Positions 1 through 32,612 of a stretch of DNA of 32,612 nt are shown here, piece after piece. The DNA lies in NCBI GenBank assembly GCA_964373295.1, contig CAYJUA010000001.1, positions 85,600-118,211 on the forward strand. The letters run 5' to 3'. The stretch comes from an uncultured Planctomycetia bacterium. Its GTDB lineage: Bacteria > Omnitrophota > Gorgyraeia > 1-14-0-20-64-10. The notes under the pieces were generated by a model. That model saw only the letters and a program-made list of their open reading frames with translations, did no database searches and had not been told where the DNA came from. The position numbers and the translations under genes are program-made. Positions within the stretch are counted from its first letter, which is position 1. Each line of letters begins with the position of its first letter.

Positions 1-1
1 C

Positions 2-343
2 CATTACGACGCGGAGGGGCTCAACTTCCGGATGAGCGAGTTCACGGCGGCGCTGGGATGCGTGCAGACCGAGCGGATGCCGGAGATCGTCGAGTGGAAA
101 CAGGGGTACGCCCGCGATGTCCTGGACGGGTTGCACCCCGCGCGCCTGCGCCTTCCCGCGGGGATGCGCTCGGGCTACTACAAGTACATCACCTTTGAGC
201 CGGGGGAGCGCTCCACGGGGAAGGTCTACGAGCAGCCCTGCCACCGGCTGATGGGGCGCCGCGTGGACCTGCCCAACACCGACTGGGTCTGTCAGCACCA
301 CTGGTGCGCACCGCTCTATTACCCGGCGCCCCCATGCGGCTGA
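2..343 (+). CDS. DegT/DnrJ/EryC1/StrS-family PLP sugar aminotransferase, C-terminal fragment (5' end outside window)
   Basis: The frame is open from the window edge (HYDAEGLNFRMSEFTAALGCVQTERM...). The GxNxRMSExxAAxG block plus a short C-terminal domain is the conserved tail of DegT-type aminotransferases. Stop TGA at 341-343. Confidence 0.7.
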   Translation, partial: HYDAEGLNFRMSEFTAALGCVQTERMPEIVEWKQGYARDVLDGLHPARLRLPAGMRSGYYKYITFEPGERSTGKVYEQPCHRLMGRRVDLPNTDWVCQHHWCAPLYYPAPPCG

Positions 344-1521
344 GCGAGCGGATCCGCGGCCCTCTCCGAAAGCTCCGTGCGGACAACGTGGTCCTCATGG
401 GCGCCCGTGCCCTGTTGGCCGCCCTGCTGATGGTGGGCACGGTCCGGATCCTGCGTCCCTGGATCTCCCCCGCGCTGAATTGGCTGGAACTCACCGAGAT
501 GCTCATCGCGCTTGCCATCGCGACGGAGCTCACCTTTCGCTTCCTTCTGCGCACCCGCTGGCGCCAGATTGCCCAGGACCCGGCAGGAGACTTCCGGATG
601 GACCCTCACCCCTTCGCCCACTTCATCCCCTCCAGCCGCTACCCGGACGTCCACCCCCACGGGTTCCGGATTCCCATGAGGGGCCAGCCGCTGCGCAAGG
701 AGACCCCATCCCTCTATCTGGCCGGCGACTGCACCCTGTTCGAGGAACACCTCCCCCAGGAGGAGACCTTCGCATACCATCTGGCCCGGCGGTTCCCGGA
801 TCTGCAGATTCTCAACGCGGGCACCGACCACTACACGGCGCTCCATTCGTACAACCGGTTCGTGCTGGACATCCTGCAGGGCTACCGCCCCAAGGCCGTG
901 CTGTTCGGATCGGCGACGAACGACTGCCTCTCCTTCATCCACCACAAGGAGGGAATGGTGAGGCCGGACCACTCCCACATGTACCGCCCTTGGCTCTCCC
1001 TGGAGCAGATCCACGGCCGTCTGCGCCATGTCCCCACCTCGACCCTCCGGTACCTATTCCTCCAATTCCTCCTGGGGCGGGAACGCACGGCGTGGGACGT
1101 GATGGCCGAGGACATCAGCCCGACGTTTCAGGACCCTCGGAGCGCCGCCACGGCTCGCCAACTGTTCGATCCGAAGGGGTTCCGGACCTGCCTGTCCCTC
1201 TTCCAGGGGACCTGCGAAACGATCGGATCGAGGATGGTGCTCACCACGTACGCCTACCAGCCGTGGGACATGCTGGAGGAGCCCCGCAGGACCTACGCCT
1301 GGGGGATCGACCGCTTGAACCACGAGATCCGGCTCTTCGCCCGCACCGAGGAGGTGCCCCTCATCGACCTAGCCGATGAGATGGTGGTGGAGGGGGGAGA
1401 CATCCTGAACAAGTGGCATTACACCCTGTCGGGCAACCGGAAGCGGGCCGAGATCGTCTCGCGCCGCCTCCGACAGATTCTCCCGCTCCATCCGGAGACC
1501 GCTCATGCCTCCCACCCCTGA
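334..1521 (+). CDS. Membrane-anchored SGNH/GDSL-like hydrolase/acyl-esterase with variant catalytic residues
   Basis: From ORF 304..1521; I place the start at ATG 334, but GTG 304 is possible. Two hydrophobic N-terminal segments (VVLMGARALLAALLMVGTV, LTEMLIALAIATELTFRFLL). SGNH-like blocks follow: LYLAGDCTLFE (block I, with Cys where Ser is expected), ILNAGTDHY (II), VLFGSATND (III, GxND) and NKWHYTLSGNRKRAE (V-like). Confidence 0.6.
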   Translation: MRLSERIRGPLRKLRADNVVLMGARALLAALLMVGTVRILRPWISPALNWLELTEMLIALAIATELTFRFLLRTRWRQIAQDPAGDFRMDPHPFAHFIPSSRYPDVHPHGFRIPMRGQPLRKETPSLYLAGDCTLFEEHLPQEETFAYHLARRFPDLQILNAGTDHYTALHSYNRFVLDILQGYRPKAVLFGSATNDCLSFIHHKEGMVRPDHSHMYRPWLSLEQIHGRLRHVPTSTLRYLFLQFLLGRERTAWDVMAEDISPTFQDPRSAATARQLFDPKGFRTCLSLFQGTCETIGSRMVLTTYAYQPWDMLEEPRRTYAWGIDRLNHEIRLFARTEEVPLIDLADEMVVEGGDILNKWHYTLSGNRKRAEIVSRRLRQILPLHPETAHASHP

Positions 1522-3445
1522 GCAGAAGCGGATCGCCAACGCCTACTACACCTACGGGATCCTCTATCTCTCTGAAAGTTTCAAGCGGTGGGAGAACGCT
1601 CAGGGGGAGCCGTATCGGCAGTACCGCCGCGCCTGGGCGCATCGGGCGGAGCGCCTGGACCATGGGGAGTTCCCCCTGAACCTCAATGTCGAGGTGACGA
1701 CCCGCTGCAATCTGGCCTGCACCTTCTGCGCCCACTCGAGCCTCGCGGAGGAACAGAGGTTCGACATGCCCTGGGAGATGTACGCCCGGCTCATCGAGGA
1801 GGGCCAGCGGCATCGGACCCCCGCAGCCAACTTGAACGGCCTGGGGGAACCGATGCTGGTGCCGGACCTGCCGCGATGGATCCGCCTGGCCAAGGAGCAC
1901 GGCTTCCTGGACGTCATGTTCCACACCAACGGCACCCTGATGACACAGCGGCAGGCGCAGCATCTCATCGAATCAGGCCTTGACCGGATCATCTTCTCCG
2001 TGGACTCGCCCGACAAGGCCACCTACGAGGCGATGCGGCTGCGCGGCCGGTGGGAGCAGGTGGTGGCCAACGTGCGGCGCTTCCGCGAGACCCGCGAACG
2101 CCTGGGCTGGCAGACCCCCCTGATCCGGACCACCATGGTGGTGACCGACCGCACCTTCCACCAGGTCCCGGACTTCGTCGACCTTTGGAAGCCGGTGGCG
2201 GACCAGATCACCCTGCAGGACCTCACCTGGCGGACCAAGACCTTGGAGCGGGGATCCTGGGTGAACCAGGAGAAGAGCGCGATCCCCTCCGACCTGGACA
2301 CGATCCGGCAGGAGGCGAAGCGCCGGAAACTCTCCTTCGTCTGCCCCTACCTCTACCAATCGGCCTACGCCTACGGCAACGGCGACGTCATCCCCTGCAG
2401 CAATCCCAATGCCCGGAAGTTCATGGTGATGGGCCGCCACGACCGGGAGGGGATGGCCGGGGTCTGGCAGGGCAAGCCGTACCGGGAGCTGCGCCGGCTT
2501 CACGCCGAGGGCCGATGGGACGAGCACCCGGTCTGCCGGGAGTGCGAGATCCCCCTGATCGAGCTGTACAAAGCGATGCGGCAGCAGGACGCCTCGGATT
2601 CGGACTCGGCCGCCCCCCCGGTCGCTTCCTCCCTGGCGCCCAAGGACGGCTCGGGGGAGGACCTCGTCCTGCAGTGCCAGAAGGAGCAAGGGGCGTCCTC
2701 CTCGCAGACGGGAGGCTCCGGCTCCCGGATGAAACCGCGCCTCTCGATCGTGATCGCCACACACAACCAGGAGGGCACCCTGGAGAGGGCCCTGCAGAGC
2801 GCCCTCCAACAGGACGCAGGGCCAGGGCATCATGAGGTGATCGCCGTGGATGACGGCTCCACCGATCGGACGCCGGAGATCCTGCGCGCGTACGCCGGGC
2901 GAATCCAGGCGGTCCGCCAAGAGAACCAGGGCCTCGCCGCGGCCTGCAATGCCGGGCTGGCGCAGGCGCGTGGAGAGTACTTCGCCCGGCTCGATTCCGA
3001 CGATTGGGCTGCGCCCTCCTGGCTGCGGAAGCTGGCAGACCTGCTCGAGCAGCACCCGGAGGCCTGCGGCGCCTACCCGGACTACACGGAGCTCTGTGAG
3101 CAGGACCGCCGGGTCTTGCAGCCCGCGCACGAGGACAATCTTTACTCGCTTCTGGCCTGCGGCACCCTTTTCCGCACGCAGGCCCTCCGCGCCGTGGGCG
3201 GGTACCGGGCCCTCTTCTGGGAGGAGTACGACCTGTACCTGCGCCTGCGGGAGCGCGGACCGCTGCTCCATCTGCCCGAGCCTCTGTATTTCGTCCGGAA
3301 ACACCCCGACAGCATGACGGCCAGCGCCGCCCGCCGCCGGCAGGGATGGAAAGAGCTCCTCGGGCTCTGGAGCCCCGAGCAGCTCCGCTCCGCCGGATGG
3401 GATCCGGAGATGGAGGAGGCGGTCGCCGAGGCCCCCGCCGCATGA
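1505..3445 (+). CDS. Fusion protein: radical SAM/SPASM-domain enzyme (N-terminal) + family 2 glycosyltransferase (C-terminal)
   Basis: ATG 1505 overlaps the upstream stop. CNLACTFC is the CxxxCxxC radical SAM motif. Auxiliary Cys motifs CPYLYQSAYAYGNGDVIPC and CRECE are SPASM-like. A Ser/Asp/Gly-rich linker follows. From the in-frame Met at 2729: LSIVIATHNQ, VIAVDDGSTD and ARLDSDD form a GT2 (GT-A, DxD) signature. There is no stop between the halves. Confidence 0.85.
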   Translation: MPPTPEQKRIANAYYTYGILYLSESFKRWENAQGEPYRQYRRAWAHRAERLDHGEFPLNLNVEVTTRCNLACTFCAHSSLAEEQRFDMPWEMYARLIEEGQRHRTPAANLNGLGEPMLVPDLPRWIRLAKEHGFLDVMFHTNGTLMTQRQAQHLIESGLDRIIFSVDSPDKATYEAMRLRGRWEQVVANVRRFRETRERLGWQTPLIRTTMVVTDRTFHQVPDFVDLWKPVADQITLQDLTWRTKTLERGSWVNQEKSAIPSDLDTIRQEAKRRKLSFVCPYLYQSAYAYGNGDVIPCSNPNARKFMVMGRHDREGMAGVWQGKPYRELRRLHAEGRWDEHPVCRECEIPLIELYKAMRQQDASDSDSAAPPVASSLAPKDGSGEDLVLQCQKEQGASSSQTGGSGSRMKPRLSIVIATHNQEGTLERALQSALQQDAGPGHHEVIAVDDGSTDRTPEILRAYAGRIQAVRQENQGLAAACNAGLAQARGEYFARLDSDDWAAPSWLRKLADLLEQHPEACGAYPDYTELCEQDRRVLQPAHEDNLYSLLACGTLFRTQALRAVGGYRALFWEEYDLYLRLRERGPLLHLPEPLYFVRKHPDSMTASAARRRQGWKELLGLWSPEQLRSAGWDPEMEEAVAEAPAA

Positions 3446-4332
3446 CGCACCCCGCGCGCGCCCCGCGGACCGCGGTGATCGCCGAGATCGGCGAGAACCA
3501 TCTCGGCCGCCTGGATCTGGCCCTCCGGATGCTGGAAGAGGCCGCGAGGGCAGGGGCCGACATCGTCAAGTTCCAATCGTACCGCGGCGGCGACGTGGAT
3601 CCCGGCGATCCGGAGCGGGAGTGGTTCAGCCAGGTGGAGCTGACCGATGACATGCACCGGCAGCTCAAGCGCCGCGCCGAAGAGCTTGGGATCCAGTTCC
3701 TCAGCTCCCCCTTCACCGTGGAGCGGGCGCGGTTCCTCTGCGAGGATATGAGCCTCCGGAGCGTCAAGATCGCCTCCTCCGAGATACTGAACCTTCCCCT
3801 CTTGGATTACGTCAACCCGAGGGTGGAGACGGTCTATCTCTCCACGGGCATGTCCACCCTCGAGGAGGTCTCTCTGGCCCTGGGCCATCTGGACCACCCG
3901 CGGGTGGTCATCCTCCACTGCGTCACGCAGTATCCGGCCCGGGATGAAGACGCGAACCTCCTTGCCATCCCCACGCTCCAGGAAGCCTTCCCGGAACGGG
4001 CGGTGGGATACTCCGATCACACGACGGGGATCGAGGCCGCCGTCGCGGCGGCGGCGCTGGGAGCGGCGGTCGTCGAGAAGCATTTCACCCTGAGCAAAAA
4101 CCTTCCCGGCACCGACCATGTCCTTTCCGCCACCCCGGAGGAGCTGGCCGAGATGATCCGAAGGATCCGGCGGGTGGAGGGGCTGCTGGGAAGCGGCTCC
4201 AAGGAGCCGGCGGCCGCCGAGCGGGAGATCCGCGACGCCGTGCGCAGCCGCTGGCGAAAGCAAGAGGCGTCCCCTTCGCGAGCTGTATCGGCCCCCTCAG
4301 CCGGTACCGGGCACTGCGGTACGCATAAATGA
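3442..4332 (+). CDS. NeuB-family (N-acylneuraminate/nonulosonate synthase-like) protein lacking the C-terminal SAF domain
   Basis: ATG 3442 forms an ATGA overlap with the upstream stop. NeuB TIM-barrel motifs: AVIAEIGENHLG, ADIVKFQSY, VKIASSE, VYLSTGMST, ILHCVTQYPA, GYSDHTTG, VEKHFTL. The ORF ends about 30 aa after the barrel, and its last ~15 codons are repeat copy R1-a. Confidence 0.8.
   Translation: MTHPARAPRTAVIAEIGENHLGRLDLALRMLEEAARAGADIVKFQSYRGGDVDPGDPEREWFSQVELTDDMHRQLKRRAEELGIQFLSSPFTVERARFLCEDMSLRSVKIASSEILNLPLLDYVNPRVETVYLSTGMSTLEEVSLALGHLDHPRVVILHCVTQYPARDEDANLLAIPTLQEAFPERAVGYSDHTTGIEAAVAAAALGAAVVEKHFTLSKNLPGTDHVLSATPEELAEMIRRIRRVEGLLGSGSKEPAAAEREIRDAVRSRWRKQEASPSRAVSAPSAGTGHCGTHK
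4283..4328 (+). repeat. GGTACC-rich palindromic repeat, family 1, copy a
   Basis: CTGTATCGGCCCCCTCAGCCGGTACCGGGCACTGCGGTACGCATAA. By hand alignment, about 40 of 47 columns match copy b at 23591-23637. It lies at the NeuB-like / MBL gene junction. Confidence 0.85.
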
Positions 4333-5678
4333 AAATCCGCTACATCTCCAGCGCCTGCGTGGTGGTGGAGCACCAGGGCACACGGGTGCTCTGCGACCCG
4401 TGGCTCAGCGACGGGATCTACTACGGGAGCTGGTGCCATTATCCGCCGCTCGTATTTCGGCCCGAGGATTTCTCAGACGTGGACTGGATCTACCTCTCGC
4501 ACATCCATCCCGACCATTTCGATCCGGAAACCCTGCGCCGCCTGCCGCGCTCGATCCCGGTGCTCATCCTGGAGTACGCCGACAAGTTTCTCCTCCGGCA
4601 GATCCAGCAGCTCGGTTTCCAGGATGTCCGGGAGATCCCCAACGGGGAGCAGATCCGCCTCGCGGAGGATTTCGCGCTGGAGCTGTATGCCGCGGACAAC
4701 TGCAACCCCGACGTCTGCGGGCGGTTCTTCGCCTGCTCGCTCCCCCCCGTCTATTCGCGCACCATCCAGCTCGACTCGCTGGCGGTCTTCCGGGGCGGAG
4801 GCAAGACGGTGGTCAACGCCAACGACTGCCCCTACGGCCTGGCCTGGGCGGTGTGCGACCGCCTGCTGAAGCGCCACCCGAAGGTGGACTTCCTCCTGCT
4901 GGGATACAGCGGGGCCGGCGAGTACCCCCAATGCTTTGAGGAACAGATGGACCGCCCCCTCCTGCTGAAGAGGGCGCAGGCCAAGCGGGGGCAGTTCCTG
5001 GACCAGGCGGCCCGGTATCTCGCCCACCTGCGCCCCGCCCACTTCATGCCGTTCGCGGGCCAGTACGTGCTGGCCGGGCCGCTGGCGCGGCTCAACCCCC
5101 TGCGAGGGATCCCTGAGATGGAGGAGCTTCCCGCCGAGTTCGGGCGCCGCCTCCAGGCAGGGAATCTCTCCACCCGGATGGTCCTCCTCAACGCGGGGGA
5201 ATCGTTCGACGTGGAGACCGGGGGCGCCAGCGCCCCCTTCGTCCCGCCGGACCCGGCGCAGAGGGACCGCTACATCCGCGAGATCCTCTCCCCGCGAATC
5301 TATCCGTACCAGAAGGAGTTCCGCGTGGACCCGCGGGACCAAACCGACCTGACTCCCCGCCTGGCCCAAGCCCATGAGCGGATGTGGAGATACCAGCAGA
5401 CCCACGGCTACCGGTCGGACTGGCGGGTCTACCTGGACACCGGCCAGCAGGATCTCTACCGGATCCCCATGAACGGAGGACCGGCGGCCCGGGCGGCGCG
5501 GGGATCGGAGGCGCAGCCGTTCGTCCGGATCCGCTTGGACTATTCGCTCCTCTGCATGATCCTGGAGAGGAAGGCCCATTGGAACAACGCCGCGATCGGA
5601 TCCCACTTAAGCTTCTTCCGCGACCCGGAACAGTTTGAACGAGGGGTTTACCATTGGCTCTCCTACCTGCACTGTTAG
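4329..5678 (+). CDS. Metallo-beta-lactamase-fold protein (hydrolase/oxidoreductase superfamily), function unknown
   Basis: ATG 4329 forms an ATGA overlap. MKIRYISSACVVVEHQGTRVLCDPW and SHIHPDHFD (HxHxDH metal motif) are present. At 449 aa it is longer than a minimal MBL domain. Confidence 0.8.
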   Translation: MKIRYISSACVVVEHQGTRVLCDPWLSDGIYYGSWCHYPPLVFRPEDFSDVDWIYLSHIHPDHFDPETLRRLPRSIPVLILEYADKFLLRQIQQLGFQDVREIPNGEQIRLAEDFALELYAADNCNPDVCGRFFACSLPPVYSRTIQLDSLAVFRGGGKTVVNANDCPYGLAWAVCDRLLKRHPKVDFLLLGYSGAGEYPQCFEEQMDRPLLLKRAQAKRGQFLDQAARYLAHLRPAHFMPFAGQYVLAGPLARLNPLRGIPEMEELPAEFGRRLQAGNLSTRMVLLNAGESFDVETGGASAPFVPPDPAQRDRYIREILSPRIYPYQKEFRVDPRDQTDLTPRLAQAHERMWRYQQTHGYRSDWRVYLDTGQQDLYRIPMNGGPAARAARGSEAQPFVRIRLDYSLLCMILERKAHWNNAAIGSHLSFFRDPEQFERGVYHWLSYLHC

Positions 5679-6634
5679 AGCCGAAGCCCCAGAGGACCGT
5701 CGGGCGCGGGGGGCCTCCAGGGCCGGACTTCCTGGAGGAACACCTTCAGGTCCAGTGGCTGCGGCCGGAATCGGCCCTGTGGGATGCGATCGCCTCCCGG
5801 GTCATCGCCTCGCAGGGGAGCTTCGATTCGCCCTCGCTGGACATGGGCTCCGGGAACGGGATCTTCAGCTTCATCACGGCGGGCGGCTCTTTCTCCCCGG
5901 AATACGATTGGTACCGCAACGCGGACCCCGGCGGCTCCCGACAGCCGCGCGACCTCTACGACTGCTTCTTTGCTGGTCCGGGCCCCGGGTCGATCACGCG
6001 CAGACCCCGGTACCGGATCGACTGCGCCCTGGACGCCAAGGCGAACCTGCTGCGCCAGGCCGAAGGACTGGAGTTCTACCGGCGCCGGATCGCCGCCGAC
6101 GCCAACCGCCCGCTGCCCTTCCCGGATGGCTCGTTCCAGACGGTTTTTTCCAACATGCTCTGCTGGCTGGCTTCCGCCGAAGCCGCGCTGAGGGAAATCC
6201 ACCGCGTGCTGCGGGGCGGGGGGCGGGCTTGGGCTTGCCTCCCGACGCCGAGGTTCAAGAAGTACTGCGCCAGCTTCCGGTGGCGGGAGGAGAACTCCGA
6301 GCTCCTGCGCCTGTTGAACCGGGGCCGAAGCGACGCAATCCGCTGGACGATCTCCCGCCGGGAGCTGGAGGCCCTCGCCCGGACCCTCCGGTTCCGGGTG
6401 GTCTGCCACTCCACCTACCTCTCTCCCTTGACCCTGCGGATATGGGACGTGGGCTTCAGAGGCCTCTCCCCCGTGCTGCTCCGAATGGTTTCCAAGCTGG
6501 GGAGGGCCGATCGGCTCTCCATCAAGCAGGAGTGGGTGGAAACCTTCCGGCCGTTCCTCCGGGAGCTGTACGAGATGGACCAGGCCAGCCGCGCGCCGGG
6601 CGGCTACCAGTGGATCGGGCTGGAGAAACGATGA
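5654..6634 (+). CDS. Class I SAM-dependent methyltransferase
   Basis: LDMGSGNG (motif I), PFPDGSFQTVFSN and HRVLRGGGRAW. The first in-frame start is TTG 5654, which overlaps the upstream gene by 25 nt, so the start is uncertain. Confidence 0.7.
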   Translation: MALLPALLEPKPQRTVGRGGPPGPDFLEEHLQVQWLRPESALWDAIASRVIASQGSFDSPSLDMGSGNGIFSFITAGGSFSPEYDWYRNADPGGSRQPRDLYDCFFAGPGPGSITRRPRYRIDCALDAKANLLRQAEGLEFYRRRIAADANRPLPFPDGSFQTVFSNMLCWLASAEAALREIHRVLRGGGRAWACLPTPRFKKYCASFRWREENSELLRLLNRGRSDAIRWTISRRELEALARTLRFRVVCHSTYLSPLTLRIWDVGFRGLSPVLLRMVSKLGRADRLSIKQEWVETFRPFLRELYEMDQASRAPGGYQWIGLEKR

Positions 6635-8382
6635 AGGTCGTCCTCTGCACCACCCCGATCCGCCCTGTGCCGACGGAATACCCCCCCTTCGGCTCCATCG
6701 CCCTGATGCAGGCGATGCGGGAGGCCGGGTTCGACCCGATCTTCTTCGACATCGACGCTCTCCGGCCCACCTTTGAGGAGGTGATCCAGCGGTTCCGGAA
6801 GGAGTCGCCGGACGTGATCGGCGTCAGCGCCGTCGTCTCCACCGCCTACGCCTACGTGAAAACGCTCTGCACCCGGCTCAAAAGAGAGCTCCCCGGCGTG
6901 CGGATCGTGCTCGGCGGGAATCTCGCCGCCAGCGCCGAGCTCCTCCACCGCTTCTGCCAGGTGGACGTCTGCGTGGCCGGGGAGGGCGAGCGGGTGATGG
7001 CGAACCTGCTCCGGTACTGCCTCCGTCACGCCAACGAGGAGGACTACGCCGAGCTGCGCCAGGTCCCGGGGATCACCTTCCTTGACCCATCGGGGCAGAT
7101 GATCTTCACCGGCTACGAGCCCGCGATCCCGGCCGGCGAGCTGGCCGATCCCGACTGGAGCATCCTCGAGGAGTTCTCCAACATCCGAAACTTCATCCGG
7201 GATCCCTTCAGCCGGGAGGACTTCTCGCAGGATCCCCGCAGCCGGCAAGCCCACCGGTCGGGGAAGCGGCTGGGCACGGTGACCTCCACCAAGGGCTGCG
7301 TGGCCCGGTGCACCTTCTGCCACCGGTGGGACCGCGGGTTCCGCCAGGTCCCCCCTGAAAAAGTCCTGGGCCGGATCCGCTATCTTAAGGACCGGTACAA
7401 CGTCGGTTTCTTCCAGTTCGGGGACGAGAACTTCGGATCGGACCTCCGGGCCCTGGACCGGATGATCAATCTGATCCGCCCCCTGGACATCCTGTGGCAG
7501 GTCGCCGGGGTCCGGGCCCGCACGCTCAGCCCGGACCGCCTCAAGCGGATGCAGGCGGCCGGCTGCGTCGCGCTCTACTACGGCTTCGAGACCGGAAGCC
7601 CCGAGATCCTCAAGGTCATGGAGAAGAACACGGACCTTTCCCACAACCTCAACGCCGCCCGGTGGACCCATGAGGCGGGGCTCTACACCTGCTACCAGCT
7701 GGTCCTGGGGATGCCCGGCGAGACCCACCGAACGATCACGGACACGGTCACCATGCTCAAGCAGATCACCGAGTTCCTCCCCGCCCAGCCGTATTGGCAC
7801 CTGAGCACCAACTACATCCAGGCCCTTCCCGGGACCCCCGTGTATGAGTTCGCGAGGAACCGGGGGCTCATCGGCCCGCGCCTGGAGGATGAAGACGCCT
7901 ACCTCGTCTCCGTCTCCGACATCGACGCGGGGGACGAAAACAAGTTCGTCAACTACACCGAGTACCCTTACCTCACGGTTCAAAGCTGGCGGCCGCGGAT
8001 CCTTTACGAGATCACCGCGCACTGGTACCGGGTGAGGAAAGACCGCCCGCTGCCCCAGGAGGAACCCAAGGGGCACTTCAAGGAGTATCAGAAGGGAGGG
8101 TACTTCAACCGGCACAAGGTCCAGCGATCTCCCCGGATGATGCTGGCCCTGCATCCCTTCCGGAAGATCCTGATCGCCCTCTGGACGCTGGTCAGCGCCT
8201 ACCGGCGCAACCCGAAGAAGGTGTTCCTGGGTCATCTCTGGGAATGGGTTTCCTGGCGCTTCACTCGCAGGCCCGCCCCGTTCCGGGACTACCGATCCCT
8301 GCGGCAGATCATGGAGGAGGCGACGCCGGCCCCGGCCGCCGTCAGCGAGGAAAGCATGCTGCCCCTCCGGGTAGGACGTTAG
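6631..8382 (+). CDS. B12-binding-domain radical SAM protein (class B-like)
   Basis: ATG 6631 forms an ATGA overlap. N-terminal Rossmann-like region (MKVVLCTTP..., DVIGVSAVVSTAY, IVLGGN), then GCVARCTFC (CxxxCxxC). The part of the 915-aa track ORF upstream of this Met overlaps the methyltransferase in another frame and is not credible. Confidence 0.85.
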   Translation: MKVVLCTTPIRPVPTEYPPFGSIALMQAMREAGFDPIFFDIDALRPTFEEVIQRFRKESPDVIGVSAVVSTAYAYVKTLCTRLKRELPGVRIVLGGNLAASAELLHRFCQVDVCVAGEGERVMANLLRYCLRHANEEDYAELRQVPGITFLDPSGQMIFTGYEPAIPAGELADPDWSILEEFSNIRNFIRDPFSREDFSQDPRSRQAHRSGKRLGTVTSTKGCVARCTFCHRWDRGFRQVPPEKVLGRIRYLKDRYNVGFFQFGDENFGSDLRALDRMINLIRPLDILWQVAGVRARTLSPDRLKRMQAAGCVALYYGFETGSPEILKVMEKNTDLSHNLNAARWTHEAGLYTCYQLVLGMPGETHRTITDTVTMLKQITEFLPAQPYWHLSTNYIQALPGTPVYEFARNRGLIGPRLEDEDAYLVSVSDIDAGDENKFVNYTEYPYLTVQSWRPRILYEITAHWYRVRKDRPLPQEEPKGHFKEYQKGGYFNRHKVQRSPRMMLALHPFRKILIALWTLVSAYRRNPKKVFLGHLWEWVSWRFTRRPAPFRDYRSLRQIMEEATPAPAAVSEESMLPLRVGR

Positions 8383-8395
8383 AGAGAACCCATCC

Positions 8396-9280
8396 ATGTT
8401 GAGCGGGATCCTCGGATGGATGCTTTACCAGGTGACTCCCCCCCAGCTCAAGAAGGCCTGCATGGAGGACTTCTTCGCGGGGCAGGCGACCCCAGGCCCC
8501 GTCTCCCATCTCCTGCGCAAGGAGATCGTCCGGAAATACCGCCGCCTGGATGACGCCAGCAAGCGGCGGCTCAACCGGGAACGGTTCTGGGGATCCGGCC
8601 CCGGTATCGCCTGGCACGAGCTCAAGCGGAAGGAGTACTCGGATCCCGGGCGTTTCCAACAGGAGTTCCTCCGCTTTCGGAAACCGCTGGCGGACCAGAT
8701 CGCCGACCTCGCCTCCGCGTGCCCCGAGATGGAAACCCTCTGTCACATCGGGACGGGGAATGGGCTGTTCCTCGAGCACCTCTCCCGGAGGATCCCGCAG
8801 ATCAAAAACTTCGTGGGGATCGACATCTGTCGGGAGCAGATCGAGAAGTGCCGGAGAAACTACCGCGGTTCCCCCCTTCGGTTCGAGCACACCGAGGTCC
8901 TCGATTGGATGCAGGGGCAGCCCACGGGCGGAATCATCTTCGTGGCGGTCGGGACCCTCCAGTATTTCACCCCGCAGGAGCTGGACGAATTCCTGGAGGC
9001 CGCCTGGAGCCGGATCCGCCCCGCAGCCATCGCGTTGAGCGAGCCCGTGAACATCGCGCTGACGTCCGCTGTCCGGTCGGAACCCCGCGGAGACATCGGG
9101 TACAGCCATCCCTACCCTTACCTGTTCCAGAAATTCAACTACCAGATGTTCCAGAGCGCGGTCGTGCCCGTCGACCCCCGCACCCCGCGCTACAACGAGG
9201 TCATCCTTGTTGCCACGAACACACCCCTGCGCCGGATTCTCCCGGAGAAAGAACGCGCCCTTGCGGATCTACCTGGCTGA
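8396..9280 (+). CDS. SAM-dependent methyltransferase
   Basis: ATG 8396. LCHIGTGNGLFLE (GxGxG motif I), NFVGIDIC (acidic end of beta-2) and IIFVAVGTLQYF (motif IV-like). Confidence 0.7.
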   Translation: MLSGILGWMLYQVTPPQLKKACMEDFFAGQATPGPVSHLLRKEIVRKYRRLDDASKRRLNRERFWGSGPGIAWHELKRKEYSDPGRFQQEFLRFRKPLADQIADLASACPEMETLCHIGTGNGLFLEHLSRRIPQIKNFVGIDICREQIEKCRRNYRGSPLRFEHTEVLDWMQGQPTGGIIFVAVGTLQYFTPQELDEFLEAAWSRIRPAAIALSEPVNIALTSAVRSEPRGDIGYSHPYPYLFQKFNYQMFQSAVVPVDPRTPRYNEVILVATNTPLRRILPEKERALADLPG

Positions 9281-11330
9281 TCTGACGCACACGGGACTGG
9301 GGATCGCCACCGAGGCCTTCCCGCTCAACGTGGGCCTCGTCGCCTCCTACGCCCAGAAAAGGTTCGGCAGGGAAGTGGAGATCTCCCTCTTCAAGTACCC
9401 CGAGGAGCTGAGCGAGGCCCTGGCCAAAGCGCCGCCCGACGTGCTGGGATGCAGCAACTACACGTGGAACAGCCGGCTCGCGGACCATTTCGCGCAGATC
9501 GCCAAGGCCCTGAAGCCGGACCTCCTCACCGTTTTCGGCGGGACCAACTACCCCTTCGATGCCCAGAACCAGAGGATATTCCTGGAGCGCAGGCCATGGC
9601 TCGACGCGCACATCTTTTACGAGGCCGAGGCGGCGTTCTCCCTCCTCATCGAGAGGATCCTTTCCTCGCCCGGCAGGCAGCGCTGGCTCGAGGAGCCGAT
9701 CCCCGGCTGCCAGTTCCTCCACCCGCAGAGCCGGACGCTCTGCGCCGCGGCCGCCCCCCCTCGGATCCAAGACCTCGACTCGATCCCCTCCCCCTACGCG
9801 ACGGGCCTCTTTGACCGGTTCTTCGACGGCAGGCTGACCCCCCTGCTGGAAACCGCCCGGGGCTGCCCCTTCACCTGCAACTTCTGCAACGCCGGCGCCT
9901 CCTACTTCACCCGGGTCAACCAGTTCAGCGACGCCTACGTCCGGGAGGAGTGGGAGTACGTGGCCCGCAAGGCCGAAGCCGCGGGGATCGGCCACCTGAC
10001 CCTGGCCGACAACAACTTCGGCATGCTGCCCAGGGACACGCAGACCGCCGAGCTCATGCACGAGCTCCAGCGGCGGTATGGGTGGCCCCGTTCGGTCACC
10101 GCCTGGACCGGCAAAAACAGCAAGAAGCGGGTGATCGACGTCACCCGCCTGCTGGGGGACACCCTGGTGATCAGCATGGCCGTGCAGTCCATGGATGAGA
10201 AGGTTCTCAAGACGATCGCCCGCTCCAACATTCGACTGGAGGACTACCGCGCCATCGCGCAGGAGCTCAACGCCCAGGGCAGGCCCCAGGTGGGGGAGCT
10301 CATCGCCCCGCTCCCCGGAGACACCTGGGAGTCCTACCTTCGGGGGGTGCACCAGCTGCTGGACGCGGGGGTGAGCACGATCCTCGTCCACACCCTGCAG
10401 ATGCTCCACGGCACCCCCTACAAGGATGACCCCCGCTTCATCGCCGAGCACGGATTCCTCCGCAAGCACCGGCTGGTCCCCCTGGACTTCGGCACCTACG
10501 ACGGCCGAATGCTCTTTGACACGGAGGAGGTCGGGGTGGCCACGAAGACGTTCTCCCTGGAGGAGTACGTCGAGTCGAGGAAATACCTTCTCCTCGTGGA
10601 TCTCTGCTACAACGGCACGGTCTGCGAGCCGCTGAAGAGGTACCTCTCCGAGCGCGGGATCCGGATGTCGGAGTGGATCCATTCCCTCCATCTGCGCAGC
10701 CCCGATTTCCCGGCCCCCGTGAAGGCCGTCTTCGACAGCTTCGGCGCGGAAACCCGGGCTGAGCTGTGGGACACCGAGGAGCAGCTCGTGGAATTCTACT
10801 CCAAGCCGGAGAACTACCGCAGGCTCCTCCAGGGAGAGATCGGTGGAAACGTTCTCTTCAAACACAAGGTCCGGATGCTCGCCGAGCGGGGCAGGGAATG
10901 GATCGACGCCGTCTTCTCCCTTTCCCAGGAGCTTCTCGACCGCCGCGCCGCCGGCCCGGAACCGCAGGCCGGAGAGGAGCTGGAGGAACTGCGGCGCCAC
11001 ATCCTCTGCTGCCTGGCCGATGCGTTCCGCCTGGGGGCGGAGGAGAAGCCGGTGACCGCCGAGTTCCGCTACGACATCCCCGGCTGGATGAGCCGTCCGG
11101 CGGCCCCCTTGGGGAGCTTCCGGCGGCAAGGATCCTTTCAGGTGGATTTCGAGTTCACCCAGGAGCAGCGCCTCCTCCGGGTGGAGGCGCTCCGCCGCTA
11201 TGGGGCGCATCCGGCCGCCATCGTCAAATGGATCCAGCGTCTCGCGGGCATCCAGCGCCTCATGCGTCAACCCCATGTGGAAACCCCCGATGTTTCTGGC
11301 CACCACAGCCCTGTCCGAGTTCTGGGATAA
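9207..11330 (+). CDS. B12-binding-domain radical SAM protein (class B-like)
   Basis: RIYLADLTHTG..., DVLGCSNYTWN and LLTVFGGTNYP form an N-terminal B12-binding-type domain. GCPFTCNFC is the CxxxCxxC motif. No ATG is available; candidate starts are TTG 9207 (GAGG 6 nt upstream) or TTG 9261. Confidence 0.8.
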   Translation: MLPRTHPCAGFSRRKNAPLRIYLADLTHTGLGIATEAFPLNVGLVASYAQKRFGREVEISLFKYPEELSEALAKAPPDVLGCSNYTWNSRLADHFAQIAKALKPDLLTVFGGTNYPFDAQNQRIFLERRPWLDAHIFYEAEAAFSLLIERILSSPGRQRWLEEPIPGCQFLHPQSRTLCAAAAPPRIQDLDSIPSPYATGLFDRFFDGRLTPLLETARGCPFTCNFCNAGASYFTRVNQFSDAYVREEWEYVARKAEAAGIGHLTLADNNFGMLPRDTQTAELMHELQRRYGWPRSVTAWTGKNSKKRVIDVTRLLGDTLVISMAVQSMDEKVLKTIARSNIRLEDYRAIAQELNAQGRPQVGELIAPLPGDTWESYLRGVHQLLDAGVSTILVHTLQMLHGTPYKDDPRFIAEHGFLRKHRLVPLDFGTYDGRMLFDTEEVGVATKTFSLEEYVESRKYLLLVDLCYNGTVCEPLKRYLSERGIRMSEWIHSLHLRSPDFPAPVKAVFDSFGAETRAELWDTEEQLVEFYSKPENYRRLLQGEIGGNVLFKHKVRMLAERGREWIDAVFSLSQELLDRRAAGPEPQAGEELEELRRHILCCLADAFRLGAEEKPVTAEFRYDIPGWMSRPAAPLGSFRRQGSFQVDFEFTQEQRLLRVEALRRYGAHPAAIVKWIQRLAGIQRLMRQPHVETPDVSGHHSPVRVLG

Positions 11331-13080
11331 AAGGCAGCAGATCCTTTTCCTCGGCCCCTGGTGCCAGCGGGAGGACCGGCGGCCGGATTGGGAAGGAATC
11401 CGGGGAAGGGTGCTGCCCAGCCCTTGGGATGACCCGGAGCGCTACCACCAGGCCGCCGGGTATGTGAACGGGGTCTACGAGCGGACGCTGTATCGGCTGG
11501 CCGATCGTTTGAACCAGGCCCATGGCCTGCGCGCTTCCCCCCGCTACTGGCGAATCCTCCTGGGCCCGTGGCTGATGCACTACCTCCATGCCCTCTACGA
11601 CCGGTGGGTCCATCTCCAGGAAGCCCTCCGTGCGGACCCCGGGCTCACGACGATCCTCCTGGACCCGGCCTGTCACGAGGTGCCGCGCAGCGGCCGGCAG
11701 TTTTTCCGCTGGATCCTGGAAGACCGGTACAACCTCCAGCTCTTCTCTCAGATCCTCACCCTCCGAGGCAAATCCCTCCCCACCCGACGCTTGGCTCCGG
11801 AACCCGGGGGAGGGGTCCCGCCCCGGCAAGGACCGCGGATCGCCGGAGCGATCCGGAAGGCCGGATCCGCCGCGTCCATCACCGTCTCCAGACTCCTGAT
11901 GAGCCGGGGGGAGGTGGGGATCGCGCACGCGGATCTCTCCGCGCCTTCTCTCTGGAAGCTGATCCTGTCAACGGGCTTGAGGGCCGTTCCCCTCTACCTG
12001 GACCGCGAGGAGGATCCGGCCCCTTCCGAACCCCTTTTGGACGACCGCAGGAAAGGTCTCGCCTCCGGGGAGGGCGGGGACGACTTTGAGAAACTCCTCG
12101 CCTCCACTCTGCCCCAGAACTTCCCCACCTGCTACCTGGAAGGGTTCGCCTCCGCTCGCGCGAAGGCCCTGGCCAGGGCTGGCCGGACCCCTCCCGTCCT
12201 GCTGTCTGCCTACGGCTGGTACTTCCACGAGGAGTTCCAGTTCCTGGCGGCGGAGGTCGCCGAGCGGGGCGGAAGGCTCCTGGCCGCCCAGCACGGCGGC
12301 GGCTATGGGGTCTATCGCCTGGCCCCCCAGGAGCGTCATGAACTGCAGGTCGCGGACCGCTTCCTGGCGTGGGGCTGGGGCGGCGGCAATGGGGACCGGA
12401 CGGAGAACCTCCCCTCTCCAAAGCTCTCTCAGCTCGTTGGCCTGCGCGGGCCCGCCCGGAGGGGGACCGCGCAGGGCAGCGCCCTCTTTGTCGCCACGAC
12501 CAATCCCCGCTACTTCTATCGCTTCTACTCCTCGCCCCAGGCCGCCCAGCTGGCAGATTACTTCCGTTGGCAGCGGCGCTTCCTCCGAGCCCTGCCGGAG
12601 ACCGCCCGCCCCCAGCTTCTTTTCCGCGGCCATCCCGAGGACTTCGGACACAAAACCCGGCAGCAGCTCAGCGCCGACTTCCCGTGGCTGCGGTGGGACG
12701 GAGACCGCTCCTTCCGGAGAGCGGTCTCCAAAACACGCCTGGTCCTCATTGACCACCTCGGAACCTCGCTGCTGGAGGCGCTGGCGGCCGACCGGCCCCT
12801 GGTGGCCTGGTGGAACCCCAGCCATTGGGCCGTGAGGGAGGAGGCGCGTCCGTTTTTCGAAGACCTGCTCGAGGCCGGGATTCTCTGGCACGATCCGGAG
12901 AAGGCCGCCGCCCATGCGGCGGCTGTGTGGAAGGACCCCCGCGCCTGGTGGTCTCGGCCGGAGATCCAGGAGGCGCGCCGCCGATTGCTCGAGCGGTTCG
13001 CCTGGGGACGGACCTGCTGGGCGGAGGAGTGGGCCGGGATGCTCAGGCGCCAGGCCCTCCCGCGGGCGAGGGAGGCATAG
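11290..13080 (+). CDS. Large uncharacterised putative transferase (resembles the LIC12162-type family of Leptospira O-antigen loci)
   Basis: ATG 11290 (ATG 11275 is also possible). The N-terminus MFLATTALSEFWDKRQQILFLGPWC matches, from memory only, the LIC12162-type putative transferase signature. I can verify no catalytic motif by eye. Coding status is supported by length, codon bias and operon fit. Confidence 0.65.
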   Translation: MFLATTALSEFWDKRQQILFLGPWCQREDRRPDWEGIRGRVLPSPWDDPERYHQAAGYVNGVYERTLYRLADRLNQAHGLRASPRYWRILLGPWLMHYLHALYDRWVHLQEALRADPGLTTILLDPACHEVPRSGRQFFRWILEDRYNLQLFSQILTLRGKSLPTRRLAPEPGGGVPPRQGPRIAGAIRKAGSAASITVSRLLMSRGEVGIAHADLSAPSLWKLILSTGLRAVPLYLDREEDPAPSEPLLDDRRKGLASGEGGDDFEKLLASTLPQNFPTCYLEGFASARAKALARAGRTPPVLLSAYGWYFHEEFQFLAAEVAERGGRLLAAQHGGGYGVYRLAPQERHELQVADRFLAWGWGGGNGDRTENLPSPKLSQLVGLRGPARRGTAQGSALFVATTNPRYFYRFYSSPQAAQLADYFRWQRRFLRALPETARPQLLFRGHPEDFGHKTRQQLSADFPWLRWDGDRSFRRAVSKTRLVLIDHLGTSLLEALAADRPLVAWWNPSHWAVREEARPFFEDLLEAGILWHDPEKAAAHAAAVWKDPRAWWSRPEIQEARRRLLERFAWGRTCWAEEWAGMLRRQALPRAREA

Positions 13081-13082
13081 CC

Positions 13083-13916
13083 GTGTTTGATTCGGAACGG
13101 ATCGGGTTCCTCCGGTACGGCTTTTCGGAGTACCTCTTTCCGAAGGGGATCCGCCGGATGGCCTCGGCGGTCCTGCGGCCGATCACGGGGCGGCGCAGGA
13201 CCCGGGAATACTCGGAGCAGCTCAACGACCGCTCGAATCTTCAGATGGAACGGGACCTGAACCAACTCCCTCCAGAGGAATGGTTCGACCGCATCGTGTA
13301 CCGGAAGGGGCTCCGGGGCTACGTGCTGAAAGAGGCCCGCGTGGTGGAGGAAGATTGGGCGGCGGTGGAGCGGCACATGCACGAGGCGGTCGCATCCGCC
13401 CTGGGGCTGTCCCGCGGCGCGCCGCTCAAGGTGCTGGAGTTCGGCTGCGCCTCCGGGAGAAACCTCTTCTGGCTGAAGAAAGAGTATCCCCACCTCACCC
13501 TGGTGGGGGTCGAGATCTCGGGGCAGGCGCGGGATCTGGGACAGCGCCTGTCCGCCCGCTTCGGACTTCCCGTGGAGTTCGGCCGGGTCCGGGACGGGCG
13601 GATCCCTCAGCCCGACGGCGCGTTCGACGCGGCCTTCACCAAGTTCTGCCTGGAGCAGTGCCCCTACGAGTACCCCGCCATCGTGGCGGAGCTCCTCCGC
13701 GTGACCAAGGGGCGCGTCGTTCTCCTGGAACCGATGGAGGAGATGCATCCGCTCTCCTTCCGGGGCCTGTTGGGCCGGCTGCACGGCTTCTACCACAACT
13801 ACTCGAGGGGACTGTACGGGCACCTGCGGCGCCTCCCGCAGTTTCGCCAGGCCCGGCGGCTCGGCTGGGCGGTGAACCCCTTCAACGAGCCCACCCTGGC
13901 GGTGATGGAAAACTGA
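13083..13916 (+). CDS. Class I SAM-dependent methyltransferase
   Basis: GTG 13083 lies 2 nt after the upstream TAG, with GGGAGG about 9 nt upstream. VLEFGCASGRN (motif I), LVGVEISG and AFDAAFTKFCLEQ. ATG 13158 is an alternative start. Confidence 0.75.
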   Translation: MFDSERIGFLRYGFSEYLFPKGIRRMASAVLRPITGRRRTREYSEQLNDRSNLQMERDLNQLPPEEWFDRIVYRKGLRGYVLKEARVVEEDWAAVERHMHEAVASALGLSRGAPLKVLEFGCASGRNLFWLKKEYPHLTLVGVEISGQARDLGQRLSARFGLPVEFGRVRDGRIPQPDGAFDAAFTKFCLEQCPYEYPAIVAELLRVTKGRVVLLEPMEEMHPLSFRGLLGRLHGFYHNYSRGLYGHLRRLPQFRQARRLGWAVNPFNEPTLAVMEN

Positions 13917-15334
13917 TGCGCCCGCCGAGGATCCTCCTCCACATCGACGAGCGAAGGCGGGACGTGGCGGTCCTGTTCGCCCTCGGCCAGCTCTTTGAGC
14001 AGGCGGGGGCGCGCGTGACCCTGACCACGCGCCGCACCACTCCCTCTTTCCTCCGCCACGGCCAATACGACGCGGTTCTGATCCCATCGCACGGCCAGAT
14101 CCCCGAGGCGCAGCGCGACCGCGTCTGCTCCCGTTCGAAGGTTTATCTCTTCCCCACCGAGGGGGCCTGGTTCGGGGAAGGGGCCCTTCTGGTGCGGTTC
14201 GGCGGAGGGTACGACTCCTCCCTGTGGGACCGCCAGATCCGGCAGACCCAGTGCTGCTTCCTCTGGGGCAGCTACAGCCGGCGGACCCTCCTGGACACGG
14301 GCCGCTTCCGCGAGGAGAAGCTCGCCGTGGTGGGCGCCCCCCGGATGGACTACCTTCTCGCCCCTCCGACGGAGCAGGAGCGGCGGCTGGCCGAGCCGGA
14401 CTCCCTGGCCGCGATCACCGATTTCGTGGTGACCAATCCCTACATCCCGGACGACATCTTCCGCGCGGTCCACCGGGCCCGCAATCGCTACGGGCTGTAC
14501 CACGCTCCCACCCGCAACATCGAGGACCGCTACTGGATCGAGGTCGGCTGCCTTCGGGTGTGGTTCGCCTTCCTGGAGGAATGCGTGAAGCGGAGGGAAA
14601 GGGTCCGGCTGCGGATCCATCCCCGCGAAAACCTCGACAACTACGGCATGCTCCTCGAGCGTTACGGAAAGGCGATCGTCCTGGACGACCAGGAGGTTCC
14701 CTTCGAGGCATGGCTCGGGCGGGTCGGGGTCCTTTTCGGCTTCAACTCCACGGCCTTCTTCGAGGTGGTCGCCGCCGAGCATCCCGCGGTCAACCTGGAG
14801 GGCCTCCTGGGTCCGCGCCTGGCAGAGCACACCGACGGTTTCCCGCAGAACCACTACCCGATCATGGATTTCGTGGAGACCCCCTCCACGTGGGACGGAG
14901 TCTTTGACTACGTCCGGCAGGTGCGCGAGGGCCGCTGGGACGCCCGCACCGCCTATGGCCCCGAGGCCAAGGCGGTGCTGACGGAGGTCTGCCGCTTCCC
15001 CCGGAGGGTCTCCTCGCTGGCGGCGGTCGTTGACCGGGTGCTCGCCGATCTCGGCGGCCCGGCCCCGGCCAGAGGGAACAGCGGGGCGGGGCATCTGCGG
15101 GCGGACGTGGACTCGCGCCTGCTGGAATGGAGCACCTTCCGGCTCCGCCGGGACAAGATCACCAGCTCCTGGTTCCCCCTGGAGGAGCGCCGGCTCCGCC
15201 GGCGGCATGCCGCCGAGATCACCCGCTACCTCCGAGCGGCCGCCGCCTTCCCGGCCAGCGCCCGGCCCGCCTCCAACGGTTCCCGGCCGCACGCGGCCCC
15301 AGCCGCTTCACGCATACTGGAGGGAAGGGTCTAA
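13916..15334 (+). CDS. Uncharacterised surface-carbohydrate biosynthesis protein, two-Rossmann (GT-B-like) layout
   Basis: ATG 13916 forms a TGATG overlap. The pattern ILLHIDERRRD..., VVGAPRMDYL then RLRIHPRE... and LFGFNSTAFFEVVAAEHPAVNL resembles GT-B / capsule-type transferases. The functional call is weak. Confidence 0.6.
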   Translation: MRPPRILLHIDERRRDVAVLFALGQLFEQAGARVTLTTRRTTPSFLRHGQYDAVLIPSHGQIPEAQRDRVCSRSKVYLFPTEGAWFGEGALLVRFGGGYDSSLWDRQIRQTQCCFLWGSYSRRTLLDTGRFREEKLAVVGAPRMDYLLAPPTEQERRLAEPDSLAAITDFVVTNPYIPDDIFRAVHRARNRYGLYHAPTRNIEDRYWIEVGCLRVWFAFLEECVKRRERVRLRIHPRENLDNYGMLLERYGKAIVLDDQEVPFEAWLGRVGVLFGFNSTAFFEVVAAEHPAVNLEGLLGPRLAEHTDGFPQNHYPIMDFVETPSTWDGVFDYVRQVREGRWDARTAYGPEAKAVLTEVCRFPRRVSSLAAVVDRVLADLGGPAPARGNSGAGHLRADVDSRLLEWSTFRLRRDKITSSWFPLEERRLRRRHAAEITRYLRAAAAFPASARPASNGSRPHAAPAASRILEGRV

Positions 15335-15337
15335 GCG

Positions 15338-17098
15338 ATGTGCGGTTTCGTGGTCTTCGCCTCCTCAACCCAAGAGCTGGCCCCACGCTACACCGCGCCC
15401 GAGCCCTGGACGGGGATGATCCGCCATCGGGGCCCGGACGGCCAGCGCACGTTCGCGGAAGACGGGGTCGCCATGCATTTCGCCCGGCTGGCGATCCTGG
15501 ATCTCTCCGAGCGAGGCATGCAGCCGATGCCGTCCCGCTGCGGACGCTATGCGGTGGTGATGAACGGCGAGATCGTGAACCACCGGGAACTGGCGCGGCG
15601 CCTGGGGCTGGAACTGCGGGGACATTCGGACACCGAGGTCTTCGTGGAGGCTGCCCGTCTCCTGGGGCTGGGGATCGGACCGGAACTCCGCGGGATGTTC
15701 GCCATCGTCCTCTACGACCGCAGGGAGCGTTCCCTCACGGCCCTGCGGGACCCCTTCGGGATCAAGCCCCTGTACTACGCCGAGCAGAACGGAACGCTGA
15801 TCCTCTCCTCCGAGATCCGGCCGATCCTTCAGGCGATGGGCGACGCCTCCGTGGAGGAGGAACAGGTGATCCGCTTCCTCCGACGGGGAGAGGTGGACGA
15901 CGGGGAAGAGACCCTTTTCCGGCGGGTGAGGCAACTTCCGCCAGGGCACCGGCTCACATGGAAAAACGGCGTCCTCCGGATCGCCCGGTACCGGGACGAT
16001 GACTTGAGCCCCCGGGCCGGCGACGACGAAGAGGCGGAGGCCCGGCGCTATGACCAGCGGCTGCAGGAGGTTGTCGCGGAGTACCTCCACGCCGACGTCC
16101 CCGTGGGCGTCTCCTTGAGCGGAGGGTTCGACTCTTCGCTCCTGGCCCACCTGGTCCGAACCCGCCTGCCGGATGGGGAGCTCCACATGTTCACCCGCGG
16201 CTATCAGGACTACGAGGGCAACGAGCTGGAGGCGGCCCGGGCGGTAGGGGAGCGCTTCGGCTTCCGGTTCCATCCGGTGATCCTATCGCCGGAAGAGGTT
16301 CCTTCGCTGCTGCGCACCTGCTCCGAACGGCAGGAGCACCCGGTCACCTCCCTTTCCATCCTGGCGTATCACAAGCTTTACCGCGAGGCGCGCTCCGCCG
16401 GCGTCCGGGTCCTGCTGGAGGGGCATGGCGGCGACGAGCTGTGGGCGGGATACGCCTCCTACGCCCAGGAGGATGGGGCGGGCCGCTCGCACGACGGCTC
16501 CTCCTTCCGGATGAACGACGAGATCCTGCTGCCCCATGGGCGGGGCGGAGGGGCCCGCCGGACCGCCCTTCCCATCTCCGTTTCACCGGAAACAACGGAA
16601 CTGACCCGGCGCCAGCTTGGCGATCTCTTCGGCGCCAAACTGCAACGGTCTCTTCGGTTCGTGGACCGCGCCTCGCTCTCCGCGCCGGTGGAGGTGCGCG
16701 TTCCCTATCTCGACACGGAGCTGGCGCTGCCTGCGCTGCGCTGGCCCGACGCCTGGAAAATCCGGGAAGGACAGCTCCGCGTGCTGGTCCGGCGGATGGC
16801 GCGCGGCCGCCTGGGCGAGGCGGTCGCCCTGCGGCCCAAGGTCCCGATCCAGGATCCCCAGCGGAAATGGCTGCAGCGGGAGCTCCGGGAATTTACGTCT
16901 GATCTGCTGCATTCACGCCCCCTTTACATCGAACAGTTCGTGGACGTGGAGGCCTTGACGCGGTATTATGATCTTTTCCTAAAGGATCCCTCCCGGTTCG
17001 ATAATCTGACGTTCCTGGCGTACCCTCTTTTCCTGGAGGTCTGGCACCAGAAGGTCCGGGGAGGCGCCGCTCAACTCAAGGAGATCGGCTGTGGCTAG
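15338..17098 (+). CDS. Asparagine synthase (glutamine-hydrolysing)-like amidotransferase
   Basis: MCGFVV provides the N-terminal Cys2 nucleophile of the Ntn glutaminase domain. SLSGGFDSS is the SGGxDS PP-loop ATP pyrophosphatase motif. Length of 586 aa is typical of AsnB-type proteins. Confidence 0.9.
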   Translation: MCGFVVFASSTQELAPRYTAPEPWTGMIRHRGPDGQRTFAEDGVAMHFARLAILDLSERGMQPMPSRCGRYAVVMNGEIVNHRELARRLGLELRGHSDTEVFVEAARLLGLGIGPELRGMFAIVLYDRRERSLTALRDPFGIKPLYYAEQNGTLILSSEIRPILQAMGDASVEEEQVIRFLRRGEVDDGEETLFRRVRQLPPGHRLTWKNGVLRIARYRDDDLSPRAGDDEEAEARRYDQRLQEVVAEYLHADVPVGVSLSGGFDSSLLAHLVRTRLPDGELHMFTRGYQDYEGNELEAARAVGERFGFRFHPVILSPEEVPSLLRTCSERQEHPVTSLSILAYHKLYREARSAGVRVLLEGHGGDELWAGYASYAQEDGAGRSHDGSSFRMNDEILLPHGRGGGARRTALPISVSPETTELTRRQLGDLFGAKLQRSLRFVDRASLSAPVEVRVPYLDTELALPALRWPDAWKIREGQLRVLVRRMARGRLGEAVALRPKVPIQDPQRKWLQRELREFTSDLLHSRPLYIEQFVDVEALTRYYDLFLKDPSRFDNLTFLAYPLFLEVWHQKVRGGAAQLKEIGCG

Positions 17099-18218
17099 CA
17101 CGCAGAAGGTCGGGGAAGGATACGACCTCAACGAGTACCCCGCGTACACGTCGTTCATTTACGGTGAGCAGACCTGGGGGCCCCTCTTCTCCCAGGGGGA
17201 CGGCCCGCCAATCCCCTTCACCGACAACAGCGCGGCGGTCTACATCCAGGAGTCCCTGAAGGTCCTCCGAATGGCGCCGGAGGACCTCCGCGGCAAGTCG
17301 GTCCTCAACATTGGTTCCGGGCGTGAAGCGGCGATCTTCCAGAAGCTGGGCGCCGGCCGCGTGACTCATCTGGACATCTCCAAGCGCAGCGTGGAGAACA
17401 CCCAGCGCTATGCCAAGCAGATGGGGATCGCGAACCTCGTCGGTGTACACGCCGACATCCAGACGGCCGATCAGCCGGCCGAGCAGTTTGACCTGATCTT
17501 CCTCGCCGGGATCTACCAGCACATCCACTGCCCGGCCAAGGCGCTGCTAAACCTGGCCCGGATGATGCGGACCGGCGGGAAGATGTACTTGGGCTTCTTC
17601 CGCTCCGGCGAATGGAAGTACTTCATCGTCGACGCGATCCGGCACCTGATCAGCCGGGACCTTTTCGCCGTCACCAAGTCCAAGATCGCCCTCTCCCTGT
17701 CCTTCGGGCAGGGGACCCATTACCAGATGACCCGCACCCTGGACGATCTCTTCGTCCCCTGCCAGCACAAGTTCCATCCCCGGGACGTGATCCATGACGC
17801 CGAGCGCGTCGGCCTCGGGATATTCCACTTCGACAACGACCTGCGGGAGTATGCCCATGAGGGGTCAGGCTATTTCTCGATCGGCGGGGACCGGATCTAC
17901 CTGGTCAAGGAGCGGACCCCCGCCCGCCCGACGGAACTGTCCGAGATGAAGACCGAGCAGGGGCGCCACCAGCTTCGGGACGTGCCGTACCAGGAGGAGA
18001 TCATCCTCTCCAACATCCACCTCATCGAGAAGCTCCGGGCGATGGTGGACCACGGCGTGATCCCCCGGGACGACCTGGCCACGCTGGCCCTCAACCTGTA
18101 CCGGTTCACCCGGCCCTTCGCTCCGGAGCAGGATGAGTACTACCAGCGGAGCATCCGCAACGGGCGGCACCGGACGCTCCACGAGTACCTGACCAACGTG
18201 ATCTCCTACTTCGAGTGA
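17091..18218 (+). CDS. Class I SAM-dependent methyltransferase with a C-terminal extension
   Basis: GTG 17091 overlaps the upstream stop by 8 nt. VLNIGSGRE (motif I), VTHLDIS, FDLIFLAGIYQHI and MRTGGKMYLGFF. Confidence 0.75.
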   Translation: MASTQKVGEGYDLNEYPAYTSFIYGEQTWGPLFSQGDGPPIPFTDNSAAVYIQESLKVLRMAPEDLRGKSVLNIGSGREAAIFQKLGAGRVTHLDISKRSVENTQRYAKQMGIANLVGVHADIQTADQPAEQFDLIFLAGIYQHIHCPAKALLNLARMMRTGGKMYLGFFRSGEWKYFIVDAIRHLISRDLFAVTKSKIALSLSFGQGTHYQMTRTLDDLFVPCQHKFHPRDVIHDAERVGLGIFHFDNDLREYAHEGSGYFSIGGDRIYLVKERTPARPTELSEMKTEQGRHQLRDVPYQEEIILSNIHLIEKLRAMVDHGVIPRDDLATLALNLYRFTRPFAPEQDEYYQRSIRNGRHRTLHEYLTNVISYFE

Positions 18219-18220
18219 CG

Positions 18221-18889
18221 ATGAAAAGCTTCCGGGCCGTTGACGTCGCGGTCATCGTGCTGAACCAGAACCAGGGGGTTTTCCTGGAGCGCTGCATCCG
18301 CAGTTGCCTCGCCCAAACCTTCCCCGGGCGGTTCCACGAGGTGATCGTGGCCGACGCCGGGAGCACCGACTTCTCCCGCGAGGTGATCCACAGCTACGGC
18401 CGGCGGATCCTCCCTCTCACCCTGGACCCCCAGAGCACCCTCGAGGACGCGGCCGCCGCGGGCATCCGCAAGGCGACCAGCGCTCGCTACGTGCTGCTCG
18501 TGCGGGCCCAGGATTTCCTGGCCGACTACACGGTCCTGTTCCAGTGCGTCTGGCTCTTCCAGAACCATGATTTCGAGGGGGTGCGGCCCGACTACTGGCT
18601 GGTGGACCCCGACACCGACGCGAAGCTCCACCGGATCTCGGGGCTGGAGTTCGCCAATCCCTTTGGCGTCATGTTCCGGAAGGAAGTCTTCGTGCGGGAG
18701 GGGCTGTACGAGATCGGCGCCCGCCAGCATCCGCACCTGCTGCAGGCCGAGTGGATGGGCAGGTACCCCCTCGGACACCTCTCGCTCCCGTTCTATCGAT
18801 ATCACCAGGACGCCCGCACCCGGATCCTGGATACCCTTACACCCGGCATCGGGCACTCTGTGCCGCGTAAAGAGCAGGCGAACCCGTGA
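18221..18889 (+). CDS. Short family 2 glycosyltransferase-like protein
   Basis: ATG 18221 (the track starts at GTG 18215). VAVIVLNQNQGVFLERCIRSCLAQTF and EVIVADAGSTD are GT-A N-terminal motifs. The canonical DxD is not obvious (VRAQDF). Confidence 0.7.
   Translation: MKSFRAVDVAVIVLNQNQGVFLERCIRSCLAQTFPGRFHEVIVADAGSTDFSREVIHSYGRRILPLTLDPQSTLEDAAAAGIRKATSARYVLLVRAQDFLADYTVLFQCVWLFQNHDFEGVRPDYWLVDPDTDAKLHRISGLEFANPFGVMFRKEVFVREGLYEIGARQHPHLLQAEWMGRYPLGHLSLPFYRYHQDARTRILDTLTPGIGHSVPRKEQANP
18827..18870 (+). repeat. Possible degenerate copy of the family 1 repeat
   Basis: CCGGCATCGGGCACTCTGTGCCGCGTAA aligns with CCGGTACCGGGCACTGCGGTACGCATAA of copy a (about 20 of 28 by hand). It is read in the same frame (GIGHS versus GTGHC / GTGHS) and again lies at the 3' end of a gene. 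Confidence 0.35.
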
Positions 18890-20028
18890 TCCTGATCATC
18901 GGAGCGGGCAGCATCGGGAAGCGCCATCTCGCCAATCTCGTGGATCTGGGCGCGCGCGAGCTCGCTGTGGTGGACCCCCGCGAGGACCGGCGGCGCGAGG
19001 CGGACGAGCGAGCGCGCTTGACGCTGGAGCAGATCAACCCCGCCCGGCGGGGCGATCCCCTGCGCATCCTGACGTTCGCCTCGACGGAAGAGGCCTACGC
19101 CCGCGCGGGAAACCACTTCCAGCAGGTCGTGATCGCCACCCCGCCACCCTCGCACCCGTCCGAGATCCGGCGCGCCCTTGCCGCCGGAGCGGCGGTCTTC
19201 TGCGAGAAGCCGCTGGCCACCGACGAGGAACCCTGGGAGGAGCTGGCCAGGATCTGCGCCGAAGTGGAGCAGGCCCGCCGGGTCACCCTCGTCGCGTACA
19301 ACTACCGCTTCTCCCCCCAGCTCCTTCAGGTCCGGCGGATGCTGCAGGAAGGGGCTGTGGGCCGCGTCCTTTCGATCCGCGGGACCTTCAGCGAGAACCT
19401 GCGAGAGTGGCATCCCTGGGAGGGGCTGAACTTCTACATGTCCTCTCTGGCGCAGGGCGGGGGGGCCCTGCTGGATGAGAGCCACGCCGTGGATCTCTGC
19501 CGTTGGCTCTTCGGCGAGATCACCGAGGTCATGGGGTACAACGAGGCGGTTTCCAACTTGAAGAGCGAGCCGGTGTTCGAGGCGGACGACCTGGCGGAGA
19601 TCCTGGTCCGCTTCGAGTCGGGCGCGATCGGGTCCCTCCACATGGACCTTTTCGGCCGGCACCATCAGAAACGGCTGGAGGTGATCGGCGAGGAGGGGAC
19701 CCTCTTCTGGCACTTCGACAACACCGACATCGAGTCCAATGGGATCGAGCTCTGGAAAGGCCGCCGGATCCGGATGAGCCCGGAGTTCACCCGGCGCCTG
19801 CCGGAGCAGGTGATCCCCACCGACTGGAGCATCCGCAACGGGATGTACCGGGAGGAGATCCGCTACTTCCTGGAGTCCGCCAAGGCCGGCCGGCACCTGC
19901 GCTCCGATGTGCCCGACCTGCGGGACGCCCTGCGCACCATGGCCGTCCTTCGGGCCGCCCGTCGGGCCGCCCGGTCGCGGCACGCGGAGGCGGTCCAGGA
20001 AACCCTGGCACCCCAGACGGTGAGGTGA
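18886..20028 (+). CDS. Gfo/Idh/MocA-family NAD(P)-dependent oxidoreductase
   Basis: GTG 18886 forms a GTGA overlap. ILIIGAGSIGKRH (Rossmann fold), VFCEKPLA (the family's EKP motif) and VAYNYRF. Confidence 0.85.
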   Translation: MILIIGAGSIGKRHLANLVDLGARELAVVDPREDRRREADERARLTLEQINPARRGDPLRILTFASTEEAYARAGNHFQQVVIATPPPSHPSEIRRALAAGAAVFCEKPLATDEEPWEELARICAEVEQARRVTLVAYNYRFSPQLLQVRRMLQEGAVGRVLSIRGTFSENLREWHPWEGLNFYMSSLAQGGGALLDESHAVDLCRWLFGEITEVMGYNEAVSNLKSEPVFEADDLAEILVRFESGAIGSLHMDLFGRHHQKRLEVIGEEGTLFWHFDNTDIESNGIELWKGRRIRMSPEFTRRLPEQVIPTDWSIRNGMYREEIRYFLESAKAGRHLRSDVPDLRDALRTMAVLRAARRAARSRHAEAVQETLAPQTVR

Positions 20029-20032
20029 AGCG

Positions 20033-20797
20033 ATGACGGGCCCCGAGGTGCTCGCCGTGGTCCAGGCCCGCTCCGGCTCCAGAGGGCTCCCCGGGAAAAA
20101 CATCCGGCCGCTCCTGGGCAAGCCCCTCATGGCCTGGATCATCGAGCACGCCCGGGCCGCGCGGCGGATCACCCGCCTGATCCTCTCCACCGACTCGGAG
20201 GAGTACGCCGAGATCGGCCGGCGATTCGGCGCCGAGACCCCCTTCCTCCGTCCGGCCGAGTTTGCCACGGATGCGGCCACCGATCTGCAGGTCATGACCC
20301 ACGCCCTTCATTGGCTCTCCGAACGGGAGGGGTACCGGCCCGACATCGCCGTGAGGCTCCAACCGACGAACCCGACGTTCCCCGCGGAGTTCATCGATGA
20401 GGGGATCGGGATGCTGTGGGAGGACCCCCAGACGGATTCGGTCCGACCGGTCACGCCGACCCCAAAGCACCCGCACAAGATGTGGCGGATGGATTCCTCC
20501 ACCGGACGCCTCACCCCGCTCCTGGACCCGGCGCCAAGCGGGTTCCCCGAGCCGTACAACATGGGACGCGGCCTCCTCCCGAAAGTCTACGTCCAGGTGG
20601 GGGCCATGGAGGCGGTGCGGGCCCGCGTGGTGCTGGAACAGCTCTCCATGGCGGGGAAAAGAATCCGGGGCCTCCTCGTGGAGGATCCGCTCCTCACCGT
20701 CAACATCGATTCCGAGGGGGACTTCCTCGCGGCCGAGCAGGCGCTGCGGATGCTGGAGGCCAAACCCATGGAGGCAAAACCTCTTGGACTTCCTTGA
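20033..20797 (+). CDS. Acylneuraminate (CMP-nonulosonate) cytidylyltransferase-family protein, copy 1
   Basis: ATG 20033. AVVQARSGSRGLPGKNIRPLLGKPLMAW is the N-terminal NeuA / CMP-sugar synthetase signature. RLQPTNP is also present. Confidence 0.85.
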   Translation: MTGPEVLAVVQARSGSRGLPGKNIRPLLGKPLMAWIIEHARAARRITRLILSTDSEEYAEIGRRFGAETPFLRPAEFATDAATDLQVMTHALHWLSEREGYRPDIAVRLQPTNPTFPAEFIDEGIGMLWEDPQTDSVRPVTPTPKHPHKMWRMDSSTGRLTPLLDPAPSGFPEPYNMGRGLLPKVYVQVGAMEAVRARVVLEQLSMAGKRIRGLLVEDPLLTVNIDSEGDFLAAEQALRMLEAKPMEAKPLGLP

Positions 20798-22778
20798 TCC
20801 CAAAGCGGACCCCCTGGAGGGGATCCTGGACCACCGCGCCCAGGCGATCAAGGTGGGGACCCGCCACATCGGCTCTACGTTCCCCACGTACATCATCGCG
20901 GAGATCGGGATCAACCACAACGGTTCCCTGGAGCGCGCCCAGCGGCTGATCAACGCGGCGGCGGAGGCCGGTTGCGACGCGGTGAAGTTCCAGAAGCGGT
21001 CCCTGGAGGACCTCTACACCCGAGAGGTCCTGGAAAACCCCAATCGGTTCGAGGAGGGGTTCCAGTACTTCATCCCGATCCTCCGGGAGGTCGAGTTCGG
21101 TCGGAAGGAGTACGACGAGCTGGCCCGCCACGCCCGGGCGAAGAACCTCGAGTTCCTCTGCACCGCCTTCGACGAGGCCTCTCTCGAGTTCCTGGAACCG
21201 TACCGCCTGGCGGCCTACAAGGTGGCCTCAGCCGACTTCACCAACTTCCTGCTGCTGCAGAAACTGGTGGAGAAGCGCAAGCCCCTGATCCTCTCCACGG
21301 GGATGGCTTCCCAGGAGGAGCTGGACCGGGTGGTCGGCTTCCTCTTCAAGCGCAGCGTTCAGTACATGCTCCTCCACTGCGTCTCGGTCTACCCCACGCC
21401 GCCGGAGGACGCCCACCTCAACTACATCCAGACGATGCGGGAACGCTACGGGGTGCCGGTGGGGTACTCCGGGCACGAGGTCGGCTTCGAGATCACCCTG
21501 GCGGCCGTGGCATCGGGGGCCTGCCTGGTGGAGCGGCACGTCACGCTGGACCGGAAGATGGAAGGGCCGGATCACACCTCGTCGCTGGAGCCGGAGGAAC
21601 TGCGGGAGATGGTCCGCAGGATCCGGCTGATCGAGCGGGCGCTGGGCAGCCCCGCACGGGTCCTTTCGCGCGGGGTGATCCGCACCCACGAGATCCTTTC
21701 CAAGTCCCTGGTGGCCGCCGTGGAGATCGCCCCGGGAACGCGGATTCGACGGGAGATGGTGACCGCCAAGGGCCCCGGCAAGGGGTTGAGCCCCTTCTAC
21801 CTCCAGGAGCTCCTGGGGAAGACCGCCCGCCGCGCCATCCGCCGCGACGACTACTTCAAGCCCGAGGACCTGGAGGAACACAGCGAGTCGGCGCGGATCC
21901 CCTCGTTCGAAACGGCCTGGGGTTTCAAGGGCCGCTTCCACGACCTGGACAGCTACGTCCGCTACGCCCCGAAGCTCGTGGAGGTGCACCTGAACGACCG
22001 GGACGTGGAGTACCCCTTCGAGCAGCACCACGGGGAAAGTCGATACCCCTTCGCGATCTACCTCCACTGTCCCACCTACTGGTTCCGAAGCGTGCTGAAC
22101 CTCGCCTCCGAGAACGAGCCGGAGCGGCGCGAGCACATCCAGGTGGTCCAGCGGGTCATTGACCTGGCCCGCCGGATCGCTCCCCGCTTCCAGGGGGACC
22201 CCACGGTGATCATCCATCTGGGCGGGATGGACATCGTGGAGATCAAGGAGGCCCAGCGCCTGAAGGAACTCGCCTACGACTCGATGCGCCGGCTGGACTG
22301 GAAGGGGGTGCGCTTCCTCCCGGAGAACATGCCCCCGAGGCCCTGGTACTTCTCCGGTCAGTGGTACGACAACGTCTTTTGTTCCGCGGAGGACATGATC
22401 GAGGTCTGCGGGAAGTTCGGGCTGAAGATCTGCCTGGACCTCTCCCATGCGAAGCTCTACACCAACTCCACCGGAACCGATTACTGGGAGTATCTGGCCA
22501 AGGCCGCCCCGCACGCCGCGCATCTCCATGTGGCCGACGCCTACGGCATCGATGGGGAAGGGGTGCAGATCGGCGAGGGGGAGGTGGATTTCTCCAAGGC
22601 CTTCACCGTCCTGGCGGAAAACGCCGACCTCTCCCAGACCAGCTGGACGCCTGAGATCTGGCAAGGCCACCTGCACCAGAACCAGGGGTTTCTCACCGCC
22701 CTCGAGCGCCTCGCCGTGATCCCTCAGCTTCGGCCACTGTGGGCCGCCTCCTCGGAGCTCAACGGTCATGGGGCTTAG
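20784..22778 (+). CDS. NeuB-family nonulosonate synthase with SAF domain, fused to a xylose-isomerase-like (AP endonuclease 2) TIM-barrel domain
   Basis: The start is probably TTG 20784 (GGAGG about 10 nt upstream); GTG 20853 would cut into the conserved N-terminus. NeuB motifs: YIIAEIGINHNG, CDAVKFQKR, YKVASAD, LILSTGMAS, LLHCVSVYPT, GYSGHEVG, VERHVTLD. SAF-like segment: SLVAAVEIAPGTRIRREMVTAKGPGKGLSP. From about nt 21880, TIM-barrel motifs: VEVHLND, VIIHLGG, FLPENM, LDLSHAKL, HLHVADAYG. Confidence 0.85.
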   Translation: MDFLDPKADPLEGILDHRAQAIKVGTRHIGSTFPTYIIAEIGINHNGSLERAQRLINAAAEAGCDAVKFQKRSLEDLYTREVLENPNRFEEGFQYFIPILREVEFGRKEYDELARHARAKNLEFLCTAFDEASLEFLEPYRLAAYKVASADFTNFLLLQKLVEKRKPLILSTGMASQEELDRVVGFLFKRSVQYMLLHCVSVYPTPPEDAHLNYIQTMRERYGVPVGYSGHEVGFEITLAAVASGACLVERHVTLDRKMEGPDHTSSLEPEELREMVRRIRLIERALGSPARVLSRGVIRTHEILSKSLVAAVEIAPGTRIRREMVTAKGPGKGLSPFYLQELLGKTARRAIRRDDYFKPEDLEEHSESARIPSFETAWGFKGRFHDLDSYVRYAPKLVEVHLNDRDVEYPFEQHHGESRYPFAIYLHCPTYWFRSVLNLASENEPERREHIQVVQRVIDLARRIAPRFQGDPTVIIHLGGMDIVEIKEAQRLKELAYDSMRRLDWKGVRFLPENMPPRPWYFSGQWYDNVFCSAEDMIEVCGKFGLKICLDLSHAKLYTNSTGTDYWEYLAKAAPHAAHLHVADAYGIDGEGVQIGEGEVDFSKAFTVLAENADLSQTSWTPEIWQGHLHQNQGFLTALERLAVIPQLRPLWAASSELNGHGA

Positions 22779-23637
22779 GCGCAAACTCGCCCAGATCCGG
22801 ACCAAGATCCACTTGCGGTTGAAGCTCCCCGGAGAGCCGGTCGCCCTCCTGGACTACCCCCGCAGCCCGGTCCGGATCGGCGTCTCCTCTCCGATCGAGT
22901 ACCACACGCGCCTGCACTCCTGCGAGAAGGAGCCGGAGACGGTCCGCTGGATCGAGCAGGAGATGGCCCGGGGAGACGTCCTGTACGACATCGGAGCCAA
23001 CGTCGGTGTCTATACCCTGGTGGCCGCCGCCTTCTGGGGGGAGCGGATCCGGATCGTCGCCGTGGAGCCGAGCCCCATCAACTTCGCGCGGCTCGTGCGG
23101 AACCTGGCGCTGAACCGATGCGGCGGCCGGGTGATCGCCCTCCCCGTGGCCCTGGCCGACCGCACGGGGCTCGCGCCGTTTCATTGCCAGAATCTGGCGG
23201 CGGGGGGGTCCCTGCACGCTCTGGGGGAGCCCCGCGACCACCGCGGCGAGCCGTTCGCCCCCGTGGCCAGCATCCCCACGCTCAGCTATGACCTCGATAC
23301 CCTGATCGAGCAATTCCACCTGCCGGAGCCGACCCACCTGAAGCTCGACGTGGATGGGACCGAGCTGGCGATCCTCCGCGGCGCCCGGCGCGTCCTGGAC
23401 ACCGCCCGCAGCGTCCTCGTCGAAGTGGACGACCACCGCCCCGACGGCTCCACGATCCAGGCGCTCCTCGAAGAGCACGGCTTCCGCATGAGCGGCCGCT
23501 ACCCCTACCGATACGGCAAGAAGTTTCCCCAGTTCGGCGGCATCTCCAACGTCGTCTTCCAAAAGCAAGAGGCACCCCGATCTTTGCGAACGGTACCGGC
23601 CCCCTCTACCGGTACCGGCCACTCCGGTATCGCATAA
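22768..23637 (+). CDS. FkbM-family SAM methyltransferase
   Basis: ATG 22768. VLYDIGANVGVYTL and HLKLDVDGTELAILRGA are FkbM-family signatures. The last ~15 codons are repeat copy R1-b, whose TAA is the stop codon. Confidence 0.85.
   Translation: MGLRRKLAQIRTKIHLRLKLPGEPVALLDYPRSPVRIGVSSPIEYHTRLHSCEKEPETVRWIEQEMARGDVLYDIGANVGVYTLVAAAFWGERIRIVAVEPSPINFARLVRNLALNRCGGRVIALPVALADRTGLAPFHCQNLAAGGSLHALGEPRDHRGEPFAPVASIPTLSYDLDTLIEQFHLPEPTHLKLDVDGTELAILRGARRVLDTARSVLVEVDDHRPDGSTIQALLEEHGFRMSGRYPYRYGKKFPQFGGISNVVFQKQEAPRSLRTVPAPSTGTGHSGIA
23591..23637 (+). repeat. GGTACC-rich palindromic repeat, family 1, copy b
   Basis: CGGTACCGGCCCCCTCTACCGGTACCGGCCACTCCGGTATCGCATAA. It carries three CGGTAYCG modules; the self-complementary CCGGTACCGG copies can pair with one another. 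It ends 1 nt before the next gene's GTG start. Confidence 0.9.
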
Positions 23638-23638
23638 C

Positions 23639-25552
23639 GTGAGCAGCCGGATCCTCATCACCGCGCCCTCCTCCCTCGGGCGGTGGGCGCACGCCGGCTC
23701 CTCTTCATCCTGGGTTTACCTTGGGACCGACCTCAGCCGTCGCGCCTCTGCGGAGCGCGCGCTCGGCGCAGAGCGCCGCCTGGAGATCGGGCCGCGCCTC
23801 ACCCAGGCGATGTCTGCCTTGCGACAGCCGTTCTTGGATCTCATCGCCTCTATCGGCGCGGAGCAGACCGACCCTCTCGGATGGTGGTCCAGCCGCTTCT
23901 CCTGGAAGATGTGGACCACTTCCGATCTGTTCCTCCTGATTTGCTGCCTCTGCGTCGCCCGAGACCTCGCGTGCGAAACGCGAAAGAGCGGCGGCTCCCT
24001 GGTGATCGTTGTGGAGGATCGCTGGCTCCTGCGGCAGATCCAGGAGATTCTCGCTGCCGGGCCCGAGCTCGCCGGCTCTCCCGGCGCGCCTCAGGTGCGG
24101 GGAAGGATCGGCCTCGCCGGCGAGAAGACCCGGTTGGTCTTTCTTGGGGCGGCCCGCCGCGCCCGCTGGCTTTGGACGACCCTACGCAACCATTGGCGCC
24201 AGCGCGCGCTCTGGCCGCGGGAGGGGTGGGCTGCACCGGAGCGCCCCGCTGCCGCCATCTGCTCCTATCCCCTCCGCAGCTCGATGACGGGGAGGAACGG
24301 GTGGGAAGACCACCATCTGCCGGGGCTCGACCGTCTCCTGTCAGAGGAAGGGTGGCGGGTGATGCGCTTCACGCCGCCGGACTGCCCGGGCTTCGAAAAG
24401 GATCTGGCGGCGCGCGCCTCCTCCTTCCGGCCGCTGGTCCTCTTCGCCACGCCCCGCCGGGTCTGGCGCTCCCTTCTGGCCCTGTGGCGCCCCCGCTGGC
24501 CGGCCGATCCCAAGGTCGGAGAGCTCTCGGTCGGCTGGCTCCTCCGCCGGGAGTGGTGGTTGGACGTCGGCCGCAGCTCCTTCTGCGGCTTCCGCCTCTT
24601 CTATGAGACGCTGGATGCGCTGCTTTCGCGCGGCTCCTGGGGCCCGGTGATCTTCTCCTACGAGAACCAGCCGTGGGAGAAGCTGACCGTGCTGGCTGCC
24701 CGGCGCCATGGGGCCAGCACCTGCGGCATCCAGACGGCGATCCTCTCCCCCGACTACCTGCCCTACGCGCTGGGGAAGGAGGAGGAAACGCGCATCCCGC
24801 TGCCCGATTCAGTCCTGACCTCCGGCCCTTACGCACGGCGAGTTCTGGCGGAGGGGGGCATGCCCTCCGAACGGCTGCAGATCTGCGGCGCGATTCGGTA
24901 CCAAGCGCTGGTGAAAGCGGCCACAAATCTAAAATCGGTACCGGGTACCATCTCAGGTACGGTACCTGGTACCGCTCTTCGATCGCGGGTGCTGGTCGTC
25001 CTGCCGATCCACCCCCCGGTCTGCGAGGACCTCCTGGAGGCGATCCGCCGCGCTTTTCCCGACGGTGGGAAGGCCGACGGGCTCGAGCTCACGGTCCGCC
25101 CGCATCCGCTTTACGCGGCGGGGGCCGCCCGGCTGCGGTTCCCGGCGCGCGTCCTGCCCTCCAGCTTCCGGGACATCGGCGAGGCTCTGGCGGACTGCGG
25201 GCTGGTCCTCTTCGCGGGCAGCACGGTCGGATTCGAGGCAATGGCTCAGGGCGTACCGGCGCTGCGCTACCGTCCGGAGACCACCCTGGACGTGGACCTC
25301 GATGTCTACGGGGACGCCGTTCCCCTCTGCGGGGAACGGGACCTGCGGGAAGCGCTGCTCGGGCTCATCCGCCGCGGCCCACCTCTGGGCTGGGAGGAGC
25401 GGACCAGGGAGCGCGTTCTCCAACTCTTTGCCCCCTTTAACGCAAGGGGCGTCCGGGAAGCTTTCGGGCGTGGTAAAATAACGAATTTAAGCGGATTCCT
25501 TCCCGATGATCAGCTTGAGCCAGACGCCGCCGGGCAACGGCAGGGACCCTAA
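23639..25552 (+). CDS. Large uncharacterised protein with a GT-B-like C-terminal half (putative surface-carbohydrate transferase)
   Basis: GTG 23639. ICGAIRYQALVKA, a linker, then RVLVVLPIHP..., LTVRPHP and LFAGSTVGFEAMAQGVPALRY resemble a two-Rossmann glycosyltransferase. The linker holds repeat copy R2-b. The 3' end overlaps the next gene by 47 nt. Confidence 0.65.
   Translation: MSSRILITAPSSLGRWAHAGSSSSWVYLGTDLSRRASAERALGAERRLEIGPRLTQAMSALRQPFLDLIASIGAEQTDPLGWWSSRFSWKMWTTSDLFLLICCLCVARDLACETRKSGGSLVIVVEDRWLLRQIQEILAAGPELAGSPGAPQVRGRIGLAGEKTRLVFLGAARRARWLWTTLRNHWRQRALWPREGWAAPERPAAAICSYPLRSSMTGRNGWEDHHLPGLDRLLSEEGWRVMRFTPPDCPGFEKDLAARASSFRPLVLFATPRRVWRSLLALWRPRWPADPKVGELSVGWLLRREWWLDVGRSSFCGFRLFYETLDALLSRGSWGPVIFSYENQPWEKLTVLAARRHGASTCGIQTAILSPDYLPYALGKEEETRIPLPDSVLTSGPYARRVLAEGGMPSERLQICGAIRYQALVKAATNLKSVPGTISGTVPGTALRSRVLVVLPIHPPVCEDLLEAIRRAFPDGGKADGLELTVRPHPLYAAGAARLRFPARVLPSSFRDIGEALADCGLVLFAGSTVGFEAMAQGVPALRYRPETTLDVDLDVYGDAVPLCGERDLREALLGLIRRGPPLGWEERTRERVLQLFAPFNARGVREAFGRGKITNLSGFLPDDQLEPDAAGQRQGP
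24929..24974 (-). repeat. GGTACC-rich palindromic repeat, family 2, copy b (inverted, intragenic)
   Basis: The reverse complement is CGGTACCAGGTACCGTACCTGAGATGGTACCCGGTACCGATTTTAG. Its first 16 nt are identical to copy a at 30848. Five GGTAC(C) motifs fall within about 37 nt. Confidence 0.85.
25471..25479 (+). promoter_or_regulatory. Candidate extended -10 promoter element (TGGTAAAAT) in the only AT-rich patch of the window
   Basis: TGnTAnnnT-type sequence 27 nt upstream of ATG 25506, inside the AT-rich stretch GGTAAAATAACGAATTTAAGCGG. No convincing -35 element. Sigma-70-like recognition is an assumption. Confidence 0.25.
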
Positions 25553-27068
25553 GGACTTCCGGGTCCTTTTTCTCTACCCCAACATCCAGATGTGCGCCCT
25601 CATGCCCACGGGTGTGGCGCTCCTTTCGGCCATGCTCAAGCAGGAGGGCTTCACCGTCGACCTCTTCGACTGCACCTTCTACAAGAACCCCCTAACCAGC
25701 AATTACCCCTTCTACCAGACCAACCTCCGGCCGGTGAACTGGGAGGGAAAGCACGTTGCCTTCTACGAGACGGACATGATCGCCGACTTCCAGAAAAAGG
25801 TGGACGACTTCCAGCCGGACCTCATCGCCGTCTCGGTGGTGGAGAACACCTACTTCATTGGCCTCCAAATGGTGAGGGCCCTGCGCCAGAGGGTGCCCAC
25901 GGTCTTCGGCGGCGTCTTCGCCACCTACGCGCCGGACAAGTGCATCCGGGAGGAGCGGATCGATTTCGTCTGCCGCGGGGAGGGGGAGGAGGCGCTGGTG
26001 GACCTGTGCCTGCGGCTCTCCCGTGACCTGCCGGTCAAGGACACCCCGAACTTCTGGGTCAAGGAGGACGGCCAGCTCCATCAGAACCCGATGCGGCAGA
26101 CGCTCGATATCAACACCCTCCCGTACCCGGACTTCGACCTCTTCGAGCCCCAGAGTATCTACCGGGCCATGCAGGGGAAGGTCTGGCGGACGATCGGGAT
26201 GGAGACCCAGCGGGGCTGCCCTTACACCTGCGGCTACTGCAACTCCCCCTCCAACAACTCCACCTACAGCGCCGACAAGGCCGGGCGCTTCTACCGGAAG
26301 AAGCGGATGGACCGGGCCCACGAGGAGCTTTCCTACCTGGCAAAAAAATACCGGCCGGAGCTGATCTACTTCGTCGTGGACACCTTCCTGGCGATGGGGG
26401 ACGCGGAGTTCCTGGAGCTGGCCAACATGTACATGGACCTCCGGGTCCCGTTTTGGATGAACACCCGCTGCGAGACGATCACGGAGGAACGGGCGGGGTG
26501 GCTGGAGCGGATGAACATGCTCCGGATGAACATGGGGATCGAGCACGGGAACGCCGAGTACCGGGAGAGGTTTCTCCACCGGAAGCTCACCAACGAGCGG
26601 ATGCTGGAGGCGTTCCGCGCCGTGGCCGGGCGGAGGTACACAACGGTGGGGAACAGCATCATCGGGATGCCCGAGGAGACGCGGGATCTCGCCTTCGACA
26701 CGATCCGATTCAACCGGGCGCTTCCCAAGGAGATCGAGACGACCGGCGCCTTCATCTTCGCCCCGTACCACGGCACACCTCTGCGGGAGATGGCGATCCA
26801 GAAGGGGTACCTCGACCCGAACTCGATCTGCTCCCTCAACTCCCTGGAGGGGAGCATGCTGACGAGCATGCCTCAGTTCCCCCAGGACGAGATCCTGGGA
26901 CTCGAGCGGACCTTCAGCTTTTACGTGGACTTCCCCGAGTCGGACTGGCCGCAGATCCAGCGGGCCGAGAAGCTCGACGCCGAGGGGGATGGAGAGTTCT
27001 CGCGGCTGCGGAAGAAATACCTCAAGGACTTCTTCGGGGCGGGACAGCTGGCCCCCATCGAGGCTTAG
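25506..27068 (+). CDS. B12-binding-domain radical SAM protein (class B-like)
   Basis: ATG 25506. FRVLFLYPN..., LIAVSVVENTY and TVFGGVFAT form the N-terminal B12-binding-type domain. GCPYTCGYC is the CxxxCxxC motif. Confidence 0.85.
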   Translation: MISLSQTPPGNGRDPKDFRVLFLYPNIQMCALMPTGVALLSAMLKQEGFTVDLFDCTFYKNPLTSNYPFYQTNLRPVNWEGKHVAFYETDMIADFQKKVDDFQPDLIAVSVVENTYFIGLQMVRALRQRVPTVFGGVFATYAPDKCIREERIDFVCRGEGEEALVDLCLRLSRDLPVKDTPNFWVKEDGQLHQNPMRQTLDINTLPYPDFDLFEPQSIYRAMQGKVWRTIGMETQRGCPYTCGYCNSPSNNSTYSADKAGRFYRKKRMDRAHEELSYLAKKYRPELIYFVVDTFLAMGDAEFLELANMYMDLRVPFWMNTRCETITEERAGWLERMNMLRMNMGIEHGNAEYRERFLHRKLTNERMLEAFRAVAGRRYTTVGNSIIGMPEETRDLAFDTIRFNRALPKEIETTGAFIFAPYHGTPLREMAIQKGYLDPNSICSLNSLEGSMLTSMPQFPQDEILGLERTFSFYVDFPESDWPQIQRAEKLDAEGDGEFSRLRKKYLKDFFGAGQLAPIEA

Positions 27069-27069
27069 G

Positions 27070-28194
27070 GTGTCCTTGACTTTTCTTTCCCCCAAACCCT
27101 ATCTCGAAAAGGTGGACCGCTGCGGCCGGCCGACGGAGCCGCGGCAGGGCTACGAGCCGATGGACAGGAACGAGCGGACCGTCGAGTTCCCGCCGGAGGT
27201 GGTGGAGGAGATCCGGCGGAGGATCACCTCTTGCCTCCTTCGCGCATCCCCAGAGCCGGAGCCGCTCTACGCCAAGCTGGCGGAGTGGCTCGGCCTCTCC
27301 CGCGACATGCTCCTGCTCGCCCAGGGCTCGGACGCCGCGCTCCGAATGGCGCACGAGTGCTACGCCGGGCCGGGGGATGAGGTCTTGAGCGTCACCCCCT
27401 CCTTCGCCATGTACCCCGTCTACGCGAGGCTGGCCGGCGCCGAGCCGCGCCAGGTCCGCTTCCGCGACGACCTCACCCTCCCGCTGGAGGAGATCCTGGG
27501 GTGGATCAACCGCCGCACCCGCGTCGTGGTGTTGGCCAACCCGAACCAGCCGGTCGAGCGAGTCTTCAGTGACCGGGAGATCCAGACTCTCCTGGAGGCC
27601 TGTCAGCGCAGCGGGACGATGCTGGTGCTGGATGAAGCGTACCACCACTTCTGTGAAGCCACGGCGCTGCCGCGGCTCAAGGAGTATTCCAACCTCATCA
27701 TCACCCGCACCTTCTCCAAGGCGTTCGGCATGGCCGGGCTGCGGCTGGGGTACCTGATCGCCCGTCCCGAGGTCGTCGGGCATCTCTCCAAGCTCCGCCC
27801 GATGTACGAGGTCCACTCGGTCGCCGCGGCGGTGGGGCTCTACCTGCTGGAGCATGAGGAGATCATGCGGGACTATGTGCGCCAAGTGAGGGAAGGCCTC
27901 CCGGCGCTGTCCGAGGGGCTCTCCCGCATGGGGCTGAAGAGCCACGGCGGGCAGAGCAACGCGCTCCTCGCGGCGCTCCCGGTGGGGCTGCCCGCCGCCG
28001 AGTGCGCCCGGGCCCTCAAGGAGAAGGGATTTCTCGTTCGGGCGGAAAGCGAACCGCCTCTCACCAACCACCTGCGCATCACCGTGGGCCCCCGGGAGCA
28101 GGCGGAGCGCTTTCTCTCCGCCCTGGACCAGGTGATCTCCGCCCGCCGGAGAGCAGGGCGCCTCTTGGCTCAGCCGGAGGCCGCGCGCCGATGA
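27070..28194 (+). CDS. Class I/II PLP aminotransferase of the HisC/CobD type
   Basis: GTG 27070 (GAGG 7 nt upstream); ATG 27160 is an alternative. VVLANPNQP, LVLDEAYHHF and TFSKAFGMAGLRLGY (PLP-lysine motif) are typical of histidinol-phosphate aminotransferase-like enzymes. Confidence 0.85.
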   Translation: MSLTFLSPKPYLEKVDRCGRPTEPRQGYEPMDRNERTVEFPPEVVEEIRRRITSCLLRASPEPEPLYAKLAEWLGLSRDMLLLAQGSDAALRMAHECYAGPGDEVLSVTPSFAMYPVYARLAGAEPRQVRFRDDLTLPLEEILGWINRRTRVVVLANPNQPVERVFSDREIQTLLEACQRSGTMLVLDEAYHHFCEATALPRLKEYSNLIITRTFSKAFGMAGLRLGYLIARPEVVGHLSKLRPMYEVHSVAAAVGLYLLEHEEIMRDYVRQVREGLPALSEGLSRMGLKSHGGQSNALLAALPVGLPAAECARALKEKGFLVRAESEPPLTNHLRITVGPREQAERFLSALDQVISARRRAGRLLAQPEAARR

Positions 28195-28775
28195 GCACGC
28201 AGACGGAGGTCCGGCCGGCTCATCGGGAGCTGCTCCGGATCAACATCGGAAGCGGCCGGAGGCGCCTGCCTGGTTTCCTCAGCGTGGACAACAACGCCAA
28301 CGCCGGCGACGTGGATGTGGTCCACGACCTGGAGCGCCTTCCTTGGCCGTTTGAGGAGAGCTCCGTGGGGGAAGTGGTCATGGATCACGCGCTGGAGCAC
28401 TTGGAGGACACGATGGGGGTCGTCCAGGAGCTCCATCGGATCTGCGCCGATGGGGCGCAGATCACGATCCGGGTGCCCCACTTTTCCTGCGCGTGGAATC
28501 ACCCGGGGCATAAGCGGGCGATCGGGGTGGGCCTCTTTAACCATTTCGACCCCCGCCACGAAGAGCGTTACGGCAACTGCCAATTTGAGGTGGGACGGGT
28601 CCGCCTTCGCTGGATGCAGCCCCGCTACCGGACCACCTGGCTGCGGCGGGCGGCCAGTGGCGCGTTGGACTTCCTCGCAAACCTGAGCGTCCGCTTCTGT
28701 CAGCGGATCTGGTGCTACTGGGTGGGCGGGTTTGACGAAATCGAGTTCCGGGTCAGAGTGGTGAAGCCCTCGTGA
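28191..28775 (+). CDS. Small SAM-dependent methyltransferase (Methyltransf_11-like)
   Basis: ATG 28191 forms an ATGA overlap. LRINIGSGRRRLPGFLSVD, VVMDHALEHL and ADGAQITIRVPH. Confidence 0.75.
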   Translation: MSTQTEVRPAHRELLRINIGSGRRRLPGFLSVDNNANAGDVDVVHDLERLPWPFEESSVGEVVMDHALEHLEDTMGVVQELHRICADGAQITIRVPHFSCAWNHPGHKRAIGVGLFNHFDPRHEERYGNCQFEVGRVRLRWMQPRYRTTWLRRAASGALDFLANLSVRFCQRIWCYWVGGFDEIEFRVRVVKPS

Positions 28776-29776
28776 CGGAAGCGCTGGCGAACACCAACTT
28801 CCACAAGGTGACAGCGAGGAGCGTCTTCGACACCCGCGCCGCCGATTCGAGGTTCCGGGAGTATCGGCGTCGATGGGACCAATACCCCCGCACCTTCACG
28901 GTGGCAAGCTTCCCCACGCACCTGGACATCGAGTCCACGGGGGTCTGCAACCTCCGCTGCCCCTTCTGCGCCACCGGCACGAAGAACTGGGGGCCGAACG
29001 AGCGCGGGTACATGCAGATGCCTCTGTACCGCGGGATCATCGACGAGGGAGCCGCCGAGGGGCTCTTCGCCATCAAGCTGAGCTTTCGGGGCGAGCCCAC
29101 CCTGCACCAACAGCTGCCCGAGATGGTGGCCTACGCCAAGGAGAAAGGGATCCTGGACGTCTACTTCAACACCAACGGCACGATGCTCACGGAGAAGCTG
29201 GTGAACCGGCTGATCGACGCGGGGCTGGACCGGATCTCGATCTCCTTCGAGGGGATCGAGAAGGAGCCCTACGAGAAGAGCTACCGTGTGGGGGCCAAGT
29301 ACGACAAGGTGGTGGAGAACGTCCGCACTCTGAAGCGGGTCCGGGACGGGCGGGGGCGGGGGATCCCCCAGATCCGGGTGCAGTCGGTGATGCTCCCAGA
29401 GCTGAAGGAGGCCTTTCCCCAGTACGTGGAGTTCTGGAAGCCCCACGCGGACGAGATCTCCTACCTCGACATGCGCCGGGAAAGCCCTCAGGACGACCAC
29501 CGGGGGATGCGCGGGGACTGGGCCTGCCCGTATCTCTGGCAGAGGATGACGATCCTCTGGGACGGGACCACGCTGCCGTGCCCGATGCCGGGGCTGGCCA
29601 ACTTCGACCTGCTGGCGCTTGGAAACGCCGGGGAGAAGAGCATCAAAGAGATGTGGATGAGCCCCGAGAGCATGCGGTACCGGAAGCTCCACCAATCGAA
29701 GCGGGCCCACGAGCTGGAGGCCTGCGACCGCTGCTCCTTCCGGGCGAACGAACTGCAGAAGCTGGGGGAGCGGTGA
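28772..29776 (+). CDS. Radical SAM/SPASM-domain protein (paralogue of the N-terminal half of 1505..3445)
   Basis: GTG 28772 forms a GTGA overlap. CNLRCPFC (CxxxCxxC), VYFNTNGTML, GLDRISISFEG, and the SPASM-like CPYLWQRMTILWDGTTLPC and CDRCSF. Visibly collinear with the 1505..3445 N-terminal half. Confidence 0.85.
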   Translation: MTEALANTNFHKVTARSVFDTRAADSRFREYRRRWDQYPRTFTVASFPTHLDIESTGVCNLRCPFCATGTKNWGPNERGYMQMPLYRGIIDEGAAEGLFAIKLSFRGEPTLHQQLPEMVAYAKEKGILDVYFNTNGTMLTEKLVNRLIDAGLDRISISFEGIEKEPYEKSYRVGAKYDKVVENVRTLKRVRDGRGRGIPQIRVQSVMLPELKEAFPQYVEFWKPHADEISYLDMRRESPQDDHRGMRGDWACPYLWQRMTILWDGTTLPCPMPGLANFDLLALGNAGEKSIKEMWMSPESMRYRKLHQSKRAHELEACDRCSFRANELQKLGER

Positions 29777-30891
29777 AGCGGCGCCTGCTGGACCACCTCC
29801 GCTGCCTCGAATGCGGCTCGCCGCTGCGGGTGGAGAACCCGGTCTTCCACCCCGTCCGGGAGGAAGAGATCATGGGCGGCGCGCTGGCCTGCGCTCGGTG
29901 CGGCCGTTTCTACCCGGTCCGCGCGGGCATCCCCAGCTTCCTGGAGGGGCTGCGCCCGCATGCCCGGACCCGCTCCAGCTTCGGCTACCTGTGGTCCCGC
30001 TCAGCGGAGCGGCCGGAGATGCCGGCCCGGTACCACCTGGACCGAATGCGGGAATCGCTGCGCCTGCCTCCGCCGCAGGGCCTGGTGCTGGACGCCGGCT
30101 GCGGGGAAGGGATCGACCTGATCAACGCCGCCCGAGATTCTTTACGCGATACCCAGTGGCCGATACCCGCAGAGGGGGCCGATACAGCCCTCGAGTCATC
30201 GCGCACCTCTTACTCCGCGGAGCTCATTGGCGTGGAGCTTTCCGATGGCGGCTCCCGCGTGAGCTTCCAACGGGCCTTCTGGCACCCTTCCGTCCACGTG
30301 ATCCAGGCGGACCTCGCCCGGCTGCCGTTCGCCCCGGAGACGTTCGACTTCATCTATTCCTACGGGGTGCTGCACCACCTGCCGGACCCGGCCGCCGGCA
30401 TGCGGGAGCTGGCGCGGCTGCTCAAACCCGGGGCCAGCGCGGCCGTCTACCTGTACGAGGATTTCAGCGACCGGCGCGGACTGTGGCGCTGGATGCTCGC
30501 GTGGACAAACCGGGTCCGCCGGCTGACCCCGCTCCTGCCGCACCCGCTCCTCTACACCCTCTGCATGACCGGCTCGCCGGTGGTCTTTTCCCTCTTCACC
30601 GTGCCGCACCGGATCCTCCGGCTTCTGCCGGCGGCCCGCGGGCTGGCCGAGGGGTTCCCGTTCCGCCAGGGAACCGGGCCCTTCTCGCTCGTGGGGGATC
30701 TGTACGACCGCTTCAGCACCCCCATCGAGCGACGATACAGCCGGGAGGCCGCCCTGGCGCTCCTCCGCGAAGCGGGGCTAAAGGGTCTCCACGCGGAGCG
30801 AAACCGCGGCTGGATGGTCTTGGGCTCCAAGCCGGCGCATGCGGTTTCGGTACCAGGTACCGTTACTGCATGGTACCAGATACCGAGTTAA
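29773..30891 (+). CDS. Trm112-like zinc-ribbon + class I SAM methyltransferase, carrying an in-frame repeat insertion
   Basis: GTG 29773 forms a GTGA overlap. LRCLECGSPL...CARCGRFYPVRAGIPSFL (CxxC...CxxC, GIPxF). VLDAGCGEGID (motif I), LIGVELS, FDFIYSYGVLHHL and LLKPGASAAVYLYE. Repeat R1-c lies between motif I and beta-2. Repeat R2-a forms the C-terminal tail and supplies the TAA stop. Confidence 0.8.
   Translation: MKRRLLDHLRCLECGSPLRVENPVFHPVREEEIMGGALACARCGRFYPVRAGIPSFLEGLRPHARTRSSFGYLWSRSAERPEMPARYHLDRMRESLRLPPPQGLVLDAGCGEGIDLINAARDSLRDTQWPIPAEGADTALESSRTSYSAELIGVELSDGGSRVSFQRAFWHPSVHVIQADLARLPFAPETFDFIYSYGVLHHLPDPAAGMRELARLLKPGASAAVYLYEDFSDRRGLWRWMLAWTNRVRRLTPLLPHPLLYTLCMTGSPVVFSLFTVPHRILRLLPAARGLAEGFPFRQGTGPFSLVGDLYDRFSTPIERRYSREAALALLREAGLKGLHAERNRGWMVLGSKPAHAVSVPGTVTAWYQIPS
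30142..30187 (-). repeat. GGTACC-rich palindromic repeat, family 1, copy c (inverted, intragenic)
   Basis: The reverse complement is CTGTATCGGCCCCCTCTGCGGGTATCGGCCACTGGGTATCGCGTAA, collinear with copies a and b over its full length. It is translated as LRDTQWPIPAEGADTA. Confidence 0.85.
30848..30891 (+). repeat. GGTACC-rich palindromic repeat, family 2, copy a
   Basis: CGGTACCAGGTACCGTTACTGCATGGTACCAGATACCGAGTTAA. Its TAA is the stop of the methyltransferase, and the next gene's ATG follows 2 nt later. Confidence 0.85.
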
Positions 30892-30893
30892 GG

Positions 30894-31664
30894 ATGAGCG
30901 GGCTCGTCTGCGCGCTGGCGCTCGGCCGGGAGGGGAGCAAGGGCTTCCCCGGGAAGAACCTCTTCCCGGTGCTGGGTCGGCCGCTCATGGCGTATCCGCT
31001 GATGGCCGCGCGGGCCGCGAAAAGCGTGGACCGGCTGTACCTCTCCACAGACTCGGAGAGGATGAAGGAGGCCGGCCGGGAGCTCGGCACCCGGATCATC
31101 GACCGGCCGGCGGAGCTGGCCACCGACGCGGCCTTGGGAGAGGAGGCCTTCGCCCACGGCTGCCAGGCGATCCGCGAGGAGGTGAAGCGGGAGGGCAAGG
31201 AGGTGGATCTCTTGGTGCTCCTGTTCTGCAACGCCCCCACGGTGACCGGGGTGCTGATCGACGACGGCGTGACCGCCCTGCGGCTCAGGCCCGAGCTGGA
31301 CTCGGCGGTCTCGGCTTCGGTCTACAACATGTGGAGCCCGCTGAGGGCGCGGCGCCTGGGCCCGGACGGGCTTCTCCAGCCCTTCGTCCCGTTCGAGGTG
31401 TTCGGAGACCCCAAGACGCTCAACTGCGACCGCAACTCGCAGGGGGACGTCTGGTTCGCCGACATGGGGGTCTCGGTGATCCGCCCCCGCAACCTGGAGC
31501 GGCTGGAGGAAGGGCTCCTCCCCCAGCGCTGGATGGGGAAGGCGATCCACCCCATCAAGCAGTGGGGCGGGCTGGACGTGGATTACGAGTGGCAGATCCC
31601 GCAGGTGGAGCATTGGCTGAAGGCGCACGGCGTGAAGCCGGCCGTATCGGAGGTGCACGCGTGA
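30894..31664 (+). CDS. Acylneuraminate (CMP-nonulosonate) cytidylyltransferase-family protein, copy 2
   Basis: ATG 30894. CALALGREGSKGFPGKNLFPVLGRPLMAY is the NeuA-type signature. LYLSTDSE parallels LILSTDSE in copy 1. Confidence 0.85.
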   Translation: MSGLVCALALGREGSKGFPGKNLFPVLGRPLMAYPLMAARAAKSVDRLYLSTDSERMKEAGRELGTRIIDRPAELATDAALGEEAFAHGCQAIREEVKREGKEVDLLVLLFCNAPTVTGVLIDDGVTALRLRPELDSAVSASVYNMWSPLRARRLGPDGLLQPFVPFEVFGDPKTLNCDRNSQGDVWFADMGVSVIRPRNLERLEEGLLPQRWMGKAIHPIKQWGGLDVDYEWQIPQVEHWLKAHGVKPAVSEVHA

Positions 31665-32563
31665 AAGCGGTCGTTTTCGGAGGGTCGGGGTTCCTGGGAA
31701 GCCACGTGGCCGAGGCGCTGACCGAGGCCGGCCACGCGGTGACGGTCTATGACCTGCGCGAGGCTCAGCACCTGTTGCCGGACCAGCGGTTCGTGCGCGG
31801 GGACATCCTGGACGCGGAGGCGGCGGCGAAGGCGCTCCAGGGGCAGGAGGCGGCCTACAACTTCGCCGGGATCGCCGACCTGGAGGAGGCGATCAGCCAG
31901 CCGGTGGAGACCGCCCGGAGCAATGTGCTGGGCAACGTGACCCTGCTGGAGGAGGCCCGCAAGGCCGGGATCCGCCGTTTCGTGTACGCCAGCTCGATCT
32001 ACGTCGCCGGCCAGTCCGGCGGCTTCTACCGGGCCAGCAAGCAGGCCTGCGAGCTGTACGTGGAGGAGTTCCAGCGCTGGTACGGCCTGGACTACACGAT
32101 CCTCCGCTACGGCTCCATCTACGGCCGGGGGGCCGATCCCAACAACGGGGTCCTCAAGTACCTCACCCAGGCGGTGCGCGACCGGAAGATCGTGGTCTCC
32201 GGCAGCGGCGAGGAGCTGCGCGAGTACGTGCACGCCACCGATGTGGCGAGGGCCAGCGTCCAGATCCTGGACCCCGAGTTCCGCAACGAGCACGTGGTGC
32301 TGACCGGGCACCAGGCGATGCGGGTCAAGGACCTCGTGGCGATGATCCGCGAGATCGTCGGACAGGATGTCCAGGTGGAGTTCCGCCCCGTGGACCCGAA
32401 GCTCGAGGGGGAGGGGCGCAGCCCCCACTACACGATCACCCCCTATTCCTTCCGGCCCCGGATCGCCAAGAAGCTGGTGGGCCACCACTACGTGGACATG
32501 GGGCAGGGGATCATCGATCTCCTCGAGGCGATCTCGGCGGAAGCAGTGAAAGATGAACGATAA
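31661..32563 (+). CDS. NAD-dependent epimerase/dehydratase (extended SDR)
   Basis: GTG 31661 forms a GTGA overlap. VVFGGSGFLGSHV (GxxGxxG) and YRASKQACE (YxxxK). Ends with tandem stops TAA TAG. Confidence 0.85.
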   Translation: MKAVVFGGSGFLGSHVAEALTEAGHAVTVYDLREAQHLLPDQRFVRGDILDAEAAAKALQGQEAAYNFAGIADLEEAISQPVETARSNVLGNVTLLEEARKAGIRRFVYASSIYVAGQSGGFYRASKQACELYVEEFQRWYGLDYTILRYGSIYGRGADPNNGVLKYLTQAVRDRKIVVSGSGEELREYVHATDVARASVQILDPEFRNEHVVLTGHQAMRVKDLVAMIREIVGQDVQVEFRPVDPKLEGEGRSPHYTITPYSFRPRIAKKLVGHHYVDMGQGIIDLLEAISAEAVKDER

Positions 32564-32612
32564 TAGCGCGCAGCTTCTCACTGCTTCTGAGGGGGAAACC
32601 AAGGCCGGGTTT

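What the first reader, a model, noticed from the sequence alone, without database searches (positions are those of the whole stretch)
1505..3445. Single ORF fusing a radical SAM/SPASM enzyme to a GT2 glycosyltransferase
Seen: one continuous 646-codon frame. It contains CNLACTFC plus SPASM-like Cys clusters, then a low-complexity linker (QQDASDSDSAAPPVASSLAPKDGSGEDL...SSSQTGGSGSR), then a complete GT2 signature starting at an in-frame Met (nt 2729). A stand-alone paralogue of the rSAM half exists at 28772..29776. Known: SPASM rSAMs are best known as peptide maturases, but they also act on sugars (BtrN-type). GT2 enzymes transfer nucleotide-activated sugars. Inference: physical coupling suggests the radical modification and the glycosyl transfer act on the same substrate, or that the modification occurs on the acceptor. 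I am not aware of a characterised example of this architecture.
Basis: partly seen in the sequence, partly recalled or inferred. Interest (0 to 1): 0.7.

Follow-up and report, generated by a model that had tools for sequence, protein, structure and literature searches.

The report
Radical SAM enzyme fused to glycosyltransferase
Two neighbouring sugar-pathway genes, a radical SAM enzyme and a family-2 glycosyltransferase that are separate but overlapping in the closest relatives, have merged into one gene here, which suggests they act together on a sialic-acid-like sugar, although such fusions of neighbouring genes are themselves ordinary.

Summary
The 646-codon ORF (1505..3445, +) is real. It carries Radical_SAM, SPASM and Glycos_transf_2 domains, and codon bias supports one frame throughout. 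In the closest relatives (75-84% identity) the two halves are separate genes joined by a 4-nt ATGA/GTGA overlap, in the order DegT aminotransferase, rSAM, GT2, NeuB. The window keeps the ATGA but carries a net +1 nt within the last 19 nt before it, which joins the frames. A second lineage (P0001, 59% identity) fused independently by deleting the tail.

No frameshifts occur in about 14 kb of other orthologue-covered genes, so an assembly artefact is unlikely (about 10-15%). Reads were not available to exclude it.

The "low-complexity linker" is mostly the conserved, ordered C-terminal tail of the rSAM; only about 10 residues are flexible. The "SPASM" part has four invariant Cys, enough for one auxiliary cluster (twitch-like).

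Related loci that lack the GT2 carry a PseG UDP-sugar hydrolase instead. My favoured inference is that the rSAM tailors the nucleotide amino-sugar and the GT2 releases or transfers it for NeuB.

GT2+rSAM/SPASM single proteins exist elsewhere in reverse order (about 40 clusters, uncharacterised). I rate this a new variant of a known kind, of moderate interest.

The parts
1505..3445 (+). Full fused ORF, 646 aa: radical SAM / twitch-like Fe-S domain, then tail, then GT2
   Evidence: AF2 full-length model has pLDDT 89.5.
1706..1729 (+). CX3CX2C motif (C68, C72, C75) that binds the radical-SAM [4Fe-4S] cluster
   Evidence: Invariant in 27 and in 72 aligned homologues.
2342..2545 (+). Auxiliary-cluster region. 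It holds four invariant Cys (C280, C298, C344, C347; C-x17-C-x45-C-x2-C), which matches Pfam SPASM but can ligate only one cluster (twitch-like).
   Evidence: Definition of twitch versus SPASM from PMC9012708.
2621..2686 (+). Conserved C-terminal tail motif of the rSAM enzyme (V373-E394, VASSLAPKDGSGEDLVLQCQKE), predicted ordered with a helix at 387-399
   Evidence: The motif is present in stand-alone orthologues and in P0001. pLDDT is 80-94 even when the rSAM half is folded without the GT2.
2687..2728 (+). Flexible Gly/Ser linker (Q395-R408). It contains the net +1 nt change that joins the frames, within the last 19 nt (2710-2728). Removing one base here, for example from CCC at 2724-2726, would restore a 14-aa tail ending in a TGA that overlaps the ATG.
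   Evidence: Junction comparison with L004, L005 and L006. pLDDT is below 50 at residues 401-407. GC3 by frame.
2729..2732 (+). Relic ATGA start/stop overlap of the ancestral split genes. The ATG is now the in-frame Met409, and the TGA is out of frame. GGGAGG lies 13 nt upstream (2710-2715).
   Evidence: ATGA is seen in L004 and L006, and GTGA in L005.
2729..3442 (+). GT2 (GT-A fold) domain, 238 aa, soluble. Motifs: DDGSTD (nt 2849-2866), DSDD DxD motif (nt 2993-3004), WEEYDLYLRL.
   Evidence: Best structural match is 6p61, with TM 0.93.
3442..4332 (+). Short NeuB-family synthase without a SAF domain. Its start overlaps the fusion's stop (ATGA at 3442-3445). It is the likely consumer of the product.
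2..343 (+). 3' end of the DegT/PseC-like aminotransferase gene, cut by the window edge. It is the most consistently linked upstream neighbour of this rSAM family.
   Evidence: tblastn shows 66-79% identity to the DegT of L001, L004 and L006. Linkage across loci is shown.
364..1521 (+). GDSL/SGNH-like gene between DegT and the fusion. It overlaps the fusion's start by 17 nt.
28772..29776 (+). Distant stand-alone paralogue of the rSAM half (31% identity) with the same four-Cys pattern

Best explanation
The ORF is a genuine, evolutionarily recent in-frame fusion of two genes that are normally adjacent and translationally coupled. Both belong to a pseudaminic-acid-like nonulosonic acid (NulO) biosynthesis cassette.

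**The N-terminal enzyme**
- It is an uncharacterised radical SAM enzyme with one auxiliary [4Fe-4S] cluster (twitch-like).
- By inference, it abstracts a hydrogen atom from the nucleotide-linked 4-amino-6-deoxy-hexose made by the upstream SDR dehydratase and DegT aminotransferase.
- It would then carry out a redox tailoring step: a BtrN- or DesII-like dehydrogenation or deamination, or an epimerisation. The exact chemistry is unknown.

**The C-terminal enzyme**
- It is a soluble GT-A glycosyltransferase-fold enzyme with intact nucleotide-sugar and metal-binding motifs.
- By inference, it takes the same nucleotide sugar next.
- Most likely it acts as the nucleotide-sugar hydrolase that frees the sugar for the downstream NeuB synthase, replacing PseG. 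Alternatively it transfers the sugar to an acceptor.

**What the fusion does.** It tethers two consecutive enzymes, and it arose here by a net +1 nt change just before the old ATGA overlap.

**Shown:** the fusion, the domains, the conserved gene order, the two independent fusion events, and the complementary GT2/PseG distribution.

**Inferred:** the substrates and the chemistry.
For: **The fusion and its origin**
- Domains and a continuous coding frame.
- The closest relatives, P0002, P0003 and P0004, have rSAM and GT2 as separate genes with an ATGA/GTGA overlap, followed by NeuB.
- P0001 is fused at a different junction (FQK|NPRVSV, with no ATG). It was recovered by three assemblers.
- The NJ tree puts the window with split P0002-P0004, and P0001 with stand-alone P0019 and P0007. 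This indicates two independent fusions.
- More than 10 other genes in the window align to orthologues as single-frame, full-length matches, so the assembly is not indel-prone.

**Pathway context**
- SDR, DegT, then rSAM is conserved in all orthologue loci with at least 65% identity.
- Loci without the GT2 carry a PseG. L095's protein scores 183 bits on TIGR03590, above the 153.6 cutoff. No PseG is found in the window, L001, L004, L005 or L006.
- The neighbourhood is NulO-type: 2 NeuB genes, 2 PseF-like cytidylyltransferases and an AsnB-like gene.

**Enzyme features**
- GT2 catalytic motifs are at least 90% conserved.
- The closest PDB sequence match of the rSAM half is BtrN. Structural neighbours include the sugar-acting BlsE, BtrN and DesII.
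- In P0001 the tail helix runs directly into GT2 strand 1, which implies close apposition of the two domains.
Against: - No biochemical data exist for any member of either family.
- The window's fusion is one base away from the split state, keeps the ATG, the ATGA and a GGGAGG upstream, and could not be verified with reads or a second assembly.
- GT2 adjacency is not universal. The rSAM of P0019 is followed by a WbqC-family gene, and that of P0007 by a B12-rSAM.
- The GT2/PseG complementarity rests on eight loci, several of them short contigs.
- No GT2-family enzyme is known to me to act as a dedicated NDP-sugar hydrolase. This rests on my own knowledge.
- Structural neighbours of the rSAM half also include peptide maturases (SuiB, SkfB, anSME), all at TM about 0.5, so the fold does not identify the substrate.
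- The full-length model's pTM of 0.65 gives no confident domain interface.
Confidence: 0.55

Rival explanations
1. Assembly or sequencing artefact. The true genome has two genes with the usual ATGA overlap, and a spurious single-base insertion in the last 19 nt before nt 2729 (for example in CCC at 2724-2726) creates the apparent fusion.
For: - The ATGA motif is retained, and the TGA is in the +1 frame exactly where relatives stop.
- Removing one base gives a 14-aa tail after QKE, the same length as in the closest relative, P0002.
- No second copy of the sequence is available to confirm the junction.
Against: - There are no frameshifts in about 14 kb of other orthologue-covered genes in the same window.
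- The candidate site is at most a 3-base homopolymer. The longer runs in the linker (C7 at 2613-2619, G5 at 2653-2657) lie upstream of a register that is conserved with L004.
- GC3 of the last 14 codons is 0.86 in the fused frame and 0.54 in the frame that ends at the TGA.
- An independent, unambiguous fusion of the same gene pair exists in P0001.
Confidence: 0.12
2. The fusion is real, but the GT2 half is a conventional glycosyltransferase. It would transfer the rSAM-modified sugar, or another NDP-sugar, onto a lipid carrier, glycan or protein acceptor, rather than releasing free sugar for NeuB.
For: - All characterised close structural and sequence relatives are true transferases: K4CP, SpsA-type, TarS/TarP, PglI.
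- The DxD and nucleotide-binding motifs are intact.
- A second short GT2 paralogue at 18215-18889 in the same cluster shows that GT2s are used repeatedly here.
Against: - The gene sits between the DegT/rSAM genes and NeuB, not among polymerisation or export genes.
- Its distribution is complementary to PseG.
- The domain is small (238 aa) and soluble, with no membrane or acceptor-binding extension.
Confidence: 0.25
3. RiPP-type system. The rSAM/SPASM half would be a peptide maturase and the GT2 half a peptide glycosyltransferase acting on a ribosomal precursor peptide.
For: - The Pfam SPASM match and structural similarity to SuiB, SkfB and anSME.
- The cluster also holds B12-rSAMs, AsnB-like and methyltransferase genes, which occur in some RiPP clusters.
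Against: - Genes around the fusion overlap or abut (gaps of -17, -4, -4, -1 and -4 nt), leaving no room for a precursor gene.
- The context is sugar-nucleotide chemistry: SDR, DegT, 2 NeuB genes, 2 cytidylyltransferases, and PseG in relatives.
- Only one auxiliary cluster is possible.
- No protease or leader-recognition domain was detected.
Confidence: 0.04

Closest known systems
BtrN (butirosin 2-deoxy-scyllo-inosamine dehydrogenase), a twitch-domain radical SAM enzyme
   Same: - It has a radical SAM core plus a C-terminal domain with a single, fully Cys-ligated auxiliary [4Fe-4S] cluster.
- It acts on an amino-sugar-like small molecule, in partnership with an aminotransferase.
- It is the best PDB sequence hit (E 1.5e-12) and a top structural hit (TMt 0.72-0.78).
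   Different: - Identity is only 17-18%, and the sequence match covers the core only.
- The query is about 140 residues longer. It has an N-terminal extension, an insertion at about 240-275 and a conserved C-terminal tail.
- The pathway (NulO cluster) is different, and no activity is known.
DesII (TDP-4-amino-4,6-dideoxy-D-glucose deaminase, radical SAM)
   Same: - The pathway logic is the same: a 4,6-dehydratase, then a DegT-family aminotransferase, then a radical SAM enzyme acting on the NDP-4-amino-6-deoxy sugar. The DesII pathway itself is from my own knowledge; the gene order is.
- It appears among the structural neighbours (E 1.5e-10).
   Different: - TM is only 0.40-0.48 at 14-16% identity.
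- To my knowledge DesII has no auxiliary cluster.
- It is not a close homologue.
PseG (UDP-2,4-diacetamido-2,4,6-trideoxy-beta-L-altropyranose hydrolase, GT-B fold)
   Same: - It occupies the step just before the NeuB/PseI synthase.
- It is present in related loci exactly where the GT2 is absent.
   Different: - The fold is unrelated: GT-B / Glyco_tran_28_C, against GT-A / GT2.
- Functional equivalence is an inference only.
6p61, glycosyltransferase from Leptospira borgpetersenii (structural-genomics entry)
   Same: - It is the closest solved structure to the GT2 half: TM 0.93, rmsd 1.6 A, 27% identity, with a similar size of 228 aa.
- The DxD and ED-type motifs align.
   Different: - It is a stand-alone protein, and the entry gives no function.
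- At 27% identity it is not an orthologue.
Reverse-order GT2-rSAM(-SPASM) fusion proteins (e.g. L051 3891-5954, L065 4888-6894, P0382-P0420)
   Same: One polypeptide combines Glycos_transf_2 with Radical_SAM and SPASM domains.
   Different: - The domain order is the opposite.
- They carry a long hydrophobic middle segment that looks membrane-spanning by eye in the L051 sequence; this was not predicted with a tool.
- The rSAM half is unrelated (24% identity).
- The hosts are different: Coatesbacteria and Asgard archaea.
- They are also uncharacterised, and sources call them only 'glycosyltransferase'.
MftC/MftF of mycofactocin biosynthesis (rSAM-SPASM plus GT2 in one cluster)
   Same: A radical SAM/SPASM enzyme and a GT2 cooperate in one pathway. 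NCBIfam gives weak hits to both models.
   Different: - The hits are far below the cutoffs: 52 against 265 bits, and 75 against 280 bits.
- That pathway acts on a peptide-derived cofactor, and the two are separate genes.
- No Mft context is present here.

Membership tests
Radical SAM superfamily (PF04055) | CX3CX2C motif that binds the SAM-cleaving [4Fe-4S] cluster, within a partial TIM-barrel core | tested here: met
   - C68-x3-C72-x2-C75 is invariant.
- Pfam scores 76 bits against a cutoff of 29.5.
- The AF2 model of this half has pLDDT 94.7, and its PDB fold neighbours are radical SAM enzymes.
SPASM-domain rSAM (canonical, two auxiliary clusters) | A C-terminal domain with enough conserved Cys (seven, from my own knowledge) to ligate two auxiliary Fe-S clusters. 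[quoted passage not shown] | tested here: not met
   - The Pfam SPASM HMM matches at 36.7 bits.
- Only four Cys (C280, C298, C344, C347) are conserved C-terminal to the core in 72 homologues.
Twitch-domain rSAM (BtrN/MoaA type) | A truncated SPASM domain that binds a single auxiliary cluster (PMC9012708) | tested here: inconclusive
   - The four-Cys count fits one cluster, and BtrN is the top sequence hit.
- Cluster stoichiometry cannot be measured in silico.
- Structural similarity is moderate (TMq 0.45).
Glycosyltransferase family 2 (GT-A fold, inverting) | A Rossmann-like GT-A fold with a nucleotide-binding DDGS-type motif, a DxD metal site and a downstream acidic catalytic residue | tested here: met
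   - Pfam scores 120.9 bits against a cutoff of 23.3.
- DDGSTD, DSDD and WEEYDL are at least 90% conserved and align with K4CP and 6p61.
- Foldseek gives TM 0.93 to 6p61 and 0.70 to SpsA.
Glycosyltransferase family 2 (GT-A fold, inverting) | Transfer of a sugar from an activated donor to an acceptor other than water | not testable with these tools
   This needs an enzyme assay. Gene context suggests hydrolysis as an alternative.
Pseudaminic-acid-type NulO pathway (PseB/C/H/G/I/F) | Equivalog-level matches to the six pathway enzymes | tested here: not met
   - The NeuB genes (272 and 332 bits against the 399.65 cutoff of TIGR03569) and the PseF-like genes (106 and 63 bits against 205.7) score below cutoff.
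- The SDR at the window's 3' end (31661-32563) scores 25 bits on PseB against a cutoff of 407.75; the orthologue of the cassette's own SDR lies outside the window and was not tested.
- No PseH or PseG is found in the window.
- A true PseG is found only in related loci.
- The pathway works like a Pse or Leg route, but it is not a member by these criteria.
RiPP rSAM maturase systems | A co-encoded precursor peptide and, usually, a recognition element or leader protease | tested here: not met
   - No intergenic space is available around the gene.
- No peptidase or RRE family appears in the Pfam scans of the window.

The most novel reading that the evidence does not exclude
The rSAM-GT2 pair defines a previously unrecognised radical branch of nonulosonic acid biosynthesis. 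In this reading, a twitch-type radical SAM enzyme replaces or supplements the PseH step by radical tailoring of the NDP-4-amino-6-deoxy-hexose. A GT-A-fold GT2 has been recruited as a water-directed nucleotide-sugar hydrolase that non-orthologously replaces the GT-B enzyme PseG. The two enzymes would form a physical complex, made covalent in the window and in P0001, that channels the intermediate to a short NeuB synthase.
Probability: 0.25. Interest if true: 0.75.

Novelty: new variant of a known kind. Interest (0 to 1): 0.45.

Why it matters
**Why it matters if the fusion is real.** Two independent fusions plus conserved translational coupling are "Rosetta-stone" evidence that an uncharacterised radical SAM family and a small GT2 work together. 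They would act between the aminotransferase and the NeuB synthase of a sialic-acid-like sugar pathway.

My literature searches found no paper linking radical SAM enzymes to nonulosonic acid gene clusters. The cassette therefore points to new sugar chemistry on bacterial surfaces. The wider cluster adds three B12-dependent radical SAM enzymes and about seven methyltransferases.

**What the fused proteins offer.** They give a ready-made single polypeptide for testing:
- what the radical step is;
- whether a GT-A enzyme can take over the PseG hydrolase role.

**Limits.** The fusion event is a common type of evolutionary change, and the general domain combination already exists elsewhere.

Tried and rejected
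- **Exact-protein look-ups** of the fused protein and of the neighbouring MBL-fold protein found nothing.
- **A junction DNA pattern** that tolerates the critical C-run length found nothing in metagenome or genome contigs. No independent assembly check was therefore possible.
- **The search for related loci with alignment A1** used generic rSAM patterns and returned mainly distant radical SAM loci. It was useful only for revealing the reverse-order fusions.
- **The genome-contig search with the protein** gave only relatives at 55% identity or less, and no taxon for the window. Cluster look-ups gave no organism names.
- **The exhaustive representative search** showed no protein in the top 150 matching both halves. 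P0001 itself is not a representative, so fused members can hide behind split representatives. I treat this result as weak evidence of rarity.
- **The GT2-half search** also failed to list P0001.
- **Two MAFFT alignments** (A2, A4) misplaced the GT2 sequences onto the rSAM half and were discarded. A3 was used instead.
- **The full-length AF2 model** returns no PAE or contacts, so a domain interface could not be assessed.
- **Literature searches** for rSAM + GT fusions and for rSAM + nonulosonic acid gave nothing relevant. The Leptospira NulO paper mentions neither enzyme.
- **A Shine-Dalgarno argument for independent GT2 translation** was dropped to a minor remark, because GGGAGG lies 13 nt from the ATG.
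- **The RiPP reading** was considered and rejected on context.


Full report
**1. The observation**

The window contains one open frame, 1505..3445 on the + strand, of 646 codons.

- Pfam finds Radical_SAM (residues 62-196), SPASM (280-348) and Glycos_transf_2 (414-539), all above their gathering scores.
- NCBIfam gives only partial, sub-threshold matches, so neither half belongs to a named equivalog family.
- The genome is 67% G+C, and third-position GC separates real frames well.
- GC3 is 0.82-0.96 in every 50-codon window of the ORF. In the linker it is 0.92, against 0.69 and 0.60 in the other two frames.
- The frame is therefore coding from end to end.

**2. What the fusion is made from**

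A search of 5.8 billion proteins found one other full-length relative, P0001 (627 aa, 59% identity, 99% coverage). About 90 relatives are stand-alone radical SAM proteins of about 360-460 aa.

The three closest relatives (84, 78 and 75% identity) were traced to their contigs.

- In each, the rSAM gene is followed by a separate 238-240-aa GT2 gene whose start overlaps the rSAM stop by 4 nt. The overlap is ATGA in L004 and L006, and GTGA in L005.
- A short NeuB gene comes next, then an MBL-fold or cytidylyltransferase gene.
- The window has the same gene order, with the same 4-nt overlaps between the fusion, NeuB and the MBL-fold gene.

**3. The junction**

- The window still has ...TCC CGG ATG AAA CCG..., so the ATGA is retained (2729-2732). 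The upstream frame now reads through the ATG, and the TGA falls in the +1 frame.
- The codons CAG ACx (Gln-Thr) are in the same register in the window and in L004. The net +1 nt therefore lies in the last 19 nt before the ATG.
- One base fewer there would give a 14-residue tail after QKE, the same length as in P0002, ending in a TGA that overlaps the ATG.
- The fusion is thus one nucleotide away from the ancestral split state.
- P0001 is fused differently. Its tail is deleted and the sequence runs ...DLALRFQK|NPRVSVLIAAYNQ, with no ATG.
- That protein is encoded identically in three assemblies, which differ by 3-4 nt in 7 kb.
- In a neighbour-joining tree of the rSAM cores, the window is sister to split P0002, then P0003 and P0004. 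P0001 groups with the stand-alone P0019 and P0007.
- Two independent fusions are the parsimonious reading.

**4. Artefact or real?**

Reads are not available, and no second copy of the sequence exists in the collections searched.

The indirect evidence favours a real fusion.

- More than ten other genes of the window, about 14 kb, align to orthologues from four loci as single, full-length, single-frame matches. The assembly therefore shows no indel errors.
- The only homopolymer in the critical 19 nt is CCC.
- The last 14 codons have GC3 of 0.86 in the fused frame and 0.54 in the frame that ends at the TGA.
- The same gene pair is unambiguously fused in P0001.

I put the artefact at about 12%.

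**5. Anatomy**

*The Fe-S domain.* In alignments of 27 and of 72 homologues, the invariant cysteines are C68, C72 and C75 plus only C280, C298, C344 and C347. Four C-terminal Cys can ligate one auxiliary cluster. By the definition in PMC9012708, SPASM domains bind two clusters and twitch domains bind one. This family is therefore twitch-like, even though the Pfam SPASM model matches.

*The "linker".* The supposed low-complexity linker is mostly not a linker.

- Residues 373-394 (VASSLAPKDGSGEDLVLQCQKE) form a motif that is conserved in the tails of stand-alone orthologues and in P0001.
- AlphaFold2 predicts residues 361-400 as ordered, with a helix at 387-399. This holds in the full-length model (pLDDT 75-88) and when the rSAM half is folded alone (pLDDT 80-94, pTM 0.92).
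- The tail therefore packs on the rSAM domain.
- Only residues 401-407 fall below pLDDT 50, so the real flexible linker is about ten Gly/Ser-rich residues.
- In P0001 the tail helix runs straight into the first GT2 strand, which implies that the GT2 sits against the rSAM domain.

*The GT2 half.*

- It keeps DDGSTD, DSDD and WEEYDLYLRL, all at least 90% conserved in 36 sequences. These align with the equivalent motifs of chondroitin polymerase K4CP and of 6p61.
- Its best structural match is 6p61, an uncharacterised Leptospira borgpetersenii glycosyltransferase (TM 0.93, rmsd 1.6 A).

*The rSAM half.*

- It has no close structural relative. SuiB, BlsE, BtrN, SkfB, MoaA, DesII and anSME all match at TM about 0.45-0.54 and 15-19% identity.
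- BtrN is the best PDB sequence hit, over the core only.

**6. Context and likely function**

*The cluster.* The whole 32.6-kb window is one + strand cluster of sugar-tailoring genes. It contains:

- the 3' end of a DegT aminotransferase gene;
- a GDSL-like gene;
- the fusion;
- a short NeuB gene;
- an MBL-fold gene;
- about seven SAM methyltransferases;
- three B12-binding radical SAM enzymes;
- an AsnB-like amidotransferase;
- a second small GT2;
- a GFO/IDH/MocA oxidoreductase;
- two PseF-like cytidylyltransferases;
- a NeuB-SAF-TIM-barrel fusion;
- a HisC-like aminotransferase;
- the rSAM paralogue;
- an SDR epimerase/dehydratase.

All matches to named nonulosonic-acid enzymes are below the NCBIfam cutoffs. 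This is a divergent pathway of that type, not a member of the Pse, Leg or Neu routes.

*Linked neighbours.* Across the nine loci compared, the most constant neighbour of the rSAM is an orthologous DegT (69-79% identity). It lies directly upstream or one gene away, and it is usually preceded by an SDR. The GT2 then NeuB pair follows in five lineages, including the window.

*GT2 versus PseG.* In the three loci where the GT2 is missing (L095, L094, L009) there is a PseG.

- L095's protein passes the TIGR03590 cutoff: 183 bits against 153.6.
- The other two reach 131-132 bits on partial ranges.
- No PseG-like sequence is found in the window, L001, L004, L005 or L006.
- Both states occur within the P0001/P0019/P0007 sub-clade.

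*Inference.* The gene order parallels PseB, PseC, PseH, PseG, PseI and PseF. The rSAM sits where the N-acetyltransferase would act, and the GT2 sits where the UDP-sugar hydrolase would act.

- The rSAM would perform a radical tailoring step on the NDP-4-amino-6-deoxy-hexose. This follows BtrN- or DesII-like logic, with the auxiliary cluster as a probable electron acceptor, as proposed for BtrN in PMC9012708.
- The GT2 would then release or transfer that sugar for the NeuB synthase.
- The fusion tethers two consecutive enzymes.
- None of this chemistry is shown.

**7. Comparison with what is known**

- No paper in the library links radical SAM enzymes with nonulosonic acid clusters, or describes an rSAM-GT2 fusion.
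- The bare domain combination is not unique.
  - L051 and L065 encode GT2-rSAM-SPASM proteins in the reverse order.
  - A search with one of them found about 40 clusters of 668-755 aa. They come from Coatesbacteria, Sigynarchaeota and Promethearchaeota, and sources name them only "glycosyltransferase".
- Adjacent, split rSAM/SPASM + GT2 pairs also occur elsewhere, for example in L022.
- From my own knowledge, rSAM and GT2 enzymes cooperate in known pathways such as MftC/MftF and HpnI/HpnJ.
- The rSAM-to-GT2 order within this orthologous family was seen only in the window and in P0001.
- The exhaustive search of 1.84 billion representatives showed no protein in the top 150 that matches both halves. 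P0001 is itself hidden behind a split representative, so this is weak evidence.

**8. Verdict**

  - Functional coupling is well supported by conserved adjacency, translational coupling and two independent fusions.
  - The fusion is a minimal, recent joining of a gene pair.
  - The "linker" is a native tail.
  - The Fe-S domain is twitch-like.
  - The domain combination exists elsewhere.
- The more interesting lead is the uncharacterised radical SAM family embedded between the aminotransferase and the NeuB synthase, together with the possible replacement of PseG by a GT-A enzyme.
- Interest: 0.45.
- Novelty: new variant of a known kind.

Noticed in passing
window 1-32612 (all genes on the + strand): The whole window is a single co-directional glycan and nonulosonic-acid tailoring cluster that is unusually rich in radical chemistry. 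It has three B12-binding radical SAM enzymes (about 6631-8382, 9261-11330, 25506-27068), two twitch-like rSAMs, about seven SAM methyltransferases, two NeuB genes and two cytidylyltransferases. The product is probably a heavily C- and N-methylated sialic-acid-like sugar.
   Followed up: partly
window 20886-22778; L006 19677-21185: A second gene fusion: NeuB + SAF domain + a C-terminal xylose-isomerase-like TIM barrel (AP_endonuc_2) in one protein of about 630 aa. It is conserved in L006/L007 as a 667-aa product.
   Followed up: no
L051 3891-5954; L065 4888-6894; proteins P0382-P0420: A family of about 40 clusters of 668-755-aa proteins with an N-terminal GT2, a hydrophobic middle segment (judged by eye, not predicted) and a C-terminal radical SAM/SPASM domain. 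Members occur in Coatesbacteria and Asgard archaea (Sigynarchaeota, Promethearchaeota). Sources annotate them only as glycosyltransferase, and no function is known. In L051 a second stand-alone rSAM/SPASM gene lies immediately upstream.
   Followed up: partly
L095 54-1136, L094 about 2093-3151, L009 1487-2314, compared with the window, L001, L004, L005 and L006: PseG (TIGR03590) and the small GT2 show a complementary distribution among loci that carry this rSAM family.
   Followed up: partly
window 2621-2686 (residues 373-394) and the tails of P0002-P0030: A conserved short motif, VASxxAPxDGxxxDLVxQ, lies in the otherwise variable C-terminal tail of the rSAM family. It is predicted to fold back onto the enzyme. 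Its role (lid, partner docking or something else) is unknown.
   Followed up: partly
window 13928-15331: A conserved protein of about 466 aa with no confident family (48% identical to the L006 orthologue). It has a weak Pfam hit to alpha-2,8-polysialyltransferase (E 0.014), so it is a possible transferase for the nonulosonic acid.
   Followed up: no
window 11290-13080 and 23639-25552: Two large ORFs have no match in the Pfam copy used. The first is orthologous to genes labelled PF27859 (LIC12162) in L001 and L006. The second (637 aa, GC3 0.82) has no annotation at all.
   Followed up: no
window 3442-4332: The NeuB homologue next to the fusion is a short form (296 aa; 249-286 aa in the relatives' gene calls) that lacks the C-terminal SAF domain found in the second NeuB of the cluster.
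   Followed up: no
window about 29773-30891: A Trm112-like zinc-ribbon domain is fused to a class I SAM methyltransferase, directly downstream of the rSAM paralogue.
   Followed up: no
window 9207-11330: The second B12-binding radical SAM protein gives a weak extra Pfam hit to GDSL-like lipase in its N-terminal region (E 1.6e-4). This may be spurious.
   Followed up: no

Follow-up and report, generated by a model that had tools for sequence, protein, structure and literature searches.

Within a stretch of 32,612 nt from a GC-rich genome, analyzed here as a whole and referred to as the window, two unrelated genes end in much the same short sequence, and a third, inverted copy of it lies further downstream. 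This raises the question of what the sequence is, how it reached its present sites, and whether it matters there as DNA, RNA, or protein. The original prediction had described a palindromic element of about 46 nt, REP- or MITE-like, that targets the gene junctions of this operon, and had offered an array of protein binding sites and a C-terminal peptide tag as alternatives.

The window has a GC content of 67%, and by third-position GC its approximately 27 plus-strand genes form a single unbroken run in which stops and starts overlap or abut. Its gene content includes two NeuB-family synthases, cytidylyltransferases, radical-SAM/SPASM proteins, methyltransferases, and glycosyltransferases. Its host is apparently an uncultured bacterium of the same GC content, whose closest sequenced relatives are metagenome-assembled genomes (MAGs) labelled Planctomycetia.

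The repeat unit and its copies

The core of the repeat, GTAYCGGCCCCCTCNNNNGGTAYCGG, was found without mismatches at 4285-4310 and 23593-23618 on the plus strand and at 30160-30185 on the minus strand, at the places and in the orientations originally predicted. The same core had no match in 100 dinucleotide-preserving shuffles, with up to three mismatches allowed; the three core copies are not a product of chance. A separate repeat search of the window independently recovered the same copy pairs (D14, I1, and I2). Furthermore, copies b and c recur in L001 and L007, which belong to a separate Logan assembly (run ERR3478686), and this argues against an assembly artefact.

The unit proved longer than the 46 nt first assigned to it. 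Similarity runs about 30 nt further upstream, to a common box AAGCAAGAGGC, and the unit is therefore approximately 72 to 78 nt long, consisting of a purine box (AAGCAAGAGGCG), a spacer of 10 to 16 nt, three GTAYCG modules, and a terminal CGCATAA. The ends of the element are ACGCAAGAGG and CGCATAA. In an alignment of nine copies, the three modules are the most conserved columns and have the consensus GGTATCG, present three times as a direct repeat, with a spacing of about 18 and 15 to 16 nt. The self-complementary GGTACC occurs in some copies only, so that the word palindromic suits copy b better than the family as a whole, and palindromic modules could not be upheld as a family feature. Both the spacing and the palindromic character differ among copies.

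When an nhmmer profile of the element was run, it placed the three copies in the window and added a fourth, partial and degenerate one, where only three had been claimed (Table 1). The partial copy includes 15 nt that are absent at the orthologous junction in L088.

Table 1. Copies of the element in the window and in related loci. Orientation is given by strand for the window, where copy positions are those of the nhmmer profile.
Feature	Position	Orientation	Context
Copy a	4256-4329	+	nhmmer E=1e-18; last ~24 codons (KQEASPSRAVSAPSAGTGHCGTHK) of NeuB-family gene 3346-4332
Copy a, box AAGCAAGAGGCG	4258-4269	+	
Copy a, modules	4285-4291, 4302-4311, 4317-4323	+	
Copy b	23561-23639	+	tail of FkbM gene 22768-23637; 23591-23637 is the core of the copy
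Copy b, box	23563-23574	+	
Copy b, modules	23591-23599, 23609-23618, 23624-23632	+	
Copy c	30141-30216 (30140-30216 by nhmmer)	-	inverted, in frame within Trm112/Methyltransf_11 gene 29773-30891; encodes LRDTQWPIPAEGADTALESSRTSYS
Partial degenerate copy	18836-18872	+	3' half (GGCATCGGGCACTCTGTGCCGCGTAA), weak (nhmmer E=0.044); 3' end of glycosyltransferase gene 18215-18889
L005 copy	L005:1-45	forward	contig starts inside the copy; corresponding window junction without copy
L005 and L006 copy		forward	3' end of methyltransferase gene; empty in L094 and L004
L006 copy	L006:1858-1931	forward	next junction after the methyltransferase gene; empty in L005 and the window
L088 full copy	L088:12118-12192	inverted	inside orthologue of gene 23639-25552; linker of 637-aa protein
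L088 partial copy	L088:11228-11264	inverted	inside orthologue of gene 23639-25552
L002 copy		forward	between aminotransferase gene stop and cobQ, unrelated cobalamin locus (metagenome scan)

All copies in the window are translated as parts of open reading frames. Copies a and b form the tails of the NeuB-family and FkbM genes and are read in frame, as originally proposed; the part of the NeuB-family protein with Pfam and PDB homology ends near residue 297 of 328. The TAA of copy a (4326-4328) is out of frame, and the gene ends with a TGA that is overlapped (ATGA) by the ATG of the next gene at 4329. In copy b, the element's own TAA (23635-23637) is indeed the stop codon of the FkbM gene, and the next gene begins with GTG at 23639. 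Copy c is inverted, as had been noted, but this description was incomplete, for the copy lies in frame within a gene encoding a Trm112 zinc ribbon and a Methyltransf_11 domain. Its insert stands between VLDAGCGEG...INAARDS and AELIGVELS, after the helix following SAM motif I and before strand beta-2. Translation of the inserts would give the peptides LRDTQWPIPAEGADTALE and RAVSAPSAGTGH.

Filled and empty sites in related genomes

The comparison with orthologues that the original prediction had proposed revealed relatives with empty sites for both copy b and copy c. For copy b, all 14 aligned FkbM relatives, P0122 at 80% identity among them, end before PRSLRTVPAPSTGTGHSGIA. In the DNA alignment, the gain relative to the empty orthologous junction of L088 was a net 50 to 54 nt, and copy b was the sole indel of at least 25 nt in 12.5 kb aligned with L088 at approximately 80% nucleotide identity. 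Copy c adds exactly 72 nt (24 codons) compared to the empty sites in L005, L006, and L094, and the methyltransferase homologues P0002, P0003, and P0005 (76 to 79% identity) lack the 25-residue insert. Since all the more distant homologues also lack it, the insertion represents the derived state.

The same methyltransferase position has received the element in the other orientation. P0004 (78% identity) carries PGTQGASSLRAVSAPSASIGHSVPH there, which is the element in its forward frame, and L004 has a forward copy, a net gain of 69 nt, with an insertion point 4 to 5 nt from the copy c site. The L004 copy and copy c share 68% identity, which is no nearer than unrelated copies, and this favours two insertion events, independent of each other, in one permissive loop. 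An inversion in situ was considered unlikely for the same degree of identity and for the offset between the insertion points. Judged from these alignments, insertion is polymorphic between orthologous loci, with empty sites in the outgroups. The prediction of a mobile or recombinogenic repeat acting at the nucleic acid level thus gained support from orthologues at 76 to 80% identity that lack copies b and c, from reading on the opposite strand, and from copies at other sites.

Around 10 full and 3 partial copies were counted in approximately 60 kb of the clade, a small sample, part of which was found by way of the element. Of the roughly 12 known copies, four are internal to coding sequences and another locus holds one, so the proposed targeting of this operon's junctions alone did not hold. 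Where the methyltransferase gene ends in a copy in L005 and L006, a different GGTACC-rich tail is present in the window. A metagenome scan with the core pattern returned two matches, a real copy in L002 and a weak 26-nt core match in L003; the latter contig is apparently less GC-rich, and the match is probably due to chance. L002 also has a solo box at the 3' end of cobQ, identical in 12 of 12 positions to the box of copy a. A second repeat stretch ("family-2") was seen in the cobQ linker, and one linker and one junction each hold two different GGTACC-type families.

No match to the core pattern was obtained in the genome contigs scanned, for which the GTDB representatives did not include this lineage, or in the viral contigs scanned. 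A six-frame concatenated peptide profile gave no hit at E≤10 among 5.8 billion sequences, the peptides being too short for a collection of that size. The element profile found no copies in L089, whose FkbM protein is 73% identical, or in the syntenic loci L091-93 (61% identical), which come from MAGs labelled uncultured Planctomycetia; 1.2 Mb of GTDB sequence from 80 loci also yielded none. This absence from relatives at or below approximately 73% identity and from the GTDB loci shows that the family is young and, among the sequences compared, restricted to one lineage.

Ends, reading frames, and alternative functions

No terminal inverted repeats were found when the first 24 nt were compared to the reverse complement of the last 24 nt in nine copies; the best local scores (3 to 6) were no better than those of shuffles (p 0.13 to 1.0). 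Target-site duplications were absent at the three sites compared (copy c versus L005/L006/L094, L004 versus L006, and copy b versus L088). Between filled and empty alleles, 2 to 4 nt of the target are replaced, with boundaries that are ambiguous by a few nucleotides. Having neither terminal inverted repeats nor a target duplication, the element is not a classical MITE, and the MITE-like label had to be abandoned. An integron attC site was rejected by inspection, as the ends of the element lack GTTRRRY and copies also lie within genes.

Every copy has one stop-free frame per strand, encoding RAVSAPSxGxGH in the forward direction and WPIPAEGADTA in the reverse. The codon phase of the 5' box is the same in six independent forward copies, where it reads (K/T)-Q-E-(A/V). 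In an AlphaFold model of the methyltransferase (mean pLDDT 82.8, pTM 0.82), the copy c insert was modelled as coil with a block-mean pLDDT of 48 to 63, between helix 114-125 and strand 149-155, and residues 360-372 of the GGTACC-rich C-terminal tail had a pLDDT below 50. The inserted peptides are thereby predicted to be disordered loops or tails.

The seven junction copies all run forward relative to transcription. In copies a and b and in L005 and L006, the stop is 0 to 2 nt from the next start, through the TAA or an ATGA overlap, while the geometry differs in L002 and L006:1858-1931. A stop adjoining the next start codon should allow termination-reinitiation to go on, even when the native Shine-Dalgarno sequence has been displaced. 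The native sequences at the empty junctions of L088 (AAAGAAGGGGCG) and L094 (GCAGGAGGTCG) are box-like; the 5' box thus resembles native Shine-Dalgarno contexts, and part of the copy b box could be native.

Such geometry could reflect a functional intercistronic RNA module, in which box, hairpin, and stop would serve the stability of mRNA segments or translational coupling at junctions, roles of the kind proposed for REP and MIRU elements in operons. The uniform orientation and the close spacing of stop and start would fit this, as would a hairpin between modules 1 and 2, which depends on G-U pairs and is possible on the forward strand only; its stem has about 80% of cells paired over nine copies, and in copy a it would place AAGAGG approximately 5 nt from the AUG. 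However, the stem has no compensatory changes and no excess over shuffles, the RNAalifold consensus structure reaches only -1.2 kcal/mol, and most copies fold no better than shuffled sequence (mean single-copy z-score about -0.85 for the forward and -0.05 for the reverse strand). These values speak against a conserved RNA structure, and the alternative hairpins of the original prediction, which had itself suggested folding the RNA, appear weak and not conserved. Rfam 15 gave no match at the gathering score over the whole window and none at E≤1 over 23540-23660, and a scan found no terminator- or promoter-like sites, the copies lying within long co-directional operons. In addition, inverted copies occur within coding regions, the same operon is expressed without the element in close relatives, and the stop/start geometry is uneven in the two copies named above. 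An RNA function of this kind is therefore unlikely.

A protein-level explanation, a C-terminal motif GTGH[SC]G conserved by selection, could draw on the shared forward frame of copies a, b, L002, L004, and L005/L006 with their RAVSAPSxGxGH-like peptides. Against it, orthologues lack the tail, copy c and the L088 copies are translated from the opposite strand, the reading frame through the L006 copy at 1858-1893 is a different one, with its stop within module 1, disorder is predicted for the peptides, and similarity is higher between the DNA sequences than between the peptides; the orthologues without a tail and the inverted in-frame copies refute a peptide tag, and we give it practically no weight. 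The GTAYCG modules might instead form a site array for a protein that binds DNA or RNA and serves the cell, for example in regulation or nucleoid organisation, which would agree with the conservation of the three direct modules and with a GGTACC density in this locus about 5 times that of GC-matched control loci. Yet presence varies at the same loci among close relatives, spacing and palindromic character are not constant, and neither a candidate binding protein nor a regulatory context was seen in these operons, while the modules could equally well be recognition sites of a mobilising enzyme. The array of sites for a dimeric protein in the original prediction found no support, and a cellular binding function of this kind seems very improbable. 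Spread by gene conversion or microhomology recombination between similar junctions, with the Shine-Dalgarno-like box as the homology patch and no dedicated transposase, would be compatible with the missing terminal inverted repeats and target duplications, the box-like sequences at native empty junctions, the solo box at cobQ, and the equal box phase in six forward copies. We nevertheless regard it as doubtful, given that the internal methyltransferase site has no box-like sequence and yet took complete elements in both orientations, and that the internal copies in L088 are inverted.

A young repeat family and its relation to known systems

The element is most probably a lineage-restricted, selfish, non-autonomous interspersed repeat whose location is filtered by selection. 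We infer both the selfishness and the role of selection, rather than targeting, in determining where copies survive. Short repeats of approximately 72 to 78 bp would have been copied recently to new genome positions, and the visible distribution would be the residue left by purifying selection, with copies persisting only where they are harmless. At the junctions of tightly packed operons, only forward copies are found, each lengthening the upstream reading frame by about 18 to 24 codons, and the TAA or ATGA overlap 0 to 2 nt from the next start in most junction copies means that termination-reinitiation coupling of the downstream gene can plausibly survive the insertion. Inside genes, either orientation survives at surface loops or inter-domain linkers, because a length of approximately 72 nt is a multiple of three and each strand has one stop-free frame.

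As for the mechanism, the absence of both terminal inverted repeats and target duplications makes a duplication-free enzyme acting in trans, or recombinational copy-paste, likelier, and classical DDE MITE transposition less likely. A candidate enzyme would be a transposase of the HUH/Y1 class (RAYT or IS200/IS605 type) that acts on single strands; no transposase gene was found in the approximately 60 kb of the clade that were examined. Two features, the forward orientation of every junction copy and the codon phase that the boxes share, are hints of targeting or function beyond pure selection. Selection against read-through accounts for part, but not all, of the forward bias and shared phase. 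One could accordingly imagine a portable junction cassette, consisting of a Shine-Dalgarno-like box, a looped-out spacer, and a stop codon, whose insertion is phase-aware or targeted; lineage-specific machinery would recognise the GTAYCG/GGTACC modules and remodel operon junctions and protein loops. Such a cassette would fit the shared box phase in six forward copies, the methyltransferase loop that was hit twice in opposite orientations, and the linker and the junction that each hold two different GGTACC-type families, although we consider it improbable.

The selfish repeat that we favour behaves in several respects like known short repeats. The Rickettsia palindromic elements (RPE; Ogata et al. 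2000) are described in PMC10969869 and PMC3184786 as short repeats in frame within unrelated Rickettsia genes. The present element likewise inserts in frame in unrelated protein-coding genes with open frames, is tolerated at surface-exposed positions, has no obvious transposase, and is polymorphic among related genomes; copy c in its low-pLDDT loop and the L088 copy in its linker both occupy permissive positions of this type. By description, however, there is no sequence relationship, and the host is a free-living, GC-rich uncultured bacterium rather than Rickettsia. The element is also about half the size (72 to 78 nt versus approximately 105 to 150 nt), its hairpin potential appears weak and not conserved, and most of its copies are at operon junctions and not within genes.

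The mycobacterial MIRU (Supply et al. 1997), in the account given in PMC3184786, are intercistronic elements of 40 to 100 bp that are co-oriented with transcription. They share with our element a GC-rich host and a short open reading frame that, at either end, overlaps or adjoins the stop and start codons of its neighbours. An intercistronic, co-oriented position was found for copies a and b, the L005/L006 copy at the gene 3' end, L005:1-45, L002, and L006:1858-1931. In contrast to MIRU, the copies stand singly rather than in tandem VNTR arrays, some are inverted and in frame within genes, there is no sequence similarity, and the host is not Mycobacterium.

Like REP, BIME, and REPIN sequences, which are mobilised by RAYT enzymes of the Y1/HUH class, the element is short, GC-rich, and dispersed within operons, with neither terminal inverted repeats nor target duplications. 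REP sequences carry a GTAG head, which the GTAY tetranucleotide before the module 1/module 2 hairpin recalls. REPs are, however, extragenic by definition, 21 to 65 nt long, and clearly imperfect palindromes, whereas the modules here are direct repeats, the copies are translated, and copy c and L088:12118-12192 are internal to genes. With palindromy and hairpin weak and apparently not conserved, the REP-like character that had been predicted survives only as a loose analogy.

Among other small repeats, ERIC, BOX, Correia/NEMIS, and QMITE are MITEs reported to fuse with open reading frames (Delihas 2007; reviewed in PMC10969869 and PMC3184786), and repeats that lengthen gene 3' ends have been documented (PMC3184786). 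The element resembles these in being small and non-autonomous, in extending gene 3' ends or fusing in frame, and in its polymorphism between strains; at 72 to 78 nt it is multicopy, has no transposase of its own, and has empty orthologous sites. It differs from them in the absence of the defining terminal inverted repeats and target-site duplications. Together, these comparisons define a new repeat family, which combines RPE-like and MIRU-like behaviour and, by description, has no sequence in common with either.

The family is a further clear case, from outside Rickettsia and Mycobacterium, in which a short repeat has rewritten protein tails and loops and operon junctions while leaving genes unbroken. 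It also provides direct evidence from natural populations, in the form of filled versus empty sites, that is unusually clean, and it indicates that the same permissive sites are used repeatedly by inserts. C-terminal extensions and odd loops in the proteins of this clade should accordingly be read as derived from the repeat, and no functional motif should be assumed in them. Metagenome assemblies are broken up by such repeats, as illustrated by the contig that begins inside a copy (L005), and strains might be told apart by their insertion polymorphisms. Should the mobilising enzyme come to light in a complete genome, the missing terminal inverted repeats and target duplications could point to a REP/RAYT-like or a new mechanism in a poorly studied phylum.

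Gene cluster and GGTACC content of the window

The entire window (1-32612) is occupied by a single co-directional gene cluster of glycan or nonulosonic-acid type, which includes two NeuB genes, CTP_transf_3, B12-binding and SPASM radical-SAM genes, and FkbM along with other methyltransferases. The gene order of this cluster was kept in MAGs labelled uncultured Planctomycetia (CAYJQV01 and CAMTXW01), with protein identities of about 52-61%. GGTACC was found 24 times in the window (0.74 per kb), compared to a control median of 0.14 per kb (49 loci with GC above 62%). Two repeat families account for much of this excess: the interspersed element with three GTAYCG modules (family 1) and the type described below.

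A second GGTACC-rich repeat type

It was also observed that the window holds a second repeat type rich in GGTACC (family 2), defined by a doubled GGTACCNGGTACC motif. The doubled motif was absent from 1.2 Mb of GTDB loci and was seen only in loci of this clade.

Location of family-2 sequences and of the solo 5' box (L002, cobalamin locus; L089, locus of the same clade from another metagenome)
Feature	Position	Context
Family-2 repeat	window 24931-24975	in frame as KSVPGTISGTVPGTA, linker of gene 23639-25552
GGTACCNGGTACC-type stretch	window 30845-30888	3' tail of methyltransferase gene 29773-30891, read VSVPGTVTAWYQIPS*
Doubled GGTACCNGGTACC motif	L089:7345-7385	perfect 15-bp inverted repeat, CGGTACCTGGTACCG TTT CGGTACCAGGTACCG
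Doubled GGTACCNGGTACC motif	L002 cobQ linker, about L002:895-945	in frame, between CbiA and GATase_3 domains of CobQ
Solo box AAGCAAGAGGCG	L002, about 150-185, cobQ 3' end	13 nt upstream of next gene's ATG

The product of gene 23639-25552 has 637 aa and no Pfam domain, and its orthologue in L088, another locus of the clade, carries an inverted family-1 copy in the linker where the window has the family-2 repeat. At the 3' junction of the methyltransferase gene, three states were found among five genomes: the junction was empty in L094 and L004, held a family-1 element in L005 and L006, and held the family-2 stretch in the window.

The 5' box and a partial match of family 1

In six independent forward family-1 copies (window 4258 and 23563, L002, L004, L005/L006, and L006:1858), the 5' box was read in one codon phase, as (K/T)-Q-E/G-(A/V). 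Such sharing would be expected in about 0.4% of cases if the phase were random, a value that rises to a few per cent once the frame reading through into the next gene is allowed for.

A further match, on a JGI metagenome contig (L003:1881-1949), had an nhmmer E of about 0.002 and was confined to the 26-nt core, and its surroundings seem less GC-rich. The similarity is due either to chance or to remote kinship with the family-1 element. The solo box in L002 was identical to the box of copy a, the forward copy at window 4256-4329, at 12/12 positions, and nothing else of the element accompanies it. This box may be left over from a family-1 element; alternatively, it may be a native Shine-Dalgarno context that gave rise to the 5' end of the element.
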